A stretch of DNA of 64,000 nucleotides from Candidatus Paceibacter sp. (GTDB lineage Bacteria > Patescibacteriota > Patescibacteriia > Magasanikbacterales > UBA922). Positions 1-64,000 of the stretch are shown here, piece after piece. The notes beneath the pieces were generated by a model. The model did not search any database. It was given only the letters and a program-made list of their open reading frames with translations, and was not told the origin of the DNA. The first letter of the stretch is position 1. Each line of letters opens with the position of its first letter. Made by a program: the position numbers and the translations under genes. The stretch spans positions 20,015-84,014 of the forward strand of contig DYFM01000004.1 of assembly GCA_020725175.1 (NCBI GenBank), written 5' to 3'.

Positions 1-254
1 GGAACGTCGGTAATATGAAGAGGTGGGTGTTTGTCATCACCATCACAGGTATAGTGCGGAGGAATATAGGAATTTGGCATAAACGCCGGGCTGGTAAGTT
101 TCATCATATAGGATCGGTTAAAAAAAGTTTTTTTCTAAAAAAGAAGAAACACATGGTTGGTATATCCCTGTTTGAAATGATGTGGTACTACATCGTTGTT
201 ACTATTTTGTTACTATGTAGTATAGAGGTATACCAAAGAAATGCAAGGGAAAGA

Positions 255-1607
255 TTAGATGATATCTAATACGCAGAGCCCTTCAATGTGTGGTGTGCGA
301 GGAAAAAAATTGTACAACTTGAGAAACGAGATTTTGTAGGCTTGTCCAAGAAGTCGTATATCACGAGCATGTGTGGCAATGTCGCAGGAGAGATAAATGA
401 TGCGGGGCGGTCGTTTGATGAGAAGTTGTTTTACCACCTCTTGATGGAGTCCGGCTCGGGGTGGGTCGACAATAATCATTGTATTTTCCGCAATGATCTC
501 GGTTATCTTTTCAGCTGGTATACAGCGCGCTTCTGTGTATTGACGACGATTTAAAACAATATTTTCTTTAGCGTATTGAATCGCTTCCTCATTATTGTCC
601 ACCAAAACAGCTTGTTCACGATTGAGTGATAGTGGCAGGCTGATAGATCCGACACCGCTATAGAGGTCAATGATCGGTATGGTCGGGTGCAAAAACGCTG
701 CAATATCCTTGAGTGCCAGCTCAAAAACCGGAACATTTACTTGAAAAAAACTGAGTGCACCAAACTTGAGTGTTGTTCCTAAAAGATGTTCTGTCAAATA
801 ATCTTGTCCGGCAGAGTACAACAATTTGGTTGGTACAGACGCCGGACTTTTGTGCGTGGAATAATAGAGTTGAAAGCCTACCATTGTTTCATTCAGATTT
901 GGATAAGCATCAAAAGACAGTTCGTCTTTGATAAACAGTGCGGCAATCGTAGACCGCTTCGCATCTTTCTTTGTTAAAGAGTCAGTAGAATGATCTCCTT
1001 CTCTGCTCTGAAGCGTGTTGGGAGGTGGAGCAGGCACATCGGCACTTCGAATGATGATACTCTTCAAGCTTCGCATGGAAATTTGGTGCTGGTTGATCCA
1101 TTGTAATATTGACGTGGCTGTTTCGTTGATTTCGTTGGTAGCGAGTGCTGACCCTGAAACCGCAAATCGTTTCTTTTTTCCTCGTTCGAAAAATGCTAGT
1201 GAGATGGTACCATCATCACATTCGGTAAAACTAAATTCCATTTTGTTGCGATACCCATACATGATGTCATCGCTTGCAATTGATATATCTTGTGGACGTA
1301 AAATCAAATCACCGATTTTGGAATACGTTTCCGTGGCAATAGCTCGTTTCCAATAGTGCTCACGATCCGGGTCAAGTATTTGCCATGGACTGGTGGAGAG
1401 AAATGATGGTTCGGTGGGGGTAATTCGTTCCGGGGACGGGTTGAGAATTGTTGTCGCAACCGCCTCAATAATATTGGCTTTCTTTTTCAAAATTTCCACC
1501 TCCACCTCTTCGCCCGGCAACGCATTCCAAACAAACCATGTTTTCCCATCATGGCGAGCGAGGCCTTGGCCGCCATGAACAAGTTTTTCGATAAGAAGTT
1601 TTTGCAT
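255..1607 (-). CDS. rlmD: 23S rRNA (uracil-5-)-methyltransferase, RumA/RlmD family (TRAM domain + SAM-dependent methyltransferase)
   Basis: 450-aa ORF; N-terminal TRAM-like barrel region, SAM-binding stretch 'IIDLYSGVGSISLPL' and C-terminal 'FFPRTPHIE..CVL' typical of RumA/TrmA class; TAA stop. Confidence 0.7.
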   Translation of the reverse strand: MQKLLIEKLVHGGQGLARHDGKTWFVWNALPGEEVEVEILKKKANIIEAVATTILNPSPERITPTEPSFLSTSPWQILDPDREHYWKRAIATETYSKIGDLILRPQDISIASDDIMYGYRNKMEFSFTECDDGTISLAFFERGKKKRFAVSGSALATNEINETATSILQWINQHQISMRSLKSIIIRSADVPAPPPNTLQSREGDHSTDSLTKKDAKRSTIAALFIKDELSFDAYPNLNETMVGFQLYYSTHKSPASVPTKLLYSAGQDYLTEHLLGTTLKFGALSFFQVNVPVFELALKDIAAFLHPTIPIIDLYSGVGSISLPLSLNREQAVLVDNNEEAIQYAKENIVLNRRQYTEARCIPAEKITEIIAENTMIIVDPPRAGLHQEVVKQLLIKRPPRIIYLSCDIATHARDIRLLGQAYKISFLKLYNFFPRTPHIEGLCVLDII

Positions 1608-1734
1608 ATGTCTATCGAATATATTCTTTGGGTAAAGTATTTGATGTGTCCATCCTACCGTAGTACGCGTACTTTTTCAAGCAAGAACCATCGGCTATTG
1701 ACCGATGGTTCTTGCTGACGGGAAGGTGTGGGAG

Positions 1735-2175
1735 TTATTCATCTGTTCGAATGTCTCGTTGCAGGCGTTCCAGTAAGTTGTTGAATCTCTGAAGAGCGTC
1801 GGCACTGTTTGTGCGTACTGCCTGTTCAACTTGTTCAAACTCTTGATCGATTTCGCGAATTTCTTGACGGGTTTCAATTTGAAGTTCAACCGCTTCTGCC
1901 TGAAGTTCTGCTTGAATTTCATTGATTTCGGTGGCTATTTCATCTACATTTTCTTCAGCAACCAAACGAGCGCGAAGAGCCAGGAGTTCCAATCTCGCTT
2001 CCAAAAGAGCGGCACGAATTTGCACGGTGCGAACGGCTTCTTGAGTTTCTTGTTCAACTGTTGGAAGTACATCCTGACCAGCTCGGTTGAAGGCTGTCCA
2101 GCCGAGAATCAATGCGACAATAGCGATAATAAGCGCGATCCATGAGATGGTAGTGGTTTTGGTATCTGTTGCCAT
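1735..2175 (-). CDS. hypothetical membrane-anchored coiled-coil protein
   Basis: 146 aa; N-terminal TM helix (ISWIALIIAIVALILGW) followed by E/Q/R-rich heptad-like sequence. Confidence 0.4.
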   Translation of the reverse strand: MATDTKTTTISWIALIIAIVALILGWTAFNRAGQDVLPTVEQETQEAVRTVQIRAALLEARLELLALRARLVAEENVDEIATEINEIQAELQAEAVELQIETRQEIREIDQEFEQVEQAVRTNSADALQRFNNLLERLQRDIRTDE

Positions 2176-2301
2176 AGGCCTGTGAAAGATTAGTAAACAA
2201 AGGCGGAGGCAATTTTTTTATCTTGTGTATAGGACAAAAGACGTGTGCCTATCTATACGGTATAGTACCAGCATTAGAAAAGAAGTCAAATGAGAGAAAA
2301 A

Positions 2302-3213
2302 TCAAAAAAAGCGTTTCCGAAACTTTTCTGTCCAGGTAGCCTGTTCGGACAGAATCGGCCGTTTATTTTTTTTGGTATACACGTACAGAAATGTTGCTCC
2401 TAGAAACAACACTTGCGCGGAGTAGTAAACCCATAAAATGAGAAGAATAACTGAACCGGCGGCTCCGTAAAAAGAAATAAGATTACTGTGTGAGAGATAG
2501 AGAGACATTAGCGACTTTCCCAAAATAAACATCAGTCCGGTACCGAGTCCTCCAATCAACGCGTCTTTGAATCGTAGCGAGCTTTCGGGGAGAAGAAAAA
2601 ATAAAAAGGTAAAGAAAAAAATGATGAGGATAGAGGAGATAATGAAACTGAGCGTACTGAAAAATACCAAGGGAAGAGGAGTGGTCGTAAGAACCGATTG
2701 AGCGAGAGAAAGAATAGTTTCGGAGAGAACGGCTGTCAAAAACAATCCGCCGCCAACAAACACCATGACGCTTGATAATATTCGTGCGGCTACACGGTGA
2801 CGAACCGAGCGGTCTTTTGGTGATGCTATATGCCAAACATCATGCAAAGCTTTTTTGAGATGCCCAAACAAGGTGGTGGCAATAAAGAAGAAAATAATCA
2901 AACTTATGCTTCCGGCAATACTACTTACCTCCGGCTGTGGAAGCCTTTGGATTATTTGTTCTACGGCACTAGCTACGGTAGGGGTAATAAACGCGCTGAT
3001 TTGAGCTAATAATTGATCACGAGTAACTTGTTCGCCTAGGATAATTGCCAACAGCGAAATGAGAACAATGAGCAAGGGAGGGAGCGCTAGAATCGCATAA
3101 AACGATAGTGCACTGCCAAGACGGGAGACATTATCATCTTTCCACTTGGAATACACTGATGCAAAAAAAGTTTTACCACTGGCGAGGCGCATAGTACGTG
3201 GGGTACATATCAA
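2302..3213 (-). CDS. YihY/BrkB family inner-membrane protein
   Basis: 303 aa, 6 predicted TM segments, 'LSFYAILALPPLLIVLISL' signature of YihY/virulence-factor BrkB family; real start may be internal Met near 3189. Confidence 0.65.
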   Translation of the reverse strand: MICTPRTMRLASGKTFFASVYSKWKDDNVSRLGSALSFYAILALPPLLIVLISLLAIILGEQVTRDQLLAQISAFITPTVASAVEQIIQRLPQPEVSSIAGSISLIIFFFIATTLFGHLKKALHDVWHIASPKDRSVRHRVAARILSSVMVFVGGGLFLTAVLSETILSLAQSVLTTTPLPLVFFSTLSFIISSILIIFFFTFLFFLLPESSLRFKDALIGGLGTGLMFILGKSLMSLYLSHSNLISFYGAAGSVILLILWVYYSAQVLFLGATFLYVYTKKNKRPILSEQATWTEKFRKRFF

Positions 3214-3276
3214 ATGAAAGAAATTGCCTTTTTTGAAAGTATAGCAAAAAAAGCTGTGTTATTCCAGGATATATAC

Positions 3277-3747
3277 CTATGATACTCGATACTGGGGCAC
3301 TTGCTGTTGAAGAATTTTTGTGGCGAGTGTGTATAGATCTTGTTCATCCTTGTGTACCACATTTCCATATGTGTACATAATTGATATATTTGGTAGGTGG
3401 TCATGGAAATATCGAGATACAATGTTTTTTTCCGTGACTGGAACGGTTACAACCATATGACGGTACTCATGTTCTCTCCATAATGCAGCAGTTTGTTCCG
3501 CTACGGATTTGAAGTGGTGCTTGGCTTCTTCTTGCCAAGTCCAGTTGTCATGACTTGGTGCTCCGGCACGAACTGTGGTTCCACCGCGACCACTGGTTCG
3601 AAAAAATCCTTCATTATCAGAATACGTACTTTGGGGTTCGTGCAATTCGGTTATCTTTTGTATAGATCCTTCTTCTATGTAGTACCAGACTGCGGTATGT
3701 GTATTGGTACAGAGATATAAAATAGGATATCGAGTTACATAGCGCAT
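3277..3747 (-). CDS. hypothetical protein
   Basis: 156-aa ORF with coding-like composition, no motif recognised. Confidence 0.3.
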   Translation of the reverse strand: MRYVTRYPILYLCTNTHTAVWYYIEEGSIQKITELHEPQSTYSDNEGFFRTSGRGGTTVRAGAPSHDNWTWQEEAKHHFKSVAEQTAALWREHEYRHMVVTVPVTEKNIVSRYFHDHLPNISIMYTYGNVVHKDEQDLYTLATKILQQQVPQYRVS

Positions 3748-4313
3748 AAAAAAGATTTAGGAGAATAATGAAGTAATAGTAGGTGTATGATTGATGGATA
3801 CCTCCAAGAAAGAAAGGTGGAGTTCATGTATAAACAAAAAAAACTGCCAAATGGCATCCAATTGTCTGCATAACATGTTCTATGTACCACCTTTTCCCTT
3901 TTTCCCCATGGACTTGGGTATGTGATTGGTTTGTCCAAAAATAGAAAACAGAAGTATATGATAGTTTCATTCATTTTAGGTCGTCATAGTGGCGACAGTT
4001 TCCGGGCTGTCACCGTTATCATGAAGGCGCCCGAACCATAACTCGTGTTTACCGCAATATGTGCCTCCGCATATTGGGTAGACAGTCGTGGTCCGAGCCG
4101 CCTTCTGATAATCGGCATACCATCCTCATTCATAACGGTCTTTCATTGTGTACGATTCTCCCAGTCGGCCGAGATATAGCTCAGTGAGGTGCATCACCGC
4201 ATGCTACCTACTCAAACCTTCCAGCAAGAGGTATCAATGAAATATATTGTTTCATATCACACGGCGTACAGAAATGTTCACCGCGGTTGATATGTAAAAA
4301 GGGAAGGGGCGGT

Positions 4314-4655
4314 TCAATGCAGACCATCGGATGTGATACCGTTTCTTTCCAATACATCTTCAATCAAGATTACTGAGCGGTTGTACTCCTGTATTAAGCC
4401 TTGCCAGGCATCGTCCAACCGGTGTTTCTTGTCTATCCACTTGGTGTGATCGCGTTGACTATTCTCAAGAAGCTCATCAAGAAGTCGTTGGCGTTCTTTT
4501 CGTAGTAGGAGTATTTTTTGCAGAACCTGCGACCGCTTATCGGAGTATGAATGGAGAGTTTTTTGTTCCAACTGGTCAATTTTTTTCCCCAGATTAACCA
4601 ATTTTATCTCCATTTGTTGCCGGTAAATGTGTTCTATGGTCATAAGAAGGTTCAA
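4314..4655 (-). CDS. hypothetical coiled-coil protein
   Basis: 113-aa ORF rich in charged heptads. Confidence 0.3.
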   Translation of the reverse strand: MNLLMTIEHIYRQQMEIKLVNLGKKIDQLEQKTLHSYSDKRSQVLQKILLLRKERQRLLDELLENSQRDHTKWIDKKHRLDDAWQGLIQEYNRSVILIEDVLERNGITSDGLH

Positions 4656-4894
4656 GGTTTGTTTTTGTTGCTCAGTGTATGTACCATAACAATTCTACTT
4701 TTAGCTGTCAAGTATATATTGAAAAAGTTATACACATTTATAAATAATATCATGTAATTTATATAAAAATAGAAAAAGTTTATCTACAGGTTGGGTAAAA
4801 AAATTGATTGATTAAGTCTAAATACTGTGGTATGATTTTAATGTACCTGAGACAAGCGTTGAAGGTATGAAATTTTTACAGAACATCAACCGGT

Positions 4895-6169
4895 ATGATT
4901 CGTAGTCTTATCAATCACCACATTCTCAGTGATCTCGAAAAAGAGAGCCTTTTTATCATTCAGGGATCACGCGGAGTGGGAAAGACTGAGCTTTTGCAAG
5001 AGTTGCAGCAAACTTTTCAAGCTCAAGGCAGAACCGCTGTACTGATCGACGTGTATCGAGAACGATTTAGTCCAAAGTTTGATTCACCGGAACGTTTTTA
5101 CGATTTTTTGCGCAACAATTTTTCCATGTCAGAAAAAGAGCCGTTATATCTTCTGTTTGATAATGTCAACGCACTTGATAAAATTGCTCACTTTCTGGCG
5201 TATCTACATGATATTTTAGGGAGAACCGTAAAATTGTTTTGTACCACCTCTATTGCGCTAGGTTCGGTGGTGTTGGATGAAAAAACCAAAAAAGAAGCCC
5301 GAGTGTATACGCTTCATCCATATTCTTGGTATGAATACATGAGTGTTGTTTCCGATCATGTATATGATGTTTCTTTGCCATGGAACAATGAATCAGCTTT
5401 GCGAGACTTTTATAAAACTCACCAACGAGATCTGGAGAAGCAGTTTCCGGCATATTTGCGCTGGGGTGGATATCCGCAAGTCGTGCGAGCAAAAAATTCC
5501 GCAGCCAAGCAAGAAGCGATGCACGAGGTGATTGATAATTATTTGGAGCGAGATGCAACATACTTTTTGCGTACGCCACAGTTGAGAACCTTTTTGTCTT
5601 TTTTGCGGTTACTGGCAACAGAATCTACAGAACTGTTCAACCATGATGATGTAAGTATGCGGTTGCGATTGCACAAAAAGACGCTGGCGAAGTATGTCCA
5701 CATTGCGTCTTCTACATTTATGTTCAACTTTATTCCACCGTTTTTTACCGATGGGAGAAGAGAAATGAGTAAAATGATGAAGATTTATCCGCACGATCTT
5801 GGCCTTACTTCCACTCTATCCGGTGGAGTGCAGGTGCGTTATGGAGAAGAAGTGTTTGATGAAACCATGATAAAAAACTTTGTCTTCACTGAACTAAACA
5901 AAAATCGAACTATAAAGCAACTACAGTTTTACCGTACAATTGCAAAAGCCGAGATTGATTTTGTTGCTCATGTTGATGACAATCATGTCATGCCAATTGA
6001 AATAGCGTGGCGTCAAGGCAAGCAAAAAGCATCGGTAGCTATGAAAAATTTTGTAAAAAAATATGAAGATCGGGTGAAGCAGGTTGTAGTTTTGACCCAG
6101 GATGATTTGCGACAAGAAGGAAAATATTTGTTTGTACCGGTACTGGTACTTCCATTTTTGGAATTTTGA
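4895..6169 (+). CDS. AAA+ ATPase with C-terminal DUF4143 domain (AAA_14/DUF4143 family)
   Basis: Walker A 'GSRGVGKTEL', Walker B-like 'LYLLFDNV'; C-terminal half matches DUF4143 architecture; AT-rich upstream region; followed by bidirectional terminator. Confidence 0.7.
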   Translation: MIRSLINHHILSDLEKESLFIIQGSRGVGKTELLQELQQTFQAQGRTAVLIDVYRERFSPKFDSPERFYDFLRNNFSMSEKEPLYLLFDNVNALDKIAHFLAYLHDILGRTVKLFCTTSIALGSVVLDEKTKKEARVYTLHPYSWYEYMSVVSDHVYDVSLPWNNESALRDFYKTHQRDLEKQFPAYLRWGGYPQVVRAKNSAAKQEAMHEVIDNYLERDATYFLRTPQLRTFLSFLRLLATESTELFNHDDVSMRLRLHKKTLAKYVHIASSTFMFNFIPPFFTDGRREMSKMMKIYPHDLGLTSTLSGGVQVRYGEEVFDETMIKNFVFTELNKNRTIKQLQFYRTIAKAEIDFVAHVDDNHVMPIEIAWRQGKQKASVAMKNFVKKYEDRVKQVVVLTQDDLRQEGKYLFVPVLVLPFLEF

Positions 6170-6208
6170 ACATGTGGATAGTACGGATGGTAACGCTGAT
6201 TATGCGGA

Positions 6209-6238
6209 TAAAAAAACGAGAATAACTCTCGTTTTTTT
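6209..6238. terminator. bidirectional rho-independent terminator (A7-ACGAGA-ataac-TCTCGT-T7)
   Basis: 6-bp stem flanked by A7 and T7 tracts between convergent genes 4895..6169(+) and 6393..7604(-). Confidence 0.6.
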
Positions 6239-6392
6239 GTAATATTTTTTCGGCTTGGGTGTTCTTGGGGGTGCTGTATTGTCGATGGGAATACTATTGT
6301 AGAATGTAAATACGTATGTAGTGTAGTGGTGGAGTGATGAAATGATGTAGTGTTGTAGTGATGTAGTGGTGTAGTGTATTAGTGTTGCGGTG

Positions 6393-7604
6393 CTACTGAG
6401 TGATAATGTCATTATGCTGTAACGCTTGTGTCAACTTTGCCAGCGTGCGAACGGTGTATACAATATCTTTTTTGGTTGTCTTTTTCCCCATAGTAAAGCG
6501 AAGGGAAGAAGCTGCATCTTTGGGATTTCTTCCGATCGCAGACAGTACATGAGAAGCTTCTGGCTCTCCGGTGGCGCAAGCAGAGCCGCTGGAACAATAA
6601 ATACCGTACGCATTGAGATAGATGATGAGTGCTTCGGCATCTACACCTGGAATGAGGACATTGACATTGTTCACCAATCGTTGACCTGATTGTAATCCCG
6701 GCCCATTGTAAAGAATTGAGGGAATATGTTGTTGAAGTTGATACCAAAAATACTGTTGCAGATCAGCCAATCGGCGAACTTCTTTTGATTTATGTTTTTC
6801 CGCAAGAGCAAGAGCGGTGGCTATCCCAACAATGCCGGGAACATGTTCAGTTCCACTTCTCAGGTGCATTTCTTGTCCGCCACCATAGAGTAGTGGGGTA
6901 AGAGTTGTATGCTTTCTTTTATAGAGCACGCCAATTCCTTTTGGACCGTAGAGTTTGCTTCCATTAAACGAGAGTAAGTCTACATGTAACTTTTCAACAT
7001 CAAGTAAGAGTGTAGTGGTTGCTTGGGATGCATCAGTATGAAAGTATGGGAAGACTGTTTTGTTCTCTTTCCTGTGCTTTAAAATCATTCTTCCAATATC
7101 GGCAAGCGGATATATGGTACCAATTTCATTGTTGGCATACATGAGAGACACAAGAATCGTTTCCTTTTTCAGAGCCTTTTTCAAACTTGTTAGAGAAAGT
7201 TGACCGTCCGTATCTACCGGAAGGTATGTAACTTCAAAACCTTCGTTTTCGAGTACTCGTAGCGCTTCCAACGCAGCCGGGTGTTCTACCCGAGAAGTAA
7301 TGATGTGGTTACCGTGTTTATGGTGTGCGCGAGCGGTACCGAGTATCGCGGTATTGATAGACTCAGTTGCGCCGCTGGTAAAAAAAATACTGTACGGTTC
7401 GGTGTGAAGAATGTCTGCTATGGTGCGCCGGGCAGTTTGGATAGCGTTGCTAGCTACTACTCCAAGGGAGTGAAGTGAAGAAGGGTTACCATAGTATTTT
7501 GTAAAGTACGGCAGCATCGCTTTTACGACTTTTGGGTCCGTGGGGGTGGTGGCAGCATGGTCGAGATAGATGTGGGGGATTTTTTTTGGTTTAGGAGGAA
7601 GCAT
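6393..7604 (-). CDS. iscS: cysteine desulfurase (IscS/NifS family, PLP-dependent)
   Basis: 403 aa; 'IYLDHAATTP', 'FTSGATESIN', PLP-lysine region 'SFNGSKLYGPKGIGVLY', active-site loop 'SSGSACATG'; TAG stop. Confidence 0.85.
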   Translation of the reverse strand: MLPPKPKKIPHIYLDHAATTPTDPKVVKAMLPYFTKYYGNPSSLHSLGVVASNAIQTARRTIADILHTEPYSIFFTSGATESINTAILGTARAHHKHGNHIITSRVEHPAALEALRVLENEGFEVTYLPVDTDGQLSLTSLKKALKKETILVSLMYANNEIGTIYPLADIGRMILKHRKENKTVFPYFHTDASQATTTLLLDVEKLHVDLLSFNGSKLYGPKGIGVLYKRKHTTLTPLLYGGGQEMHLRSGTEHVPGIVGIATALALAEKHKSKEVRRLADLQQYFWYQLQQHIPSILYNGPGLQSGQRLVNNVNVLIPGVDAEALIIYLNAYGIYCSSGSACATGEPEASHVLSAIGRNPKDAASSLRFTMGKKTTKKDIVYTVRTLAKLTQALQHNDIITQ

Positions 7605-7616
7605 AAGGAGTGAAAT

Positions 7617-7656
7617 TGAGAAACGTATAAAACCGATAAAACTTGTAAAACAGATA
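7617..7656. repeat. four phased ATAAAAC/GTTTTAT heptamers (about 10-bp spacing) in iscS upstream region
   Basis: 'gtATAAAACcgATAAAACttgtAAAACagATAAAACtttt' directly upstream of the iscS start codon. Confidence 0.5.
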
Positions 7657-7838
7657 AAACTTTTATATTAGAAAAAGAAGTTTTATAATAGGGGTTCGTA
7701 TGAATTGGTGTATGTTCTGAATTGTACGATAATTTGGCACTATCATAACATGGAGTGAATGGAAGTTCAATTTTTCTTTTCATGATGAAAAAACCGACCA
7801 AGCGGTGGTCGGAAGTAGGAGGGTAGACAGGTGGTTTT

Positions 7839-8300
7839 TTATTGTTCTGTACTTAGGAGTGAATCAATGGTAGTGGCAATTTCTTCCGGTTTGGTGATAA
7901 GTGCTTCCGGGTTTGATTGATTGAGAAGGTACCGATCTTCCATTCCCCAGGTTACCGCAATACTTCGGACATTGATGCGATGGGCAGCCTCAACATCAAC
8001 ACGTCTGTCAGTAACAAAAAAGGCATGATCTTTGGCAACGTGATAGAGGTCGAGCGCGTGTTGCATTTGTTCGGCTTTGGTTACTCCAGCTTCGTAGCCG
8101 ACAACATCAGCAAAGCAAGAGAGGAGATGGTGTTCTCTCAGTACATCTTGAATAGCTTCTCTTGTGGTGGAGGAAATAATAATGAGCGTAAATTGTTTAC
8201 TGAGTTCTCGGATCGATTCTTCCATTCCTTCAACAACAGCACCTCGAACAACAATGGTACCGGCGTAGTCAAAAAAAATGATAGGGCGACCGAGGGGCAT
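7839..8300 (-). CDS. HAD-superfamily hydrolase (phosphatase-like)
   Basis: 153 aa; motif I 'IFFDYAGTI', motif II 'IIISSTT', motif III/IV 'FFVTDRRVDVEAA' typical of HAD subfamily IA; terminator hairpin at 7790-7815. Confidence 0.65.
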   Translation of the reverse strand: MPLGRPIIFFDYAGTIVVRGAVVEGMEESIRELSKQFTLIIISSTTREAIQDVLREHHLLSCFADVVGYEAGVTKAEQMQHALDLYHVAKDHAFFVTDRRVDVEAAHRINVRSIAVTWGMEDRYLLNQSNPEALITKPEEIATTIDSLLSTEQ

Positions 8301-8413
8301 AGAAAAGTGCTTGTCATGAATAAAAAAAGTCGATAGGACTAAAAAGTAAACAAGACTATGTGTTAGATTCTATCGTAAACTATTTTTTTTCAATTGGCAA
8401 CAGTTTGGATGTA

Positions 8414-8920
8414 TTATGATAAAGAAAGAGCGAACGTAAATAGATCATCTCCTTTTTGGTAAAAGTGTTTAATACGCCCTACTTCTTTAAAACCAAGTTT
8501 CTGATACACCGTCCTAGTGCGGCGATAGTGAGGGGTGCCGGAGGTTTCGGCACGGAGCACGAGTGCACCTTTTGGTTGTAATGTAGCGATAAGGGAATTG
8601 AGGAGTTGGCGCGCTATTCCTTGTCCTTGAAATTTGGGATGAACAGCGAGCCAGTAGAGATCATAGGTGGTTTTGGTAAGTGGTGTTGGTCCAAAACAAA
8701 CATAACCAACAATGTGTTGATTATGTTTGGCTACTAACACATGATATCCATGTTTACGACTATCTTTGAGAGCAAGGCGGATGAGATCACAGGCCACTTT
8801 TTTTTCTGAACTGGAAAACTCAGAAATGCTGTCAATCAAACTGTATAGAGCTCGACGGTCAGCCGGTTTTGCGTTGGTGGTATGAAAGATTTGTGATGAG
8901 CGAAGTGGTGTGTGTTTCAT
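8414..8920 (-). CDS. GNAT-family N-acetyltransferase
   Basis: 168 aa; acetyl-CoA binding 'LAVHPKFQGQGIARQLL' (Q/RxxGxG/A) motif. Confidence 0.75.
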   Translation of the reverse strand: MKHTPLRSSQIFHTTNAKPADRRALYSLIDSISEFSSSEKKVACDLIRLALKDSRKHGYHVLVAKHNQHIVGYVCFGPTPLTKTTYDLYWLAVHPKFQGQGIARQLLNSLIATLQPKGALVLRAETSGTPHYRRTRTVYQKLGFKEVGRIKHFYQKGDDLFTFALSLS

Positions 8921-10110
8921 AAAGCAGGAATGGGTGATGTGTTTGTGTTTGGAAGCTGATTTGGTTCTGTAAGTGAAAGTAACAGGTCTAGAAAATTATG
9001 AAAGTGACCCATGCGTTTGCTCGGTACGCGTGCGGCGATACCTGCTTCAATAATTTCACCAATAAGTTGCCGATAGGACATTCCGTTTCGAGCGGCGGTT
9101 TTGGCAAGTCCAGCTTCAGGATCGAGATCGCAGTTTGGGTTGACATCAATAACATATGGCGTACCGGTGTTATCGAGTCGTATATCAATGCGACTGTAAC
9201 CAGTAAGAAACATTGCTTTGGCTACTGCTTTTGCTGTGTGTTCAATCTGTGCTTGCTCGGTCTTAGTCAGTTGGGCCGCTTCAGACACCGTTCCTTCGTA
9301 TTCCGGAGAACCCGGTACCCATTTACTGGCGTAGGTGACAATTTTTGGAAGATGCGCATGAAGTTTTGAAAAGTTTATTTCTCCTATACCGAGTATTTTT
9401 ACTTGTTTGTGTCCGAGAAGTGAGACAGAAATTTCTCGACCGTCAATAAATTCTTGTACTAGGGCTGCTTGGTTGCATTCTTTCAAAATTTTTTTTACTT
9501 GCTGTTCAAGTTCGTGCTGTGAATATACAACGGAAGCTGATTCAATTCCGGTAGATCCGTCTTCTCGATTAGGTTTGACGATTCGGGGAAATGATTCATA
9601 AACTGGCAATTGTTTCAGCTTTCTTATGAGGTCGGAATGTGGAACAGTGACGTCGTGTTTACGAAGTCTTTCTGTTGTTCGAAATTTGTTGAGACACAGA
9701 GATAGTGTACGAGGATGATTGCCGGTGTAGGGAATATTTGAAGCATGAAGGAGAGAGGCAACACGAGCTTCAAAGCGGGCATCCTTGTTGAGAGACTCAC
9801 ATAAATTAAAAATAAGCGAAGAAGAATTCGCTTGTTGTTTGAGGCATTGTTTTACATCATCGAGAGTTTGAACCGGAACAAGAGAGGTGTTCAGTCCGCA
9901 AATATTTGTCAGAACATCGGAAATATGTTGGGCTACCGAGAGGACACTGGCGCGGGCCGTTTCCCCTTGAAGTATGTCGGACGAACTAAATGGATCTTCC
10001 GGCTCATTTGGTATGTCTGTTGAAGAAGTTGATACGTCAAAATCTTGATTGTACAAGATGGTTACATGAGTTGGATTTTGAATAGACTGAGAGGTGGGTA
10101 CAGGTGACAT
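8917..10110 (-). CDS. ATP-grasp enzyme of the D-alanine--D-alanine ligase superfamily with about 130-aa N-terminal extension
   Basis: 397 aa; 'IVKPNREDGSTGI', 'EFIDGREISVSLLG', 'YVIDVNPNCDL' ATP-grasp signature; 4-nt overlap (ATGA) with downstream GNAT gene. Confidence 0.65.
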   Translation of the reverse strand: MSPVPTSQSIQNPTHVTILYNQDFDVSTSSTDIPNEPEDPFSSSDILQGETARASVLSVAQHISDVLTNICGLNTSLVPVQTLDDVKQCLKQQANSSSLIFNLCESLNKDARFEARVASLLHASNIPYTGNHPRTLSLCLNKFRTTERLRKHDVTVPHSDLIRKLKQLPVYESFPRIVKPNREDGSTGIESASVVYSQHELEQQVKKILKECNQAALVQEFIDGREISVSLLGHKQVKILGIGEINFSKLHAHLPKIVTYASKWVPGSPEYEGTVSEAAQLTKTEQAQIEHTAKAVAKAMFLTGYSRIDIRLDNTGTPYVIDVNPNCDLDPEAGLAKTAARNGMSYRQLIGEIIEAGIAARVPSKRMGHFHNFLDLLLSLTEPNQLPNTNTSPIPAL

Positions 10111-10351
10111 AGGGTGCCCATCAGGGCAGATAGAATTGGTGTAAAAAATAATAACCGTATTGTAACACGTCGGTAAGCGCTGTCAAGGAGAAAAGTGTTA
10201 TAAAACTTATAAAACTATACCTCCTTCATGTCGGTAAAAAAAGTTTCCTTTGTTTACTGTAGAAAGTGTGTCTCCGTTGTTTTTTCTGTGTGATAGTTTT
10301 ATCTGTTTTGTATGCTTTATCTACTGCTTAGTCCTATGCGTTTTGCATGCT

Positions 10352-11488
10352 TTATACATTGTTTGCTACCACCAACTGCCCACACGCCGCCGCAATATCG
10401 TCTCCCATGGTTTTTCTTTGGGTGACGGTGAGTCCGTGTCGGCGGAGGATGGATTTGAATGTATCAATTCGATCTTGGTGGCTGCGTTCAAATGATTTTC
10501 CCATTACCGGGTTGAGTGGGATGACGTTAATTTTACTCACCGCCGTTTTTTTAATGTATGTTGCCAATTCCTCCGCCAGTTCCGGCGTGTCATTTACCTC
10601 ATTGATAAGTGTATATTCGTAGGTAATGTGATGTTTGCGATTGCCATGTGTTTTATGATATTCATGTGACCAAGCAGCCAATTGCTTCAAAAATTCCGGC
10701 ACAGTGGTCGGTACGATTTCTTCGCGCTTTTTTTGATTGGCACTATGTAAAGAAATGGCAATCCGCACGTCCGGCCACTCCGGATCGGTAAGAAGTTTGG
10801 TAAGTTGGGTTAATATTCCAACTGTGGAGATGGTGATTTTTGTTTTACCGAGGTCGGTATAGGTAAGCCAAGTATGAATAGTTTGTTTTACGTTTTCATA
10901 ATTCGCCAGTGGTTCACCCATTCCCATAAAGACGATGTTCGAGATACGGGTTGATTGAACCTCCCCCAACCCCTCCTTCGAAAGGAGGGGGGATTTGTTT
11001 GTTGGTAAAAGGCTCTGTAGACTCCTCCCCTTGCGAAGGAGAGGATGGGAGTGGTTTCCGTTCAAAAAATACATCCAAAACCGATACTGATCAATAATCT
11101 CATCAGCCAGTAAACTACGTTTCAATCCCATGGTTCCGGTAGCGCAAAAAGTGCAGCGCATGGCACAGCCGATTTGTGAGGAAACACAGATTGTCCACTG
11201 GCCTCTTTTATTGGCCATGAGAACAGTTTCAAAATATTTCCCATCAATGGATTTCAGAATTGCTTTATAAGTATCGTGATTTTTGCTTTCGTAAAGCTTG
11301 AATAAACTTACACTGATCCAAGGTACTTTTTCTTCTAGTTTTTCACGCATTGGTTTGGAAAGTGTTGTAATGTCAGTCCAACTTGTTTTAGTGGGCTCAA
11401 AGAAAGCTTGATTGATTTGTTTCAAACGAAAAGCCGGTTCGGTTGGGAAGAGGTCTTTGATTTGTTGTTCTCGGGAGATGGGTTTCAT
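10352..11488 (-). CDS. rlmN: 23S rRNA/tRNA (adenine-C2)-methyltransferase RlmN (radical SAM), carrying an about 30-aa in-frame insertion derived from a palindromic repeat
   Basis: 378 aa; 'CVSSQIGCAMRCTFCATG' CxxxCxxC radical-SAM motif, 'VFMGMGEPLAN', C-terminal 'MGDDIAAACGQL'; insertion 'PLLRKGRSLQSLLPTNKSPLLSKEGLGEVQ' encoded by repeat at 10960-11052. Confidence 0.85.
   Translation of the reverse strand: MKPISREQQIKDLFPTEPAFRLKQINQAFFEPTKTSWTDITTLSKPMREKLEEKVPWISVSLFKLYESKNHDTYKAILKSIDGKYFETVLMANKRGQWTICVSSQIGCAMRCTFCATGTMGLKRSLLADEIIDQYRFWMYFLNGNHSHPLLRKGRSLQSLLPTNKSPLLSKEGLGEVQSTRISNIVFMGMGEPLANYENVKQTIHTWLTYTDLGKTKITISTVGILTQLTKLLTDPEWPDVRIAISLHSANQKKREEIVPTTVPEFLKQLAAWSHEYHKTHGNRKHHITYEYTLINEVNDTPELAEELATYIKKTAVSKINVIPLNPVMGKSFERSHQDRIDTFKSILRRHGLTVTQRKTMGDDIAAACGQLVVANNV
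10960..11052. repeat. Family A double-hairpin miniature repeat (copy 1, inside rlmN)
   Basis: two hairpins 'cccctccttcgaaaggagggg' and 'tcctccccttgcgaaggagagga' separated by 'atttgtttgttgg'; related copies at 15781-15895, 29436-29480, 31662-31712. Confidence 0.7.
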
Positions 11489-11511
11489 GTTAAGTTAACA
11501 GTGAAGTATCT

Positions 11512-11724
11512 TTAGTGAGTAGGTTTTTTGGGCGCCTTTGATAGTACACTATAAGAATCAGCTTCTAGTTGTTGAAGATTATTAATTTGTTTTTTTAATT
11601 CCACAAGATTTTCTCCTATACGAATAAAAATGTCCAGCTTGCGGTTTATATTTTCACGAAGCTGTTGCGTTACAGAAGAAAAAACAGTGCTTTCTTTTAA
11701 CTGTTCCTGCTGTTCTGTGGACAA
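11512..11724 (-). CDS. hypothetical coiled-coil protein (TTG start in track; frame stays open upstream to about 11870 without ATG)
   Basis: 70-aa ORF; in-frame upstream extension YLQNEAKKLGEQVIELKSQLNIL with no ATG; weak. Confidence 0.25.
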   Translation of the reverse strand: MSTEQQEQLKESTVFSSVTQQLRENINRKLDIFIRIGENLVELKKQINNLQQLEADSYSVLSKAPKKPTH

Positions 11725-11885
11725 AATGTTTAGCTGACTTTTTAGTTCAATAACCTGTTCGCCGAGCTTCTTTGCTTCATTTTGAAGATAGGTGAACCGC
11801 TCAATGAGATGATCTATTTGTTCTTGATAGGCTGAATAGTATTTTGGCTTTTCTGGGTTTATATATTTTTGTTATCAGTGTTATT

Positions 11886-13640
11886 TTACCACCCTCCACC
11901 TCCACCGCCACCCCCGCCACCACCAGAGAATCCACCGCCACCGGAACCGGATTTTGGAGAGACAGAGGATGAGATAGAGGAGCTGAGTGAACTTATTGAT
12001 GAGGAGAATGTATCAAGGGAAAATTCTCGACCGGGAACTCCCGTAAACCAGACCGGGTGGTAGTTTTGAATAAATTCTTTGCCGTAGATTTGTTTCATAG
12101 CTTTGATCCACTTTTTGGTCATGTCAAACATGATAGCATATGGAAGCAATTCTTCAAACAGTCCCTCTTTTTCAAAAAATATTTGTCTATGTTTCTCGGC
12201 TGTATTCATAAACATTTTGAACCCTTTTCCTTTCCACTCAAGTTCCGCTCCATAGAGAGTCTTTTTTGGCATGATAATTGAAATAACTAAAAATATCAAC
12301 GCCGAAACAAAGCCACTGCCGATGATCAAAAATGGTTGGTCATCACCAAAAAAAACCGTCGAAAAGATTGTGATAAAAAAGAGAAACACAGCTATGACGG
12401 CCGAAATAATTTGCCAACGAAAGCCGGACGCTTCAAAGATGTTTTTTTGTTTTAGTTCTTTTTTTACCTGTGTTTGAATAGCGGAAACAGTTGAAGTGAG
12501 TTTGGTTGAAGAGCCGGATATTGAGACGGTCGCTTTGTTTCCGAATAGTTTTTCGATAAGAGTCGTTTCAGCACTCGTAGTGTTTTTTTGGCTTACATTT
12601 TCAGTACGAGTAAACGTGTAGCTTCCTTTTTTCTTTTGTTCAGTAATGGTTATGATGCCGCGGCGAGCTAGATCAATAATCGTGGCGGTGACAAACCGAT
12701 GGTGGAGCTTTCCATTTTCCATGATCATTCCGAGTTCTAGTGGTGGTAATTGTTCGGGGGGTTCGTATTCGGGGATAATCGGTTTTCTCAGATTGGGATC
12801 ATCACCATACCGTTTCCATATCACAAGACAGATAATAATACTAAGCAAAGGTAAAAGAAGCCAAAGATATTGCCCGTATAATTGCCACCAGGTAAACTGA
12901 TACGGTGTGACAATTCCTTTTGGCATGGTCACTGAAACAGTAATACCTTCACGAACTGTCAGTGGTCGAGTCGCGGTAACCTCGAGAGTGTCAGTATCAA
13001 TCCAGCGGAAGTTGGCGAGAGAATTCATGTTGTCCCCATACTGCCCACTGTAAAGATTTACTTCGCTCCCTTCGTTTTTAAAGCCGGAAGGAAAGTTGAT
13101 GGTGGCGGTAAAGGCATCAGTTTCAATATCCCAAAAGTTGCCGTTTAGGTTCCAAAAAAATTCATCAAATGTATCACTGTCGGTTCGAATAACATTACCA
13201 ACAGTATAGTGAATACGATATTTGTTTTCTCCTTGCACAGTCTTATCCGGAGAGCCAATTTTCCAGGTGATGGTTCCGGGATTTTTTATAGTTGAGTAGG
13301 GATGAGTATGTTCACTGAAGTCTGTGATTGTGTGAAGTTTTATGGGTGTTTGTACTATTGTTCCTTCGATATTCATTTGAGTGGGTAGAATGCGAAAAAT
13401 GCCGTGTTTATCCGGGAGTGTTCCAGCGTTTGCGATAATGTGTTCTGTAATCGTGGCTGTAGAATTTGGGTGGAGGTCAATGGTTGTCTCAAAATCTTTA
13501 ATATACCAATCGGAAATTACTGTTCTTTCTGCAGATACTGGTTTCCAGATGAATAGACTCGCACCAACAAGTATAGACAGTGTGAGGAGGTGAGATATTT
13601 TCATATTAGTCGGTGTCGGGTAAAGAGATGGATGCGACAA
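11886..13640 (-). CDS. DUF2207-family membrane protein with C-terminal polyglycine tail
   Basis: 584 aa; signal peptide, extracellular domain, TM helix, second TM pair, C-terminal 'SGSGGGGFSGGGGGGGGGGGW' typical of DUF2207. Confidence 0.65.
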   Translation of the reverse strand: MSHPSLYPTPTNMKISHLLTLSILVGASLFIWKPVSAERTVISDWYIKDFETTIDLHPNSTATITEHIIANAGTLPDKHGIFRILPTQMNIEGTIVQTPIKLHTITDFSEHTHPYSTIKNPGTITWKIGSPDKTVQGENKYRIHYTVGNVIRTDSDTFDEFFWNLNGNFWDIETDAFTATINFPSGFKNEGSEVNLYSGQYGDNMNSLANFRWIDTDTLEVTATRPLTVREGITVSVTMPKGIVTPYQFTWWQLYGQYLWLLLPLLSIIICLVIWKRYGDDPNLRKPIIPEYEPPEQLPPLELGMIMENGKLHHRFVTATIIDLARRGIITITEQKKKGSYTFTRTENVSQKNTTSAETTLIEKLFGNKATVSISGSSTKLTSTVSAIQTQVKKELKQKNIFEASGFRWQIISAVIAVFLFFITIFSTVFFGDDQPFLIIGSGFVSALIFLVISIIMPKKTLYGAELEWKGKGFKMFMNTAEKHRQIFFEKEGLFEELLPYAIMFDMTKKWIKAMKQIYGKEFIQNYHPVWFTGVPGREFSLDTFSSSISSLSSSISSSVSPKSGSGGGGFSGGGGGGGGGGGW

Positions 13641-14364
13641 GTGGTAAATGATCTGAGACGTCTATATCTAGGCAGGCTGCGGAATGAACTGTAAGAGTGG
13701 GACTGGTAAATAGCATATCTACTGCCGCGTCGGCAAAGCCTGGATGCGTCTTTTGCCTCATGTTGAAGGTTGATTTGAGTGTTTCGCCAAAAACACTTGG
13801 TAATACTGCGTCAATACGTTTGGCCGATTCCGTATGTGGTTTCATATTGGTGTCTCCGGACAGAATGACATGTGGTTTATCTTGTATCTCATTGATAATC
13901 GTTTCACTCATCTGAAGGCGACGCGGGTTGTCTTCACCGTCAACTCCCCAAATCCCATGCCAACTGTAGACAAAAAGTTGTTTCGTGTTTATCGCAACTT
14001 CGGCCCGGCACATGTTTCTAGGGAAAAATTCCGCATCCTCCACGGTGCTGCTTGAAACCCCAAATGGGACATCAAAAAAGACAGGGGAATGGGACGTGAT
14101 TGGAAAACGGGAAAATACCGCATTACCCATTTCTGTATTAGATTTTTTATCAATAGCTGCCGGAGCAAATACCGCTTGGTGGTCAGGAAAAAGTTTTTGC
14201 AGTTCGTCAAAAGAACGTAATTGTTTACTAGAACTGAGGTCATGTCCATCGTACACTTCTTGAAATGCCATAATGTCGGCATTTTGTTCTAGGAGAAATT
14301 CGATCATGGTATCCCAAAGCTTTCCTCCGAGCCAAATATTCAACGAAAGATAAGAAATTTTCAT
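13606..14364 (-). CDS. endonuclease/exonuclease/phosphatase (EEP) family protein
   Basis: 252 aa; 'LSLNIWLGG', 'DIMAFQEV', C-terminal 'SDHLPLVASI' catalytic His motif. Confidence 0.7.
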   Translation of the reverse strand: MKISYLSLNIWLGGKLWDTMIEFLLEQNADIMAFQEVYDGHDLSSSKQLRSFDELQKLFPDHQAVFAPAAIDKKSNTEMGNAVFSRFPITSHSPVFFDVPFGVSSSTVEDAEFFPRNMCRAEVAINTKQLFVYSWHGIWGVDGEDNPRRLQMSETIINEIQDKPHVILSGDTNMKPHTESAKRIDAVLPSVFGETLKSTFNMRQKTHPGFADAAVDMLFTSPTLTVHSAACLDIDVSDHLPLVASISLPDTD

Positions 14365-14453
14365 ATACAGAAACAGTTAGAGTACTTCCAATGGTAGTAT
14401 ATCACGGTTTTGGAATAAGAAACAAAAACCGCCGATAAACGGCGGCTTTGGGG

Positions 14454-15392
14454 TTAGTCGAGGAGAGGGGTAGGTTTCTCTCTCTCTTTTGGATATAGGT
14501 CCGGATCAATGGTGCGCTCAAAACAGTGTCTTCCGGCCGGATGATCCCAATTTGCTTGGTAGGGATCAAAATAAATAGGACGAGGGGCGGTCGGAGATTT
14601 TTCAGCTACATTTCGTTCATGAGTAAAAGTAGCACAGAGTTCAAAGGTGAGCGGCTCTATTACTGTATATTCATATGCATTCCCTGTTTCCGGATCGGTT
14701 GGTGGTGTAAAACCGGTGATAGAATTTTTCAGATCTGAAAGTTGTTCGGGAAGAGTATCTTTTTGATTCCAGTACCCAATAATTTCACTTTGGAGCATTT
14801 GCAAATCTTGTACACGTTGTTCGTCAAGGCGTTTGGCGCGTTGTTCTCCCGGCGTGCCAATGATAAAAAAACCAGCCACAATAGCAATAAGAATGAAAAG
14901 GGAGGTGGTAATACCAAATATCTGATTAATGTTGCGAGACAGCCCGTTTTGTTTGATGTCAGAAAGATAATATCCAAACACACCAACCGCTACAATGAGA
15001 ACACTAAGGACTTTGAGAGAAAAGCGCATGGTCAGCTCGCCACCAAGAAAATTGTAGAGAAGTGAAATGAGATCGATGATAATCGTAACCGCTGCGACAA
15101 AAAGGGTGAGATAGGTGAGCCATTTACGAATTTTCAAATCGCGTTTTTCCGGCTCTTTACGAGTTTCTTTGTTCAGTTGCCAAGTAAGAAAAAGAAAAAC
15201 CGGCCAAGCAATGATGAGTGAAGCCATAGAACGACGTATCGTGTCGGTGGTACTAATGTATGAGTAGTACAGCTGGTCCGGATAGAGCGCATTGACGTAT
15301 TGAAATAATAAAGCAATAAAACTAATAACACCGATGTAGAGAGTGACAAACGTGAGAAGATACATGAAGACGTCTTTGGGGGTGGATTTCAT
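14454..15392 (-). CDS. hypothetical integral membrane protein (DUF5671-like, common in CPR)
   Basis: 312 aa; 4-5 TM helices in N-terminal two-thirds, soluble C-terminal domain. Confidence 0.45.
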   Translation of the reverse strand: MKSTPKDVFMYLLTFVTLYIGVISFIALLFQYVNALYPDQLYYSYISTTDTIRRSMASLIIAWPVFLFLTWQLNKETRKEPEKRDLKIRKWLTYLTLFVAAVTIIIDLISLLYNFLGGELTMRFSLKVLSVLIVAVGVFGYYLSDIKQNGLSRNINQIFGITTSLFILIAIVAGFFIIGTPGEQRAKRLDEQRVQDLQMLQSEIIGYWNQKDTLPEQLSDLKNSITGFTPPTDPETGNAYEYTVIEPLTFELCATFTHERNVAEKSPTAPRPIYFDPYQANWDHPAGRHCFERTIDPDLYPKEREKPTPLLD

Positions 15393-15624
15393 ACTTCAAA
15401 GGCTTATGAGGCTTCCTAGGCTTACAAGGCCTACGAGGCACTTTAAATACGTATTGAATGTAGTTTGAGATATTGAAAAATAGAAACTTGAAATGTGGGT
15501 TTTTGAATAACAAGTCAACTTGTTACCCTGCCAACTTGTAAACTTTTCAACGTAGGTATCATAACAAATTGCGGAGGAAAATAAAACGGCTATTCAGGAA
15601 TGTTGGGATCGTTCTTTGGGTTTT

Positions 15625-15750
15625 GGGTTTTACAGTGGACTGATGAATTGAGCCGAGGCGAAATTCGTCTGGTATTACTTTGTTTATTTTATTGACGAAT
15701 TTCCTTGTGACTCAATTCGTCATTCCCTTGGTTTCTATTAGTATGTATAC
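15625..15750. repeat. Family F TIR-bearing miniature element (copy 1)
   Basis: terminal inverted repeats 'tgatgaattgagccgagg' / 'gtgactcaattcgtcattcc'; second copy at 20295-20440 with TIR 'gtgacgaattgagtcgag' / 'gacgaatttcac...gtcattcc'. Confidence 0.55.
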
Positions 15751-15780
15751 GTTTTATGGTGGTGGTTGGTAACAAGGAGA

Positions 15781-15895
15781 TGTTTGACACATCACCCTTG
15801 CCCTTTCCTAAAAGGAGAGGGAATTGAGGTGAAGTGTCAGTCCCCTTCTCCTTTTAGGAGAAGGGGCGAGGGGATGAGGTGTCAATCCCATTCTT
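15781..15895. repeat. Family A double-hairpin miniature repeat (copy 2, full length with terminal inverted repeats)
   Basis: 'tgacacatcaccc..ccctttcctaaaaggagaggg..ccccttctccttttaggagaagggg..gggatgaggtgtca'; overlaps the last 14 codons and stop of the GH1 gene. Confidence 0.7.
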
Positions 15896-17095
15896 CCGAA
15901 TTATCTCTCGATACAAATACGCCGACGGTCTTGGTTTTCGCTCCAGCGTCTCATAATCAATCTCAACCAATCCAAATCGCGGCCAAAACCCTTCGGCCCA
16001 TTCGAAGTTGTCCATAAATGACCAGTGGAGATACCCACGAACATCTGCACCGTCTTGAATGGCACGGTGCACTTGCTTTAGTGATTCTACGAGAAACCAA
16101 GGTCGTTTTTCGTCTGTTCTGTCAGCCAATCCATTTTCGGTGATGTAGATTGGTTTGTTATATCTTTTAGCGATCATGAGCACATGATACATGGCTTCCG
16201 GATAGAGCTCCCAACCTAGGTCAGAAGTTTTTTTATTTTCATTATCAGGAGTGAATAAACTACCATTGATTCGGTGGTGAAAATAATGGTTGACGCCAAT
16301 GAAATCTTGGTGGGGTTTAATTTGGTTGAGAAAAAATGTGTTGCTCCACCAGTTGGCAAGTTTTGAGAGAATGAGATTGAGCGGTTTATGGTTGGCGGGT
16401 TCGATAAATTGCATGTTGTGCGCAATACCAACCTGAGATTTGTGATTTATTGTTTTGATAGTTTGATAGGCAACTTTGTGGGTGGCAATGAGGCGACGTT
16501 TAACTCTCAAGTATGAAAGAATATTTTTTTCTTCCGGAGGCCAAATACCTTGTTGATGAGAAAGCGCGGAAATGATAGTGGGTTCGTTGAGGGTGATCCA
16601 AAACGTAACATCATCTTTGAGGTACGATACGACTTTTTCAACATACCGATTGAAATACCCAACACTTTTTTTGTGTTTCCATCCACCTTGTTTGTCGAGC
16701 CACAATGGAATTGGCCAATGATAGAGTGTAACAAATGGTTCCATGCCGTGTTGCCGCAAGGTTTTTATGACGTCTTTATAATGTTCGAGTTCAAATTCAT
16801 TGAAGACCCCTTCTTCTGGTTCAATCCGGGACCATTCAATAGAAAAACGATGAGCCATGTGGCCGAGTTCTTTGGCGAGGGCAAAATCTTCCTTGTATCT
16901 CGTGTAGTGATCGCACGCAACGTCGGACAAAAAATTCTCATAGCCGTGTTTGTCGATATGACCTTGATCGTGAAGAAATTGTTTGCGCTTGGCCGAGCGT
17001 TCCCATTCGGTCCAGTTGTTGCAGAGGTTTCCCTCTACTTGGTGGGCGGAGGTAGAGGCGCCCCAGAAAAATCCTGTGGGGAAGTTTAAAGGCAT
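15854..17095 (-). CDS. glycoside hydrolase family 1 (beta-glucosidase / 6-phospho-beta-glucosidase)
   Basis: 413 aa; N-terminal 'FPTGFFWGASTSAHQVEG', acid/base 'TLNEP', nucleophile 'YITENG'; C-terminal 14 residues and the stop are supplied by the Family A repeat. Confidence 0.85.
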   Translation of the reverse strand: MPLNFPTGFFWGASTSAHQVEGNLCNNWTEWERSAKRKQFLHDQGHIDKHGYENFLSDVACDHYTRYKEDFALAKELGHMAHRFSIEWSRIEPEEGVFNEFELEHYKDVIKTLRQHGMEPFVTLYHWPIPLWLDKQGGWKHKKSVGYFNRYVEKVVSYLKDDVTFWITLNEPTIISALSHQQGIWPPEEKNILSYLRVKRRLIATHKVAYQTIKTINHKSQVGIAHNMQFIEPANHKPLNLILSKLANWWSNTFFLNQIKPHQDFIGVNHYFHHRINGSLFTPDNENKKTSDLGWELYPEAMYHVLMIAKRYNKPIYITENGLADRTDEKRPWFLVESLKQVHRAIQDGADVRGYLHWSFMDNFEWAEGFWPRFGLVEIDYETLERKPRPSAYLYREIIRKNGIDTSSPRPFS

Positions 17096-17176
17096 AATTG
17101 TAAAGTTTAAAGTTGGTGGTTTAGAGTGAGTACCAATATTAATATCATCTTTTGACTTTTATATCGGCATAGGAAC

Positions 17177-17242
17177 CTACCAACTTTCTAACTTGCCAAC
17201 TTGCCAACTTGTCAACTTGTAAACCTGCTAACTTACCAATCA
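17177..17242. repeat. Family C octamer microsatellite (ACTTGCCA)n, degenerate
   Basis: 'aacttgccaacttgccaacttgtcaacttgtaaacctgctaacttaccaa'; other arrays at 15520-15545, 27128-27185, 29196-29226. Confidence 0.6.
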
Positions 17243-17485
17243 ACTCAACTCCTTCCCACTATCGTCTACCACATGAATACATGATACCGGGCAATGAACG
17301 GCGGCGTCAACGTTTTCTTCGACGTCTTCCTCGATGATAGCTTGAACATGAGTCTTGCCTTTGAGCTGACCTTTTTTGAGTACTGCCTTACCGAGGCTGT
17401 CGTTCAGCTCCCAATAATTTGGGGCATAGAGAGGGCAGGAGCCACAGCCGATGCAGTCGTCTTGGTAGTGGAGGATTTTGGGCAC
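17240..17485 (-). CDS. 4Fe-4S ferredoxin
   Basis: 81 aa; 'CIGCGSC' and 'CPVSCI' cluster ligand motifs. Confidence 0.75.
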   Translation of the reverse strand: MPKILHYQDDCIGCGSCPLYAPNYWELNDSLGKAVLKKGQLKGKTHVQAIIEEDVEENVDAAVHCPVSCIHVVDDSGKELS

Positions 17486-17575
17486 ATTGATTGTTGTTAA
17501 TAGACCGCGGATTAGACGGATGAAACGGATAACAACTGATCCGTTTGTATTCGTCCAATTTGTTAGATCTGCGGT

Positions 17576-18829
17576 CTATTTTGTTTCTTGAATACGAGGA
17601 ATTTTGACAAAAACTTGATCTTTTTTGCGGACGGGAGTACTCACTGGAATGGTGACAATTGTGCCTTTTTTTCCAGTGTCGACGGATTGTTCCTCGAAAT
17701 AAATACTTTCGACTTTCGATTCAACAACTCCGGTGGTTTTGCCGATGACAAGAAGATCTTGACCGACTGAGACATCATTGTCATGAAGCATGATTTCAGC
17801 AATACCAGCTTTTTGGAAATAGTTGGTAACGACCCCGACCATGAGTTTTTCCTTGACTGATTTTGATCCGTATTCACCACTCCATTCACCGAGTTTTTTG
17901 CCGAGGTAATAGCCACCGTGCCAGAAGCCACGGTTGTAGACGGTTTCGAGTTCTTTGGTCCAGGCTTCTTTTTTTTCATCCGTGTATGTTCCGTTCAAGA
18001 CTGCATCAGCTGCTTCTCGATAACAACGAGTGACGGTTTTTACATAATCTGCTGAACGACCGCGGCCTTCGAGTTTGAGAACGGAGACTCCGGCACCGAT
18101 AATTTGATCCAAAAATTTAATGGTACAGAGATCTTTTGGTGACATGATATATTCATTTTCGAGCACCAGTTCTTCACCGGTTTCTTCGTCAATCACCCGA
18201 TATGAGCGACGACAGTTTTGCACGCAGGCACCACGGTTGGCAGAGGCATTTTGAGTGGCGAGACTCATGTAACATTTCCCGGAAATAGCAACACATAGAG
18301 CTCCATGCGCAAATAGTTCAATTCCGACCAGGTTTCCACTTGGTCCTTTGATTTGTTCTTTTTCAATGGTGGTGCAAATGAGCTGAATATCTTTCAGAGT
18401 CAGTTCGCGCGCAAGCACAATGACATCAGCAAACGCGGCAAAAAATTTCACTGCTTCAACATTTGAGACGTTTTGCTGGGTAGAGATGTGGACTTCTATT
18501 CCAATGGAGCGGGCGTAGGAAATCGCTGAAATGTCACTCGCGATAATAGCTGTCACACCGGCATCTTTTACCGCGTCACAGAGTTTCTTCATGATCACCA
18601 TGTCGTGATTGTAGAGGACGGTGTTGAGGGCGAGGTAGGTTCGGACATTGTGTTCATTGCATTGACGGACGATTTCCGGGAGATCGGTGAGCTTAAAATT
18701 GTTGGCGGCCCGAGCACGCATGTTGAGTTGTTCAACGCCAAAATAGACAGAGTTGGCTCCACCCTGGATGGCGGCGGTCAGGGATTCAAATGACCCGGCG
18801 GGGGACATGATTTCGATGGTTTTTGGCAT
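17576..18829 (-). CDS. peptidase U32 family protein (RlhA/TrhP-like)
   Basis: 'MSPAGSFESLTAAIQGGANSVYFG' N-terminal U32 signature, conserved Cys-rich central region; start chosen at Met 18829 (track start 18856). Confidence 0.8.
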   Translation of the reverse strand: MPKTIEIMSPAGSFESLTAAIQGGANSVYFGVEQLNMRARAANNFKLTDLPEIVRQCNEHNVRTYLALNTVLYNHDMVIMKKLCDAVKDAGVTAIIASDISAISYARSIGIEVHISTQQNVSNVEAVKFFAAFADVIVLARELTLKDIQLICTTIEKEQIKGPSGNLVGIELFAHGALCVAISGKCYMSLATQNASANRGACVQNCRRSYRVIDEETGEELVLENEYIMSPKDLCTIKFLDQIIGAGVSVLKLEGRGRSADYVKTVTRCYREAADAVLNGTYTDEKKEAWTKELETVYNRGFWHGGYYLGKKLGEWSGEYGSKSVKEKLMVGVVTNYFQKAGIAEIMLHDNDVSVGQDLLVIGKTTGVVESKVESIYFEEQSVDTGKKGTIVTIPVSTPVRKKDQVFVKIPRIQETK

Positions 18830-18965
18830 ATGTTGAGAGATTGAGACTAAGATCAAGATTACGTTTGAAACCGAGTTCGTACTATAGCAAAATGGAGGGG
18901 AAAATCAAGGGGGGAGGTCATTTTTACAGAAATATACAAATTATGTATAAGTAAACTTTACAAAT

Positions 18966-20080
18966 TTGTACAAATTTGAAAAGATTGACTATATGTATAT
19001 TCAACGTGATATAGAAAAAGTACTCAAGGAACGACTTTTTGGCGGGAAAGTTCTTATTTTGTATGGTCCAAGACAGGCGGGAAAAACTACGGTTATCAAG
19101 CAGTTGGTTTCTCCTTACGGAAGCGATGTTCGTTTTATTGATTGTGAATTGTTGGAAAATAGAGAATTATTGACCACTGCTCGTTCAGCTGATTTGTTTT
19201 CCCTGGTGGAGCAGTACAAAATTGTCGTATTTGATGAAGCACAGGTTATTCCCAACATCGGATCAGTACTTAAAACGTTACATGATCATCGTCCCGACAT
19301 CCAATATATTACCACCGGTTCATCGTCATTTGACTTGGCAAACGTGATTTTGGAACCACTGACCGGTCGATCTTTGGAATTTATCTTGTATCCTTTATCA
19401 TTGACCGAATGCGTATCAAACGCATTTGACGCGGAGCAGTACTTACAAATATTCTTACGTTTTGGTGGATATGCCGATATACGAGATATTAGCGAAGAAG
19501 AAAAAAAATTGCGTTTAAAACATTGGTCTCACAATATCTTTATAAGAATGTATTATCAGTGGGAGGAATCAAAAAACCCACTATTATGACGCAGTTAGTG
19601 ACATTGTTGGCCTATCAAATTGGCAGTGAAGTGTCCTACAGTGAAATCGCGCGACAATTGAAAACTAGCCAGCAGACGGTTGATCGATACATTGATATTT
19701 TAGAGAAAAATTTTGTGCTTGTACGACTACCTTCGTTTGCAGGAAATATGCGCAACGAAGTAGTTCGCGCTAAAAAAATATATTTTGTGGACTTAGGGAT
19801 TCATAATGCCATTATCGATGCGTTTGCGCCGATTGATACTGTGCGTCGACCGGACGTGGGTGCGTTGTTTGAAAATGGCATGATAATGGAACGACTAAAA
19901 TGGTTAGCACATCAGGGGCGTAATCATGAAGTGCAGTCTTTTTTTTGGCGAACCTTTTCACAGCAGGAAGTGGATTATATTGAACTGTCCGGAGACTTGA
20001 CGCGCGCGGTTGAATTCAAATGGAATGTGAAAAAAATTATTCGTTCCCTTCTTCATTTGTACAACACTATCCTGATATAA
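18966..20080 (+). pseudogene. AAA_14/DUF4143 ATPase interrupted by +1/-1 frameshift near 19500-19590 (homopolymer A8 at 19501-19508)
   Basis: track ORFs 18966..19589 (Walker A 'GPRQAGKTT', Walker B 'VVFDEAQ') and 19523..20080 (DUF4143-like 'LLAYQIGSEVSYSEIARQL') are the N- and C-halves of one protein in different frames; paralog of 4895..6169. Confidence 0.6.
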
Positions 20081-20149
20081 CTACTCGGTTGGTGACGCCA
20101 CGAGAGGCGTATCCGTTTGTGATTGGTGAGAGTATATAAAATTATTCCT

Positions 20150-20275
20150 TATTCGAGCACGCATGTTGCGTTGCTCTATGCCAAAGTAGATGGAGTTGGC
20201 TCCACCTTGAATAGCGGTAGTGAGGGATTCAAATGACCCGGTGGGGGGACATGGTTTCGATGGTTTTTTGTTGAG
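20150..20275 (-). pseudogene. truncated, frameshifted duplicate of the 5' end of the U32 peptidase gene
   Basis: about 85% identity to 18700-18830; minus-strand translation 'MSPHRVI*' versus parental 'MSPAGSFESL...'; second matching block 20436-20476 ~ 18866-18908. Confidence 0.6.
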
Positions 20276-20294
20276 CCATAGTGGTTTTTTTGAG

Positions 20295-20440
20295 TATATA
20301 GTGGTAACAAAGTGCAGTGGAGTGACGAATTGAGTCGAGACGAAATTTGTTACGTAAGAGGAGTTAGTAGGTGTTATTGGTGGGTTACATACACCCGGAC
20401 GAATTTCACTGCGGTTCAGTTTGTCATTCCAGTGAGTATT
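20295..20440. repeat. Family F TIR-bearing miniature element (copy 2) splitting the duplicated segment
   Basis: 'cagtggagtgacgaattgagtcgagacgaaatt ... ggacgaatttcactgcggttcagtttgtcattccag' homologous to 15625-15750. Confidence 0.55.
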
Positions 20441-20726
20441 GGGTTCGTACTATAGCAGAATGTGGGGGAAATCAAGAGTCTATAAAGGTGCTTGTTTTAT
20501 GGATGTTATGACAATAAATTACAGTTTTTTGTTACAATTTTAGTATTGTAGGGTTTTTTATAGCTCTTTGTCATTGGTGGTGGTGTGTAGTGCAGGGTGC
20601 ATATGTTTCTTAATATATATTCTATTGCAGTTTCTTTTTTTTGATTAAAGAAATCCTGAAGTTTGATCTGTTTGCGCATTAAAAAATTGCGTATGGTAGG
20701 TAAAGTATATTAGATACAGTGAAAAA

Positions 20727-20762
20727 AAAGTTATAACATCTATAGTTATAACTTTTTTTAAA
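20727..20762. terminator. bidirectional rho-independent terminator (A8-AAGTTATAAC-atctata-GTTATAACTT-T7)
   Basis: perfect 10-bp stem flanked by A and T tracts, just downstream of stop of 20782..21438(-). Confidence 0.65.
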
Positions 20763-20781
20763 TGAACATTGTGTGCTGAGA

Positions 20782-21438
20782 TTACTTACGGCTCGGTTTA
20801 GTTTCCGGTATGTTTTCTTTTGGTGGTGTAGTTTTATTAATTTCATTTTTACCCCTTGGCTCTGTTAATTCATCCAAACGTTTTTCACAATATTTTTCTA
20901 AACTATTCATTTGTGCTTCAATGTGACTGATGACACTAAAAACAATCGATTCTGAGTATGTATTATTGCTACACACATCAATCATTTTTTTTAACCAAGT
21001 AGATACTTCCCGAAAATACGCGTACCACTGAGTTTCAATGGTTTCATCTTCTTCTCTACTTCCAAATTCATCCCCAGGCTCCGAGAGGTTCAAGGATGTG
21101 CGTATCTCCATTAGTTCTGTCAATATTTGTTGTTTTTTCTTGTTAATAGAAGTTACTCCATCCGGCAAAGGAGCAGGTTCGTAACGTGATAATCCTGAGT
21201 ATGCACTATTTACGGCTATATCCCAGTCCGCCTTTGTTAAGGTCTGATTTTGAATTGATGTATCCTTAAGAAGCGTAATTAATCCTGATATGATCTTAGT
21301 GTCTATCCATTCTGTTACATGGGTAGGTTCTTCGTGAAAAATAGTACTAGCATTTGGATAATGTTTATTCTCAAGTAAACTCATAAAAAGAGAATGCAGT
21401 CTATCTTCTAAATTGTTATGTCTTGAATCATTACTCAT
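20782..21438 (-). CDS. hypothetical protein (track ORF extends to 21579 across a repeat; likely start Met at 21438 'MSNDSRHNN')
   Basis: acidic alpha-helical 218-aa product; the N-terminal 47 track residues are translation of Family B repeat. Confidence 0.4.
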   Translation of the reverse strand: MSNDSRHNNLEDRLHSLFMSLLENKHYPNASTIFHEEPTHVTEWIDTKIISGLITLLKDTSIQNQTLTKADWDIAVNSAYSGLSRYEPAPLPDGVTSINKKKQQILTELMEIRTSLNLSEPGDEFGSREEDETIETQWYAYFREVSTWLKKMIDVCSNNTYSESIVFSVISHIEAQMNSLEKYCEKRLDELTEPRGKNEINKTTPPKENIPETKPSRK

Positions 21439-21477
21439 AATAAAGTAAAAAAATTTAATTAAATTTAAATGTGGTTT

Positions 21478-21700
21478 ATCTCTCGATTTGAATCCGCCCA
21501 CAGCCCCCACCTCCACCCCCACCCGAGGCGGGTAAACAAGGCGGGTAAACAAGGCTGACAAGCAAGGTGTGCAAAGCAAGGCGGACGAGGGTTTTATTCC
21601 CTCCCGATATTATCGGGAAAAACTACCTATAGCGATACCTCGTCAGCTTCCACCCTCCACCCTAGGCGGACAGGTAAGGCGGACACGTGCGGCGGGGACA
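21478..21700. repeat. Family B gene-upstream repeat (long variant)
   Basis: 'cccacccgaggcgggtaaacaaggcgggtaaacaagg ... ggcggacaggtaaggcggacacgtgcggcgggga'; shorter copies 21993-22082 and 32815-32868. Confidence 0.6.
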
Positions 21701-21992
21701 TTCATTATTATGAGTTTAATAAACTATTTTTACCAAGACATGTATGATAAAATGGATTAAGTTTTTTTTTGTTTCTGCCATTGTTCGCCTGTCTGATTAA
21801 GGCGTGGAGTTGGACAGACGTCGTAGAACAGGTGTAAAAAAACAATTGTTCTGTGTGATTGTGGGGGTGGAAGTACTTACCCAATATTGATTATTATAGC
21901 ATAAATGTTATCTTTTGTCAAAAATAAAAGCTGCCATGGTCGAGGGCAAGATGAATAAAGAACCTTGAATAATTTTGGAAACCAGTTTTGTT

Positions 21993-22082
21993 TAATCCGC
22001 CCCCACCCCCACCCGAGGTGGGTAAACAAGGCGGGTAAACAAAGTGGACAGGTAAGGCGGACACGTGTGGCAGGGAAATTCA
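21993..22082. repeat. Family B gene-upstream repeat (core copy)
   Basis: 'ccgcccccacccccacccgaggtgggtaaacaaggcgggtaaacaaagtggacaggtaaggcggacacgtgtggcagggaaattcat'; contains hairpin cccacc-cga-ggtggg, tandem 14-mer GGCGGGTAAACAAG x2, palindrome gacacgtgtc. Confidence 0.6.
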
Positions 22083-22201
22083 TTTAAAAAAACGTTGCTG
22101 GAAAGGAATAGACCACCAATTGTCGGATTGAACGGGTAATAACGGATTCTTCTTTGTTATGTTTCTATTTCGTTTCATCTGTGGTCTATTTCTTACTTCA
22201 C

Positions 22202-24082
22202 TTATGTTTGTTCAATAAACTCCCCCGACTGGTGTCCCCACAAGGTCGCATATAATGCCGGTTGCTGAATAAGCTCCTCGTGTGTTCCGTCTTGCACAAT
22301 TTTTCCTTGATCGAGTACTATGATGCGGTCAAGATGTTTGATGGTGGAAAGTCGATGTGCAATCACAAGAGCGGTTTTATTTTTCATGAGTTTTTTGAAT
22401 CCATCCTGTATATATTTCTCCGACTCAGAATCGAGCGCACTGGTCGCTTCGTCGAGAATGAGAATGGGGGCGTTTTTGAGGAGCGCACGAGCAATGGCGA
22501 CTCGTTGACGTTGACCTCCACTCAGCTTTATTCCTCGTTCGCCGACCAAGGTATCATATCCATCCGGTAAGTCAACGATAAAATCGTGAGCATGAGCTAA
22601 TTTTGATGCTCGCAGGATTTCTTTCTCGGTGGCTTTTTCATTTCCATACGCAATATTTTCTCGCATCGATCGATGAAAGAGTAGTGGTTCCTGAGGAACA
22701 TAAGCAATATGCTCTCGAAGAGACTTTTGTGTGACAGATTTGATATTTTGTCCGTCTATAGAAATCGCACCCTGCTGGACATCAATAAATCGAAGGAGAA
22801 GTCGTGTAATAGTTGTCTTACCACTACCACTCGGACCCACCAACCCAACTTTTTGGTTGGCAGGAATGGTGATATTGAAGTCATAAAGAAAGGCATCTTT
22901 GCGGTTGCTGTCTTGGTAACCAAAATGTACACCAGTAAATTGAATTGCGGCCCGTTTAACCGATAGTTTTTTGGCTTTTGGTTTGTCTTGAATGATGGTC
23001 GGGGTAAGAAACAGTTCGGTAAATTCAGCGGCCTCTGTGATTGATGATTCGATATTGCGGTAAATGCGATTGATCTCCCAAAAAATCCTTGTTACCTGAG
23101 AGTAGTAAGAAAACACGACTACGAGTGCGCTCGCCGGTAAGGCAAGTGTTTCAGCGAAGAAGACGGTAAAGAGAAGTCCAATCACGTTACTGGTGACGTA
23201 CAATGGTGAGATACTGATATCAAACCGCAAATTTTGAAAGTTGGCTGCTTTGGTAAAGGCATCAGTATATCGGGCGGTATAGGTGGAATAGACGTTTTTT
23301 TCCTGTTCTTCTTTGGCAAACGACTTAATGGCCGGCATATTGGTAAGTGCGTCCGAAAGACGGCCAACCATTTGACTACTTGCATCATGCCGAGCTGTGA
23401 CGAGACGGGACCGCTTTCGAATGAGGGGGATGGCAACCGCCACAACAATACCAAGACAAAAGAGGAGGAGAATAGGGATGAGTGGAGAGTATCGCCAGAG
23501 GATAATAAAAGCGAACAGGAGAGGGAGAATGTTGGTAATAATGTTAAAAGAAAGTGTATCGGTAAATATTTCGAAGCTTCGGGCAAAGGCAGCGGCTTTT
23601 TTGGCGAGCGATCCAACAAAATTGTTGGTATAAAAATCATAGTCACGGTCAGTGAGACGTTCAAATGCTAGGTTGCTAAGTGCATGTACTCCGGCAGCTT
23701 CCAGTTTTATGAGATAATGAAGACCGATTCTCCAGAATACTTCACCTAGGAGCCATGACCCGGCAAACAACACGATTAGACTGCCGGCGGAGGAGAGGGT
23801 GACTCCATTGTTTAAAATGTATGTGTCAATGAGTTTGGCTACGATGAGTGGTGGGATGTAAAAAATAAGGATGGTTCCAATCCCGGGAGTTACAAATGAA
23901 ATCAACGTCCACCATCGGTGGGTTTTGTAGAGTTGCCAATAGTCATGGAGTACTTGTTTAATGGCTGGTGAGGAAGTTGTTTGTTTCATGTTGGGGTCTA
24001 AATGAAAAAAGTGATTGTATATTAGCAGATTTTTTGGTTTTTGGATAGAAAAATACACGCTCTTGGCGTGTTTTTTGGACAA
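22202..24082 (-). CDS. ABC transporter, fused permease/ATP-binding exporter (MsbA/ABCB-like)
   Basis: 626 aa; 6 N-terminal TM helices, Walker A 'GPSGSGKTT', signature 'LSGGQRQRVAIARAL', Walker B 'ILILDEATSALD'. Confidence 0.85.
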   Translation of the reverse strand: MSKKHAKSVYFSIQKPKNLLIYNHFFHLDPNMKQTTSSPAIKQVLHDYWQLYKTHRWWTLISFVTPGIGTILIFYIPPLIVAKLIDTYILNNGVTLSSAGSLIVLFAGSWLLGEVFWRIGLHYLIKLEAAGVHALSNLAFERLTDRDYDFYTNNFVGSLAKKAAAFARSFEIFTDTLSFNIITNILPLLFAFIILWRYSPLIPILLLFCLGIVVAVAIPLIRKRSRLVTARHDASSQMVGRLSDALTNMPAIKSFAKEEQEKNVYSTYTARYTDAFTKAANFQNLRFDISISPLYVTSNVIGLLFTVFFAETLALPASALVVVFSYYSQVTRIFWEINRIYRNIESSITEAAEFTELFLTPTIIQDKPKAKKLSVKRAAIQFTGVHFGYQDSNRKDAFLYDFNITIPANQKVGLVGPSGSGKTTITRLLLRFIDVQQGAISIDGQNIKSVTQKSLREHIAYVPQEPLLFHRSMRENIAYGNEKATEKEILRASKLAHAHDFIVDLPDGYDTLVGERGIKLSGGQRQRVAIARALLKNAPILILDEATSALDSESEKYIQDGFKKLMKNKTALVIAHRLSTIKHLDRIIVLDQGKIVQDGTHEELIQQPALYATLWGHQSGEFIEQT

Positions 24083-24121
24083 AGTTCGAACATTTTTTGA
24101 GCAAAACCTCCAATGAGGAAG

Positions 24122-24280
24122 CTAGTCCCGCCACTGCTCGATAAGCTCGCCACACCACAGAAAAATACTCTTTGCTCTTTTCATTTTGCGCCCGCCCGCC
24201 TTTTTCTTCTTTTAATGAAAAGAGTATTTTTCTGTGGTGTTCTGCCTTCCAAGTATTCATGCAGGTGGCGGGACTAATGC
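24122..24280. other. long (about 160 nt) imperfect palindrome / extended hairpin in IGR
   Basis: outer stem agtcccgccac/gtggcgggact, asymmetric internal loop, inner 32-bp near-perfect stem (cacaccacagaaaaatactc..ctcttttcatt / aatgaaaagag..gagtatttttctgtggtgt), GC-rich 27-nt apical loop 'ttgcgcccgcccgcctttttcttctttt'. Confidence 0.5.
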
Positions 24281-24455
24281 GGACGAAGTTTTGATAAAAC
24301 TCTTTTTTGGGAAAGGATTTGCTAAAATTTCGGCTGATTTGTTTTTGAATTCGGGTGTCGCAAATGGAAAAGGAGGGGTTTGGCGAGGAATTTTCCACTT
24401 GCTCCGCTGATTTCTTTTGGCAAAATTCGGGCGGGCAATTTCAAATTGCGTAGGA

Positions 24456-25274
24456 CTAATTTTTCAAAGCTCGCTTCGTTTCTCTACCAACTGAAAAGAA
24501 CTCGATAATTTTTATCTTTTTCTTTTCAACAAAAACAACAATAAGGTTAAACAACAAAGCGAGCAACACAAGGTATACGCCTCCTGCGAATACCGACGGA
24601 ATGTCATATAACGAACCTGAACGAATCATAAAATGTCCGAGTCCTTGGTTTGAGGAAATAAACTCTCCAATAAACGCACCAAGAAGTGCAAAACCGACAT
24701 TGAGTTTCATTGAAGCAAGAACCCAAGAAAGCGAGGACGGAAAAATGACTTTTTGAAAAATTTGAAAGCGTGTTGCACCAAAAATTTTCAATAGACGAAA
24801 TTCCTCAACATCAATACTTTTTGCCCCCTCATATGCTTGCGTAAGAGCGACAAGAAAAGCACCAAGTGTCGCCATCGCGATTTTCATACTCAAACCAATA
24901 CCGAACCAAACGATGACCATAGGTGCGAAAGCGAATATCGGAATTGCACCCAAAATCACGATGTATGGCCTAAATACACGCGCTACAAACGGCGAATACC
25001 AGAGAATGAACCCCGCTGTAGTACCGAAGATTACGCCGAAAACGAAGCCGGTTAATGCCTCAAAACCAGTTATGAAAAAGTCGCTTACGAGAAGCCCGCT
25101 TGCGGTATTTTGCAGAAGTGATGCCCAAATTTCCGAAGGTGAGCCGAAAAGAAAATTGAATCGTGGAAATTGAGAAGCAAACACTTGCCACACTGTAAGT
25201 ATGATGATAAAAAGTAAAAATGGTGAGATTATATAAAGAATTTTTTTCATATTTGTTTGCTCATCAATTTCCAA
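24456..25274 (-). CDS. ABC transporter permease (SsuC/TauC/NitT family)
   Basis: 272 aa, 6 TM helices, EAA-like loop 'ATRFQIFQKVIFPSSL'. Confidence 0.8.
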   Translation of the reverse strand: MEIDEQTNMKKILYIISPFLLFIIILTVWQVFASQFPRFNFLFGSPSEIWASLLQNTASGLLVSDFFITGFEALTGFVFGVIFGTTAGFILWYSPFVARVFRPYIVILGAIPIFAFAPMVIVWFGIGLSMKIAMATLGAFLVALTQAYEGAKSIDVEEFRLLKIFGATRFQIFQKVIFPSSLSWVLASMKLNVGFALLGAFIGEFISSNQGLGHFMIRSGSLYDIPSVFAGGVYLVLLALLFNLIVVFVEKKKIKIIEFFSVGRETKRALKN

Positions 25275-26032
25275 ATCCGCTCAAAAAGTTCTTGGAAATC
25301 TTTACTTTTTCGCACATTGACCGGATCGCGGTATTCGTCGTGAATATTAATATCTGTTTGATAAACAATCTTTGCTGGTCTTTCGCTGAACACGACCAGT
25401 TTATCGGATATTGCGATTGCCTCCTCAATATTATGCGTGACAAAAATAGCAACTTTTTGAGCGGATACAATATATGAGCGAATTTCTTTTACTAACTGCA
25501 AACGAGCGTCAAAATCTATTGCAGAAAATGGTTCATCAAAAAGCACAATATCGGAATCTTGAACCAAGGTTCGCATGAGAGAAACTTTTTGCCTCATTCC
25601 GCCGGAAATTTCTGATGGATAAGATTTTTCAAATTGCGCTAATCCATTCTTTTGCAATAAATCTCTCGCCTTGATGACAGACGTTTTTAAATTTCTTTTT
25701 TGTATTTCGGCGGGAAGCAAAATGTTTCCTATGAGCGTTCGCCACGGAAGAAGTAAATCTTTTTGTGGAACATATCCGACTGAACCATGTGCAGAAATTT
25801 CTCCAGTTGTTGTTTTTTCAAGACTGCTAATGATATTGAGAAGTGTTGTTTTTCCCGAACCACTTCTACCGACAATAGCAAGAATTTCACCCGCTTTTAC
25901 ATCAAGCGAAATATTTTCTAGAACAGATAAAACACTTCCGTTGGAGGAAAATTGTTTTGAAACATTTTCTGCTTTTATATAAGCAGCACTACTTTGTTTG
26001 TTCTGAGAATTTTGTGATGACATAGTTTTCAT
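25247..26032 (-). CDS. ABC transporter ATP-binding protein (SsuB/TauB-like)
   Basis: Walker A 'GRSGSGKTT', signature 'ISGGMRQKVSLMRTL', Walker B 'IVLFDEPFSAID'. Confidence 0.85.
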   Translation of the reverse strand: MKTMSSQNSQNKQSSAAYIKAENVSKQFSSNGSVLSVLENISLDVKAGEILAIVGRSGSGKTTLLNIISSLEKTTTGEISAHGSVGYVPQKDLLLPWRTLIGNILLPAEIQKRNLKTSVIKARDLLQKNGLAQFEKSYPSEISGGMRQKVSLMRTLVQDSDIVLFDEPFSAIDFDARLQLVKEIRSYIVSAQKVAIFVTHNIEEAIAISDKLVVFSERPAKIVYQTDINIHDEYRDPVNVRKSKDFQELFERIWKLMSKQI

Positions 26033-26969
26033 AAGATGCGGGTTTCTTCAGATCACCAACATCCAAACGAGCTTGGATAGCAGTATCCCAACCGGCCTTA
26101 GTGATAACTGTATCACTCGGAAAGACCCCCGCCTTTATCATGTTCTGAACAGCGTTCTTGGCGATGTCTTTCGGCACATCAGGGAATTTTGTAATGAGAA
26201 AGTCGGCTACTTCGTTTGGGTGTTGGCGAATGTATGTCATCGCCTTTTGAAGTGCGTTTACCGCTTTTTGTGTTATTTCGGGATTTTGCTCAACATAACT
26301 TGGTAATGCAGTCATACCCGTAATCGCAAATTCTGGATAGTAGTCGTTGAGTGAGTAGACAACATGGTCGCCATTTTTTACTGCCGTAGATACATTCGGT
26401 TCTAACTCCAAAGCGATGTCTACTGCTCCGGTATCAAGCGCAACAAGCAAAGAACCAAATGCTGTTTCTTTAATGTTTGATTTTATGTTTGCCGCTTGAA
26501 ACATTTTCTTCTGCAAAACATACGCGGTTGATGGCGATGGGAAAGTTGCAACACTGTATCCATTCAAACCAGATGGCGTTGAAATTGTTCCAATGCTTGG
26601 TTTTTTTGCAACGCCCCAAAACGGAACGCCACGAAGTACAGCGGCAACAACTTTTCCGGGCTGACCTTTTTCGCCGGAAACGGCGACAAAGGTTGGATCG
26701 CCTACAGCGAATTGAGCGTCTCCGCTCAAAAGTGCGGCAAACGCCTTTTCGTCTCCACCAGCCGTTGTGATGTTTACATCAAGTCCTTCGTCTTTGAAAA
26801 ATCCTTTTTCTTGAGCGACATATAAAGGCGCATATAAAAACACCTCGAATGCTTGTGCGATTGTAACTTTTTGCAAAGTTTGTGGCTGTTTCGACTGCTG
26901 TTGATAAGCGAAAAAGCCGACAACCGCTAACACGAGTACTCCAACAATACTCAAGGTTACTCTATTCAT
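25989..26969 (-). CDS. ABC transporter substrate-binding protein (NMT1/SsuA-like); start set at Met 26969
   Basis: 'MNRVTLSIVGVLVLAVVGFFAYQ' signal anchor followed by periplasmic-binding fold; track N-terminal extension (to 27089) runs through the tRNA-Ser gene and is rejected. Confidence 0.7.
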   Translation of the reverse strand: MNRVTLSIVGVLVLAVVGFFAYQQQSKQPQTLQKVTIAQAFEVFLYAPLYVAQEKGFFKDEGLDVNITTAGGDEKAFAALLSGDAQFAVGDPTFVAVSGEKGQPGKVVAAVLRGVPFWGVAKKPSIGTISTPSGLNGYSVATFPSPSTAYVLQKKMFQAANIKSNIKETAFGSLLVALDTGAVDIALELEPNVSTAVKNGDHVVYSLNDYYPEFAITGMTALPSYVEQNPEITQKAVNALQKAMTYIRQHPNEVADFLITKFPDVPKDIAKNAVQNMIKAGVFPSDTVITKAGWDTAIQARLDVGDLKKPASYENYVITKFSEQTK

Positions 26970-27004
26970 AGTATTGTTAATTTTAATTTCGCTGAATGAA
27001 AAAC

Positions 27005-27095
<91 letters not shown>

Positions 27096-27202
27096 ATTGT
27101 GGGGTTAGTTTAGCAGAATTGAGGGAAAAATCAAGTTGAGTTGGCAGGTTAGCAAGTCTGCATGTTGGCAAGTTTGTGGCATGTGTATGTGTGTTATCAA
27201 GC

Positions 27203-27230
27203 CTAAAGGCATGAGTTACAAGTTTCGAAA
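27203..27230. repeat. Family D repeat 'GCCTAAAGGCMTGAGTTACARG'
   Basis: 'caagcctaaaggcatgagttacaagtttcg'; second copy 31573-31602 'caggcctaaaggcctgagttacagggtg'. Confidence 0.5.
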
Positions 27231-27294
27231 ATAAAAAGACGAACTTCCGTTCGTCATTCTTAGAAATTAGATATTAGACATTAGACATTCCCAC

Positions 27295-28020
27295 TCACTT
27301 CGTTCCTTCCATAATCTCTAACACATCGCTCGCCGACGCTTCACCAACAATTTCTTCATAGAGATTTAGATTATCAAGGTCGCGGAGGAGGAGCATGACG
27401 AAGATGACGGCAGTAGCAAAAATTCCTTTGAAGATTGCGTCAAGAATAGGAACCTCGGACAGTGGGAGTATTGAAAGGGTGCAGAGCATGAGAATGGCCA
27501 GAACATAAATGAGGAGCCATTGGAAAATTGGTATTCGTTCTTGCTTCATGGCAATCATGTGTTTTCGAACGGTTTGGACAATGGTAAGTTCGTTGAGTAT
27601 TTGTTGCAGTGAAAGAAATTGGAGATTACTCAATCGTTTTTTCCCAATTTCATCATGTATCACGCGATGGATAGAAGATACGGTTTCCGATTTATGGGTA
27701 AAGTGCCAATCCCAGGTTTTTTTGTTCAACATCGTTTGGTAGTGAGCTTCAATAATATCATGAATTTGGTGAGTAAATCGTTTTGAGATATGTCGACTTT
27801 CTCGAAAAATAGAAGTCATGGCACCGTCATATTGTGCAATGAGATCTCGGATGGTGGTGTATCGTTTTTCCTGTCGAGAAATAAAAAATCCGGTAAAAAT
27901 AGCAAATAAAAAACTCGCTACGGTCAAAAAGATCTCGTACGAGCCAATTTGATCAAACGCGAAAATGAAATATACAATTGCCAGAAGAATGAAGAGCGTG
28001 AGCGGAAAATATTTTTTCAT
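27295..28020 (-). CDS. hypothetical membrane protein (2 N-terminal + 2 C-terminal TM helices)
   Basis: 241 aa; coding-like, no motif recognised. Confidence 0.4.
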   Translation of the reverse strand: MKKYFPLTLFILLAIVYFIFAFDQIGSYEIFLTVASFLFAIFTGFFISRQEKRYTTIRDLIAQYDGAMTSIFRESRHISKRFTHQIHDIIEAHYQTMLNKKTWDWHFTHKSETVSSIHRVIHDEIGKKRLSNLQFLSLQQILNELTIVQTVRKHMIAMKQERIPIFQWLLIYVLAILMLCTLSILPLSEVPILDAIFKGIFATAVIFVMLLLRDLDNLNLYEEIVGEASASDVLEIMEGTK

Positions 28021-28243
28021 AGTGACAGGACTTTTATGAGTTGCTTTTAGTATAACATACTTTGATGTTTTCTAGGAGATGGTGATGGGGATAACAAAAT
28101 AAATTCCAAGATACAAGAAACAATTTCCAAACAAATTCCAAATAATAAATATTAATTTCCAAAATTGTTTGGTTTTTAAAGATTACATATTGGATATTGT
28201 TTGGAAATTGTAACTTGAAATTTGCGATTTACTGCCATGCAGT

Positions 28244-28876
28244 TTATTGTTTTCCCTCAATTCCGCCGAGGAGAACTAACGCAATCAAACCAAGACGGCG
28301 ATCGAGATTTTTTCCCGGATCTTGAGAAAAGTCAGCATCGATGGTGATGAGAAAGGGGTTGAAACGGTGTTTGAGTTGGCCAACAACTTGTCCTTGGTGA
28401 GTAACTGTATATGATTGCGGAATAAGGTTTGTGATGAAGCGACGAAGTAGCGCGAGTACCGTGCTATCTTCGATGAATTTCCCAATTTCCTGATCTTGAG
28501 CATCAAGAATGAGCCATTCATCTTTGAAGAGTGCGGCTTGAATACCTTTGCGTCGAAAAGCGCCAATTTTTTCATTTGATTTGCTGTCAAATACATCATA
28601 CACCGCATTGAGGTCAATGATTTGTCGAGCATGAATGCGCAGTAGTTCTTCGGTTTTCGATTTATTATTATATAGACGAATATCTTCACGTAGTTTGAAT
28701 GCTTTCATTTCTCCATAGAGTACCTCGGTATTTGTTTGGTCAAATATACGAAACTCAGCGCCGAAAAGTTTCCAGAATTTACGTTTGAGAGTGAATGTTT
28801 GGGAGTCGAAATTCATAAGTCTAAAGTCTAAAGTAGTTGTATTGAATGGATTTTTTTTAGAGAAAACTTGCAGCAA
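28244..28876 (-). CDS. LURP-one-related (LOR/DUF567, tubby-like) family protein
   Basis: 'KRKFWKLFGAEFRIFDQTNTEVLYGEMKAFKL' matches N-terminal LOR pattern (KxxFWSLGDxFxIxDxxG..KAF); probable start Met at 28816. Confidence 0.5.
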   Translation of the reverse strand: MLQVFSKKNPFNTTTLDFRLMNFDSQTFTLKRKFWKLFGAEFRIFDQTNTEVLYGEMKAFKLREDIRLYNNKSKTEELLRIHARQIIDLNAVYDVFDSKSNEKIGAFRRKGIQAALFKDEWLILDAQDQEIGKFIEDSTVLALLRRFITNLIPQSYTVTHQGQVVGQLKHRFNPFLITIDADFSQDPGKNLDRRLGLIALVLLGGIEGKQ

Positions 28877-29779
28877 TTATACGGTAAACGATGCAGTGCG
28901 GTCAAATCCTGAAAGATCTTTTTTGATGGTGACTGTTGCTTTTGGGAAGTAATTGGTGATGAGTGGTTTAATGAGTTCTGATTGGTCAGGATCGATTTCG
29001 AAGTAGCACATAACACGTATCACATAACACGTATCACCCGATAGCCATTCTTGGAGTTGTTTTAATAACTCTTCATATAAAGCCAGACCCTTGTTCTCAG
29101 CTACTAATGCGGATCTGGGTTCGTGTTGGATGCTTGGTTCAGATTGAAATTGTTCTGCTGTGAGGTAGGGAAGATTGGCGGTGATGAAAAGATGACAAGT
29201 TGGCAAGTTGGCAAGTTGGCAAGTGTTGATGAATGGTGTGAGGAGATTGCCGTGGAGGAAGGTGATTGGTGTGTTATGTTTAGCAGCGTTTTTTTGAGCA
29301 ACTTTAAGAGCTGGTTTGGAAATATCGGTGGCGTAGGTTGGAACTGTTACATTGTTATATTGCTGTATTGTTTTTTGGATTGATATGGGAATGCAACCGG
29401 AGCCGGTGCCGATGTCGATAAGGGTGATTCTATTCAACACCTCACCCCTGCCCTCTCCTAAAAGGAGAGGGGGTTGTTTGATTTGTTTGATTACTTCTTC
29501 TACTAGAATTTCTGTATCAGGTCGCGGAATAAGTGTGTGTTTATTGACCAAGAAATCAAGGCCAAAGAATTCTTTATGGCCGGTGAGGTAGGCGAGGGGA
29601 ATGCCTCGTTTTCGTTTTTTGGTAAGATAGCTAAAGTGAAGTGAGGTAAAAACCGAAACAGATTCTTTTTCGTGGATCAAAAGATACTCGCGGGGTTTTT
29701 TTAGTACATGCGCGAGGAGAAGTTCGGCATCAAGTCGGTCGATGTTGTTGGTTTGTTTGAGGAGGGTTTTGATAGTCAT
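28877..29779 (-). CDS. prmC: release-factor glutamine N5-methyltransferase PrmC/HemK, with three repeat-derived in-frame insertions and an NLPY variant of the NPPY motif
   Basis: 'LIDIGTGSGCIPISI' SAM motif I, 'ITANLPYL' (NPPY position), C-terminal 'EPRSALVAENKGLALYEEL'; insertions from repeats at 29436-29480, 29196-29226, 29011-29040. Confidence 0.7.
   Translation of the reverse strand: MTIKTLLKQTNNIDRLDAELLLAHVLKKPREYLLIHEKESVSVFTSLHFSYLTKKRKRGIPLAYLTGHKEFFGLDFLVNKHTLIPRPDTEILVEEVIKQIKQPPLLLGEGRGEVLNRITLIDIGTGSGCIPISIQKTIQQYNNVTVPTYATDISKPALKVAQKNAAKHNTPITFLHGNLLTPFINTCQLANLPTCHLFITANLPYLTAEQFQSEPSIQHEPRSALVAENKGLALYEELLKQLQEWLSGDTCYVIRVMCYFEIDPDQSELIKPLITNYFPKATVTIKKDLSGFDRTASFTV
29011..29040. 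repeat. tandem 15-mer (cacataacacgtat)x2 inside prmC
   Basis: 'gcacataacacgtatcacataacacgtatcaccc' translated in-frame as 'CYVIRVMCY'. Confidence 0.6.
29436..29480. repeat. Family A half-element (single hairpin) inside prmC
   Basis: 'acacctcacccctgccctctcctaaaaggagagggggttgtttgatttgtttg'; translated in-frame as 'PLLLGEGRGEV'. Confidence 0.65.
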
Positions 29780-29919
29780 GGGAGAAGGGAAGTGTAGTTG
29801 ATATGAGAAACAAGCTTAGGTTACGCTGTTGTGATGCAATGCTCTCTGAACAGCATACTTGACAAAATGTAAAAAGTATTTTACTCTAAAATGAGAATTA
29901 AGTAAAACTTGTTTTACAT

Positions 29920-30123
29920 ATGCCGATAATCATCAGTAATCTGAAAGAATTGCGAACGGCGAAAAAAATGACGCAAGAAGAGTTGGCGAAGATATTGGGG
30001 GTAACACGACAAACGATAAATGCTATAGAACAGGGAAAATATCAGCCCACGTTGTTTCTGGCGTATAAATGCGCCGAGTTGTTTCATGTCAAAATTGAAG
30101 ATATTTTTCGTTTTATTCCATAA
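29920..30123 (+). CDS. XRE-family helix-turn-helix transcriptional regulator
   Basis: 67 aa; 'LRTAKKMTQEELAKILGVTRQTINAIEQGKYQPTL' Cro/C1-type HTH. Confidence 0.8.
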   Translation: MPIIISNLKELRTAKKMTQEELAKILGVTRQTINAIEQGKYQPTLFLAYKCAELFHVKIEDIFRFIP

Positions 30124-30132
30124 TACATACGT

Positions 30133-31056
30133 ATGAATAATCTTTTTTGGTTTTTACATAAGCCGGTGGATGAACGGGAGAGGTTGTTATATCTCAGAGC
30201 TTATCAGAGAGTGTTGGGCTTTTGGTCATTGTTGTTATTGGTGGGCTTTGTTCTTTTTTCTGTTCCGGTATTTGGGAAAGAACTTACGCTACGGCCAAAA
30301 ATGATCGCGCTCGGTATTGAATTGTTGCTATATATTTCAGTTATCGTGGGTTGGACGGCACTACGGAAAGACGAGTTAGAAATTCAGACAGCTCCCGAGA
30401 AAGAAGTTCGACCAAAGATTTCTACTCTAGTTGCCACATATCTTCTGATCTTAGTAAATACTGTTCTTGTTCTTCGGCTTTTTCCGCAGTACTATCTCTT
30501 CATTCTTTTTATCGCAGTGTTTGGTGGGTGGGCGATATATATCTTGTATGCGTGGCGAGCGTCTCGACACATGTTACTGCCGATTCGAATACTTCTTTGT
30601 TGTACTGTGCCAATAATCGTACTGGTGTATGTTCACATGTCTCACCGAACTTCGGTCGTAGTTCGTGTTATTAAAAGTTTATTGGTGAGTTGGGTGCTAC
30701 TATTTGTTATTGCAATTTCATCTGCGGTTGGTATCACTCTGGGAGGAACCAGTTCCTATTATATTCAAACCGATCACTTCGCGCCAGATGTTCCCAAGCA
30801 AAGTCGCGTATTTGCTACGAGATCGTTTCAAGAGCTTGTTCCGGGTGATTACGTCATATACCTGCATTATCAAGACGAATCTGGACGACCAACACTAGGA
30901 AAAGTATTATCTCAAGAAGGTGAGGAGATAACTATTGAGCATTCAACCGGTGAAGAAACAGTTTCAGTGGAGCGCATAATAGCAAAAGTGATTGAGTTGA
31001 AAGGATTGCGTTGGGAAAAAATGGAGCGGTTTCTTACGAGTGTGTGGACGGAATAA
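30133..31056 (+). CDS. hypothetical polytopic membrane protein with soluble C-terminal beta-rich domain
   Basis: 307 aa; 6 TM helices then 'GDYVIYLHYQDESGRPTLGKVL..' domain; 9 nt downstream of XRE gene (likely co-transcribed). Confidence 0.5.
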   Translation: MNNLFWFLHKPVDERERLLYLRAYQRVLGFWSLLLLVGFVLFSVPVFGKELTLRPKMIALGIELLLYISVIVGWTALRKDELEIQTAPEKEVRPKISTLVATYLLILVNTVLVLRLFPQYYLFILFIAVFGGWAIYILYAWRASRHMLLPIRILLCCTVPIIVLVYVHMSHRTSVVVRVIKSLLVSWVLLFVIAISSAVGITLGGTSSYYIQTDHFAPDVPKQSRVFATRSFQELVPGDYVIYLHYQDESGRPTLGKVLSQEGEEITIEHSTGEETVSVERIIAKVIELKGLRWEKMERFLTSVWTE

Positions 31057-31079
31057 AAGCTTGATGAATTATTATACTT

Positions 31080-31559
31080 CTACTTTTTTGAAAGTAGTGG
31101 ACACAATTTATGAATTACATCATCAGTTTTCAGATTGGTGGTGTCAAACAGATTTGTTGTTTTTACCCTCATTACCATATCATAGACATACCTGGTAGCA
31201 TCTTCGCCATATGACTTTTTTCGTTCAGCGTCTCTCTGTATACAGCTTTCAATATCACAGGTAAGGGTAATGATTATGTGGTCATTTGGAAACTGGCGTA
31301 TTAAATCATCTAATTGTTTTTGGTAGTAAAAGTTGCCGTCAACGATTGTGGGTGTATTATGTTGGCGAATCTGATTTACAATGACTTTATTTGCTTTGAG
31401 AAAGTGTTCTACGGGGATTCCATTTGTTGTATCTAGATGAAGTTGATCCAGGACCTCATCAACCGAAATGTATTCGACAGAATGTATTTCAGCGAGACGT
31501 TTGGCAATGGTTGTTTTTCCGACACCAAGTGGACCGCGGATGATGGTAAGAGTGTTCAT
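31080..31559 (-). CDS. P-loop NTPase / AAA_33-type small kinase
   Basis: 159 aa; Walker A 'GPLGVGKTTIAKRL'. Confidence 0.6.
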   Translation of the reverse strand: MNTLTIIRGPLGVGKTTIAKRLAEIHSVEYISVDEVLDQLHLDTTNGIPVEHFLKANKVIVNQIRQHNTPTIVDGNFYYQKQLDDLIRQFPNDHIIITLTCDIESCIQRDAERKKSYGEDATRYVYDMVMRVKTTNLFDTTNLKTDDVIHKLCPLLSKK

Positions 31560-31661
31560 GGTGAGTGGTTTTCAGGCCTAAAGGCCTGAGTTACAGGGTG
31601 ATTATTCTTGTACCTTTACCAATTTTGTTACAGATTCATGGCATTTGTTCTTCGGTGCAAC

Positions 31662-31712
31662 CTATCCCCCCGTCCCCCTTTCCTTAAAAAGGAAAGGGGG
31701 AGGTTGGTATTT
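31662..31712. repeat. Family A half-element (single hairpin) in IGR
   Basis: 'cccccgtccccctttccttaaaaaggaaagggggaggttggtatttgatttttgattt'. Confidence 0.6.
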
Positions 31713-31725
31713 GATTTTTGATTTA

Positions 31726-32787
31726 TTATTTTTCACCTTCCATCTTTTCATAATCTGCTGCCCGTAGTTTTTCAATGACGTCAAATAAATCTCCATTCAA
31801 AATATTCTCAATGGTATTCCAGCTTTCGTGAATTCGGTGATCAGTAATACGATCTTGGGGAAAGTTGTAGGTACGGATTTTTTCACTGCGATCACCGGTT
31901 CCAATCTGACTCTTTCGTTTGGCGTCGAGGGCGGATTGTTGTTTTTCCTGGTTAGCTTCAAAAAGACGAGCGCGCAGAACGTTCATCGCTTTAATTTTGT
32001 TTTGTAATTGACTGCGCTCATCCTGACACTGAGCTACTACGCCGGTAGGAATATGGGTAATTCGTACGGCACTTTTTGTTGTGTTTACACTTTGACCGCC
32101 TTTTCCTCCGGCACAAAAGGTATCAATCCTGAGATCGTTGGGATTAATGTCAAGTTCCGTTTCTTCAATTTCCGGCAGGACGGCGACACTAGCGGTGGAA
32201 GTGTGAATGCGTCCGGCTTTTTCGGTTTCCGGTACACGCTGCACTCGATGAACTCCCATTTCATACTTCATGTCTTTGTATACGTTACTGCCTTTGATAG
32301 CAAATATCACTTCTTTGTACCCACCAATACCAATTTGATGTTCATCGATGAGTTCGGTTTTCCATCCTTTTTTATCAGCATACTTCATGTACATTCGCAT
32401 GAGGTCGCCGGCAAAGAGGGCTGCTTCATCACCACCGGCTCCGGCCCGGATTTCCACAATGACATCTTTTTTATCATGTGGATCGGTCGGCATGGTGTCA
32501 AACTTGAGTTCGGTTTCGAGTGCTTCTTTTTTTTGGCCCAGCTCTTCAATGTCAGATTCAATCATCTGTTTCATGTCAGTCTCTTGTTCGGTTTCTAAGA
32601 GCTGTCTATTTTCCTCAAGTTGTTTTTCAGTTGTTTCGAGTGAAACAATTTTTTCGTACACCGGTTTGAGTTCAGAAAATTCTTGCGAGACGGTTTTTAG
32701 TTTATTCTGATCAGCAATAACTTGAGGGTCTTGGAGATCCTGTTCGAGTTTGAGGAATTTCGTTTTGAGGTCGAGGTATTTTTGTAA
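31726..32787 (-). CDS. prfA: peptide chain release factor 1
   Basis: '[20 protein letters not shown]' GGQ motif, '[14 protein letters not shown]' PxT-type codon-recognition tripeptide (PET), start set at '[11 protein letters not shown]' (track start 32835 lies in Family B repeat). Confidence 0.9.
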
Positions 32788-32814
32788 CATACAAATAGAT
32801 ACTTTACAGATTGC

Positions 32815-32868
32815 TCTACCCCCACCTCCACTCAAGGTAGGTAAACAAGGTGGATAGGTGATAATACA
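32815..32868. repeat. Family B gene-upstream repeat (short copy) in prfA 5' region
   Basis: 'ctacccccacctccactcaaggtaggtaaacaaggtggataggtgataa'. Confidence 0.5.
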
Positions 32869-33067
32869 AAGGTAGAGATGATTGATCGAAATAACGAAAT
32901 AAAGAAATAGCGAAATTTTGCAATAAAGAATGGTGTACGATTTATTTCTTCATTTCTTTGTTTCGTTATTTCGAAAAACAAATATCCGTAACTTCGTATT
33001 ATCCGTAATCCGTAAGGCTAATAAAAAGCAGACCAGAAAACCGGCCTGCTTGTGAAGATGTACATCG

Positions 33068-33352
33068 CTATTTTGTTTCGTCTGCTTTGGCTTTTTTGTT
33101 GGCAGCTTTCGCGGCTCGTTTATCTTTTTTGCTTCGTACAGCTGTTTTAGCTTGGGCTTTGGCAAGTTTTTCTTCAAATTTTTCTACTCGGCGCGCAGTG
33201 TCAACAAACTTTTGTTTTCCGGTGTAAAACGGATGGCACTGATTGCAAAGCTCAACACGCAGTTCGTCTTTTGTTGAACCGGTTTCAAATGAGTTCCCGC
33301 AGGCGCAGGTAACCGTAATCTGATGATAGGTCGGATGGATTTGTTGCTTCAT
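33068..33352 (-). CDS. rpmE: 50S ribosomal protein L31 with Lys/Ala-rich C-terminal tail
   Basis: '[40 protein letters not shown]' with CxxC...CxxC zinc ribbon; terminator hairpin at 33022-33060. Confidence 0.85.
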
Positions 33353-33509
33353 AAAAGTGAGTAACGCTTGTAAAACGTGATGAGTATAGCATGGGTCGGA
33401 AGTTTTGTCAATGGCCATTGTTTGGAACGTTTGGAGCACTGTCTAGTGGATAGTTTTCCATGATTAATTTGATAAATATCAGTTATTCTAGCAAAAATTA
33501 TCCACCATA

Positions 33510-33539
33510 TTGACTTTTGTTGATTTTTCATGGTATACT
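33510..33539 (+). promoter_or_regulatory. sigma70-like promoter for secG (TTGACT-18 nt-TATACT)
   Basis: -35 TTGACT 33510-33515, -10 TATACT 33534-33539, 43 nt upstream of start codon. Confidence 0.5.
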
Positions 33540-33582
33540 GCTAGCGTTTTATTTTCAAGGACAGCCTTGTATTGACTCTTGT

Positions 33583-33801
33583 ATGATTTACGCATTGACT
33601 ATCGTTCAGGTAATTATCGCCGTACTTTTAACGATTGCTATTTTGTTGCAACAAAAGAGTGGAGGGCTCGGAGCGGCATTTGGTGGCTCTACTACGGTAT
33701 ATACTACCAAACGGGGAGCTGATCTTATCTTATTTAAGGCAACAATCGTGTTGTCTGTCCTCTTTTTTGGCTTGGCCTTGGTCAATGTTATTTTGGCGTA
33801 A
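33583..33801 (+). CDS. secG: preprotein translocase subunit SecG
   Basis: 72 aa from Met 33583; 'LLTIAILLQQKSGGLGAAFGG' SecG signature, two TM helices. Confidence 0.8.
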   Translation: MIYALTIVQVIIAVLLTIAILLQQKSGGLGAAFGGSTTVYTTKRGADLILFKATIVLSVLFFGLALVNVILA

Positions 33802-33944
33802 TTGACCACATCCACCTTCATCACGGACGAGAAAATATTTCTCATATATAATTAAAGAATACCCAACCTATTTGTATACCCAATAGTAGTTGGTGTATAT
33901 CCGTGATTTTGCGTCTATTATCGATAGGGTAACTATACTCTCTT

Positions 33945-35990
33945 GTGCGTTTCTCATCTTTTTTGGGGTGGTTTCGACGGCTCATAACACGCCGTCGGCC
34001 ATCTCCGCTTATCTCTCATACCAAAGACCTCCATCTCGTGCGTCGTTTGCGTGGTCGAACCATGCCTACCTGGACTCAGTGGTTGCATGTTGGGCTCATT
34101 CTTTCACGGACAGAACGATTGTTTTTTCGTATTGGTGTAGGAATGTTTGCTATGGGTATTGTGTGGCTCGGTATTGTTGGGGTGGGATATGCCATGGAAC
34201 GCGCCCCGCAAGTCGGCGGAGAATATATTGAAGCAATTGTTGGTTCGCCGGAATTTATCAATCCGCTTTTTGCGCCGGCCAATGATGTGGATCGTGATAT
34301 CAGTAGCCTCGTGTTTTCCGGGCTGATGCAATATGATAAGGATCAGCGATTGATTCCGGATTTAGCAGTGAATTATTCCGTAAGCGATGACAAAAAAATG
34401 TATACATTTACGTTGAGAGAAGATGTGGTTTGGCATGATCAAGAACCCTTTACCGCCGAGGATGTGGTCTATACGATCGAAACGATTCAGAATCCAAATG
34501 TCAATAGTCCACTTAGGGCAAGTTTTGAAGGAATTACTGTTGAGGCATTGGATGATCACACGGTACAGTTTACGTTACCAGAAGTCTTTGCACCGTTTTT
34601 ATCCAGCCTTACTGTTGGTATGTTACCTGAACATGTGTGGTCTGAGGTTACTCCGGAAAATATTCGTCTTCGCAAGGAAAATCTCCAACCTATCGGTACG
34701 GGACCATATGCTTTTGATACCTTTATCAAGGACGAAAGTGGTTTTATTGTAAAATACTCCCTCAAGCGGTTTGAACGGTACTATCAACAGGTACCATATA
34801 TCCAGACATTCTCGTTTCGTTTTTATGCTGAATATGATAATCGAACCGGTGCAATCGTGGCTCTAAAAGAAGGAAAAGCCGATGGAATTCACTTTGTTCC
34901 ATATGAGTTTCGCTCAGCGGTAGAACGAAAACATATCGCACTGCATACGCTTCAGTTGCCTCAATACACCGCGCTATTTTTGAACCAAGGATCACAAACG
35001 TTGTTGGGGCAAGTTTCAGTGCGTCAGGCATTGACTCAGGCAGTAGACAAAGAACGATTGGTAAAAGAAGTATTAAAAGGAGAGGGGCAAATTATTGATG
35101 GACCGGTTTTGCCAGGATACCCCGGGTATTCAAGTGAAATTGGTGTATCAACTTATTCAGTAGAGGAAGCGAATACACTGCTTGATAAAGATTGGGAGCG
35201 CATGAGCTCCGAAACATTTCGAGCAGAACGGCGCGCGGAGCTTATGAAAAATTGGGAAACGCAAATTGAAGCTGCGAAAGAGCAAGCTATCGCTGAAGCC
35301 GCCGCCGCTGATGCCGAAGAAAGCACAACGAGTACCCCAGCTACTACTGCTCCTGTTTCCATACCTGATTTTGATGAAGCGGCACTGAGATTTGAAGCTG
35401 AAAGACAAGTTGATGAGCAGCTGAGTCAGGAATTGCATGCCGCGCAAACGTTTTACCGAAAAAATAAAGAAGGCAAAATATTGGAACTAACTATTACTAC
35501 TGTAGGTACATTGCAATACAAAAAGGCCGCGGAACTCGTAGCCGGTTTTTGGCAGGATATAGGAGTAAAAGTCAATCTACGATTTTTAACTCCAAAAGAA
35601 ATTGATCGAGAAGTTTTGAAACAGCGAGCGTATGATGTGCTATTGTACGGTGCGATTATTGGTGGAGATCCAGATCAATATCCCTTGTGGCACTCAAGTC
35701 AAGCCAACTATCCGGGGTTGAATTTGGCCGGATACAAAAATAGAAATGTTGACGCGCTCCTTGAAAAAGCCCGAGAGGTGACCGATGAACAAGAGTTGTC
35801 AAATATATATAAAGAGTTTCAGGAATATGTAGCCAAAGATCGTCCGGCAATTTTTCTTTACATGCCAACCTATACGTATGCAATGGGGGATGATGTATAT
35901 GGATTTGATGTTGATAGAATTTTTACTCCATCGGATCGGTTTGCCAATGTGTCTGAATGGTATGTTAAGACCAGAATAAAGTGGAGATAA
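33945..35990 (+). CDS. ABC transporter substrate-binding protein, family 5 (oligopeptide/nickel-type), orphan, with inserted Ala/Glu-rich segment
   Basis: 681 aa; SBP_bac_5-like core; low-complexity insert 'EAAKEQAIAEAAAADAEESTTSTPATTAP'; no partner permease genes in window. Confidence 0.7.
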   Translation: MRFSSFLGWFRRLITRRRPSPLISHTKDLHLVRRLRGRTMPTWTQWLHVGLILSRTERLFFRIGVGMFAMGIVWLGIVGVGYAMERAPQVGGEYIEAIVGSPEFINPLFAPANDVDRDISSLVFSGLMQYDKDQRLIPDLAVNYSVSDDKKMYTFTLREDVVWHDQEPFTAEDVVYTIETIQNPNVNSPLRASFEGITVEALDDHTVQFTLPEVFAPFLSSLTVGMLPEHVWSEVTPENIRLRKENLQPIGTGPYAFDTFIKDESGFIVKYSLKRFERYYQQVPYIQTFSFRFYAEYDNRTGAIVALKEGKADGIHFVPYEFRSAVERKHIALHTLQLPQYTALFLNQGSQTLLGQVSVRQALTQAVDKERLVKEVLKGEGQIIDGPVLPGYPGYSSEIGVSTYSVEEANTLLDKDWERMSSETFRAERRAELMKNWETQIEAAKEQAIAEAAAADAEESTTSTPATTAPVSIPDFDEAALRFEAERQVDEQLSQELHAAQTFYRKNKEGKILELTITTVGTLQYKKAAELVAGFWQDIGVKVNLRFLTPKEIDREVLKQRAYDVLLYGAIIGGDPDQYPLWHSSQANYPGLNLAGYKNRNVDALLEKAREVTDEQELSNIYKEFQEYVAKDRPAIFLYMPTYTYAMGDDVYGFDVDRIFTPSDRFANVSEWYVKTRIKWR

Positions 35991-36014
35991 AAAAAGCATT
36001 CCCTAAAGGTGAGG

Positions 36015-36096
36015 GCCGATGTGGTGAAACTGGTAGACACGCACGCTTCAGGTGCGTGTGTCGCGAGACATGTGGGTTCGAGTCCCACCATCGGCA
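36015..36096 (+). tRNA. tRNA-Leu (anticodon CAG), type II, CCA not encoded
   Basis: GCCGATGTGGTGAAACTGGTAGACACGCACGCTTCAGGTGCGTGTGTCGCGAGACATGTGGGTTCGAGTCCCACCATCGGCA; 7-bp acceptor, anticodon loop UUCAGGU, long variable arm. Confidence 0.85.
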
Positions 36097-36388
36097 CTGA
36101 TCTTTGGGGGAGAAATCTCTCTGTTCAGAATATCTCATTTGCCAGAGTCATTTCTATTGGTTACGATAGAAAGAGATGGTATGAGGTGTATTGAGGAGAT
36201 AGTTGTCTCAGACCAACCGTTTTGGGGTGGTAACGCGTTTCTTCTTCTTTGCGTTCCTACTTTTGTCAATTCAGTGTGTTGGTATGACTCACAATTATGG
36301 CGGATGTACCTGAACCATCTTCAGTGTAGCCGCGTTGCTTGTGTTCTCTTCGAGCAGCACTTTTTATATCTTAAAGAGATAAAAATGT

Positions 36389-38314
36389 ATGATGGTAACA
36401 GCAGCACGGACCTATGGTGTCCGTCGAAACAGTGGTCGAAACGGCATGTCATCACGTCAACCGTTTGGCGCAAACAAACCTCGTCGTGATCGACAAGGGA
36501 CAGACCAACCGGAACGGCAACATGGATCGCAACAGGGACAACGCCCACAACGGTCGTATCAAGGACAAAATGGATTTTCTCATAGTGGTCAAAGATCTCG
36601 AGGGAGAAAACGCTTTCACCAAGCTTCGAGTACAACAGGAGCTCAGGAAGCGGATGTACTTCGAATTATTCCAATTGGCGGGTGTGAAGAGGTAGGAAGA
36701 AACATGACCGTGTTTGAGTACGGAAACGATATCATTATTTTGGATATTGGCGTTCAGTTTCCCGAAGAAGATATGCCGGGTATTGATTATATTATTCCCA
36801 ATACAAAATATCTGGAAGGAAAAGAAGATCGGATTCGGGGAGCAATTTTTTCTCATGGACATCTTGACCATATTGGAGGTGCGCCGATTGTTCTCGAAAA
36901 ACTGGGTAATCCGCCGATTGTAGCTCGTCCATTGACTTTGGCACTTATTAAGCATCGGCAAGAAGATTACAAAAAAGGTACGGCGAGTAAATTGAAAATT
37001 ATCAACGTGAAAAACCTAAACGACGTGGTACAACTTGGAGCCTTTAAAGTCCGGTTTTTCCAAGTAGAGCATTCCATAATGGACTCAATGGGAGTCATTC
37101 TTGAAACTCCAAACGGAACAATTATTCATCCGGGAGATTGGACGATGGAGCGTGATGAGCAGGGGGTAACGCACTTAAACTATCACCATTTATCCCAATT
37201 GCCACGCCCAACTTTTTTGCTCTTGGAAAGCTTGGGGGCGACCAATAGTAAACGTCATGGTACTTATCAAGAGATGTATAATAATCTTCAAACAATTCTC
37301 TCTCAGGCACCAGGGAGAGTGGTGCTCGCTACATTTAGTTCTCAGGTGGAACGGGTAAAGTGGATTTTACAGGCCTCAAGTTCACTCGGAAAAAAAGTGG
37401 CGCTTGATGGATACAGTATGAAGATGAATATTGAGATTTCGAAGGAACTCGGTTATATTGATATTCCCAAGGGGGTACTTATTGATATTAAAGAGATCGA
37501 TCGTTACCCAGACAATAAAGTAGTGGTAGTCTGTACTGGGGCACAGGGAGAAGATAGAGCGGTACTCAATCGAATTACTGTTGGAGATCACCGATTTGTT
37601 AAGTTACGAAAAAATGACACGGTTATTTTTTCTTCTTCTATTATCCCAGGAAATGAACGGAGTATTCAAAGACTGAAAGATAATATTTATCGCCAATGTG
37701 ACAATGTGGTTCATGGAGATCTTATGGATGTCCATGTGAGTGGTCATGGTACCCGGCAAGACATTCTCGATATGCTTGATCAGGTGCGGCCGGATTATTT
37801 TGTGCCGGTATATGCCAATCACTATTTTCTCAAAGAAGCAAAAAATTTGGCGGTACAGCACGGATTCCAACCGGACCGCGTGTTTGTTCCGGACAATGGC
37901 TCAGTCATTGAAGTGCGAAAAGACGGGGTAAAAATGCTTGAGAAAAAAGTACCGTCTGATTACGTGTTTGTTGATGGGCTTGGGGTGAGTGATTCACAAC
38001 ATATTGTCCTTCGTGATAGACAAGTCTTGGCGGAAGATGGTATGGTAGTAGTAATCGCAACTGTGCATTCTAAGACCGGAAAGCTGGCGCAAAATCCGGA
38101 TATTATCTCCCGCGGATTTGTGTTCTTGAAAGATAATAAAGAAATTATCGAAGGAATTCGTAACAAAGTAAAGAAACTGGTGATTGAATCAGACCCGTTG
38201 ACCTGGACGGATACGAACCAGATTAAAAACGAAATTCGAGACAAGATTGGACAGTTTGTGCTCAGTAAAACAGATAAACGACCGATGGTATTGCCGGTAG
38301 TGATTGAAGTGTAA
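36389..38314 (+). CDS. rnj: ribonuclease J (metallo-beta-lactamase/beta-CASP) with Arg/Gln-rich N-terminal extension
   Basis: 'HGHLDHIGG' MBL motif, beta-CASP region, C-terminal domain; N-terminal about 90 aa low-complexity R/Q/G-rich. Confidence 0.85.
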   Translation: MMVTAARTYGVRRNSGRNGMSSRQPFGANKPRRDRQGTDQPERQHGSQQGQRPQRSYQGQNGFSHSGQRSRGRKRFHQASSTTGAQEADVLRIIPIGGCEEVGRNMTVFEYGNDIIILDIGVQFPEEDMPGIDYIIPNTKYLEGKEDRIRGAIFSHGHLDHIGGAPIVLEKLGNPPIVARPLTLALIKHRQEDYKKGTASKLKIINVKNLNDVVQLGAFKVRFFQVEHSIMDSMGVILETPNGTIIHPGDWTMERDEQGVTHLNYHHLSQLPRPTFLLLESLGATNSKRHGTYQEMYNNLQTILSQAPGRVVLATFSSQVERVKWILQASSSLGKKVALDGYSMKMNIEISKELGYIDIPKGVLIDIKEIDRYPDNKVVVVCTGAQGEDRAVLNRITVGDHRFVKLRKNDTVIFSSSIIPGNERSIQRLKDNIYRQCDNVVHGDLMDVHVSGHGTRQDILDMLDQVRPDYFVPVYANHYFLKEAKNLAVQHGFQPDRVFVPDNGSVIEVRKDGVKMLEKKVPSDYVFVDGLGVSDSQHIVLRDRQVLAEDGMVVVIATVHSKTGKLAQNPDIISRGFVFLKDNKEIIEGIRNKVKKLVIESDPLTWTDTNQIKNEIRDKIGQFVLSKTDKRPMVLPVVIEV

Positions 38315-38439
38315 TTTGGAAAGCAGAATAGGTTTGTCGGCAGGGTAAGTAGATTAGGTTCGATATCTATCAGCTACTTCAAAACTTACTTTGCTTACTC
38401 TGCTTACTCTGCATAATCTACTTGCTAACTATAAATTCT

Positions 38440-38658
38440 ATGAAAAAACTCTATCGATCAAAAAAAGAAAAAATCATTGCCGGAGTTTTGGGTGGTATTG
38501 CTGAGTATCTGAACACTGATCCCACGATTGTGCGGTTGGTGTTTGTGATTCTCTTGATAGCTACCGGACTATTTCCATTTGGGATCGCGTATCTTATTGC
38601 CGCGATTGTGATACCGTATCGCAATGAAAAAGATGAAGGGGTGGTATCGGAGCAGTAG
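38440..38658 (+). CDS. PspC-domain membrane protein
   Basis: 'MKKLYRSKKEKIIAGVLGGIAEYLNTDPTIVRLVFVIL' canonical PspC N-domain, one TM helix. Confidence 0.75.
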   Translation: MKKLYRSKKEKIIAGVLGGIAEYLNTDPTIVRLVFVILLIATGLFPFGIAYLIAAIVIPYRNEKDEGVVSEQ

Positions 38659-38790
38659 GGCATTGAAAGTATTGATTCCGCAGATTAAAATGGATTACTC
38701 GGAATGATTTGATTTGCATTGATTACACAGAATTAAAAGGATTACACTGATTTTTTGTTGAACAATTATTTGAGCTTTTTTTCTATCCAC

Positions 38791-38816
38791 AGCCGTCAAT
38801 TGACGGCTGTTTTTTA
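38791..38816 (+). terminator. rho-independent terminator (agccgtcaattgacggct + T6)
   Basis: 8-bp stem, downstream of PspC-domain gene. Confidence 0.65.
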
Positions 38817-38836
38817 TTGTGTTACGGTGGAAACAT

Positions 38837-38905
38837 ATGAAAAAGAGAATTCCCCAAACGAATGCATGGTGGTGGACATTGCAGAGCGGCAATGTCATGT
38901 TTTGA
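38837..38905 (+). CDS. putative Trp-rich leader peptide (22 aa, MKKRIPQTNAWWWTLQSGNVMF) of a trpS attenuator
   Basis: three consecutive TGG codons at 38867-38875; GGTGGA 6 nt upstream of ATG; immediately followed by alternative hairpins and an intrinsic terminator. Confidence 0.5.
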   Translation: MKKRIPQTNAWWWTLQSGNVMF

Positions 38906-38930
38906 TACCTTCATACGTTTTGAACTATTC

Positions 38931-38965
38931 AAACCTCTCGACATTGCCGAGAGGTTTTTGTTTTG
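38931..38965 (+). terminator. attenuator terminator (AAACCTCTCG-acattgc-CGAGAGGTTT + TTGTTTTG)
   Basis: 10-bp stem + U-tract; loop sequence GACATTGC(CG) duplicates segment 38875-38882 and is complementary to 38887-38896, giving 1:2 / 2:3 / 3:4 alternatives. Confidence 0.6.
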
Positions 38966-39039
38966 ATGTATGTTTCTCTTCATGAAATATTCACCAGCGC
39001 AAAACCTTCAACAACCGCGCTGGAAAAGGAGAACTTGCC

Positions 39040-39207
39040 ATGGCAATTCGGTGGATCCACAACGGTGGCTGGGATCCGCACCCGGAGCCCATTGAGGTTT
39101 CGGATGAGGAGGAGAAGAAGGTGAACGAGCAGCCGGCTGAGGACGCTCAGTCTGCTCCCACGTCGTCTCCCGACGACTGGGACGACTTCACCTGCTTCTT
39201 ATCCTAG
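39040..39207 (+). CDS. GC-rich (about 60% GC, GC3-biased) small acidic ORF, 55 aa (MAIRWIHNGGWDPHPEPIEVSDEEEKKVNEQPAEDAQSAPTSSPDDWDDFTCFLS)
   Basis: AGGAG Shine-Dalgarno 8 nt upstream of ATG; strong codon-third-position G/C bias unlike host genes; followed by 13-bp GC hairpin 39215-39245; below 60-aa cutoff of the ORF track. Confidence 0.45.
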   Translation: MAIRWIHNGGWDPHPEPIEVSDEEEKKVNEQPAEDAQSAPTSSPDDWDDFTCFLS

Positions 39208-39308
39208 TCATCTAGGCCGAGTGCTCAACATCTGAGCGCTCGGCCACCATCATTGCTTGTCATTATTGATAAAATACGCTATTCTACAGCTAACTAATCA
39301 AATTTTTT

Positions 39309-40310
39309 ATGATCAAACCAACCATTCTCTCTGGTATTCAACCAACCGGCAATCTCCATATTGGAAACTATTTGGGTGCCTTGAAGAACATTATTAATTT
39401 ACAAAATTCGGGGGAATACGACATGTATATTTTTATTCCCGATCTACATTCACTCACCGGAAGTCGTACGGCCAACGAAAGGCGAGAGATTATCGCAATT
39501 TTGGCAGTGGAATTTTTGGCAGCCGGACTTGATCCGGAAAAAGTTACTTTTTTTGCTCAGTCACATGTACCTGAGCACGCGGAACTGGGTTGGATATTCA
39601 ATTGTATTACTCCGATTGCCGAGTTGGAACGGATGACTCAATATAAAGACAAAGCGCAACAGCAAGAAAAAAATATCAATGCCGGATTGTTTACTTACCC
39701 GGCTTTGATGGCGGCCGATATTTTGCTTTATCATGCTACTCAAGTTCCGGTCGGAGAGGACCAAATTCAACATGTAGAACTAACTCGAGATATTGCGCGC
39801 TGGTTCAACAATCGTTATCCATCGGCAAATCACCCTGAAGGATATTTTGCCGAACCAAAAGTACTGCTTACTGATTTGCCAAAAGTAAAAAGTCTATTAG
39901 AGCCAACCAAAAAAATGAGTAAGAGTAAAGGTGAGGGTCATGTTATTGAGCTGGCAGATGAACCGGATGTCATTGAAAGAAAACTTAAAAAAGCGGTGAC
40001 TGCAAGTGAAGGCGGGATTGGTGCGCCGGGAGTAGAAAATTTACTTTTGCTTTTGAAGAATTTTGGTAATGCCGAGCTTTACCGGCAGTTTAGTGCTGCG
40101 GAAAAAGACGGTTCAATTCGTTACGGGGATCTCAAAATAGAAGTCGCTCATTCAATTTCGGAATATTTTGTTGATTTTAGAGAAAAGAGAAAAGAATTAT
40201 TGGCTCGGCCAAATGAGATAAAAAATATTTTGTCTACCGGAGCTGAAAAGGCCAGAATAGTGGCCAATAAAACTATGAACGATGTACGAAAGTTGGTTGG
40301 GATATCCTAA
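39309..40310 (+). CDS. trpS: tryptophan--tRNA ligase
   Basis: 'ILSGIQPTGNLHIGNYLGAL' (HIGH-class motif), 'KMSKS' present; 333 aa. Confidence 0.9.
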   Translation: MIKPTILSGIQPTGNLHIGNYLGALKNIINLQNSGEYDMYIFIPDLHSLTGSRTANERREIIAILAVEFLAAGLDPEKVTFFAQSHVPEHAELGWIFNCITPIAELERMTQYKDKAQQQEKNINAGLFTYPALMAADILLYHATQVPVGEDQIQHVELTRDIARWFNNRYPSANHPEGYFAEPKVLLTDLPKVKSLLEPTKKMSKSKGEGHVIELADEPDVIERKLKKAVTASEGGIGAPGVENLLLLLKNFGNAELYRQFSAAEKDGSIRYGDLKIEVAHSISEYFVDFREKRKELLARPNEIKNILSTGAEKARIVANKTMNDVRKLVGIS

Positions 40311-40454
40311 ATCAGTAAACTCACATATCCTGCACCATAATGCCGATGCTTTTAGTCCGCTTTAGACAAAATTACTTGATTTTTTTTACCTTTAGGTTTA
40401 ATTCTTGTGTTCTACGTTTAAATTATACTTTCAAAAAATTTTCTTAAGATAAAA

Positions 40455-40490
40455 AATCACCAAAAACATTGACGGTGATTTTTTGTTATA
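40455..40490 (+). terminator. rho-independent terminator of trpS (aatcacc..ggtgatt + T5)
   Basis: 7-bp stem, 12-nt loop, U-tract. Confidence 0.55.
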
Positions 40491-40690
40491 GCATACTCGG
40501 CATAATCTTGCGTGATATTTACAAAAAATGTTTATTACCAAAAATTATACGGTGTAAGATCAAGAGGGTTATTTGCACTTTTGTATTTCAATAAAAAAGC
40601 TGGGGTGTATCAATCCACCCGTGGCGGACAGGTTGCTCTGCTGCTTCTATCAAATAGGAACTTATTTCTTCGCAATTTTTCCGAAATAAT

Positions 40691-40726
40691 GTTCCGTTCC
40701 GCCCCTCGCGAGGGGCGGAACGGAAC
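40691..40726. promoter_or_regulatory. 36-bp perfect palindrome GTTCCGTTCCGCCCCTCG|CGAGGGGCGGAACGGAAC upstream of the 1275-aa hydrolase gene
   Basis: perfect 18-bp arms, no following T-tract; GC-rich within AT-rich IGR. Confidence 0.5.
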
Positions 40727-40785
40727 ATCTTTCGGGGAATTGCGTCAGAAAATGTTCGGCAGTGGCTGAATAGTATCTAAAGCAA

Positions 40786-43700
40786 TTGGCACACAATAGT
40801 GATTTGTTGATTTCAAAAGCGTATATAACGCTAATAATTATTACACCTAAGAAAACAAACATAAAAATAAATCCGATATCAACTCAGTGGTATCTTATTG
40901 TAAATACTTTAGTCAATTTTGTCTGTCGATTGACCGCAGTAATTTTATTCACCATCCTCATTATATATTCTATGCCCCAGCCTCTAGCTATAGCCCGAGC
41001 GATGCCAGTGTCGACTCGAGTTGTTTGTTCATTTATGAGTGTGCTTATTGCACTCTCACCTTTATTTTTTCTTTTTCCAAATCCAGCCACTGTAAACGCG
41101 GCCGGAGAATCAACTTGTGTCGAAACAGTCCAAGCAAATGCTCCACTTGTGTCTTCTGGTACAGTTTCGAATGCTCTCTCCTCTACTACAAAAGTTAATG
41201 ATAGCAGTTATCAAATCAAACTTGGCGCGTGGAGCTCGACTGATCAAGCTTACGCGCGATTTGATTTTTCTCCAGAAGTTGACCTTACAAAATATACGCA
41301 TCTCGAGTTTCAGTTGCAGACAGTAGAAAAAACAGGATTGACCGGAAGTGAACCATTGCTTCTCCAGTGGTATGATAACAATTGGACAGCGGGTGCTTCC
41401 AAAGAAGTGTCTGTTTCAAACGCATTATCCGGAACTCAGATGACGGTGCGTATTCCTATGGCAGATTTTACCGGTACGGCATTTAATCCGGCCAAAGCAC
41501 GATTTTTGTTTTTGCGTTTACCAAAAGTTGGTAAGGTGACAGCCAATCTAAATCTCGCAAATCTGACGGTGAAGAAAATTGTTTGTGAAACTCCAACACC
41601 GGCAGTTCCTGCACCAACTCCGACTCCCTCTCCTGAGCCGGTTGAGCAATGTACCACTGAAGACACGATGACAGCACTTGCTTTACCAACCCGTATTGCT
41701 ACCAATCGGTTGTCAAGTTATTCGATCATAAATAGCAAGCTGGGAGCTTTTGGTGCCAACTTGTATGCCTGGAACGCGTCAGATGAAGGGTATATCCAAC
41801 TCGGATATCCGGCAAACATGGATGTGAGTGGTTATGACGCGCTTGAGCTCAAGTTGAAAGCAAAGATCTTGAGCGGAAACTTGAGTAGTAACCCACTCGT
41901 CATTCAAATGTATGACAATAAGTGGACCGGTGGAAAGTCTAGTGCTGTCAATGTGGGTCCAAGTATTTTGTCCGGTACTGATGTGACGGTGAGAATTCCA
42001 ATGAAAGATTTCAACGCCTCATCTTTTAATCCAAAAGCGGTTCGAAATGTATTTTTCAAATTACCTAAAACCGGTAAGAATCGATTGGAGCTGACGGTTT
42101 CGAGCATGAATTTTGTGAAGTCAACAACGACTTGTACTATTACAAATCCGGTGCCGACTCCAACGCCAACACCTGAACCGGAGCCAACACCCGAGCCAAC
42201 GCCCGTGCCGACTCCTGAACCGGAACCTACTCCAACTCCAGTTCCAACTCCAGAACCAACACCAACACCGGATCCAATAACTCCACCCCCGACAACTAAC
42301 CCGGGTTCAAACATGATTATCGATGCCAACTCGACCAAGGTGCCGTTTGTCGATCGCGGAATCTTGGGTGGAAACACGGTGGACGATCGGACAGCTGATT
42401 ATTTTTCACTTGATCTGTACAAACAATTAGGTGGAACGGGTACGTCAAATGGAACGAGTATGAATCGTCCAATGTGGCGCGTGCATATGATCGACGCCGG
42501 ACAGCCAAAAAATCAGATGATGTGGAATCCAACTGCGATCAAGGGTTACAAATGTTTGAACAACCCAATGATTCCGCAACAATATGGTGAATCGAATTGG
42601 GCAAGTCAGTGGCCGGAACCACTCATGAACGGACAAGTGGTGTGTAACGGCGGAAATTATTATGAAGTAGAATGGTTTGATCAGTCACCAACTTATAGTG
42701 ATCGACACAATCGTCATGCTGTGAGCTTCACAAAAAAGCCTGGTTCAACCATTACCCGATATCGAGCCTTCAACAAAGAAAACCCAAGTGGAAATGCATT
42801 ATTAAACCAGGACAATTATCTTCGTTTTGATATCAAACTCTCATCACAAGTTCCGTTTTCTATAAAAAACGAAACAATTATCATGAGTGCAAATAAATTC
42901 CGTGTATATCTCAAAGCGGATAAATCTCTTGAAGTGCGTGGCGGTAGTGGATTTACTACAGTATTAAAAACATTAGCACCGCTACAATTGGACAAGTGGT
43001 ATAGTGTGGAAACCAAAATTGCCGGTGGACTAGGATCCGAAGAAATTCAGCTGGGTGTTTTGGCTGATGATAGTGCGATGGGAATTGGTGGCTACGGAGT
43101 CTCGGCCTCAGCTATTGTAAATGATTCGTTCAAATATGCGATTGATGAAATAGAAGTGCGAACCAAGTCAATGGGAACGAGTCCAAGTTATCCGTTTGCG
43201 TCTTCTGACAATAGTAAAAAGTTTTTACCAGAAGTTGTGATGTTGCATCACTTTGATAATGGAAACATGACTTGGCTTGATTATGGTGAGATGGCGGAAG
43301 ACTTGAATCTCGAGCTCGTGATTCAATTGCCACATCCGGCGGAAACAAAATATGGAAGTGCCGTTGATCAATGGGCCAATGATCCCATGTTTAAAGAACT
43401 CTTTAGTGTCGAAGGGCATCGTGCCTTGATGGAATATATGGTCGGTACTGCAGACGCGGATTATATGCAAAAAGTACAAAACATTATCAATACCAATGAC
43501 TGGACGATAACAAAACATAATTGGGCAAACTTACGTGCCTATCATGGACGAGTAGAGCCATTCAAATTGAAATTTGTGGAAGTAGGAAATGAGCCATACT
43601 ATTACAATAAAACGGTCAATGGTTTGTCGGCAAGTTTCCTCGGAAACGAAGCCGGATTTGCGACCTGGTTTGTCGAAGCCTGTGAAGCGGTGAAGTCGGT

Positions 43701-44613
43701 GCAAAATAGTTTGCAGTGTGGAATTCCCGCCAATACATCTGGTGGTTTCAAATTCGAAAAAGTGATGCAGGCAATTGGTGCCAAAGGGAAAGGCCACTTG
43801 GTCGATGCCTATGCGATGCATCATTATGTCTCGCATCCGGGAGACAGATTGACGGCTTACCCATTCAAGACCATGGCCGGATCGTATGCCTACAAAGTCC
43901 ATTTTGCCGGTGGCGCAGATTACAACGCGATGCAAAACTTTATTGATACCAAGAGTTTTGAGCAAAAGTACTTTGCCGGTCAAGCCTCACCAAACAAGCG
44001 AACCTATTGGTTTACTGAGTTCAACAGTGTGCTCGCCAACTATAAGTACACCCCAACTGATCAAGCACTAGACGCGATCTACTACGCAACCCAACTTCAG
44101 TACATGCTCGAAAATGGTTTCAATGCCGGAGCTTACTTCTTCTGGAACGGTTCAACGTGGGGAGAAAACTGGCGTGTGGGTGTGACCGGTGAATACAGCG
44201 GTACTCCACAGGTGAATTTGAACGGGCAAATTGCCAAAACTATTGCTGATTCTGTACCGTGGGGAGGAAAAGTTCTCTATGTAAATTATGATTCCAAAGA
44301 CGCAGACACAGAAATCAATGAAGGCAATGGTATTTGGAAAGCGCCAAAAGTAACTTCGGTCGCAACCAAATCAGCGGATGGTAAGAAAATTACCGTAGTG
44401 GTTGTAAATCGTGATTCAGTAAATCATAGTTATAACGTACAACTCCAAAACTTCACGCCAAACAGTACTGCCACGGTATCTGTACTGGACGCAAGTACTG
44501 TCAAAGAAACGCATCAGACGATTGGTATGAACAAACAGACGATTACTGCTTCTAGTGCTATGAACTATAGTTTCCCGGCGATGTCGGTGACGGTGATGGA
44601 GTTTGTGCAGTAA
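40786..44613 (+). CDS. secreted multidomain glycoside hydrolase: signal peptide, two tandem about 200-aa CBM-like domains, Pro/Thr/Glu linkers, C-terminal clan GH-A (TIM-barrel) catalytic domain
   Basis: repeated 'W/MYDNxWTxG..VTVRIPMxDF..FNPKA' modules; linker 'PTPTPTPEPEPTPEPTPVPTPEPEPTPTPVPTPEPTPTPDP'; 'FVEVGNEPYYY' (NEP acid/base) and 'YWFTEFNS' (TE nucleophile); true start probably an internal Met preceding signal peptide 'MSVLIALSPLFFLFPNPATVNA'. Confidence 0.75.
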   Translation: MAHNSDLLISKAYITLIIITPKKTNIKINPISTQWYLIVNTLVNFVCRLTAVILFTILIIYSMPQPLAIARAMPVSTRVVCSFMSVLIALSPLFFLFPNPATVNAAGESTCVETVQANAPLVSSGTVSNALSSTTKVNDSSYQIKLGAWSSTDQAYARFDFSPEVDLTKYTHLEFQLQTVEKTGLTGSEPLLLQWYDNNWTAGASKEVSVSNALSGTQMTVRIPMADFTGTAFNPAKARFLFLRLPKVGKVTANLNLANLTVKKIVCETPTPAVPAPTPTPSPEPVEQCTTEDTMTALALPTRIATNRLSSYSIINSKLGAFGANLYAWNASDEGYIQLGYPANMDVSGYDALELKLKAKILSGNLSSNPLVIQMYDNKWTGGKSSAVNVGPSILSGTDVTVRIPMKDFNASSFNPKAVRNVFFKLPKTGKNRLELTVSSMNFVKSTTTCTITNPVPTPTPTPEPEPTPEPTPVPTPEPEPTPTPVPTPEPTPTPDPITPPPTTNPGSNMIIDANSTKVPFVDRGILGGNTVDDRTADYFSLDLYKQLGGTGTSNGTSMNRPMWRVHMIDAGQPKNQMMWNPTAIKGYKCLNNPMIPQQYGESNWASQWPEPLMNGQVVCNGGNYYEVEWFDQSPTYSDRHNRHAVSFTKKPGSTITRYRAFNKENPSGNALLNQDNYLRFDIKLSSQVPFSIKNETIIMSANKFRVYLKADKSLEVRGGSGFTTVLKTLAPLQLDKWYSVETKIAGGLGSEEIQLGVLADDSAMGIGGYGVSASAIVNDSFKYAIDEIEVRTKSMGTSPSYPFASSDNSKKFLPEVVMLHHFDNGNMTWLDYGEMAEDLNLELVIQLPHPAETKYGSAVDQWANDPMFKELFSVEGHRALMEYMVGTADADYMQKVQNIINTNDWTITKHNWANLRAYHGRVEPFKLKFVEVGNEPYYYNKTVNGLSASFLGNEAGFATWFVEACEAVKSVQNSLQCGIPANTSGGFKFEKVMQAIGAKGKGHLVDAYAMHHYVSHPGDRLTAYPFKTMAGSYAYKVHFAGGADYNAMQNFIDTKSFEQKYFAGQASPNKRTYWFTEFNSVLANYKYTPTDQALDAIYYATQLQYMLENGFNAGAYFFWNGSTWGENWRVGVTGEYSGTPQVNLNGQIAKTIADSVPWGGKVLYVNYDSKDADTEINEGNGIWKAPKVTSVATKSADGKKITVVVVNRDSVNHSYNVQLQNFTPNSTATVSVLDASTVKETHQTIGMNKQTITASSAMNYSFPAMSVTVMEFVQ

Positions 44614-44677
44614 AGGCCGGAGAAGCTTGAAATGCCGGAGAGGCTGGAAAGGCTATTGATGATTGAAATTGAGAAAA

Positions 44678-44708
44678 GGCGGCTCGAAAGAGTCGTCTTT
44701 TTTTGTTG
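44678..44708 (+). terminator. rho-independent terminator (GGCGGCTC-gaaa-GAGTCGTC + T8)
   Basis: 8-bp stem with two G-U pairs, GNRA loop, long U-tract. Confidence 0.6.
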
Positions 44709-44742
44709 ATTTTTTGTCGAATTTATGCTATAGTATCTACAT

Positions 44743-45009
44743 ATGACGATACATGATTTTATAAAACAACGCCCATATCTGATTTGGTGGGTGAAAAATT
44801 ATGATAGGTTGAGTGCCGAATCTATTGTTGAGGCTACTCTCAATTATGGTGATTGGGATGAAGATGTGATAACTTTATTCAAGATTATGGGCCTCAAAAA
44901 AGTGGCCAAGATTTTTCGAGAAAAATCCGAGCCGTCGAAAATGGGGAGGCAGAATTATGATGAGAAAACGAAGCTATTTTTTACTCGATATTTCAATAAG
45001 TATGCATAA
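44743..45009 (+). CDS. small protein overlapping AbiEii gene start (candidate cognate antitoxin)
   Basis: 88 aa; stop TAA overlaps toxin ATG in ATGCATAATGA (8-nt overlap), typical of coupled TA operons; no recognisable HTH. Confidence 0.4.
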   Translation: MTIHDFIKQRPYLIWWVKNYDRLSAESIVEATLNYGDWDEDVITLFKIMGLKKVAKIFREKSEPSKMGRQNYDEKTKLFFTRYFNKYA

Positions 45010-45616
45010 TGAGATTTTGTCCGAAGATCAGAAAAAATTACTGCCTTTGGTGAAAAAATTTTCCAAGCAGTTTTTTTTGGTTGGAGGAACAGCCATTGCG
45101 CTTCATATTGGGCATAGAGAGTCAATTGATTTTGATTTGTTTTCGTTTGATGAATTTGATAATAATAAGATACGAAGTGTTATTAAGCGATTTGGCAGGA
45201 ATATTGGTCAGGTGTATAAAGATGAAGATGGTCAATTTACTTTTTTCATCGGTACCGTGCAACATACTTTTTTTCACTACCCATTTAGTTTTGAGGTTAC
45301 AGAAATGCTCAATGACGTGATTCGAATGCCGGATTTGCTGACCTTGGCAGCGATGAAAGCCTATGCACTTGGGAGGCGAGCAAAGTGGAAGGATTATGTA
45401 GATTTGTATTTTATTATGCGCGATTATCATTCTCTTGATGAGATTGTAGTTCGAGGAAAAGAAATCTTTGCCGGGGAATTCAATGGGCGTATTTTTCGTG
45501 AGCAATTAGGGTATTTTGACGATATTGATTATACGCAAGAAGTTGTTTTTTCGCCGGGATACGAGGTTAGTGAAAAAAAGATCAAAAAAGAACTCATCGA
45601 ATTTAGTTTATCTTAA
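45002..45616 (+). CDS. nucleotidyltransferase of AbiEii/AbiGii (DUF1814) type IV toxin family
   Basis: 'FFLVGGTAIALHIGHRESIDFDLFS' NTase signature (GG[ST]A..L..G.R.S.D.D) and C-terminal 'DYVDLYFIM' motif. Confidence 0.7.
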   Translation: MHNEILSEDQKKLLPLVKKFSKQFFLVGGTAIALHIGHRESIDFDLFSFDEFDNNKIRSVIKRFGRNIGQVYKDEDGQFTFFIGTVQHTFFHYPFSFEVTEMLNDVIRMPDLLTLAAMKAYALGRRAKWKDYVDLYFIMRDYHSLDEIVVRGKEIFAGEFNGRIFREQLGYFDDIDYTQEVVFSPGYEVSEKKIKKELIEFSLS

Positions 45617-45638
45617 CCTACATCCTCAATTCCTCTCT

Positions 45639-46166
45639 ATGCCTCTCAATATCCATCCCATGTTCGTTCATTTTCCCATTGCCTTTCTTACGGTCTATGG
45701 TGGGCTAGAACTTCTTAGGTTCAAAAAAATTCTTTCTCAACCGTGGTGGTTTTATGTAAAGATGTCTTTTGTTGTTTTTGGTTTCCTAGGTGCCTTGCTA
45801 GCCTTACAGACGGGGGGACTGATTGAAGATGAGTTCGAACGAAGTTCACTGGGTCCTTTGATGGAAACACATGCCAGCTTTGCGACAGCTACTACTGTTG
45901 TCTTTGGAATTTTGGCAGGACTTTATTTGCTAACGTGGTTTAAGCTAGTTTCTGATAGTCAAGCCTGGTTGAAGAAGAACGGTATTCGTCAGCTTTGGCA
46001 ATTGCTCATTACGACTCATCAAGTATTCTACAAACCATGGTTTTTGATTTCGTCTGCCTTTGCTGGTCTCGTCTTGATTACGATTACCGGTGCCCTTGGT
46101 GGCGCTTTGGTGCATGGTCCGGAGGTAGATCCGGTGGTATCAGCCATATATCACTTATTTTTTTAA
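45639..46166 (+). CDS. DUF2231-like membrane protein
   Basis: 'MPLNIHPMFVHFPIAFL' conserved HFP motif, 4 TM helices. Confidence 0.5.
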   Translation: MPLNIHPMFVHFPIAFLTVYGGLELLRFKKILSQPWWFYVKMSFVVFGFLGALLALQTGGLIEDEFERSSLGPLMETHASFATATTVVFGILAGLYLLTWFKLVSDSQAWLKKNGIRQLWQLLITTHQVFYKPWFLISSAFAGLVLITITGALGGALVHGPEVDPVVSAIYHLFF

Positions 46167-46401
46167 AAATATATTTGAGCGTTTTGCTGAGGTTAAACGA
46201 CTGGTATGGTCGTTTTTTCTTTTTGAAAATTTATCCACATTTTCTAAATCAATAAGCGACCAAAACCTAGGGAATTTCAAAAAAATATGATATACTTTCT
46301 GTGATATTTATGCCGAACCAAAAGACATTTTTTTATACACAGAAAAAAGGCATAAATGAAAAGCGGGGTATTGACTTTAGCTATTTTTTTGTATTTTAAA
46401 T

Positions 46402-49400
46402 TTGGTTATCATGGGAAAAATAATCAAAAGACATTGGCACAAAACACTCCTTCTCGTCCTGCTGGTTTCAGTAGCAGGATTTTTTGGGTTGTTTGGATCA
46501 CGTTATGGTTTTAAGACCGATGTGGTAAAAGCAGATTCACGGACGATTACTTGTAATGGAACCAGTAGAACACTTACGGTTGGTGCATATACCGATGCGG
46601 CAGGAACGACTTTTGAATCAGGATCGGATCTTATTTTGGATCAGGGGAGTGGGGCTTGTACGTTTACGTTGAATGGGACTGTTTCCCTTGCTTCTTTGAA
46701 TGTGGGGAGTGGGGTGACGTTGACGCATAGTGATAATACTACAGCGCAAACATATACATTGGTGTTGAATGTTACTGGGGACGTCACTGTGTCAGGCTCT
46801 ATCGACGTGTCGGGAAAAGGATTTAGCCCTGGCTATGGAAGTGGTGCAGGAATGAATTATAGTGCCGGAAACATGAGTGGTGCTGCATACGGTGGATATG
46901 GTGGAAGCGGTGGGTGGTCATCAAGTTATACAAAAGCCGTTTCATATGGCAGTGCTTTGGCTCCAGCAGAAATCGGTTCTGGAGGTGGAAATGGATATGC
47001 AGCTACCACAGGTGGAGATGGAGGAGGGCATGTGAAGATTACTGCAACCAACCTGACTGTTTCTGGATCAATTTTAGCAAACGGAAATTCGGGTACTATT
47101 TCAGGAGGATATGGAGGCTCTGGTGGATCTGGCGGGAGTGTTTATTTGCTTGTAAGTAGTACAGTGAATTTAACTGGTGCTACCCTGACAGCAAACGGTG
47201 GGAATGGAGCAAATGGAACAGTCAATAATACGTCTGCGGATGGAGGTGCAGGTGGTGGAGGTCGTATTGCTATTGTGAACTACGCGTCATATTCTGCCCC
47301 CACTACGCTCAGTGTTTATGGTGGAACAGCTTATCTCAATGCTCAGGATGGTGGAGCCGGTTCAATATATATCAAAGAAAATGGGACAAATGGGACATTG
47401 ACATATGATAATAATAGTTCTGCCGATAGTATTGGTAGTCGAATTACCGATTCAGCAAACTATACGATCGATGAGTTGGTGTTAAAAAATGGTACTTCAC
47501 TTACTATTCCGTCCGGAGTTACCATCAACTCAAGCCAATCCACTTTTAATAATACTGGGACAAACACTTTAACTCTCGTAGGGATATTCAATCTTACAAA
47601 TACAGAATTTACTTTTCCATCCAACTTAACTTTTTCAGCAAGTGGTAATGCTTCAATCGGAACATCAATTACTTCTTCCACTATTGCAGGCACTGTTACA
47701 TTTACTTATGGGATGACACAGAATCTAAGTAGCCTATCTACTGTAAGGGTGGCATCTGGCGGCACACTTTTTCTTTCTTCATATACTACGTCAAATGCAT
47801 TGACAATAGATACGTTGACTGTAGAAGGTACTTTAACCCACACTGATAATACGACCGCACAAACTCATATAATAAATGTCGTGGCTTCGGACGTCACTGT
47901 CTCCGGTTCAATCAACGTCAACGCCAGAGGATTTGCCGGTGGTGCCACTGGTTCCCATGGGAGTGGAAACGTAAATGGCTATGGTATTGGATATTCAAAC
48001 GGAAATAGTGGTGGGGCTGCATACGGAGGTTATGGCGGAGCCGGCGGATATAACGGAGGGGCAAATGGTAAAGCGACTGCCTATGGGGATGCCCTTGCTC
48101 CGACAGATCTTGGTTCAGGTGGTGGGGGTGGATACAATTCAGCTGGTGGAGATGGTGGAGGAACTATTAAAATTACCGCAACAAACTTGACGGTTACCGG
48201 TTCAATTGTAGCCAATGGCGAAACAGGAAAAACAACAGGTACATACGGTGGAGGTGGGGGATCTGGTGGGAGTATATATTTGGTAGTTAGTAGCACGGTA
48301 GATTTCACTGGGGCAACAATTACTGCTAATGGTGGTAATGGAGGGGATGGAAGTGGTAATGATACATCTGCTAACGCAGGCGCCGGAGGGGGTGGTCGTA
48401 TCGCGATCGTCAACTATAGCTCGTATACGGCACCAACTACCCTGACAGCCTATGGTGGTATTGGACCGACCAATGCCTCTGATGGTGGGGCTGGTTCAAT
48501 TTATATTAAACAAACAGGTACCAACGGCATATTGACATACGATAATGCTGTTTCTGTTGATGGTACCGGGTCAATTATCACCGCTTCTGCCAACTATACC
48601 ATCGATGAACTGGTCTTAAAAAATGGTGCTGCATTGACTCTGCCTTCAGGCGCAACAATCACCTCAAATCAAACAACGTTCAATAATATTGGGACGCCAA
48701 ATCCTACTTTTGTCATTAGTGGAACCTTTAACCCGGGCAACACAAGTTTTATTTTTCCCTCCTCATTTACTACTACTTTTGGCAGCACAGGGGTTTTGAG
48801 TACTGTAACGTCTTCTACACTGCAGGGAACAGCAGGTTGGACATACGGGTTTACGCATAGTTTGTCAAATCTTACTATAGACAGTGGATCGACAGTGACA
48901 CTTTCTTCTTTTACGACATCAAATGCACTCTCCATAGCTACAATTATAATTAATGGGACCCTTACTCATACCGATAATACGACCGCACAAACGCATGTTA
49001 TCAATTTATCGGCAACAGATCTAACTATTGGTGCTTCGGGGTCTATTAGTGGTAATGCTAAAGGATATACCGGCTCATCTGCTGGTACTGTCGGAAACGG
49101 AACCGGTGGAGGTACCTATGCCGGTGGAGCTGGGGGAGCTTCTCATGGGGGTGTTGGTGGGGCAGGAACAAATAGCTCGCAAAAAGCAGCATATGGCAGT
49201 GCATCATTGCCTGTTACCATAGGTTCTGGAGGAGGAGGGGGTTCGGGATGGGGTGGTGGTGATGGTGGGGGGTATGTAAAGGTCCTTGTCTCTAATCTTA
49301 CATTGGCGGGGTCAATTAGTGTCAATGGCGCGGGTGGGACATCCAATGGGTCTTATTCTGGTGGTGGAGGATCTGGAGGCGGAGTTTATTTGAATATTTC

Positions 49401-52400
49401 CGGATCATTTAGTGGTGCAGGTTCTATCTCGGCGGATGGTGGTGATGGTGGGGGTGGTAGTGCTTCCTATGATGGTGGAGGAGGCGGTGGGGGCCGTATT
49501 GCCATTGTTCCTCTTGAAGGATCTCTATCATACACAGGTACAATTACCGTAGATGCAGGTGTTGGTCCGGACGCAGCACAAGATGGTGGTACAGGTACAA
49601 TTTATATTTTACCGAACTCTTCTTTTACTCTTGATGCTTCATATACATCGGCTGCTTGGCCAGGTACAATTTCAGGTACTTCAACCGACCATGATGTGAG
49701 TGTTGCGCAAGTCGATCTCAAGATTCAACGTTTTTCTGATAGTTATTACTGGAACGGTTCAGACTGGACAGCGAGTGAAACCTGGGTGACCTCAACCGGT
49801 ACGAGTACCTGGAGTTATAGTTTTTCGGGTGGTAATATGACTGATGGTACCTATACCGTCACTTCAAGAGCAACGGATAGTGATGGTGAGGTGGAAGCAG
49901 TATTGACTAGTGATAGCTTTACATTTTCTTCCATAGCCAGTGCTCCTCCTGTTGCCGGCGTTCCTGCTTACGCTTCTCAAGCGAGTGATGGTTCCGGTTA
50001 TGTCACAATTACAGCCGAAGTCTCAGACCCAAATTTTGATTCTCTTAAACTTCGAGTTGATTATTCCGATAATGGAGGTATCAATTGGTATGATCCGGAT
50101 TTGGTGAGTGTTAGCGCGTCGGTAGGTACGAATCCGGATCTAGATGATGCTAATGTGTATCAAATTGGAACAGTTAGTAATATCTCTACGGCCTCGAGTA
50201 ATACACTGTCAATTGTGTGGAATACCAAGTCAGCGTCAAATGGGAATGGGGCAATTGCCGGTCGCCAGACTGATATAATGGTTCGTGTTCTTCCAAATGA
50301 TATTATCGGTGAAGGAGATGGAACCTATGCGACTTCTACAGCATTTACGGTAGACAATTCGGCCCCGAGTGGTCCGGGAACTGCCTCTGCCTCATTTTCC
50401 GGCTTAAATGCTTCTATTTTTTGGACTGCAGTGACTGAAGATGAGTTTAGTCGATATGAAATATGGTATGGAACAAGCCAGAGTGATGTAGAAGGGAGGA
50501 CCGGCGCGGCACAACCATACACGACAAGTTCTGATCCTAATCTTTCGAGTACTTCAACCATAAACGTGACTATTTCAAGCTTGTCTCTTGGGCAAATTTA
50601 CTATTTTCAAGTTTTTGCTTTTGATGCTTATGGAAATTATAGTACGTCTACTGTAGTTTCAGGGACGGTGCCTGGCACCCCGCCTACGGTTTCCACACCA
50701 ACCCTTACACAACAATTGTCTGATGGGACGGGTTATATAACATTTACTACTCAAGTTCATGATACTGATACCGAAGATCTTTCGCTTCGAGTTGAATTTT
50801 CCGAAGATGGGAGCGCCTGGCGGAAGGCATATATTGTTACTTCATCGGTCAATTACGGTACCTCTACTATTTTTAATGTAAATACAAATCAAATCAGTGT
50901 TGATCGTTTGAGGGCCAATAATGGCTCTTTGTATTCCGATCTGGTCGCGCATTATGATTTTGATACAGATACCTCGACACTTGCTGATATTACTGGAAAT
51001 GGGTATAACGGTTTTTGGAGTACCGGTGCTGCTTCGCTTACCATCGGTAGATATGACAGTGCCGGGGATTTTGGTGCTCAATATGTACAAGTTAATACTC
51101 CAATATTAAATGACCCGCCTTTTTCTGTTTGTTTGTGGGCCAAACCAGACTCTCTTTCGCCAAGTTCTAATGATTATATTATTGCAAATGGCGCCCATAC
51201 TTCAGCAAAGGGTTTTAGTTTGTATTACAATACAAGTGGATGGAATTGGGTAGTCAAAAATATTTCATACAGCAAAACTCAGGTATTGAGCGCTTCTTCA
51301 GGGTGGAGTTTTTTATGTGGAACTTGGGATGGCACAGATACTGCTGGTGCAGTAAAATTTTATATAAATGGATCAGAAAATTCTACTACTGCAGTTGGTG
51401 GAGGAAGTAGTGTGAGTCAAGATTTAAGAATTGGAGAAGCAAGTGATGCTACAGGATATAGATTTGAAGGCTTAATTGATGAAATTTCAATATTTAATCG
51501 TATCCTTTCGTCTGACGATGTGCTCGAGTTAATGAATGCTCCGTATCCTTCAGGTTCAACCACTACACTCACCATTGTTTGGGATCCCACCTCTGCCTCC
51601 AATGAAGGTGGTGCTCTCACCGGTGAACAAAGTGACATTCAAGTTCGAGTGCGAGCGAACGACAGCTTGCAAAATGGGGAGTACGTAACTTCATCGGAAT
51701 TTAGCGTGGATGTGCAGGCGCCGACCGGCTTAGCAAATCTTGCCGTTACCGCTACTAGTACCAATGGCACGGTGGATCTCTCTTGGAGTGTAACAAGTGA
51801 TACCAATTTCAACCGTTATGAAATTTGGTACGGCTCAAGCAGTTCTGATGTGTCTTCTCGCTCCGGATCAGCCACTCGTTGGACGACCAGTTCTGATAGC
51901 AATCTCTCTAGCGGGGCTACTACCAGTTCTACTCTTACCGGTCTCCCTGGCGGTACCTTGTACTATAGTGTGTTTGCTATTGATGATTATGGAAATACGG
52001 CCACCACGACACAAGTGTCAGCGACTATTGTGCGAGATTTTGTGTCTACTCAAACTGGCAACTGGAATGTAGGTACCACTTGGGGCGGAGCATGTTCTTC
52101 TTCGTGTACTGCCGGAACCGATTTCCCAACCTCTACTGACACCGTGGTAGTTACCAGTACTCATGTGGTTACTATTCCGGCCTCAACCAGTGCCAGCTTC
52201 AATAGTCTTAATATCCGTGGTACTGCCACGGTAAAAATGGTGGGAAACATTGGTACCGGTACGGATATTACCATCGAAAACGGGGCGACATTACAACAAG
52301 AAAATACCTCTCTGCAAACAATTTCCGGAACACTTACCGTGGAGAATGGGGGAACCTTTACACATACTGCCCAAACCGATACATCTTCAAGTGGTGGCTG

Positions 52401-55400
52401 GACTACTCTTTCAAACATTCATTTTTCTGCGGATACAATTCTCATTAATTCTGGAGGGGCGATTACCGCCTCGCAAAAAGGATTTGCCGGAAGTCCTGCG
52501 GCTACAAACGCTTCCGATCTTGCAGCGCAAGGGTATGGTCCGGCCGGAGGATATAAAGCATCCGGGGGAGCGTCTCATGCTGGAACAGGAGGAGCTTCTT
52601 CTTGGAGCGGGGGCGCACAAAATACTACTTATTGTACAAAAACCCTTCCTGCTACGATGGGTTCCGGAGGGTCAGCAGCCCAAGGCACCAGCCCAAATGG
52701 TGATGGTGGAGATGGAGGTGGCTTGATTCAATTATATGCAAATCAAATAACAGTAACTGGTTCAATTTTATCTTTGGGAGGTGATGGAACCGCGGGGTCA
52801 GCTTCCGGTTCAGGGGGTGGTTCTGGTGGAGGAGTATTTGTTTCTACAACAGTCATCAGTGGTTCAGGTACTATTTCTGTCAATGGAGGAAATGGCTACA
52901 GTTATGGAAACTTTAATGGTGGTGGTGGAGGGGCTGGGTGTGTATCCATTATCGGTACAGAAGGGTCACTCTCCGGTTTTAGTGGATCAATCAATAAAAC
53001 CGGGGGTGTGGGGCCTGGTGCCGCTGGTGATGGTGGGGCAGGTACCCTCTACATCCGTCCCGACTCATCAATCACCAGTCTCACCACGAGTTCATACACA
53101 AACTTTTCTTGGTCGGGCACTATCTCCGGTACGTCAACTGATCATGATGATTCTGTTTCAAATGTTCACCTGAGAATTCAGCGAGGCAGTGACTCTCAAT
53201 ACTGGGACGGCAGTACCTGGACGGCGAGTGAAACTTGGGTTACCAGTACCGGAAACACATCGTGGAGTTATGATATCGCGGCCGGAAATTTTACTGATGG
53301 AGTGTCCTACACCATATCATCACGCGCGACCGATTCTGAGTCGGAAGTGGAAAGTGTATATGATACCGCCACTTTTAGTTTCTCAACCGAAGCCAACACA
53401 GCTCCGACCGCTACGGCTCTGAGTGTTTCACAAATTGCTTCTTCCACTGCCAGAGGAATAGTGTATGCCACTACCACGGTTTCGGATTCAAACTTGCAAG
53501 ACACCAGTCTTTACATTGATTACTCGCTTGACAATGGAGTGAATTGGACTTCTTCTACCATTGATGTCTTCAGTATTTCCGGACAAACAAATGGTTACAG
53601 TACCTCGACCGGTCAAATAAGTGGGATCGATTCTTCGGCTGGAGAAAAAACCGTTACCTTTATCTGGTATGCTTACACTGATGCCGGAGCGATTGACATC
53701 TCTTCCGCTCAGCTCAGAGTTACCCCAAACGATGGTACCGTAAACGGCAGTATCCAAACCTCGGCTTCCTTCAATCTCGACACCAATCCACCATCCGGTC
53801 TCGGCTCTTTCACTGTTTCAAGTTACACCTCTGAGCAAGTTCACCTCACTTGGGCGTCTACCACTGATACCAACTTTGATCATTACGAAATCTGGTATGG
53901 TACCAACCAAAATGATGTTCAAAATAGACAAAATACCGCCATCGAATGGGATACGACTGATGATGCTGATCTTGCTATCGCCGGTACCGCCTCGACTACC
54001 ATCACCGGGCTTACTCCTGACACGTACTATTTCAAAATCTTTGCAATTGATAGCTACTACAACGAATCTACTGTCGCCGACATCAATACCACCAACTCAA
54101 ACACGGCACCGACTTCAACCATTTCTGTCCAACCATCCCAAACCACCAACGGCACACAAACAATTTCGTTCACGGCCACCATTCAAGATACCGACGCCAC
54201 GCAAACGAGCATGATCGTGGAACATTCCACTGACGGATCTAGTTGGACTTCTTCTACTATTCTTTCTGTTACCCCGGACTTTGGTTCTGTCACCACATCC
54301 ATCGGACAGATCACCTTAATTGATACCGATCTAGCAGACAACAACACCGTCTCGCTTGCCGTGACTCTGTCTGCTAGTGTCAATTTTCCTAATACCAGCG
54401 ATGATACTGTCTACATCCGCCTTACTCCTCAAGATTCATACGCCAACGGATCAAGTCTCACTAGTTCCGCATTCATTGTCGACACTATCAACCCTACGAC
54501 ACCGGGTTCATTTACGGTTTCAACTTCAACGACATCAACAATTACATTTACATACGGCAGTGCTTCAACTGAGGATCATTTTAGCCAATACAAAGTATAT
54601 TACACCCAAGCAAGTAGTGGGGTTACCATCAACGATACCGAGATAAGCAGTTCTACGGTATCGGCGCTTGGCTCGCGAACTTTCAACGGCGAAACTACCT
54701 TTACTCTTGCGAGTCTTTCTCCAAACCTTCCTTATACCATTACCATCAAGGCTTTTGATAGCTACGGAAATGTTTCCAGTCTAGCAACCGAAACAACCGC
54801 CTATACCAACCCAACCATTCCAATCAGTCTGGCGGTATCTTCTCTCAACGAAACCACGCTGCAGCTTTCTTGGAATGCAAATTCCAATCCATCCGGATCA
54901 ATCTATTACCTTGCCTACAGTGACAATACCTTTATTGCCACCACTACCGCGACCAGTACCAATGTCACCATTGAAACTCCGGGACAAGAATATACCTTTA
55001 AAGTACGAACACAATACGCCAATTCCACAACGACGTATTCTGATTATTCTGCTACTGCAAGCGGGTCGACTACTATCAATCCTCCAAACGCTCCAACCGG
55101 AGTAACACCAGCAAGTGTATCAACATCCACCCTTACGCTTTCATGGACAGATACCAATTCCTACGAAGATAATTATTTTGTATACCTTGATACGACGGAA
55201 GGGGAGAGTGATACGCTGGTTACCACTACAGCATCAAACGTTACTTCAACTGCTATCTCGGGACTAACTCCAAATACCACTTACTACTTCACTGTTGTCG
55301 CTTCCAACACGGCCGGTACTGCAACATCTACTCAATCTAGCACAACAACAATTTCACTGTCACCTGATGCTCCGACAGATCTTACGGTAACAAACATTCA

Positions 55401-58400
55401 ATCAACCTCACTTACATTGAGTTGGACGGATAACACCAGTGGTACCAACGCGGAAGATAATTTTATTGTGAAGTATGGGACCAGTACCGGATCATATTCC
55501 ACCACTGCCACGACGACTCAAGCCAATACCACCTCAAGCACAGTTACCGGTCTTACTCCCAACACCGAGTATTTCTTTGTTGTCCTGGCAACGAACGAAG
55601 CTGGTACCGCTACCTCAACCGAATTTTCAACCACCACACTTGATTCCGCTCCTACCGCTCCAACCAATCTTACTGTTTCAAATAAATCAACTTCAACACT
55701 TACCCTCTCATGGGATGACAATGCCAACAATGAAACATCGCAGACCGTTCTTTACGATACGGACAACAATTCATTCAACAATAGTTCATCTCAATCTGCC
55801 AACACTACTTCAACATCAATTACCGGTCTTACTCCTAATACTCAATACTATTTCAAAGTGAGAAGTACCAACGCCGGTGGTTCAAACGATTCAACAGTCA
55901 CTACTACCTACACCACTGCCAACGCACCGACTATTTTGTCTATTACTGCTGTTTCCTACGATCGTATTTCTCTGAGCTGGAACGCAAACACGAACCCAAG
56001 TGGTACGGTATATGAAGTGACTCGAGTTAATGGTGAAGATATACTACTCGCCACTACAACCGAAACCAGCTACACGGTTACCGGCCTTGACGTCGAAACC
56101 ACCTACACCTTCAAAGTTCGGGCGATCAATGCGGATGGCTCTGGGTACTCCAATTATTCTGACCCCGAGGCAGAGGCAACAACGAGTATCGATCCTCCTA
56201 CCGCCGCCTCAGGACTTAGCTTTAGTTCTGTTGCGAGTAGTTCCCTGGTTATTTCCTGGACAGACAATTCCACTGGTTCAGCCGAAGAAACCTCTTTTAG
56301 TGTCAAGTATGGTACTGCTTCTGGAACCTATTCAAACACTGCTACCACCACGGCTGCCAATGTTACCTCAAGTACTGTCACCGGTCTATCTCCAAGTACG
56401 ACGTACTACTTCGTGGTCATCGCAAGCAACAGTTCCGGTTCAACCACTTCTACCCAGGCAAGTACTTCAACCGTTATTTACGCGCCAGCCGCACCAAGTG
56501 GGGTAACGATTCTTTCTACCACGGCGGACACCCTCAGTCTTTCGTGGACAGACAATAGTAGTGGTGATACCCAAGAAGCGGACTTTTTGATTGAATATGG
56601 TACTGATGGTGTGAGTTTCCCAAGTAGTACAACCGTCGCCGCCAACGAAACAACGGCGCTCCTGACGAGTCTTACTCCAAACTCGACCTATTATGTTCGA
56701 GTAACTGCGAGAAACAGTGCCGGATCGGCAACCAGTGATAGTGTTTCATCAGCCACCAGTATTGGACTTCCGCCAAAACCAAGTAGTCTCACCTTTAGCG
56801 CTGTCTCTACCTCTTCTCTGACGATCACATGGACCGACAATTCTTCCGGAGATTATCAAGAAGCATCTTTCACGGTTGCCTACACTACCGACGGCTCTAC
56901 CTATACCACCGCCACTACCACTGCTCCAGACACCACGAGCGCGAGTGTGGATAGTCTCACTCCAAACACCACCTATGTTTTCAAAGTTACCGCGACCAAT
57001 GCCAGTGGTTCGGGTATTTCTGATACCGAAACAACTACCACACTTCCTTTGGCTCCGGCAGCAGCGAGTGGGCTGAGTGTGGCCAGTACCACTCCAAGTT
57101 CAGTTACACTCACCTGGACTGACAATACGGGAAGCACTGATAATGAAGAATACTTTACTATTGAATATGGAACTGACGGAGTCTCCTTCAACAATTCTCT
57201 CATTGCTATTAAAGACACCACTTCGCGAACGGTGAGTGGGCTTTCTCCAAGTACTACCTACTACTTTAGAATTGCCGCTAATAACAGTGCCGGTTCAAGC
57301 ACCTCAGACGTGGTATCAGCTACTACCAATGTGGGGGCTCCAATGGTACCGGGAAGTTTGACAGCGGTTTCAGTCACTACCTCAACCGTTTCACTGACTT
57401 GGGTAGACAACAGTAGTGGAGAAAATGAAGAAGATAATTTTATTGTGAAGTACGGAACAGACGGTGTAAACTATGGCACTACTGCCACCACCACCGGTCA
57501 ACACGTGCAGGCCGCGACCGTTACAGGTTTAACACCAGGTCTCCGCTATTACTTCATCGTCGAAGCACGTAATACCACTGATGCGGCGGTGTCCCAAGAT
57601 GTTATCGTTACCATGTTGCCAAATGCTCCTGGTGCGCCAACTCTCGAAAGCGCGAGTGCTACGTCGATTCAATTGAGTTTTGCTGCCAATGGGAACAATG
57701 CTGAGGTGGATTATGCTATTTATAATGAAACAACTGGTAAGTACATCAATACAGTTAGCAATGAACCAAGTCTCTCGGCTGGATGGCAAACAGCCGCACA
57801 GTGGGGAAGTCCGATCACTGTTTCCGGTCTAGCGCCAAACACGAGTCATGTGTTCAAAGTTCGCGCACGGAATGCCAACGGAGACTTTTCGGAATATTCA
57901 GCAACGTCTAGTCTCTATACGCTTGCGGCGACCCCTACCCGCCTGAGTGCCAGTGTGGCGTCTGCTACGAGCATTACGGTTTCTTGGAATGCCAATAGTA
58001 ATCCTAGTGGCACGGTGTATGAAATCTATGACTACACCAATACTACCGTTCTCACAACCACCACGGAAACCAGTTATTCTCTTACCGGACTCGGGATCAA
58101 TACCGGGTATCGGTTTCAAGTCCGGGCCGAACATGCCGGAAGCCCGGGGACTTATTCCGATTATACTTCTCCACCAAGCACTCTGCTATACACCCTTGCC
58201 ACCGCGCCAAACCCGGCTGTCGTGAGTAGTGTCTCCACTTCATCGTTTACTATCCTCTTTAGTGATAGTGATACCAATCCAAGTCACACCAAGTACGCGA
58301 TTCGAATTGGTGATAGTCAATATCTTCAAGCTGATGGATCATTGAGTGCTAGCACGCTTTACCAAACCGAGACGGTGTGGAATTCTCCAAGTTACGTGGG

Positions 58401-60411
58401 TCTCTCTCCAAATACGCAGTACTCGATCACTCTACGCGCGCAAAACGGCAACAATATTCCAACCGCTTTTTCTGATACGACAAGTACGTATACGTTAGCG
58501 GAAATCCCAACTAGCTTGGCCACCTCTTCGGTCGCACAAACCAGTATCACACTCACCTGGAACGGCGGTTCTAATCCGGGGACAACGGTCTATACCCTTG
58601 CCACCGGTTTGGGGACTACGATTGCGACGACAACTGCCGAAACGTACACCTATTCCTCATTGACCTGTAACACAGAATACACCTTCAAAGTGAAAGCAAG
58701 TAATGCCGATGGTATTGATACCGATTGGTCTGATACTCTTACCCAAACCACCAGTGCCTGTGACGCTGAAGATCCGGGAGATGGGGGAGGGGATGATGGG
58801 GATAATGGTGGAAATGATGTCGGAAACAATGAACAACCCTCCAGTGGAGCGGCTCCACCACCATCTGTCTCAATTCCTCTGCCAATTTCACTATCTGTCA
58901 ATGGACAAACCGTCAATATCGATACCAGTGAACAAACCACGACCGGTGGTGATTTATTGGTAGAAGCAGATATCATTGAAGCCAAACTCAAACCAAAGAC
59001 TGGCTTCAAATTGCCAATTCAAAATCAAACGCACACGGTTCAACTGATTGACATTGCCGACAAAACTGCGATTCTTGAAGTTCGCTCCAAACCGGTTCGG
59101 GTGGCCTTGAAACAAAAACAAGAAGCAGTGGTTGATACCGATGAGGATCAGATTCCGGATCTCCATATTTATCTCAAAGACATCTCACTCTTTCAGTCCA
59201 AGGCAACTGCGGTTGTTACGAATCTTCACAAGTTGCCGATTTCTCTCAACAACAATCTTTCTGAAACAATGAGTAGAGACATTCTTGTTCGACTGATTGA
59301 GTTGCCAAAAGTAAGTCATGTCGCACTTTCTGAAGACAAAAACTTTACCGGTGTTTCGTACGTGCCATTTGAGCGTTTGCGAGGGTTTACGTTATCAAGT
59401 GGTTATGGCAAAAAAACCGTTTATGTCAAATTTCGCACGTCTCAAGGCGCAGAGGCTGTCACTGCCGCAAGCATCACTCTCGTTAAAGGTACAGAACTGG
59501 ATCAGCGTACCGCATGTCCGCTCACTCCACAATTAGCGTACAAGACAGCAAACCACCCGGCCGTCTACTACATCACAGAAACCTGCACCAAACGTCCATT
59601 TAGTCGCTCGGATGTGTTCTTTACCTATTTCACCAACTGGAACCAGGTTAAGATTATCGATGACAAAACACTTCAATCTATACCAACAGATACCCTTGGT
59701 TTTATGCCATGGGGACCACTCTATGATCCGCAGTACGGGGCTTTGGTGAAAACTGTTACTGATCCAAAAGTCTATCTTCTATTGGGAAATGAAAAATATT
59801 GGATTACTGATGAGAAGGTCTTTAATGCTCTCAACTACCAATGGAACTGGATTGAAGATGTGGATCAACGTCTCCTTGATGCATATGTTATTGGCTCAGA
59901 AATCAACTATACCGATCGTCATCCGAACTATACTCTCATCAAGTACCAACATAGTCCAAAGGTTTATCGATTAGAACCCTCATCCGAGGGGGCACAAATC
60001 AAACGTCATATCAGCAATGAAGCAGCCTTCATCTCACTCAATTTCCGTTTTGATAGAATTGTCACGATTCCGGAGACAGAAACATATCCTGACGGAGAAC
60101 CGTTGCAGGGAACAAGCGGGTCGTTGCAAATGGTTTATACTTCGAAACTACGAAATAGCGAAACAGCGAAACAATCGCAGAATTCTTCTTCATACCAATT
60201 TACCAAAACGTTGCAACTAGGGGATTATGATCCGGACGTGATTGAACTTCAAACCAAACTCAAAGAACTTGGATACTTCCATCATCTCCACATTACCGAC
60301 TACTTTGGTCCAGTTACTGAAGAAGCTGTGAAAGCCTTTCAACGAGATCGCGGTCTTGATCCAATTGGAATTGTTGGTCCGGGGACGAGAGGTGTGCTGA
60401 ATGATTTGTAA
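46402..60411 (+). CDS. giant (4669 aa) cell-surface protein: signal anchor, three Gly-rich beta-helix-like modules, LamG/ConA-like lectin domain, more than 25 fibronectin-III-like repeats, C-terminal peptidoglycan-binding domain
   Basis: uninterrupted 14-kb ORF; repeated 'TLTHTDNTTAQTH..VTVSGSI..GGxGGxG..GGGRIAIV' modules; LamG-like block about 50880-51540; many 'SWT/WTDN..YxV' FN3-like units; C-terminal 'LQLGDYDPDVIELQTKLKELGYF..VTEEAVKAFQRDRGL' PG_binding_1 motif. Confidence 0.85.
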   Translation: MVIMGKIIKRHWHKTLLLVLLVSVAGFFGLFGSRYGFKTDVVKADSRTITCNGTSRTLTVGAYTDAAGTTFESGSDLILDQGSGACTFTLNGTVSLASLNVGSGVTLTHSDNTTAQTYTLVLNVTGDVTVSGSIDVSGKGFSPGYGSGAGMNYSAGNMSGAAYGGYGGSGGWSSSYTKAVSYGSALAPAEIGSGGGNGYAATTGGDGGGHVKITATNLTVSGSILANGNSGTISGGYGGSGGSGGSVYLLVSSTVNLTGATLTANGGNGANGTVNNTSADGGAGGGGRIAIVNYASYSAPTTLSVYGGTAYLNAQDGGAGSIYIKENGTNGTLTYDNNSSADSIGSRITDSANYTIDELVLKNGTSLTIPSGVTINSSQSTFNNTGTNTLTLVGIFNLTNTEFTFPSNLTFSASGNASIGTSITSSTIAGTVTFTYGMTQNLSSLSTVRVASGGTLFLSSYTTSNALTIDTLTVEGTLTHTDNTTAQTHIINVVASDVTVSGSINVNARGFAGGATGSHGSGNVNGYGIGYSNGNSGGAAYGGYGGAGGYNGGANGKATAYGDALAPTDLGSGGGGGYNSAGGDGGGTIKITATNLTVTGSIVANGETGKTTGTYGGGGGSGGSIYLVVSSTVDFTGATITANGGNGGDGSGNDTSANAGAGGGGRIAIVNYSSYTAPTTLTAYGGIGPTNASDGGAGSIYIKQTGTNGILTYDNAVSVDGTGSIITASANYTIDELVLKNGAALTLPSGATITSNQTTFNNIGTPNPTFVISGTFNPGNTSFIFPSSFTTTFGSTGVLSTVTSSTLQGTAGWTYGFTHSLSNLTIDSGSTVTLSSFTTSNALSIATIIINGTLTHTDNTTAQTHVINLSATDLTIGASGSISGNAKGYTGSSAGTVGNGTGGGTYAGGAGGASHGGVGGAGTNSSQKAAYGSASLPVTIGSGGGGGSGWGGGDGGGYVKVLVSNLTLAGSISVNGAGGTSNGSYSGGGGSGGGVYLNISGSFSGAGSISADGGDGGGGSASYDGGGGGGGRIAIVPLEGSLSYTGTITVDAGVGPDAAQDGGTGTIYILPNSSFTLDASYTSAAWPGTISGTSTDHDVSVAQVDLKIQRFSDSYYWNGSDWTASETWVTSTGTSTWSYSFSGGNMTDGTYTVTSRATDSDGEVEAVLTSDSFTFSSIASAPPVAGVPAYASQASDGSGYVTITAEVSDPNFDSLKLRVDYSDNGGINWYDPDLVSVSASVGTNPDLDDANVYQIGTVSNISTASSNTLSIVWNTKSASNGNGAIAGRQTDIMVRVLPNDIIGEGDGTYATSTAFTVDNSAPSGPGTASASFSGLNASIFWTAVTEDEFSRYEIWYGTSQSDVEGRTGAAQPYTTSSDPNLSSTSTINVTISSLSLGQIYYFQVFAFDAYGNYSTSTVVSGTVPGTPPTVSTPTLTQQLSDGTGYITFTTQVHDTDTEDLSLRVEFSEDGSAWRKAYIVTSSVNYGTSTIFNVNTNQISVDRLRANNGSLYSDLVAHYDFDTDTSTLADITGNGYNGFWSTGAASLTIGRYDSAGDFGAQYVQVNTPILNDPPFSVCLWAKPDSLSPSSNDYIIANGAHTSAKGFSLYYNTSGWNWVVKNISYSKTQVLSASSGWSFLCGTWDGTDTAGAVKFYINGSENSTTAVGGGSSVSQDLRIGEASDATGYRFEGLIDEISIFNRILSSDDVLELMNAPYPSGSTTTLTIVWDPTSASNEGGALTGEQSDIQVRVRANDSLQNGEYVTSSEFSVDVQAPTGLANLAVTATSTNGTVDLSWSVTSDTNFNRYEIWYGSSSSDVSSRSGSATRWTTSSDSNLSSGATTSSTLTGLPGGTLYYSVFAIDDYGNTATTTQVSATIVRDFVSTQTGNWNVGTTWGGACSSSCTAGTDFPTSTDTVVVTSTHVVTIPASTSASFNSLNIRGTATVKMVGNIGTGTDITIENGATLQQENTSLQTISGTLTVENGGTFTHTAQTDTSSSGGWTTLSNIHFSADTILINSGGAITASQKGFAGSPAATNASDLAAQGYGPAGGYKASGGASHAGTGGASSWSGGAQNTTYCTKTLPATMGSGGSAAQGTSPNGDGGDGGGLIQLYANQITVTGSILSLGGDGTAGSASGSGGGSGGGVFVSTTVISGSGTISVNGGNGYSYGNFNGGGGGAGCVSIIGTEGSLSGFSGSINKTGGVGPGAAGDGGAGTLYIRPDSSITSLTTSSYTNFSWSGTISGTSTDHDDSVSNVHLRIQRGSDSQYWDGSTWTASETWVTSTGNTSWSYDIAAGNFTDGVSYTISSRATDSESEVESVYDTATFSFSTEANTAPTATALSVSQIASSTARGIVYATTTVSDSNLQDTSLYIDYSLDNGVNWTSSTIDVFSISGQTNGYSTSTGQISGIDSSAGEKTVTFIWYAYTDAGAIDISSAQLRVTPNDGTVNGSIQTSASFNLDTNPPSGLGSFTVSSYTSEQVHLTWASTTDTNFDHYEIWYGTNQNDVQNRQNTAIEWDTTDDADLAIAGTASTTITGLTPDTYYFKIFAIDSYYNESTVADINTTNSNTAPTSTISVQPSQTTNGTQTISFTATIQDTDATQTSMIVEHSTDGSSWTSSTILSVTPDFGSVTTSIGQITLIDTDLADNNTVSLAVTLSASVNFPNTSDDTVYIRLTPQDSYANGSSLTSSAFIVDTINPTTPGSFTVSTSTTSTITFTYGSASTEDHFSQYKVYYTQASSGVTINDTEISSSTVSALGSRTFNGETTFTLASLSPNLPYTITIKAFDSYGNVSSLATETTAYTNPTIPISLAVSSLNETTLQLSWNANSNPSGSIYYLAYSDNTFIATTTATSTNVTIETPGQEYTFKVRTQYANSTTTYSDYSATASGSTTINPPNAPTGVTPASVSTSTLTLSWTDTNSYEDNYFVYLDTTEGESDTLVTTTASNVTSTAISGLTPNTTYYFTVVASNTAGTATSTQSSTTTISLSPDAPTDLTVTNIQSTSLTLSWTDNTSGTNAEDNFIVKYGTSTGSYSTTATTTQANTTSSTVTGLTPNTEYFFVVLATNEAGTATSTEFSTTTLDSAPTAPTNLTVSNKSTSTLTLSWDDNANNETSQTVLYDTDNNSFNNSSSQSANTTSTSITGLTPNTQYYFKVRSTNAGGSNDSTVTTTYTTANAPTILSITAVSYDRISLSWNANTNPSGTVYEVTRVNGEDILLATTTETSYTVTGLDVETTYTFKVRAINADGSGYSNYSDPEAEATTSIDPPTAASGLSFSSVASSSLVISWTDNSTGSAEETSFSVKYGTASGTYSNTATTTAANVTSSTVTGLSPSTTYYFVVIASNSSGSTTSTQASTSTVIYAPAAPSGVTILSTTADTLSLSWTDNSSGDTQEADFLIEYGTDGVSFPSSTTVAANETTALLTSLTPNSTYYVRVTARNSAGSATSDSVSSATSIGLPPKPSSLTFSAVSTSSLTITWTDNSSGDYQEASFTVAYTTDGSTYTTATTTAPDTTSASVDSLTPNTTYVFKVTATNASGSGISDTETTTTLPLAPAAASGLSVASTTPSSVTLTWTDNTGSTDNEEYFTIEYGTDGVSFNNSLIAIKDTTSRTVSGLSPSTTYYFRIAANNSAGSSTSDVVSATTNVGAPMVPGSLTAVSVTTSTVSLTWVDNSSGENEEDNFIVKYGTDGVNYGTTATTTGQHVQAATVTGLTPGLRYYFIVEARNTTDAAVSQDVIVTMLPNAPGAPTLESASATSIQLSFAANGNNAEVDYAIYNETTGKYINTVSNEPSLSAGWQTAAQWGSPITVSGLAPNTSHVFKVRARNANGDFSEYSATSSLYTLAATPTRLSASVASATSITVSWNANSNPSGTVYEIYDYTNTTVLTTTTETSYSLTGLGINTGYRFQVRAEHAGSPGTYSDYTSPPSTLLYTLATAPNPAVVSSVSTSSFTILFSDSDTNPSHTKYAIRIGDSQYLQADGSLSASTLYQTETVWNSPSYVGLSPNTQYSITLRAQNGNNIPTAFSDTTSTYTLAEIPTSLATSSVAQTSITLTWNGGSNPGTTVYTLATGLGTTIATTTAETYTYSSLTCNTEYTFKVKASNADGIDTDWSDTLTQTTSACDAEDPGDGGGDDGDNGGNDVGNNEQPSSGAAPPPSVSIPLPISLSVNGQTVNIDTSEQTTTGGDLLVEADIIEAKLKPKTGFKLPIQNQTHTVQLIDIADKTAILEVRSKPVRVALKQKQEAVVDTDEDQIPDLHIYLKDISLFQSKATAVVTNLHKLPISLNNNLSETMSRDILVRLIELPKVSHVALSEDKNFTGVSYVPFERLRGFTLSSGYGKKTVYVKFRTSQGAEAVTAASITLVKGTELDQRTACPLTPQLAYKTANHPAVYYITETCTKRPFSRSDVFFTYFTNWNQVKIIDDKTLQSIPTDTLGFMPWGPLYDPQYGALVKTVTDPKVYLLLGNEKYWITDEKVFNALNYQWNWIEDVDQRLLDAYVIGSEINYTDRHPNYTLIKYQHSPKVYRLEPSSEGAQIKRHISNEAAFISLNFRFDRIVTIPETETYPDGEPLQGTSGSLQMVYTSKLRNSETAKQSQNSSSYQFTKTLQLGDYDPDVIELQTKLKELGYFHHLHITDYFGPVTEEAVKAFQRDRGLDPIGIVGPGTRGVLNDL

Positions 60412-60464
60412 AAAATGTACCTCATGTCTTCAGATTATAGTAACAACACTATAAACATATTTCT

Positions 60465-60650
60465 ATGAATGAAGATAAATTGACTTTGTCAGTAGTACAA
60501 TTACCAGAAGACATGAGTGAGGTAAAAAAGACGACGGTGATAAAAGACAAATTATCAGAGCAAACTTCAAAAATTTATGATACTTTAGATGAAATTTTAA
60601 AAGTAGTAAAAGATACTAAACAAGAAATGGTCATCATGAGACCGGCATGA
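60465..60650 (+). CDS. hypothetical small acidic protein
   Basis: 61-aa ORF, coding-like, no motif. Confidence 0.3.
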   Translation: MNEDKLTLSVVQLPEDMSEVKKTTVIKDKLSEQTSKIYDTLDEILKVVKDTKQEMVIMRPA

Positions 60651-60765
60651 ATAAAAGCAAAACAAAACAGACACACATGAAAAAGATACTCAAAGGATAA
60701 ACCCCACGTCGAAATTCATGATAAAATTCATCTCAAAACCGTCGTTTCGCAGGCGGTTTTGTATT

Positions 60766-60794
60766 TTGACAACACCCAATTTCAAAGGTATACT
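60766..60794 (+). promoter_or_regulatory. consensus sigma70-type promoter TTGACA-17 nt-TATACT
   Basis: -35 TTGACA 60766-60771, 17-nt spacer, -10 TATACT 60789-60794; precedes PAS-sigma gene. Confidence 0.6.
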
Positions 60795-60842
60795 GAAACT
60801 TCACAGACTATAGTTTTTCCAGCCTTTCAAGCATTTTCTCAC

Positions 60843-61913
60843 ATGTTCAACAATTTCTCTGGCACCATCATCATTACCGACCCAAACGCGGTGATTCTCT
60901 ATGCCAATCCGTCGGTAGAAGAACGGACCGGTTTTTCGGTTGCGCAAGCAGTAGGAAAACGACCGGGAGAATTGTGGGGTGGACACATGCTGCGAGAGTT
61001 TTATGATCGGATGTGGCAGACGATACGTGAGGAAAAACGCCCGTTTGTTGGTGAAGTAAAAAATAAGCGCACAGACGGTACGTTTCGGCGTATGGGGCTC
61101 CATATCGCACCGATTATCAATCGTCGAAATGAGGCAGAATACTATATCGCTATTCATCCGGCAGTGACAACTGACGTGGAAGAACGACAATTTCAACAGG
61201 AGTTTGCTGAGGTATTTGCACCATGGCATGTTTCTACTTCTTCGGAAACAATTGCTTGGTTGGCGCGTTGGACCAAAGGCGAAGCCAAATTGACGCTTGA
61301 CGAAGGAGGTGTACTCCACAAAACACATCTGGTTGATATGGTCTCCTTTTTTCGTACGGAACTCATCAACCCGATTGCCGAAAAGTTTCAAGAGCGAAAG
61401 GCTGATGCAGAATTGGTACGATTGGCACAAGAAAAACCAAGCAAGTTCCATTTGTTATATGAAAAGTATCAGGCATCAGTTGAACAGTATTTTTTGCGCC
61501 GGTTAGGAGGGGATGTTATGTTGGCGGAAGAGTGTACACAAGAAACGTTTATTCGTGCGTTTCGATTTTTACCGCAGTATCATATTACCAATGCTTCGTA
61601 CCAAACTTACCTTATGCGTATTGCTCACAATTTACTAGTAAGTCATTATCGCAAACAAGCTCCACTGTCTCTTGAAGAGCAAGAAGGAACATTGGTCAGC
61701 GAAGATAATTATGAGGGTATTTTTGACCAAGAAGAATTGCGACAATTATTAGAAACTGTTTCGGATGTTGAACGAGATATCTTAACGATGAAATACATTG
61801 ATGAATTATCTATTCGTGACATTGCCGTAACCCTCGGAAAAACAGAAAATGCCGTGAAACTTATGTTGTCGAGAACAAGGAAAAAATTGAGAAATAGGGA
61901 AATAACGAAATAG
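60843..61913 (+). CDS. PAS-domain fused to sigma-70/ECF-type sigma factor (sigma2 + sigma4 regions)
   Basis: N-terminal PAS fold 'IIITDPNAVILYANPSVEERTGFSVAQAVGKRPGELWGG'; sigma region 2 'YFLRRLGGDVMLAEECTQETFIRAFRFL'; sigma region 4 HTH 'ILTMKYIDELSIRDIAVTLGKTENAVKLMLSRTRKKL'; start set at Met 60843 downstream of promoter (track start 60759 overlaps promoter). Confidence 0.75.
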   Translation: MFNNFSGTIIITDPNAVILYANPSVEERTGFSVAQAVGKRPGELWGGHMLREFYDRMWQTIREEKRPFVGEVKNKRTDGTFRRMGLHIAPIINRRNEAEYYIAIHPAVTTDVEERQFQQEFAEVFAPWHVSTSSETIAWLARWTKGEAKLTLDEGGVLHKTHLVDMVSFFRTELINPIAEKFQERKADAELVRLAQEKPSKFHLLYEKYQASVEQYFLRRLGGDVMLAEECTQETFIRAFRFLPQYHITNASYQTYLMRIAHNLLVSHYRKQAPLSLEEQEGTLVSEDNYEGIFDQEELRQLLETVSDVERDILTMKYIDELSIRDIAVTLGKTENAVKLMLSRTRKKLRNREITK

Positions 61914-62215
61914 GGAAATAACGAAATGTGTTTCCCTCTATCAGGGGGACGCAAGGGGGTCGTTCAGAGGTAGAGTGTTTGGAACTTGGATAGTGCTTTT
62001 ATGTTAGCCCTTTGCTAGCTAACTAAGGAATAACAGACGACCCAAGGGGAGTGTGTTGGAATGTACAATACACACTAAATAATAACTTTAAACACAAAGA
62101 GAGAAAATAAATTGTCAAAAACAGTAGATCTGAACAGCTATGGTTGATTGAAATAGGTGAAAAATGTGATTTCTTAATCAGTAAAATAGCAAACGCCAGA
62201 TTTTCCCAAAAACAA

Positions 62216-62256
62216 AAAACCGTATCTGCAAGAACCAGTACGGTTTTTTTATTTCC
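62216..62256. terminator. bidirectional rho-independent terminator (A6-CCGTATCTG..CAGTACGG-T7)
   Basis: 8-bp stem with one bulge flanked by A and T tracts. Confidence 0.65.
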
Positions 62257-62317
62257 ACGTTTCGCCCTTCGGTAGGCTCAGGGCTCATCAGTCCCGATCA
62301 TCAATCGGAAGACGTGG
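62255..62317 (-). ncRNA. type III hammerhead self-cleaving ribozyme
   Basis: minus-strand RNA 5'-CCACGUC^UUCCGAUUGAUGAUCGGGA-CUGAUGA-GCCCUGAGCCUACCGAAGGGC-GAAA-CGUGG-3': open helix III (6 bp), closed helix I (7 bp, loop UGAUG), core CUGAUGA, closed helix II (5 bp, 11-nt loop), GAAA, GUC cleavage triplet; all invariant core positions present. Confidence 0.8.
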
Positions 62318-62350
62318 TCCCCGGCGCGAGCGCTGGGGAGCACGCCGGGG

Positions 62351-62485
62351 CTAACGCATCAGGTGTCCGATGCATGAGCCCACCCCTCCCGCCACCGCCA
62401 GAGCAAACAGCTGCTCTGGCGTGTGGCCCAGGAACAGGCCCATGGCGGCGCAGGTCAGCGCCGCCACGATGTAGGACTCCGTCAT
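62351..62485 (-). CDS. GC-rich (about 66% GC) 44-aa hydrophobic two-helix peptide (MTESYIVAALTCAAMGLFLGHTPEQLFALAVAGGVGSCIGHLMR)
   Basis: strong GC3 bias (ACG GAG TCC TAC ATC GTG GCG GCG CTG ACC TGC GCC GCC ATG GGC CTG...) in a 38% GC genome; small-residue Gly/Ala zipper-like helices; followed by 8-bp GC hairpin, hammerhead and terminator; frame differs from track ORF 62301..62501. Confidence 0.45.
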   Translation of the reverse strand: MTESYIVAALTCAAMGLFLGHTPEQLFALAVAGGVGSCIGHLMR

Positions 62486-62813
62486 AAAAAAACCCCATCA
62501 AACACCTGCACCACGCAGATGTGAGGGGTCCTCCTACAAAAAAACTACCAGAGAGAGAGAGTTAAAAGTCAATAATAAATCGCTCTACAACCACCTTGTT
62601 CCTTGCCACTTACCTCTGACACCTTTTCCCTATTTCTGCGTTTATTAATATAGAGTACCCGCCCTGGGCGGAAAAAGTAAAACAACAAAACAATAAAACA
62701 ATAAAGCAATTTAGCAATGTGACAATATAACAATCAAACATTTTATACATTAGTTCAATTCAATGAGCCTTCGAAGCCTTGTAAGCTTCGGGGACCTCGT
62801 AAGCCTTTCAACT

Positions 62814-64000
62814 ATGCCTATCTACAAAATTCAAAAACGTAACGGCACTATCGTCAACTTTGAATTGAGTAAAATTGAACATGCGGTGCGGCAAGCAGCG
62901 AAGTCGGTCAATCAATTGGACGAGGGAATCCCTCCTACGGTAGCCAAGGAGGTGTTGGTTCAACTTGAAGATTTGTATCAAGACACAATTCCAACCGTAG
63001 AACAAGTGCAGGATGTGGTGGAGGAAGCATTGATCAAATTTGATTACGCGGAAATTGCCAAGGCATATATTTTGTATCGTCAAAAACGTAATGAAGTCCG
63101 TGAAGAAAAAAGTGTGGTGGTAGAAGTGGGAAAAACCATTGATGAATATCTTGGGCACCTAGATTGGCGCATTAACGAAAATGCAAATATTGGGTATTCT
63201 ATCGGGGGGTTGATTTTAAAAAATTCCGAAAAAATTGTCGCCAACTATTGGTTGAGTCACATTTATCCAAAGGCTGTAGGTGAAGCGCACCGAAACGGGG
63301 ATTACCACATTCATGATCTCGGTATGTTTACCGGGTACTGTGCCGGTTGGAGTCTGCGGGCACTTCTTGAAGAAGGATTCAATGGTGTGCAAGATAAAGT
63401 AGAGTCCGGCCCACCAAAGCATTTGAGTTCGGCCGTGGCACAAATGGTAAATTTTCTGGGTACCCTCCAAAATGAATGGGCAGGCGCACAAGCATTCTCC
63501 AGTTTTGACACGTATTTGGCACCCTATGTAAAAAAATACGAAATGGAACTTGAGCAAGAAATCGACGAACACGGGATGCAGTTTTTAACAGAAGAAGCGA
63601 AGCAGTTGTATATTGACGAAAAGACGTATCAGTATGTGTTTCAAAATATGCAGTCGTTTGTGTTCAACTTAAATATTCCATCTCGCTGGGGAACACAAAC
63701 ACCATTTACCAATATTACGCTTGACTTGCAATGTCCGGAAGATTTGAAAGATAAACGGTTGTTGCTTGGAGGAAAACCATTTGAGTTTACGTATGATCAA
63801 TTGCAAAAAGAAATGAACATGATCAACCGGGCGTATATTGAAGTGATGAGCCAAGGTGATTCCAAAGGACGTACGTTTACTTTTCCTAGTCCGACGTACG
63901 ACATTACCAAAGATTTTGATTGGGATAATCCAGCCTATGAGCCATTATTTGAAATGACGGCCAAATACGGTACCCCATACTTTCAAAATTTTGTGAACTC
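62814..64000 (+). CDS. nrdD: anaerobic ribonucleoside-triphosphate reductase (class III RNR), N-terminal part; runs off window
   Basis: N-terminal ATP-cone 'MPIYKIQKRNGTIVNFELSKIEHAVRQAAK', downstream class III RNR core ('FTFPSPTY'); no stop within window. Confidence 0.85.
   Translation, partial: MPIYKIQKRNGTIVNFELSKIEHAVRQAAKSVNQLDEGIPPTVAKEVLVQLEDLYQDTIPTVEQVQDVVEEALIKFDYAEIAKAYILYRQKRNEVREEKSVVVEVGKTIDEYLGHLDWRINENANIGYSIGGLILKNSEKIVANYWLSHIYPKAVGEAHRNGDYHIHDLGMFTGYCAGWSLRALLEEGFNGVQDKVESGPPKHLSSAVAQMVNFLGTLQNEWAGAQAFSSFDTYLAPYVKKYEMELEQEIDEHGMQFLTEEAKQLYIDEKTYQYVFQNMQSFVFNLNIPSRWGTQTPFTNITLDLQCPEDLKDKRLLLGGKPFEFTYDQLQKEMNMINRAYIEVMSQGDSKGRTFTFPSPTYDITKDFDWDNPAYEPLFEMTAKYGTPYFQNFVN

Follow-up and report, generated by a model that had tools for sequence, protein, structure and literature searches.

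The 64-kb window (by which we mean the whole stretch of DNA that was analysed, 64,000 nucleotides) encodes, as one polypeptide, an ECF sigma factor with a PAS sensor domain at its N-terminus, and on balance we favour the view that this protein is a one-component sigma factor, probably flavin-based and responsive to redox state or oxygen, which is dedicated to nrdDG, the genes for class III anaerobic ribonucleotide reductase and its activase. ECF sigma factors with a fused sensor are a known kind; for the version with an N-terminal PAS domain, here called PAS-sigma, we found no description in the searchable literature on ECFs, on CPR/Patescibacteria or on nrdD. The fusion defines a family of about 115 clusters (full-length representatives after clustering at 50% identity), whose informatively named members all belong to Patescibacteria/CPR.

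The preliminary description of this DNA had proposed a PAS fold joined to sigma regions 2 and 4 in an ECF-like minimal architecture, and it was right to do so, since in Pfam searches with the 356-aa product all three domains score above threshold. These are PAS at aa 1–104 (E 2e-12, 47.5 bits against a cutoff of 22.6), Sigma70_r2 (PF04542) at aa 205–273 (47.8 bits, cutoff 24) and Sigma70_r4_2 (PF08281) at aa 297–349 (50.1 bits, cutoff 25.7), with PF04545 matching in addition (29.1 bits, cutoff 24.1), while Sigma70_r3 gave no Pfam match in the protein at E-values up to 1. By the operational definition (Casas-Pastor 2021), an ECF lacks region 3 and its sigma2 and sigma4 lie no more than 50 aa apart; PAS-sigma has regions 2 and 4, lacks region 3 and has a gap of 24 aa by the Pfam bounds, modelled by AF2 as a disordered linker, which places it among the ECF (group 4) sigma factors. 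The NCBIfam model TIGR02937 (sigma70-ECF) agrees, at 75.2 bits against a cutoff of 42.9, and yet the protein fits no curated NCBIfam sigma subfamily, the nearest of them, the BldN family (83 bits against 206) and SigM (70 against 148), falling far below their cutoffs. The AF2 model (pLDDT 87, pTM 0.68) sets out, in order, the PAS domain, helices, a flexible tether, sigma2, the disordered linker and sigma4. From the Pfam matches and this model together, region 2 is taken to span aa 183–273 (61389–61661, forward strand) and region 4 aa 296–356 (61728–61910, forward strand), the latter with a recognition helix, ENAVKL.LSR.R, that is nearly invariant across the family.

The coding sequence occupies positions 60843–61913 of the forward strand (356 aa plus stop), within a single stop-free frame that, by ORF analysis of the window, could open at TTG 60759 or ATG 60843 and whose translation contains the peptide IITDPNAVILYANPSVEERTGFSVAQAVGKRPGELWGG quoted earlier. 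The JGI gene call takes the TTG as its start, giving 384 aa. We rejected this choice and regard ATG 60843 as the likely start codon, because the TTG lies 5' of the −35 element of the gene's own promoter and inside a hairpin with its T-run. That terminator-like hairpin (60734–60761, forward strand), a 10-bp stem with 5 GC pairs followed by TATTTTG, overlaps the TTG of the automatic call and probably ends the upstream transcription unit. Directly after it, and 48 nt before the ATG, comes a promoter of the housekeeping (sigma-70) type, TTGACA-17-TATACT (60766–60794, forward strand), in which 11 of 12 positions match, much as had been claimed for it. Its statistical support is modest, since promoters with at least 11 of 12 matches occur 5 times on the two strands of the window against 1.9 expected from shuffles; its placement is correct. 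The sigma genes of relatives also have housekeeping-type promoters, often with an extended −10 element (TGnTATGAT), and the motif that we describe below in front of nrdD is not found there.

Could the fusion be an artefact, in which a sequencing or assembly frameshift has merged separate PAS and ECF sigma genes? Relatives consisting of PAS alone (L004) or sigma alone (L128) do exist as separate genes elsewhere, but we found no support for this reading and consider its probability negligible. PAS-sigma is one uninterrupted ORF on two independent contigs, and we exclude a frameshift on the strength of homologues from many studies, more than 100 of them at 33–45% identity, which are colinear over 95–99% of the query and share the same three-domain layout. 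The single gene first described is therefore real.

What does the PAS domain (aa 1–106; 60843–61160, forward strand) sense? By Pfam and by structure and sequence comparison it is of the NifL-PAS1/LOV-like type. Its top Foldseek match is the NifL FAD-PAS1 structure 2gj3 (33% identity, TM 0.78, rmsd 2.5 Å), followed by LOV domains and Aer, with 8dik among the top matches; phmmer likewise places NifL PAS1 at the head (E 7e-12), ahead of MmoS (8e-8) and EL222 (4e-6), and the fold is closest to the flavin-PAS clade of NifL, MmoS and Aer. The FAD-binding PAS domains of these three proteins make up clusters 4, 9 and 14 of Xing et al. 2023, and the determinants of FAD binding are a Trp on the F-alpha helix, which is primary, together with Asn/His (PMC10468136). 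The family has the F-alpha Trp along with Asn and/or His: in our alignment W58 and N74, equivalent to W87 and N102 of NifL, are each present in 40 of 40 members, and H105, equivalent to H133, is present in 22 of 40, the window protein included. Also invariant is a family motif, GKxPGxLWGGxM. The residues that line the flavin of NifL and relay its redox signal, E70, S39 and Y110 (PMC12540587), are a different matter, since this S39/E70/Y110 hydrogen-bond network is not conserved in the family, which has I/L10, P41 (Pro in 35 of 40) and a variable position 82 instead; on this sequence evidence the domain would be a relative of NifL PAS1 and not its orthologue. With these three residues replaced, and the His kept in only 55% of members, the chemistry of the pocket differs from that of NifL. 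At position 84 the window protein has Met, against Glu/Asp in 37 of 40 relatives. Two other sensor types were considered and rejected: a LOV photoreceptor, since the family has GK(K/R)PGxLWG with Pro at the position of the adduct Cys (GxNCRFLQ in LOV) and no conserved Cys anywhere in the PAS domain, and a heme PAS of the FixL/DOS type, since on F-alpha Y54 and W58 are invariant but no His is conserved. Most likely, judging by its pocket residues and relatives, the domain holds FAD and reports redox or oxygen state.

Between sensor and sigma factor lies a linker (aa 107–182; 61161–61388, forward strand) which, from the alignment and the AF2 model, comprises a helix at 111–124, a second at 133–143, a flexible, low-confidence segment at about 144–165 and a helix at 166–181 that leads into sigma2. 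The first helix carries a conserved FxxEF and lines up with the helix that joins PAS to HisKA in related histidine kinases. Indeed, the same PAS subtype is found in kinases of PAS-PAS-HisKA-HATPase architecture (P0186, P0209, P0238 and P0212), with PAS domains 40–44% identical to that of PAS-sigma, PGxLWGGxM included, and a post-PAS helix, F-x-x-E/D-F, that aligns with the start of HisKA. Whereas the output of these proteins is a kinase core, in PAS-sigma the helix runs on into the linker and sigma2, and the phospho-acceptor His box is missing. This comparison of sequences suggests that the sigma fusion arose through replacement of the output that followed a sensor and signalling helix common to both.

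The surroundings of the gene are equally instructive. The preliminary description, whose factual elements hold, had set it between a surface protein and a hammerhead cassette, but it overlooked the conserved partner, which is the downstream nrdD–nrdG operon with its promoter. The 5' part of nrdD (ATP-cone and NRDD domains) occupies 62814–64000 of the forward strand and is cut by the end of the window; further along the contig come a DHO_dh gene, a small ORF for an NrdD C-terminus and nrdG. What separates PAS-sigma from nrdD is the hammerhead/GC-rich segment, a lineage-specific insertion. Across 80 species-level loci, of which 77 are informative, nrdD–nrdG lies within 8 kb of the sigma gene in 70 of the 77. 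For nrdD itself, 59 of the 80 loci have it fewer than 400 bp downstream and on the same strand, 10 have it further downstream and 1 on the other strand; it is absent from 7 loci with room for it and from 3 on truncated contigs. When the ORFs of all 80 loci were clustered without bias, the only widespread conserved neighbours were NrdD (60 loci), NrdG (55) and the small NrdD C-terminal ORF. In addition, two sigma relatives without a PAS domain (L128 and L129) sit upstream of nrdD and carry its motif, so the link between sigma factor and nrdD can do without the PAS domain.

Neither the window nor the set of conserved neighbours at the 80 loci shows an evident anti-sigma gene, which bears out the earlier remark that the sigma factor has no such partner nearby, and the absence of a neighbouring anti-sigma gene that goes with extension-regulated ECFs is thus seen at the loci examined, although one may be encoded elsewhere in the genome. 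For the ORFs flanking the sigma gene in the window, no Pfam matches or relatives turned up. We did consider a 61-aa ORF upstream and dismissed it as an anti-sigma factor: it has no Pfam match and no relatives in the other loci, contains neither Cys/His nor a transmembrane segment, and stands apart from the sigma gene, with the terminator and promoter in between.

A telling element is the DNA in front of nrdD. Here, starting 197 nt before the nrdD ATG, the window contains its only copy of TGACACCTTTT (−35-like), N11 and GCGTTTA (−10-like), at 62617–62644 of the forward strand, which we predict to be the target promoter of PAS-sigma. The family version, TGACACCTTTT-N11-G(T/C)GTTTA, is near-invariant and of ECF type; it is present in 69 of 72 sigma–nrdD spacers, with fixed spacing in 62, and occurs about once per locus of some 15 kb. 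Taking TGACACCTTTT alone as an anchor gives 71 occurrences in 2.2 Mb, 67 of them followed 10–12 nt later by [CT]GTTT. Where nrdD is encoded on the opposite strand (L003, L033) or at a distance of 5 kb (L043, L045), the motif has moved with it. Its layout, CAC-N16-(C/T)GT with a T-rich spacer, matches the rule that ECF promoters reportedly follow, AAC-N16/17-CGT. Extra copies precede a set of genes for a 2-hydroxyacid dehydrogenase, a TPP enzyme and an oxidoreductase, and a gene for a multicopper-oxidase-like protein, which fits a redox or anaerobic regulon. A motif-first scan of JGI metagenome contigs returned 39 matches, 5 of which were sigma–nrdD loci and the rest in unrelated sequence, several within coding regions. 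At 39 of the 80 loci a terminator-like hairpin, GGTGTC-loop-GACACC-T(n), takes its 3' arm from the −35 part, and the motif is intact where the 5' arm is missing. Two further identities for the motif were set aside: the NrdR box is the palindrome ACAC-N8-GTGT, which the motif does not contain, and an RNA switch, in which ACACC would pair with GGTGT, is disfavoured because the T/C alternation at −10 breaks the pairing without compensation. The conservation of ECF proteins goes together with conserved target promoters and co-encoded target genes (Casas-Pastor 2021), and PAS-sigma probably reads the motif before nrdD.

How might such a protein work? In the model that we propose, we infer the cofactor, the polarity of the signal, the link between sigma factor and promoter and the intramolecular mechanism. 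PAS-sigma would be transcribed from its own housekeeping-type promoter, and given the type of that promoter its synthesis is probably constitutive and not auto-amplifying. The N-terminal PAS domain, of the NifL/MmoS/Aer/LOV flavin lineage and most likely with FAD, would report redox or oxygen state and, by way of the retained signalling helix and the linker, would keep sigma2 and sigma4 inactive in one state and release them in the other, inhibition being achieved either by occlusion in cis or by PAS-mediated dimerisation, so that the domain would stand in for a separate anti-sigma factor. Active sigma would then guide RNA polymerase to the motif before nrdD, the small ORF for the glycyl-radical part of NrdD and nrdG, and in some lineages to the same motif ahead of fermentative oxidoreductase genes. 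The oxygen-sensitive reductase would thereby be made only under reducing, anoxic conditions; that the switch is on when reduced is suggested solely by NrdD's sensitivity to oxygen. Where the −35 element doubles as a hairpin arm, at about half of the loci, it should in addition terminate the sigma transcript and so insulate nrdD from read-through. That the extension controls sigma activity would follow from the conserved fusion and the conserved pocket residues. Direct control by a sensor with no anti-sigma factor, as first proposed, is consistent with the data, since the fusion is conserved, the promoters of the sigma genes are of the housekeeping type rather than the self-type, and N-terminal extensions are rare and mechanistically unstudied.

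We should of course ask where this model might fail. The sigma architecture and the nrdDG target might both stand while the PAS domain senses something other than a flavin signal, perhaps a gas, by way of some other cofactor, or a small metabolite, for instance one that reflects the nucleotide pool or fermentation. PAS domains bind many different ligands, NifL's partner for flavin N5, E70, is replaced along with S39 and Y110, the His determinant is patchy, and the invariant pocket motif PGxLWGGxM (with W45, G46 and M49) is the family's own, absent from NifL and LOV; even so, we hold this to be rather unlikely, because the nearest relatives in both sequence and structure are all flavin PAS domains, the primary FAD determinant and the Asn are invariant, and the domain offers neither a conserved F-alpha His for heme nor a conserved Cys. 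It seems to us very unlikely that the N-terminal region is not a reversible sensor but a pro-domain removed by proteolysis, or a module for dimerisation or stability, with control exerted on transcription of the sigma gene. Pocket residues invariant across very divergent lineages imply a ligand or cofactor, the same PAS subtype feeds histidine kinases and is thus a signalling input, and the sigma gene has a strong promoter of constitutive type; these points have to be set against the precedent of BldN (ECF121), whose extension, the only well-studied one at an ECF N-terminus, is a cleaved pro-sequence and whose family is the best NCBIfam subfamily match, far below cutoff though it is, and against the existence of PAS-less variants and a flexible, poorly conserved segment around aa 144–165 that might, on the model, be a cleavage site.

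A further doubt concerns the promoter, as co-occurrence of sigma factor and motif is not recognition. The adjacency of nrdD could be synteny with no direct control, the motif being read by the housekeeping sigma factor, bound by another regulator or serving mainly as terminator of the sigma gene, and the targets of PAS-sigma lying elsewhere. Two hexamers within it, aTGACA and TTTAAT, do look like those of a housekeeping promoter, but their spacing would be 19 nt, which is off for the housekeeping sigma factor, and the invariant CC-TTTT extension is foreign to a housekeeping −35 element. The overlap with a hairpin arm at 39 of 80 loci speaks for a terminator, yet the motif persists without the 5' arm, and the alternation at −10 argues against any RNA element. 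Also in favour of this reading, autoregulation is usual for ECFs, yet the motif is not found upstream of the sigma gene. Against it stand the lack of fit to the NrdR box and the facts that the motif appears about once per locus instead of before many genes, that it follows nrdD to the other strand or over 5 kb, and that the DNA-reading helices of the sigma factor are as invariant as the motif itself. Taken together, these make a syntenic explanation distinctly improbable, and we return to PAS-sigma as the probable reader of the motif.

Comparison with known systems is helpful in seeing what is familiar here and what is not. Other ECFs with fused extensions have them at the C-terminus (ECF41, ECF42, ECF44/CorE and ECF56) or the N-terminus (ECF121 BldN, ECF36 SigC and the planctomycetal ECF87–89), and PAS-sigma shares with them the minimal sigma2–sigma4 core, the lack of a neighbouring cognate anti-sigma gene and the extra domain in the same chain that presumably takes over both sensing and inhibition. 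It differs in that its extension is a bona fide N-terminal PAS sensor with a signalling helix and that it is not autoregulated, its predicted target promoter lying downstream of its own gene, before nrdDG. In the ECF reviews consulted, N-terminal extensions are described as rare and come with no mechanistic data, and PAS is not among the extensions that they give. The closest parallel on the sensing side is PAS1 of NifL in the NifL–NifA system (also MmoS and Aer), with which PAS-sigma shares the F-alpha Trp, the Asn and, in part of the family, the His. Like NifL, it would also make the expression of an oxygen-sensitive enzyme system depend on redox or oxygen status. NifL, however, is an anti-activator that uses its PAS2 and kinase-like domains to act on a sigma54 enhancer-binding protein, whereas the output of PAS-sigma is a sigma factor on the same polypeptide. 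In EL222 and other LOV/PAS-HTH regulators a flavin-type PAS domain is likewise joined by a helix to a helix-turn-helix of the LuxR/sigma4 type, and EL222 offers a model in which the HTH is held caged by the PAS sheet and freed by the signal; EL222 is nevertheless a light sensor with an adduct-forming Cys, where PAS-sigma has Pro, and a classical activator, where PAS-sigma is an RNA polymerase subunit. As for the target, anaerobic induction of nrdDG in E. coli depends on FNR, so that both regulators would let an oxygen or redox sensor turn on the class III reductase operon under anoxia, with the difference that FNR is an Fe-S activator of the CRP family that works with sigma70, while PAS-sigma would itself be the sensor and have a dedicated promoter.

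ECF sigma factors are a third major mode of bacterial signalling, and the 'one-component sigmas' with fused sensors are known mostly with C-terminal domains whose ligands are unclear. A recognisable PAS sensor, a single obvious operon and a sharp promoter make the path from input to output testable here with one protein and one DNA fragment. If we are right, the compact redox-controlled pair of sigma factor and promoter, which may be orthogonal to other systems, would be of interest to synthetic biology. More tentatively, and with rather less than an even chance of being correct in full, the family may serve many CPR bacteria as their main oxygen or redox switch. In this view a PAS histidine kinase exchanged the output behind its signalling helix, and the resulting flavin-PAS sigma factor would directly confine synthesis of ribonucleotide reductase (the sole one or the anaerobic one), and with it DNA replication, to anoxic and reducing conditions, acting through a promoter of its own in which the −35 element also serves to terminate the sigma gene. 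PAS-sigma would then be the first sigma factor known to carry an inbuilt PAS redox sensor, and together with its target the first regulator–target pair defined in these uncultured organisms. The genomes of CPR/Patescibacteria are tiny and encode few regulators, and hardly any of their regulation has been defined by experiment; the conserved triad of regulator, promoter and target for dNTP synthesis, if it holds, would show how they handle exposure to oxygen.

The sigma gene (60843-61913, plus strand) is a single open reading frame, and its 356-aa product, read from the ATG, matches PAS (residues 1-104), Sigma70_r2 (205-273) and Sigma70_r4_2 (297-349) above the Pfam gathering thresholds, just as the preliminary description of one polypeptide combining all three had it. 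No Pfam match to region 3 occurs in this product, in which 24 residues separate regions 2 and 4; the protein passes TIGR02937, the NCBIfam ECF superfamily model, and falls far under the cutoff of every NCBIfam ECF subfamily model. By the operational definition it is an ECF sigma factor. A word-indexed search returned 173 relatives; more than 100 of these align over 95-99% of the query, are 35-45% identical to it and carry the same three domains. Clustered at 50%, the full-length matches of an exhaustive profile search come to about 115 representatives; such a conserved full-length family excludes a frameshift artefact made of two separate genes, a possibility raised at the outset. Members with informative names (Magasanik-, Morani-, Nomura-, Pacei-, Peri-, Uhr- and Gracilibacteria) are all Patescibacteria/CPR, and the NrdD encoded in the window is closest to that of a Magasanikbacteria MAG (76% identity). 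Many third-party TPA_asm MAGs (loci L007, L010, L012, L013 and others) are tagged 'uncultured Bdellovibrionales' or 'Gammaproteobacteria'; their sigma-motif-nrdD locus is as in Patescibacteria MAGs, and these labels look unreliable.

The TTGACA-17-TATACT promoter reported to precede the gene lies at 60766-60794, directly after a terminator-like hairpin (60734-60761), and its placement is correct; taken alone the match is only suggestive, because the window holds five matches of at least 11/12 against about 1.9 expected from shuffles. Upstream, the frame extends to a TTG at 60759, where the public JGI gene call (P0001, 384 aa) begins. As a start this TTG was rejected, since it sits 5' of the -35 hexamer and within the hairpin and its T-run; with no other canonical start codon between the predicted transcript start and 60843, the ATG is the better choice, and the 28 additional residues of P0001 are probably untranslated.

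What the sigma factor might serve is indicated by its neighbours. On the source contig it is followed by nrdD (class III anaerobic ribonucleotide reductase, ATP-cone plus NRDD; start at 62814, cut by the window end), a 61-aa ORF, a DHO_dh gene, a 67-aa ORF with a match to the very C-terminal end of NRDD, and the activase gene nrdG, and nrdD-nrdG adjoins the sigma gene in three of four further loci looked up individually. Scanning one genome per GTDB species gave 181 relatives, from which 80 loci were retained: nrdD lies downstream on the same strand within 400 bp in 59, at 0.4-1.5 kb in four and beyond 1.5 kb in six, upstream on the other strand in one, and is absent from seven with sequence available and from three on truncated contigs. 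When all ORFs within -5/+8 kb of the sigma gene were clustered all against all, only three neighbours proved broadly conserved, NrdD (60 loci), NrdG (55) and the small ORF for the NrdD C-terminus (39); the next clusters are clade-specific and reach at most 17 loci each. No anti-sigma-like neighbour recurs among these ORFs, in keeping with the original remark that none is encoded nearby. At a few Magasanik- and Nomurabacteria loci (n=4 only; for example, L005 3930-5899 and L006 3650-5779) a canonical short ECF sigma of 184-189 aa stands divergent and adjacent to the PAS-sigma gene, accompanied by a protein of about 150 aa and another of 258-311 aa, possibly membrane-bound and with weak sub-threshold Pfam matches only; this may be an ordinary sigma/anti-sigma pair. 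NrdD itself is split in L001, the continued window contig (12058-16740), and in most of L005-L086 into about 700 aa of ATP-cone plus NRDD and a separate 50-70-aa ORF whose only match is to the final ~32 positions of Pfam NRDD and which we take to be the glycyl-radical C-terminus. The arrangement resembles a GrcA/YfiD-like 'spare part'; the pieces are fused in L003 and L033 (761 aa), and in the window lineage the DHO_dh gene and 61-aa ORF separate them.

The short spacers between sigma gene and nrdD have a common element, TGACACCTTTT, a T-rich spacer and G(T/C)GTTTA(A/T), present in 69 of 72, with CACC-N15-[CT]GTTT spacing in 62. Anchoring on TGACACCTTTT only gave 71 occurrences on both strands of 2.2 Mb of flanking DNA, 67 of them with [CT]GTTT 10-12 nt further on; the element occurs essentially once per locus and exactly once in the window (62617-62644). 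The element tracks nrdD and not the 3' end of the sigma gene: in L003 and L033 it stands immediately before nrdD, on the minus strand, and in L043 and L045, where nrdD is 5 kb away, it lies about 240 nt upstream of nrdD. Of the 80 loci, 39 carry a GGTGTC arm ahead of it, giving GGTGTC-loop-GACACC-T(n), a terminator-like hairpin in which the -35 element forms the 3' arm. The motif stays intact where the arm is absent, and a C for T at -10 breaks the possible ACACC/GGTGT pairing without compensation, so the conserved unit is DNA rather than a hairpin in RNA. As a housekeeping promoter it would require a 19-nt spacer. Its layout, CAC-N16-(C/T)GT, in which a T-tract follows the -35 element, is that of the ECF pattern, AAC-N16/17-CGT. 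The sigma genes themselves have housekeeping-type promoters, often with an extended -10 (TGnTATGAT) near the ATG, and lack the nrdD motif in front; the sigma factor is therefore not autoregulated.

In some lineages additional copies precede a lone 2-hydroxyacid dehydrogenase (L004), a multicopper-oxidase-like membrane protein (L007), the small NrdD C-terminal ORF (L054, L058) and, in L064, L067 and L077, a set ahead of nrdD made up of a 2-hydroxyacid dehydrogenase, a TPP enzyme and an oxidoreductase of the GFO/IDH/MocA type. Together these have the look of a small redox/anaerobic regulon with nrdDG at its centre. Sigma relatives that lack PAS, 181-226 aa long, also occur (L128 1230-1910, L129 272-817, L126 1057-1695), the motif still lying 3' of two. 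P0228 (226 aa), flanked by two tRNA genes on one side and nrdD on the other, has the motif beyond its stop codon, and P0224 likewise has it 3'.

In the window the sigma-to-promoter spacer (61914-62616) is about 700 bp, compared with some 20-75 bp in most relatives (72/80 loci), and is therefore an insertion. It contains a GC-rich island (62225-62525, up to 69% GC against ~40% in the surroundings), a type III hammerhead-like match (62254-62318, minus strand; 34.4 bits, under the 48.5-bit gathering score, E 7e-5) and, within the island, a 44-aa hydrophobic ORF (62351-62485, minus strand) with no Pfam match. A 16-nt tandem duplication spans the sigma stop codon (61884-61915), and the sigma 3' end (61881-61926) shows complementarity over 22 nt (82%) to the nrdD promoter in its spacer/-10 part (62625-62646), with a perfect 12-nt core, GAAATAGGGAAA / TTTCCCTATTTC. 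These arms flank the insertion and may be the remnant of an ancestral terminator hairpin, or chance.

As to the sensor, Foldseek places the PAS domain beside the FAD-binding PAS1 of NifL (2gj3; 33% identity, TM 0.78, rmsd 2.5 A), followed by LOV domains and the FAD-PAS of Aer, and the sequence search, too, ranks NifL PAS1 first among solved relatives (E 7e-12), ahead of MmoS, short LOV proteins and EL222. The F-alpha Trp is the primary determinant of FAD binding, with Asn and His secondary (Xing et al. 2023, PMC10468136); the NifL residues W87, N102 and H133 correspond here to W58 and N74, each conserved in 40/40 family members, and H105 (22/40). By contrast, S39, E70 and Y110, which complete the flavin hydrogen-bond network of NifL (PMC12540587), are not retained, the E70 position being Pro inside an invariant family-specific motif, GKxPGxLWGGxM. 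Alignment with solved relatives finds no LOV cysteine in the domain, and the F-alpha histidine is absent. We regard flavin binding as likely and the pocket chemistry as distinct. Residue 84 (61092-61094), the counterpart of LOV N492 next to the flavin ring, is Met in the window protein and Glu/Asp in 37/40 relatives, which could alter or disable sensing in this lineage.

The family alignment shows invariant PAS residues (T12, G30, W45, G46, M49, Y54, W58, N74), a conserved post-PAS helix pattern, FxxEF, and DNA-reading helices that hardly vary, NASYxTYLLRIAHNLL in sigma2 and ENAVKLxLSRxRKKL in sigma4. With it AlphaFold2 gives a confident model (pLDDT 87.4, pTM 0.68) of PAS strands and helices (8-105), post-PAS helices (111-124, 133-143), a low-confidence tether (~144-165), a helix (166-181) running into sigma2 (183-272), a disordered linker (274-290) and sigma4 (296-355). 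Tandem PAS domains of the same subtype, including PGxLWGGxM, occur in the PAS-PAS-HisKA-HATPase kinases P0186, P0209, P0238 and P0212, which the same profile search retrieved and in which the subtype reads GKNPGDLWGGxMP...W...N. The subtype thus appears to be a general sensor module, not private to the sigma family. L004 (3461-4267) encodes a PAS-only 268-aa paralogue, 43% identical across PAS and first helix. Because the helix after PAS in the sigma family (ERQFQQEFAEVF) lines up with KQRFKEDFISVLGHQLR, the kinase junction at which Pfam HisKA starts, the fusion may have arisen by replacement of a kinase core behind a common sensor and signalling helix, and the signal may exit PAS through that helix. 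Sigma2/sigma4 could be inhibited by occlusion, as in EL222 or by sigma70 region 1.1, or alternatively by an inactive PAS dimer.

The protein belongs among ECFs with a regulatory extension in place of an anti-sigma factor. As the preliminary description held, such extensions are mostly C-terminal; the ECF literature consulted names BldN, SigC and planctomycetal groups as carrying them at the N-terminus and says that mechanistic information on N-terminal extensions does not exist. Neither a PAS extension on an ECF nor an ECF-nrdD link was found in the searchable literature, but this silence does not establish novelty, since public domain databases already display the architecture. In mechanism, NifL is the nearest analogue for a flavin PAS domain that senses redox, and EL222 for PAS control of a sigma4-like HTH. 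The nearest functional analogue is found in E. coli, where anaerobic induction of nrdDG is FNR-dependent. We think it quite likely that the sigma factor serves the nrdDG promoter, and there is an equally good chance that its PAS domain gates its activity; that the signal is flavin-mediated redox or oxygen is an even call, and the whole chain, a flavin-PAS sigma gated by redox or oxygen and serving nrdDG, we put slightly above even. The original observation is confirmed and its interpretation, direct sensor control in place of an anti-sigma factor, is supported; the analysis adds the probable target, namely the operon for anaerobic ribonucleotide reductase together with a dedicated promoter that hardly varies, and it is as a sharply testable system that this sigma factor is of such interest.

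Follow-up and report, generated by a model that had tools for sequence, protein, structure and literature searches.

A predicted type III hammerhead ribozyme between an orphan GC-rich micro-ORF and an intrinsic terminator in a CPR bacterium

The region of interest lies between a PAS-sigma70 factor gene (sigma/PAS) and nrdD–nrdG, and the other neighbours are a giant surface protein gene, DHO_dh, znuABC and fur. No integrase or other prophage-like gene was found at the locus. In the window, by which we mean the whole 64,000-nucleotide stretch that was analysed, sigma/PAS and nrdD are separated by about 900 nt (61914–62813; the ATG of nrdD is at 62814). Within this gap lies extra DNA of approximately 700–800 nt and, inside it and in antisense orientation, a compact cassette of about 370 nt, running roughly from 62572 to 62208 on the minus strand. 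The cassette has a GC content of about 70 % in a 43 % GC genome, and its parts follow one another in the order promoter-like site, AGGAGG, 5' hairpin, 44-codon ORF, GC hairpin, hammerhead and terminator. The features of the region are as follows.

61919–62616 (approximate bounds), no strand assigned: extra DNA compared with CPR relatives, from spacer comparison, alignment A1 and inverted repeat I6
62542–62572, minus strand: promoter-like site predicted from the sequence, with TTGACT at 62572–62567, a 19-nt spacer and TAGTTT at 62547–62542
62486–62535, minus strand: 5' leader, with AGGAGG at 62535–62530, a strong hairpin at 62529–62493 and U7 at 62492–62486 abutting the AUG
62351–62485, minus strand: 44-codon orphan ORF (MTESYIVAALTCAAMGLFLGHTPEQLFALAVAGGVGSCIGHLMR) with two short hydrophobic segments, from the ORF list
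62319–62350, minus strand: GC hairpin CCCCGGCG...CGCCGGGG in predicted folds, between the stop codon and the ribozyme
62255–62317, minus strand: type III hammerhead ribozyme by sequence, descriptor, MFE fold, RF00008 and custom model R1
62317–62311, minus strand: 5' strand of helix III and C17
62310–62292, minus strand: helix I hairpin
62291–62285, minus strand: core CUGAUGA
62284–62264, minus strand: helix II hairpin
62263–62261, minus strand: GAA (G12 A13 A14)
62260–62255, minus strand: 3' strand of helix III
62208–62254, both directions: bidirectional intrinsic terminator, from the sequence, inverted repeat I4, hairpin folds and a hairpin-plus-T-run test

Read directly on the minus strand from 62317 to 62255, the hammerhead sequence is CCACGUC UUCCGAU UGAUG AUCGGGA CUGAUGA GCCCU GAGCCUACCGA AGGGC GAAA CGUGG. 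On recheck this agreed letter for letter with the transcription given in a preliminary description of the same DNA, including all of the invariant core positions. The conserved core is complete (C3 U4 G5 A6 U7 G8 A9, G12 A13 A14, A15.1–U16.1 and C17), and the A15.1–U16.1 pair, which belongs to the core of RF00008 type III hammerheads, is formed by A62260 with U62312. C17 of the GUC triplet is at 62311, and the predicted cut falls between 62311 and 62310. The helices are arranged in the type III order: helix III (6 bp) is open, while loops close both helix I (7 bp, or 8 bp if an additional G·U is counted) and helix II (5 bp). The core-adjacent pairs U1.1–A2.1 (helix I) and G10.1–C11.1 (helix II) are present. 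The 65-nt stretch is predicted to adopt the three-helix hammerhead as its MFE structure (-23 kcal/mol, z=-2.7), so that sequence and fold agree on the three helices and the GUC site that had been proposed.

Loop I is UGAUG and loop II has 11 nt. By inspection, no convincing Watson–Crick contact between loop I and loop II was found, the best being a UUG/CGA pairing of 3 bp at most, and the activity at physiological Mg2+ is therefore uncertain. The lengths of helices I and II are 2 bp apart, a difference that in type III hammerheads was tied to a pseudoknot by Perreault et al. (PMC3088659). The sequence is very probably capable of self-cleavage in vitro.

A strict type III descriptor, written by ourselves, was applied to both strands of the 64-kb window. 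It gave one match, at 62255–62317, compared with 0.015 matches per shuffled window. The preliminary description had looked to the Rfam model RF00008 (Hammerhead_3) for a significant match on the minus strand. With permissive filters, RF00008 matched end to end at 62254–62318(-) with 34.4 bits, and the E-value was 1e-5 when 501 nt were scanned and 1.9e-5 with 931 nt, or about 1e-3 when scaled to 64 kb. A full-length match was thus obtained, but its score fell short of the RF00008 gathering score of 48.5 bits. It is for this reason that the hammerhead went unreported in a default scan of the whole window with Rfam at gathering thresholds, in which only two tRNAs were found. As a check of this threshold, 20 metagenome loci with descriptor-positive type III hammerheads were scanned with RF00008. 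The scan returned 16 matches of 27.6–62.8 bits, only 3 of which reached 48.5 bits, and several descriptor-positive type III motifs were missed entirely, which indicates that the curated threshold is conservative for environmental type III hammerheads.

Additionally, a covariance model (R1) was made from an alignment of 95 environmental type III hammerheads with the candidate left out and the pairs projected (14 bp). On the candidate, R1 gave 45.2 bits and E=1.7e-9 over 64 kb with no other match at E<=10, a result to be read with the caveat that the training pattern has CGUC, GNCC/GGNC and GAAACG (helix-proximal bases) in common with the candidate. Held-out type III examples scored 30.6–54.5 bits with the same model, which places the candidate in the middle of the range. 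No second hammerhead was found by the descriptor or R1 in the window or in the metagenome locus L001, and Rfam scans at gathering scores revealed no other ribozyme or RNA family in the intergenic region or the window. A two-ribozyme arrangement of the circular-RNA or retrozyme-like kind was rejected, as there is no other ribozyme in the intergenic region or the window. By its sequence, its predicted fold and two covariance models, the minus strand of 62255–62317 is a genuine type III hammerhead.

The genome had been called CPR-like, and this is supported by the sigma/PAS orthologues, which come from CPR/Patescibacteria (named Magasanik-, Moranii-, Uhr- and Paceibacteria) and are about 35–44 % identical. 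Since the best of them reaches 44 %, the host is a CPR bacterium without close sequenced relatives; a sigma/PAS query against species-representative genomes gave domain-level matches only. The window is 99.97 % identical to the JGI metagenome contig Ga0246236_1000063 (132.8 kb) over an overlap of about 11.6 kb, and a contig from a second sample carries the same locus. L001, L002 and the window have identical copies of the cassette, and an assembly chimera is excluded by the identical arrangement in two independent metagenome samples and the window.

In three distinct relatives (L217–219, L220 and L221–222) the sigma/PAS gene is followed by nrdD on the same strand after a spacer of 86–117 nt. 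These spacers have a common terminator, AAAGGTGTC-loop-GACACCTTTT, and then GTGTTTAT. Of the ancestral terminator, the window has kept only the right arm, together with the downstream motif, beside nrdD at 62617–62650, and a perfect 12-nt complement of the outer part of this right arm is found at the sigma stop codon, at 61907–61918 (I6). From these two remnants it follows that about 700 nt of extra DNA lie inside the old terminator. No hammerhead was found in the sigma/PAS–nrdD junctions of the relatives. The best explanation is that the cassette is a horizontally acquired insertion into the terminator region between the PAS-sigma factor gene and nrdD.

In about 72 kb of contig neither a second copy of the cassette nor terminal inverted repeats were found, and a multi-copy mobile element was rejected on these grounds. 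When the DNA of 62200–62560 was compared with phage and plasmid records, only chance-level GC-rich matches of 30–40 nt were obtained. An integron attC, REP or CRISPR-like origin of the hairpins was also rejected, as the hairpins are mutually unrelated and form no repeat family. A 27-nt direct repeat of 74 % (D1) and the 12-nt inverted repeat I6 were also seen, but repeats of such lengths do not prove a mechanism. Protein searches for homologues of the ORF and DNA searches of phages and plasmids did not reveal a related cassette. Since the cassette has no homologue and its copies in L001 and L002 are identical, there is no covariation or conservation to support the ribozyme or the ORF.

The micro-gene is compositionally foreign, as had been stated in the preliminary description, and its GC content, GC3 and codon usage are unlike those of the host. 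The 150 nt that precede the ribozyme have a GC content of 72 %, compared with 43 % in the window, and in 120-nt windows across 62241–62520 it is 0.60–0.71 against 0.43 for the whole window. The ORF itself has about 66 % GC with GC1/2/3 of 0.64/0.49/0.84, a strong codon periodicity in the open frame. It uses codons in the manner of a high-GC organism: all 6 of its 6 leucine codons are CTG, compared with 11 % in host genes, and Glu, Gln, His and Ile are encoded exclusively by GAG, CAG, CAC and ATC. The perfect AGGAGG of the cassette is a further foreign trait. An SD motif at a functional distance was found in only 1 of the 28 genes in the window, and with SD motifs almost absent there, the lack of a properly spaced one before the ORF is uninformative.

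We searched for homologues of the ORF with a word-indexed search of 5.8 billion clusters and, exhaustively, with phmmer (HMMER) in 1.84 billion representatives; both returned the query itself only, and the peptide matched no family in Pfam, NCBIfam, PHROG or PADLOC. The RNA of the ORF (135 nt), folded alone, forms very stable internal hairpins with an MFE of -84.7 kcal/mol (z=-7.5). No sequence as stable was obtained among 500 synonymous permutations, 500 GC3-class resamplings and 500 codon-order shuffles. As none of the synonymous permutations was as stable, the structure of this RNA exceeds what the peptide imposes. The transcript had earlier been labelled an mRNA; we do not retain that label, given a 44-aa ORF without relatives and the unusual structure of the same 135 nt.

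The leader also folds strongly (-24.6 kcal/mol, z=-4.8), and in its predicted structure it looks like a terminator/attenuator or a hairpin-bridged ribosome-binding site. The start region is paired in the predicted folds before and after cleavage alike. Farther upstream, the promoter-like site at 62542–62572 was not called by a promoter scanner; the candidate promoter is weak, with its 19-nt spacer. This spacer contains (CT)6 at 62561–62550, and (CT)6 versus (CT)7 is the only polymorphism near the cassette among the three assemblies (L001, L002 and the window). At the other end, an A-tract (62254–62244), a bulged 24-nt stem-loop (62243–62220) and a U-tract (62219–62208) make up the terminator, which lies directly 3' of the ribozyme, just where one had been described, and is common to the convergent sigma/PAS gene. 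A consensus terminator scanner did not flag 62208–62254, owing to the bulged stem and the few G–C pairs. Taken together, the 361 nt of 62200–62560 fold with z=-11.

We consider it somewhat likely that the hammerhead is the 3' untranslated end of a small self-contained transcription unit, processing the 3' end of the micro-gene RNA. Processing of this kind during transcription is its likeliest role. Whether the ribozyme serves as a 3'-end processing element in vivo seems to us evenly balanced. From the sequence and the predicted folds we infer transcription of the cassette, self-cleavage, its co-transcriptional timing and an effect on stability or expression. When RNA polymerase has passed 62255, the ribozyme would fold locally and cut between C62311 and U62310. 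The coordinates confirm what had been claimed of this predicted position, namely that it separates the micro-ORF and its GC hairpin from the terminator, with the ribozyme body on the terminator side. The 5' product, of about 230 nt, would comprise the leader, the 44-codon ORF and the GC hairpin and would end, after that hairpin, in ...ACCACGUC with a 2',3'-cyclic phosphate; the 3' product, of about 100 nt, would comprise the ribozyme body and the terminator and carry a 5'-OH. In this way the ribozyme, acting independently of the terminator, would fix the 3' terminus of the mature micro-gene RNA, which would set the stability of the RNA and hence its output, and the GC hairpin just 5' of the cut may cap or protect the new 3' end.

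Timing may matter for such a reaction. In a 100-nt local context, as before the terminator is transcribed, the active fold is the MFE fold and helix III has a probability of 0.98, whereas the probability drops to 0.22 with the terminator included and, in the full transcript, to about 0. The GC hairpin has an alternative register, GGCGUG...CACGUC, which can sequester the 5' strand of helix III together with the cleavage site and is favoured by 0.9–6.7 kcal/mol across the longer contexts (4.3–6.7 kcal/mol in the full transcript). As the active fold is the MFE locally and is outcompeted in longer RNA, co-transcriptional cleavage would be favoured and kinetic control is possible. The weak and uncalled promoter, the lack of a cassette homologue and the missed Rfam gathering score are points against the main reading.

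The layout, with a terminator after the ribozyme as in 1 of the 115 matches listed, could equally be a truncated remnant. The GC-rich segment and its hammerhead would then be high-GC phage or mobile DNA, stranded and functionless in a CPR genome, in which the ribozyme may still fold. Hammerheads in phage and mobile DNA normally lie between small genes, and the downstream gene that is usual for phage and metagenome type III hammerheads is missing here. An origin of this kind also agrees with the orphan ORF, with the foreign composition and codon usage, including an AGGAGG in a window where the SD was found in 1 of 28 genes, with the position of the segment within lineage-specific extra DNA and with the lack of another copy in about 72 kb of contig. 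We nevertheless regard a functionless passenger as unlikely: all core nucleotides and 18–19 helix pairs are intact, the unit is neatly bounded by a promoter-like site and by a terminator abutting the ribozyme, and the structure of the ORF RNA, beyond what peptide and codons demand (0 of 500), speaks against free decay. A recent arrival would look equally intact.

Another explanation would make the product a structured non-coding RNA of about 230 nt, rich in hairpins and matured at its 3' end by the hammerhead, in which the ORF is incidental. The folding of the 361-nt region and of the ORF alone (z=-11 and z=-7.5), the structure above synonymous-codon expectation, the start codon predicted to be buried in a hairpin and the lack of protein homologues are all in line with it. 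The three-base periodicity (GC3 0.84 against GC2 0.49) and the high-GC codons in the exact open frame argue for a coding sequence instead. Furthermore, no Rfam family matches this RNA, there are no homologues that could show covariation, and the hairpins are near-perfect and mutually unrelated, unlike typical evolved ncRNA folds. A non-coding product is rather improbable.

We also considered that cleavage could act as a switch. Type I toxin mRNAs such as those of hok/sok and aapA1/IsoA1 are activated by 3' processing, and by analogy the hydrophobic 44-aa peptide could be a toxin of this type whose mRNA is inert until the hammerhead cleaves. The resemblance lies in a small hydrophobic peptide, a highly structured mRNA, a sequestered start codon and a 3' segment that could be removed. 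The sequence AUAAAAAAACC just 3' of the ribozyme is a perfect 11-nt complement to the start region GGUUUUUUUAU (62252–62242 with 62494–62484; duplex -12.3 kcal/mol), and the variable repeat in the promoter-like spacer would suit a regulated gene of this kind. However, a hok-like fold-back in which cleavage unmasks the start codon was rejected: when this long-range pairing of the A-tract is enforced, the energy lies 12 kcal/mol above the MFE, the start region is equally buried before and after cleavage in predicted folds, and the complementarity is largely due to the homopolymer tracts of two terminator-like hairpins. The cassette differs from hok/sok and aapA1/IsoA1 in that it has no homology to them, no antitoxin RNA and a folding without cleavage-dependent unmasking. 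No toxin family was matched in Pfam, NCBIfam, PHROG or PADLOC, and an antisense RNA gene is not evident at the locus, where a weak plus-strand promoter-like match at 62056–62083, at chance level, was the only one seen. In the literature we found neither a natural hammerhead coupled to a type I toxin-like gene nor any other natural precedent, and a toxin mRNA held inert until cleavage is very improbable.

In a related and hardly less doubtful form, the cassette would be a possibly phase-variable micro-gene for a membrane-active toxin-like peptide, with the hammerhead as the gate to its expression. Competition between the hairpin registers just upstream of the cleavage site would determine whether the RNA is cut, and a cut would turn a terminator-ended RNA into a hairpin-capped one with a 2',3'-cyclic phosphate and a different fate. 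To our knowledge, there is no natural bacterial case of a self-cleaving ribozyme in a 3'-UTR with a demonstrated effect, and a gated toxin-like module, if real, would be the first natural bacterial ribozyme to act as a 3'-UTR switch for a small toxic peptide. Finally, a look-alike without ribozyme function that arose randomly in GC-rich DNA, for which the single occurrence, the lack of conservation and the score below the Rfam curated threshold could be quoted, is barely credible with 0.015 descriptor matches expected per shuffled window, E=1.7e-9 with the independent model R1 and an MFE that is the active fold.

We return to the hammerhead as a 3'-end processing element and compare it with others of its type. 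Viral contigs and metagenomes were searched with a type III-order pattern (CGTC, closed helix I, CTGATGAGNCC, closed helix II, GGNCGAAACG). The pattern was found in 21 viral contigs, 16 of which have a type III hammerhead confirmed by the descriptor, and in at least 120 metagenome loci; the source contig was not among the matches listed. A pattern of the core plus helix II gave only type I hammerheads in viral contigs and was uninformative for the type III topology. With the metagenome matches listed and a few other loci, the descriptor recognised at least 121 distinct type III ribozymes, and the class is therefore common, in agreement with PMC3088659 and PMC6155905. The earlier statement that hammerheads are rare in bacteria does not hold against these 21 viral contigs, at least 120 metagenome loci and at least 121 motifs, or against the hundreds reported in reviews (PMC6155905, PMC3088659).

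Type III hammerheads of bacteria were described by de la Pena and Garcia-Robles in 2010, as cited in PMC6155905, and by Perreault et al. in 2011 (PMC3088659). The hundreds of bacterial hammerheads now reported are often beside small non-conserved ORFs, and those of types I and III lie in intergenic regions, often linked to phages; their function is largely unknown, mRNA processing being the leading hypothesis (PMC6155905 and PMC3088659 for all of these points, PMC6765202 for function). We found that the catalytic core, the helix order and the GUC site of bacterial, phage and metagenome type III hammerheads are identical to those of the candidate, and that its helix lengths (I 7–8, II 5 and III 6 bp) are within the range of the at least 121 environmental examples. 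Like known type III hammerheads, it is intergenic, beside a small non-conserved ORF and in foreign-looking DNA. Several phage type III hammerheads have a UGAUGCC/AUGGCA loop–loop contact, whereas the candidate, with its long loop II, has no obvious equivalent.

The position is less usual. Among the matches listed, the common place is 10–25 nt upstream of a gene start: 68 of the 115 that have enough flank have an SD and a start codon no farther than about 60 nt away, and in one recurrent phage family the SD (GAGGAG) doubles as the 3' strand of helix III. Unlike most type III hammerheads, which lie ahead of a gene start, the candidate is immediately upstream of an intrinsic terminator; a terminator-like hairpin after the ribozyme was seen in 1 of 115 comparators (L171), again among the matches listed. 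The upstream GC excess of +0.29 lies far beyond that of the comparators among the matches listed, which have a mean of +0.013 (sd 0.057, maximum 0.135). The host is a CPR bacterium and the locus has no prophage-like genes, unlike that of phage-associated type III hammerheads. In the literature we found no paper on hammerheads in CPR genomes.

The ribozyme class is thus already well known in bacteria and phages, and we describe a further member of it, unusual in that it lies just ahead of a terminator, in a compact orphan GC-rich cassette inserted into a conserved junction of a CPR host. The role of many bacterial and phage hammerheads is an open question (PMC6765202). The simple layout, with one promoter-like site, an ORF, a ribozyme and a terminator, would allow the effect of cleavage on a single RNA to be measured cleanly, and the locus shows that CPR genomes take up and keep small high-GC pieces of foreign DNA that carry ribozymes.

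The closest parallel in layout is L171 (Ga0209542_10385950), which has the same succession of parts: two small ORFs for hydrophobic products of 56 and 89 aa, then untranslated sequence, the type III hammerhead and finally a terminator, likewise of the A-tract/hairpin/U-tract form. There is no sequence similarity between the two in the ORFs or the ribozyme helices, L171 has no GC island, and its spacer before the ribozyme is about 150 nt long, where the candidate has one hairpin. L171 is a loose architectural parallel, and a single case cannot establish a class; together with a gated toxin-like module, if that were true, it would hint at rare "terminal" hammerheads behind small membrane-protein genes. 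Kinship with L123, which has a nearly identical helix I, was rejected because the L123 ribozyme lies ahead of a gene, a different context, and the resemblance in helix I may be due to chance (p~0.1–0.2 across at least 121 sequences).

The intercistronic hammerheads of prophages in Clostridium scindens, Azorhizobium caulinodans and Agrobacterium tumefaciens (PMC3088659) likewise flank a small gene of unknown function. They are proposed to process a longer transcript into pieces of differing stability (PMC3088659), and the candidate may have a similar role. In those prophages, two or three hammerheads bracket genes in a polycistronic RNA (PMC3088659), whereas here there are no phage genes and a single ribozyme appears to end a monocistronic unit, with nothing downstream to liberate.

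Ribozymes in 3'-UTRs change expression in reporter constructs (PMC6765202). In the mammalian CLEC2 discontinuous hammerhead and in engineered 3'-UTR twister reporters (PMC6765202), cleavage in the 3'-UTR detaches a stabilising 3'-terminal element, which is a poly(A) signal in these cases and would be the terminator hairpin in ours, and the loss of such an element could tune expression. The CLEC2 and twister cases are eukaryotic or synthetic, whereas in the cassette described here the GC hairpin upstream of the cut could protect the 3' end that cleavage leaves behind.

In several CPR lineages, namely in the window and in the relatives' loci L217-L222 with which it was compared, nrdD-nrdG is directly preceded by a gene encoding a PAS-domain sigma-70 family protein, and we regard this protein as a candidate for a sigma factor that senses oxygen or redox state and serves the anaerobic ribonucleotide reductase alone. 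In this genome nrdD is set apart from a small NRDD-domain gene and nrdG by a DHO_dh gene and also by a 61-aa ORF, whereas no such separation was seen in the relatives. The 14 kb directly upstream of the sigma/PAS gene are occupied by the gene for a giant protein, in which Gly-rich beta-helix-like segments recur, fibronectin type III domains are numerous and a peptidoglycan-binding domain lies at the C-terminus. The features of this locus are as follows:

46402-60411, 4669-aa protein
60759-61913, PAS-domain sigma-70 family protein
61942-61966, copy of the 25-nt sequence CAGGGGGACGCAAGGGGGTCGTTCA (second copy at 7475-7498 of L001, a metagenome contig with the same locus)
62550-62561, minus strand, (CT)6 between TTGACT (62572-62567) and TAGTTT (62547-62542)
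62814-64000, nrdD, from its ATG (64000 is the last position of the window)

When the ~900-nt intergenic region between the sigma/PAS gene and nrdD was compared in the window, L001 and L002 (a further contig with this locus), the sole difference was one CT unit, (CT)6 versus (CT)7. The repeat lies inside a promoter-like spacer, the length of which is 19 or 21 nt across the three sequences, and this is the classic layout of slipped-strand promoter phase variation.

Other repeats were also observed. The two copies of CAGGGGGACGCAAGGGGGTCGTTCA have the same orientation, each within a similar stretch of ~35 nt; one is located ~30 nt past the sigma/PAS stop and the other ~50 nt past the nrdD stop, and no additional copies were found in the window. 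Many intergenic regions of the window carry tandem arrays of 7-9-nt units in up to 8 copies, with a unit sequence that differs from locus to locus:

6321-6387, 7627-7662, 15400-15439, 17174-17239, 27260-27289, tandem arrays
32887-32972, 38385-38423, 61891-61927, 62678-62740, further tandem arrays

Most of them are directly upstream of gene starts and may represent a lineage-specific regulatory or promoter architecture. Of 28 long ORFs in the window that are confident genes, only one has a start preceded by a Shine-Dalgarno-like motif with functional spacing; translation initiation in this genome appears to be largely SD-independent.

Among the hammerhead matches listed, a type III family with helix III CUCCUCGUC...GAAACGAGGAG recurs in phage:

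L079, L087, L089, L091, L095, L165, L177, L186, L196, L199, family members (viral and metagenome contigs)

Here the gene downstream of the ribozyme has its Shine-Dalgarno sequence, 6 nt before the ATG, in helix III, where it constitutes the 3' strand; it would be freed by cleavage and dissociation of this helix.

In several contigs of ~1-3 kb, either both strands bear type III hammerheads or a hammerhead occurs together with a Hairpin-meta1 ribozyme (RF04190), the match to which scores above the gathering score:

L101, L106, L132, L194, L214, L159, L201, L205; L127 and L112, multi-ribozyme contigs

They have the appearance of circular RNA replicons, either viroid-like or ribozyme-bearing, that were picked up in metatranscriptomes.

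One comparator contig, L123 (43% GC), contains:

181-967, SSU rRNA 3' end, then a sub-threshold group I intron match
3697-3770, type III hammerhead

A group I intron at the SSU rRNA is a trait common in CPR. Helix I of the L123 ribozyme (UCCCGAU/AUCGGGA) is nearly identical to that of the window hammerhead. The L123 ribozyme is possibly a second hammerhead from CPR, although, unlike the window hammerhead, it is situated 5' of a gene.

Follow-up and report, generated by a model that had tools for sequence, protein, structure and literature searches.

Phage morons are autonomous promoter-gene-terminator units that have inserted between conserved genes, and their GC content often deviates. In type I toxin systems, such as hok/sok and the txpA/RatA-type pairs of B. 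subtilis that overlap at their 3' ends, 3' processing of the toxin mRNA precedes activity. Two other described systems are defined by RNA elements. In prophages, hammerhead ribozymes stand on either side of one gene or of a short block of genes (Perreault et al. 2011, PMC3088659), and in phage T4 a hairpin brings the SD closer to the AUG, from 22 nt to 5 in gene 38 and from 27 nt to 11 in gene 25 (reviewed in PMC3014915).

The window, meaning the whole 64-kb stretch of DNA that was analyzed, contains an intergenic cassette that resembles each of these systems in part. It is a very GC-rich, tightly folded minus-strand unit of ~330 nt in a low-GC Patescibacteria genome (43% GC), small enough to synthesize. 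The strongest GC peak of the window lies at 62213–62563, where GC reaches 0.727 against a mean of 0.426 (sd 0.058; 150-nt windows); in 100-nt windows GC is 0.61–0.70 over 62250–62499 versus 0.29–0.45 in the flanks. This bears out the first-pass annotation, which had called a compositionally foreign, GC-rich cassette on this strand. Its elements follow in the order promoter-like stretch, SD-like sequence, hairpin with U7, open reading frame, GC clamp, hammerhead and terminator-like hairpin. The cassette is real and unusual. It is also an orphan and, read from sequence, a putative transcription unit whose function can be inferred at most. We tentatively favor, at a probability of about 0.4, a self-contained mini-gene that was gained by horizontal transfer and encodes a membrane peptide of two helices; it would be comparable to a phage moron and lies within ~700 nt of lineage-specific DNA. 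The likeness to morons is in the stand-alone unit with promoter-like and terminator elements, the deviant composition, and the position between genes that are adjacent in relatives. Unlike a moron, the cassette is not in a prophage but inside the terminator hairpin of a cellular operon-like gene pair, and it has a ribozyme aboard.

That pair is PAS-sigma and nrdD; the other neighboring genes are DHO_dh, nrdG, znuABC and fur, and annotation of the neighborhood revealed no phage genes. In distant CPR relatives the PAS-sigma-nrdD spacer measures 86, 101 and 117 nt and holds one terminator, versus 900 nt here, a comparison of architecture only, since the nearest PAS-sigma homolog is just 44% identical and close relatives provide no exact empty site. 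The arms of the ancestral terminator now stand ~700 nt apart. The left arm (61891..61918, plus strand) carries GAAATAGGGAAA, twice within a 16-nt tandem duplication, and the right arm (62618..62636, plus strand) is GACACCTTTTCCCTATTTC, followed by a conserved GYGTTTAWTA stretch upstream of nrdD. In the right-arm region, GACACCTTTT is invariant in the alignment with L034, L035 and L037. The ~700 nt between the arms (61919..62617), delimited by spacer comparison with the relatives, is lineage-specific, and the cassette makes up its right two-thirds. Short spacers in relatives, set against the long spacer and split arms here, indicate an insertion, so that the synteny backs the horizontal acquisition proposed earlier. 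An inverted repeat of 12–22 nt, GAAATAGGGAAA/TTTCCCTATTTC (61891–61918/62625–62646), was considered as a pair of transposon ends and rejected, as it equals the ancestral terminator arms of the relatives. A MITE- or IS-type element was rejected on the same ground, and also because the cassette is single-copy: no further REP- or MITE-like copies were found in the window or in a second assembly of the region, the 132.8-kb contig L001 (sample 3300029893).

Cassette and junctions are identical in the window, in L001 and in a third assembly, L002 (sample 3300029892). The three represent one population (99.8–99.97% identity), so this identity is weak evidence against an inert relic. The conserved PAS-sigma-nrdD adjacency in relatives, the split terminator and the unchanged cassette in three assemblies together argue for insertion of foreign DNA.

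The cassette begins with a promoter-like stretch (62542..62572, minus strand), which we read as a -35 element TTGACT (62572–62567), a 19-nt spacer that includes (CT)6 (62561–62550), and a -10-like TAGTTT (62547–62542). The (CT)n tract differs among assemblies, with one CT more in L001, where the spacer is 21 nt. A consensus promoter scan did not flag the stretch because its spacer exceeds 18 nt. Next comes an SD-like AGGAGG (62530..62535, minus strand) at the 5' base of a hairpin with a U7 tract (62486..62528, minus strand; MFE -27.3 kcal/mol, z -5.8). The hairpin itself has a CCCC..GGGG base (62528–62493) whose pairs form with P=1.0 in the full-transcript model, and U7 (62492–62486) directly abuts the ATG. 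Linear distance from AGGAGG to AUG is 44 nt; the effective distance is 8 nt (A plus U7) once the hairpin forms. A stable hairpin between SD and AUG is what T4 genes 38 and 25 have, and the putative shortening here, from 44 to ~8 nt, would make a similar split ribosome-binding site. The differences are that the hairpin here is followed by U7, as in a terminator, that the AGGAGG is itself predicted to pair, weakly, with the U7 tract (P ~0.99), and that host genes seem not to rely on SDs. Only 1 of 32 host genes is preceded by an SD, AGGAGG occurs at 27 sites in 128 kb (both strands), and SD use may be absent from the host altogether. Hairpin and U7 together could be a split-RBS bridge, a 5' stabilizer or an intrinsic terminator, whose anatomy they resemble, 0 nt before the AUG.

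The 44-codon frame (ATG 62485..TAG 62351, minus strand; 62351..62485) translates to MTESYIVAALTCAAMGLFLGHTPEQLFALAVAGGVGSCIGHLMR, the very peptide quoted in the first-pass annotation. GC at its three codon positions is.64/.50/.84, and the third value compares with.33–.46 in 15 correctly framed host genes; this GC3, with the strongest GC peak of the window, argues for foreign origin. The alternative 66-aa frame proposed by the six-frame track (62501..62301) has a GC3 of ~.55 and so lacks the signal, as had been noted. The difference among codon phases was matched by 8 of 5000 dinucleotide-preserving shuffles, and it has the phase of the ATG..TAG frame and the order GC3 > GC1 > GC2, which leaves the 44-codon frame with the best codon statistics, as claimed. 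GGN/GCN-type repeats inside stems could be a partial source of this periodicity. A relation of stems to codon phase was tried as its cause and dropped, the phases being mixed and uninformative. The peptide has one Arg and one Pro despite ~70% GC, while other frames give Arg/Pro/Gly-rich products. It has two hydrophobic segments (GRAVY 0.98), and the AF2 model (pLDDT 75) predicts helices at 2–18 and 23–43, in agreement with the two helices of the earlier description. In-phase periodicity, low Arg and Pro content, two predicted helices and AGGAGG at the hairpin base all favor the coding reading.

The GC clamp hairpin (62319..62350, minus strand; -21.2 kcal/mol) begins right after the stop codon, with an 8-bp stem of CCCCGGCG (62350–62343) and CGCCGGGG (62326–62319). 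It is followed by a type III hammerhead (62254..62318, minus strand), a full-model match to Rfam RF00008 with all core bases; clamp and ribozyme are both located where they had been reported. Stem III has 6 bp (62317–62312/62260–62255), stem I has 8 bp (62310–62303/62299–62292) and stem II has 5 bp (62284–62280/62268–62264). The conserved catalytic core is complete, with CUGAUGA at 62291–62285, GAAA at 62263–62260 and the U62312-A62260 pair. From the cleavage triplet GUC (62313–62311), which is of the NUH type, the cut is predicted after C62311, between GUC and U, 8 nt 3' of the clamp. At 34.4 bits the match falls short of the gathering score, 48.5 (E 2e-5 in a 1-kb search, 1.3e-3 in the whole window), with a cmscan alignment to model positions 1–54; several other retrieved hammerheads in plausible contexts score 36–45 bits. 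For the isolated 73-nt RNA the MFE structure is the canonical three-way junction, with loops closing stems I and II and with stem III open. The full-transcript model gives stem III a P of ~0 and puts the active fold +4.3 kcal/mol above the MFE, a cost to be read in light of the model covering neither tertiary contacts nor co-transcriptional folding. Scans of the 64-kb window and of L001 turned up this ribozyme and no other.

A bidirectional terminator-like hairpin (62209..62250, both strands) closes the unit, with an A-run, a CCGUA..UACGG stem and a U-run (z -3.6), consistent with the terminator that the earlier description had predicted. From its sequence, it would stop both the minus-strand unit and plus-strand transcripts coming from PAS-sigma. 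U tracts thus follow GC-rich stems at 62528–62486 (U7) and at 62250–62209 (U6GU5), while a consensus scanner called 0 terminator-like sites over 61800–62900; the bulge or internal loop in both stems may be the reason that it missed them.

Hammerheads elsewhere provide a context for this arrangement. The high-GC contigs L029 and L032 have three type III hammerheads each, between genes, and one of those in L029 lies 2 nt past the end of a hydrophobic ORF of 25 aa. Hammerheads in L030/L044, a viral contig, lie just upstream of genes. With these, and with the published prophage cases (PMC3088659), the cassette shares the type III topology, the canonical core, the location at a gene boundary and the high-GC context, and by analogy the presumed role would be the same, that of cutting a transcript into gene-length RNA. 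The differences are substantial. Prophage blocks are bracketed by at least two hammerheads, whereas here there is a single one (in the window and L001), followed by a terminator and no next gene. Phage and integrase genes are absent nearby, searches against phage DNA, plasmid DNA and PHROGs gave no match, the surrounding chromosome belongs to Patescibacteria and has 43% GC, and a 32-nt GC clamp separates stop codon and ribozyme. Besides the stem III bases fixed in the search pattern, the retrieved hammerheads have only the universal core in common with this one. On the mini-gene reading, the cassette most likely derives from a high-GC mobile element, out of an operon punctuated by hammerheads.

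For the mini-gene we propose the following course of expression. Transcription from TTGACT-(CT)n-TAGTTT would start near 62536 and give an RNA whose 5' end presents AGGAGG, a stable hairpin and U7-AUG, the hairpin placing the SD ~8 nt from the start codon in the manner of T4 genes 38 and 25; it may also shield the 5' end or attenuate transcription. The 44-codon frame would then yield a hydrophobic membrane peptide with two helices, as modeled. The mRNA is packed in GC hairpins and would probably be long-lived and poorly translated. Hammerhead cutting after C62311 would remove the ribozyme body and the terminator, leaving ~225 nt of RNA. Its 3' end, 8 nt past the GC clamp, would bear a 2',3'-cyclic phosphate and should withstand 3' exonucleases. 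The A-run, hairpin and U-run at 62250–62209 would stop transcription in both directions.

The complete hammerhead core and correct topology favor the mini-gene reading. So does a parallel elsewhere in the window, a second orphan micro-gene at 39040–39207 that is GC3-rich and highly structured, with a clear SD and ORF; the two islands have no sequence similarity to each other. The reading is weakened by the orphan status of the peptide, by the hammerhead's sub-gathering score and the stem III and active-fold values of the full-transcript model, and by the terminator-like hairpin and U7 at the AUG, which would block expression. It is further weakened by the promoter spacer of 19 or 21 nt and the negative scan, by a host possibly without SD use, by the single hammerhead with no phage genes nearby, and by the possible contribution of repeats to the periodicity.

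Evidence from RNA structure bears on a noncoding alternative, which we regard as a serious rival, though less probable than the mini-gene: a hyper-stable RNA of ~225 nt with five GC hairpins, its 3' end set by the hammerhead and its ORF incidental. Fold z on the cassette minus strand is -9.4 over 341 nt and -6.2 over 177 nt, placing these windows 4th and 6th of 751 in the window-wide structure scan, which also found other very strong intergenic hairpins in this genome. The ORF stretch forms three near-perfect hairpins and is therefore not a simple unstructured coding region; its structure exceeds that of synonymous permutations (z -3.8 to -6.6), and so exceeds the demands of peptide plus codon usage. 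G-U pairing is strand-specific. The ORF folds at -84.7 kcal/mol on the minus strand versus -67.0 on the plus strand, with 9 versus 1 G-U pairs, and by stretch the minus strand is 15–33 kcal/mol more stable (9–22 versus 1–2 G-U pairs). A noncoding RNA would explain this as well as an AUG buried right behind a hairpin with a U7 tract and a peptide without homologs in the databases searched. Moreover, five overlapping ORFs of 33–66 codons share the same 200 nt, so an open frame is by itself no evidence, and frames of ~40 codons are expected by chance at 70% GC because stop codons are rare there. What such an RNA would leave unexplained is the three-base periodicity in correct phase and order, a peptide composition unlike the products of the other frames, and an AGGAGG placed for 8-nt effective spacing. 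No Rfam family matches the GC-rich body, the hammerhead being the only match at gathering and at E<=10, and the second GC-rich structured island of the window has its clear SD plus ORF. The mini-gene reading, too, counts the fold z, the structure beyond synonymous permutation and the strand-specific G-U pairs in its favor, as RNA-level features of the same strand.

Relatives of the cassette were sought widely. The 44-aa peptide found no homolog in 5.8 billion clusters by word-seeded search or in 1.84 billion representatives by full HMMER, and tblastn-confirmed scans of GTDB genomes, IMG/VR and JGI metagenome contigs returned nothing or the query alone. It had no tblastn match in phages or plasmids and no match in Pfam, PHROGs or PADLOC. 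The cassette had no DNA similarity to phages or plasmids, and a 45-nt motif had no match in viral contigs. Pattern searches anchored on the hammerhead did bring up genuine type III hammerheads sharing its stem III, but in none was the body related. A literature search for metadata on the source samples gave no result. No donor emerged from these searches.

These negative results also suit an inert relic, in which a short piece of an operon punctuated by hammerheads, from a high-GC phage or mobile element, was caught in the terminator and is now silent and free of selection. Uptake of foreign DNA is commonly attributed to CPR bacteria, and a relic would account for an un-ameliorated composition, an orphan, single-copy sequence, terminator-like hairpins pointing into the cassette from both sides, and the similar ORF-hammerhead junctions of high-GC contigs. 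We think it unlikely, given that the ATG-to-TAG frame and the hammerhead core are intact and the hairpins perfect, and that the layout is that of a complete unit, from promoter-like stretch through terminator. Identity of the cassette in three assemblies speaks against a relic as well, weakly, as they are one population.

A bolder extension, which we hold to be improbable, would make the cassette and the island at 39040–39207 members of a class, so far undescribed, of high-GC mini-genes that an episymbiotic CPR bacterium captured from its high-GC host or that host's phages. The cassette would then be a ribozyme-gated membrane toxin, with the hammerhead replacing nuclease trimming in the maturation or stabilization of a type I toxin-like mRNA and the variable (CT)n spacer acting as a phase switch.

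Taken alone, a type I toxin-like module has a slim chance at best. Here a small membrane toxin would be translated from the processed mRNA only, a hammerhead cut would do the 3' trimming that exonucleases do for hok, and the antitoxin would be a plus-strand RNA that overlaps or converges with the toxin mRNA. The peptide does have the features of such toxins, being hydrophobic, shorter than 60 aa and endowed with two predicted helices that could be transmembrane, and by analogy a compact, stable, translationally masked mRNA with a 3' processing step is what these systems use. In the full-transcript model the SD and AUG region are masked, and codons 4–5 of the ORF are predicted to pair over long range with the 3' strand of hammerhead stem III, but that helix is 4 bp. 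A plus-strand promoter-like site at 62056–62083 could launch an RNA that converges on the shared terminator; it is, however, a chance-level site (2 promoter-like sites found in total versus 1.5 expected), and no plus-strand promoter-like site lies inside the cassette. Unlike in type I systems, no antitoxin RNA was identified, and there is no similarity to known toxin families (Pfam, PHROGs, PADLOC). In the literature searched we found neither ribozyme processing of a natural type I system nor any natural link between hammerheads and type I toxins.

The toxin or stability cassette suggested by the first-pass annotation accordingly found no backing in the form of a homolog, antitoxin or second copy, and its satellite or mobile RNA element gained no support either, with one ribozyme and no repeat copy found. 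A viroid-like or circular origin was rejected too, with no second ribozyme in the window and with L024 and L028, which combine a hammerhead and a hairpin ribozyme, unrelated. Assembly chimerism, the joining of high-GC reads into a low-GC contig, has a negligible probability: composition does switch abruptly at both edges, but the same cassette and junctions recur in three assemblies that differ by SNPs/indels within 1.5 kb of them, and both junctions fall in sensible hairpin and U-tract elements. Overall, the annotation was right about a foreign minus-strand cassette, its best frame, the two helices and acquisition; of the explanations it offered, the chimera is rejected, and toxin and satellite gained no support. 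Three features had escaped it: the exceptionally stable, strand-specific RNA, the SD at the hairpin base and the split ancestral terminator.

That the cassette is a singleton, with no copy or relative found, limits its value. A hammerhead-made 3' end with a protective hairpin is a design used by synthetic biologists, and in the literature searched we found no description of such an end for natural cellular genes, nor any link of hammerheads with Patescibacteria or the candidate phyla radiation. If expressed, the cassette would be a natural bacterial mRNA with a hammerhead-made 3' end that finishes in a protective GC hairpin. Set against a clean "empty site" in relatives, the locus shows that a reduced CPR genome gained tiny high-GC genes very recently, with their composition still un-ameliorated.

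Base composition sets the cassette apart from its surroundings. GC content across 62250–62499 is 0.61–0.70 in 100-nt windows against 0.29–0.45 around it, and in 150-nt windows the cassette reaches 0.727, the highest value of the 64 kb (mean 0.426, sd 0.058), bearing out the GC island reported in the first-pass annotation. On the minus strand the unit reads as an SD-like AGGAGG (62535–62530), a strong 5′ hairpin (62528–62493), a U7 tract (62492–62486), an ORF of 44 codons from ATG to TAG (62485–62351), a GC clamp CCCCGGCG/CGCCGGGG (62350–62319), a type III hammerhead (62318–62254) and an A-run/hairpin/U-run (62250–62209). An assembly chimera had been offered as one explanation. The exact 44-aa peptide is encoded on two JGI metagenome contigs from the same population, L001 (132.8 kb, sample 3300029893) and L002 (sample 3300029892). 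The three assemblies differ by SNPs, a 6-nt indel and CT-repeat length at sites no further than 1.5 kb from the cassette, but cassette and junctions are identical in all three, which excludes a chimera for practical purposes.

The insertion site lies between a PAS-domain sigma factor gene and nrdD. Best outside matches to the sigma factor have 41–44% identity, those with names being annotated as Magasanikbacteria, Moraniibacteria and other Patescibacteria; nothing close was found among GTDB species representatives. In three distant relatives nrdD directly follows this gene, with spacers of 86, 101 and 117 nt, each containing one hairpin, AAAGGTGTC-loop-GACACCTTTT, then GYGTTTAWTA. The spacer here is 900 nt (61914–62813), with the terminator right arm and downstream motif intact at 62618–62660 and the outer left arm, GAAATAGGGAAA, at 61891–61918. 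Because the relatives' spacers hold the same hairpin, the inverted repeat is the ancestral terminator, now parted by ∼700 nt of lineage-specific sequence of which the cassette forms the right two-thirds. Its arms were considered as transposon ends and rejected on the same comparison. No part of the insert has a second copy in the window or L001, save a 45-nt motif. A tandem 16-nt duplication (GAAATAGGGAAATAAC twice, 61891–61921) spans the sigma factor stop codon at the left junction, and a degenerate third copy of the terminator left arm is at 62150–62170. Immediately upstream of the sigma factor gene is a giant 4669-aa ORF (46402–60411, plus strand) with repeated fn3 domains and PG_binding_1 (Pfam).

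The 45-nt motif, TTCCCyyTAyyAGGGGGACGCAAGGGG(G)TCGTTCAG, occurs in two copies of ∼85% identity, each shortly after a stop codon, where lineage-specific extra DNA starts. Copy 1 (61931–61975, plus strand) is 18 nt past the sigma factor stop codon; copy 2 (L001 7509–7469) is ∼50 nt past that of nrdD, beyond the window end. The motif had no Rfam match and no hit in viral contigs or the other loci compared, being found in this genome only; a recombination site and a novel RNA element are both conceivable. Also beyond the window end (L001 6160–7546), nrdD is separated from a 67-aa NRDD-domain gene by a gene for a 376-aa DHO_dh-family protein and a called ORF of 61 aa; in two relatives (L035, L036) the small NRDD gene directly follows nrdD. 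The DHO_dh DNA is another insertion into this operon-like cluster and begins at motif copy 2.

The unit is exceptionally strongly folded, with z-scores of −9.4 for 341 nt of it, −6.2 for ORF plus clamp and −5.8 for the 5′ hairpin. At −84.7 kcal/mol the ORF folds more stably than three sets of controls: z is −3.8 when synonymous codons are permuted (0.3% of permutations reach as low), −5.1 when they are resampled with GC3 matched, and −6.6 when codon order is shuffled; host-gene controls, using the test applied to a second GC-rich island (below), gave z from −2.3 to +1.7. The plus strand folds less well, at −67.0 kcal/mol for the ORF (1 G-U pair vs 9 on the minus strand) and −149.4 vs −182.9 kcal/mol for the whole unit. 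In a fold scan of the entire minus strand, cassette windows took ranks 4 and 6 of 751, with only three long intergenic palindromes above them. This predicted strand-specific structure points to an RNA made from the minus strand whose fold matters. The cassette is real, foreign-looking, inserted and structured strand-specifically.

Very long near-perfect hairpins occur at 40685–40735, 15783–15885 and 32888–32972, all intergenic by ORF coordinates, and at about 4010–4110, an ORF-free gap between listed ORFs; local fold z is −5 to −9. That at 32888–32972 has a GAAATAACGAAAT-type arm in common with the PAS-sigma/nrdD terminator. Together these hairpins may represent palindromic terminators or REP-like elements of one family.

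The 44-aa peptide quoted in the first-pass annotation was correct on translation, as was its statement that the competing 66-aa frame lacks the GC3 signal (∼.55 vs.84). GC at codon positions 1/2/3 of the 44-codon ORF is.64/.50/.84, with host GC3 at.33–.46 (n = 15 genes in correct frame). This periodicity, in correct phase and correct order, counts for coding; its phase contrast was matched by 8 of 5000 dinucleotide-preserving shuffles. Despite 70%-GC DNA the peptide contains a single Arg and a single Pro, whereas other frames yield Arg/Pro/Gly-rich products, and two hydrophobic helices are predicted. AGGAGG (27 sites in 128 kb) sits exactly at the 5′ hairpin base, giving an SD–AUG spacing of 8 nt with the hairpin folded, similar to the split RBS of T4 gene 38/25 (PMC3014915). 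An SD-like GGAG/GAGG/AGGA was found 4–20 nt upstream of the listed start in 1 of 32 long host ORFs, where starts were those of the longest ORF and some may be misplaced; the SD therefore looks like a donor trait. The host lineage appears to start translation largely without Shine-Dalgarno sequences, while both GC-rich micro-genes have one. Counted against coding were the five ORFs that overlap at the cassette, frames of such length being expected in GC-rich DNA; the terminator-like look of 5′ hairpin plus U7; and pairing of the SD with the U tract, predicted in a transcript model. Also against coding, no homologue of the peptide was found in any resource searched (protein clusters, GTDB, IMG/VR, JGI contigs, phages, plasmids, Pfam, PHROGs, PADLOC). 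On balance we consider the frame probably coding. A non-coding stable RNA would suit the strand-specific fold and the points counted against coding, and sits poorly with the codon periodicity; we judge it less likely than an acquired mini-gene but a serious rival.

The second GC peak of the window, 39040–39207 (plus strand), holds a 55-codon ORF (MAIRWIHNGGWDPHPEPIEVSDEEEKKVNEQPAEDAQSAPTSSPDDWDDFTCFLS) with an acidic product, GC 0.60 and GC3.77. A proper SD, AAGGAGA, precedes it, and a GC hairpin (39217–39247) lies past its stop codon. Its RNA folds with z −6.3 and exceeds synonymous permutations (z −3.3). The ORF is an orphan in a 5.8-billion-cluster database, and the island has no sequence similarity to the hammerhead cassette. 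It counts as evidence for coding in the cassette.

The hammerhead claimed earlier stands, with all invariant core bases, a GUC cleavage triplet at 62313–62311 and alignment to the full length of Rfam RF00008, though its 34.4 bits (E 2e-5 in 1 kb, 1.3e-3 in the window) fall below the gathering score of 48.5. Activity is plausible, not assured, because the canonical junction is the MFE of the isolated 73-nt RNA but modelling of the full transcript puts the active fold 4.3 kcal/mol above the MFE, and there a 4-bp long-range helix involving ORF codons 4–5 competes with stem III. Rfam gave no other ribozyme match in the window, L001 or three syntenic loci of relatives.

Searching with the hammerhead core plus the cassette's stem III yielded 14 metagenome and 7 viral loci; Rfam confirmed type III hammerheads in most of the 14. 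Two related contigs of 67–68% GC, L029 (454–1152) and L032 (350–2499), have three such hammerheads each, placed between the genes of an operon that includes two small ORFs (28 aa, zinc-ribbon-like; 25 aa, hydrophobic) and genes for an AAA_5 ATPase and a VWA protein; in L029 the 25-aa ORF stops 2 nt ahead of a hammerhead. In one viral element (L030 and L044), hammerheads lie just upstream of SD-plus-gene units. These layouts agree with prophages in which multiple hammerheads flank single genes, for which processing into gene-length mRNAs was proposed (Perreault et al. 2011, PMC3088659). The cassette resembles one gene-plus-hammerhead junction removed from a high-GC mobile element; unlike the prophage blocks, it has neither several hammerheads nor a prophage neighbourhood, and its body is shared by none of the 14 metagenome and 7 viral loci. 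An inert relic would fit the cassette's orphan status and the similar junctions of high-GC contigs, and fits less well with the intact frame, hammerhead core and hairpins; we count it too as a serious rival, with somewhat less credence than a non-coding RNA. Two further metagenome contigs, L024 (848–916/1154–1207) and L028 (1113–1168/1400–1490), combine a type III hammerhead with a Hairpin-meta1 ribozyme (RF04190, 57–58 bits) on the opposite strand, as is characteristic of circular RNAs of the viroid-like or ambivirus-like kind; these contigs are unrelated to the cassette.

We consider it most likely, with a probability of about 0.42, that the cassette was acquired as a mini-gene whose mRNA is trimmed by the ribozyme, a function inferred from the observed anatomy. 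A promoter-like stretch consists of a −35-like TTGACT, 19 nt and a −10-like TAGTTT, with a (CT)6 tract at 62550–62561; the tract is (CT)7 in L001, varying within the population, and its length could modulate promoter spacing. From this stretch RNA would start near the SD, and the 5′ hairpin would bridge SD to AUG. The peptide would be poorly translated from a message packed with hairpins. Hammerhead cleavage after C62311 would leave the GC clamp and 8 further nt, ending in a cyclic phosphate, as a protected 3′ end. The putative bidirectional terminator (62250–62209) would insulate both strands and keep PAS-sigma and nrdD transcription apart, the former job of the destroyed ancestral terminator. 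A type I-toxin-like role, which the hydrophobic helices might recall, is possible but unsupported, and we think it very improbable. A hammerhead at a gene boundary is already a known arrangement, and the cassette is a variant of it: a singleton without a comparative handle, yet small enough for direct testing.
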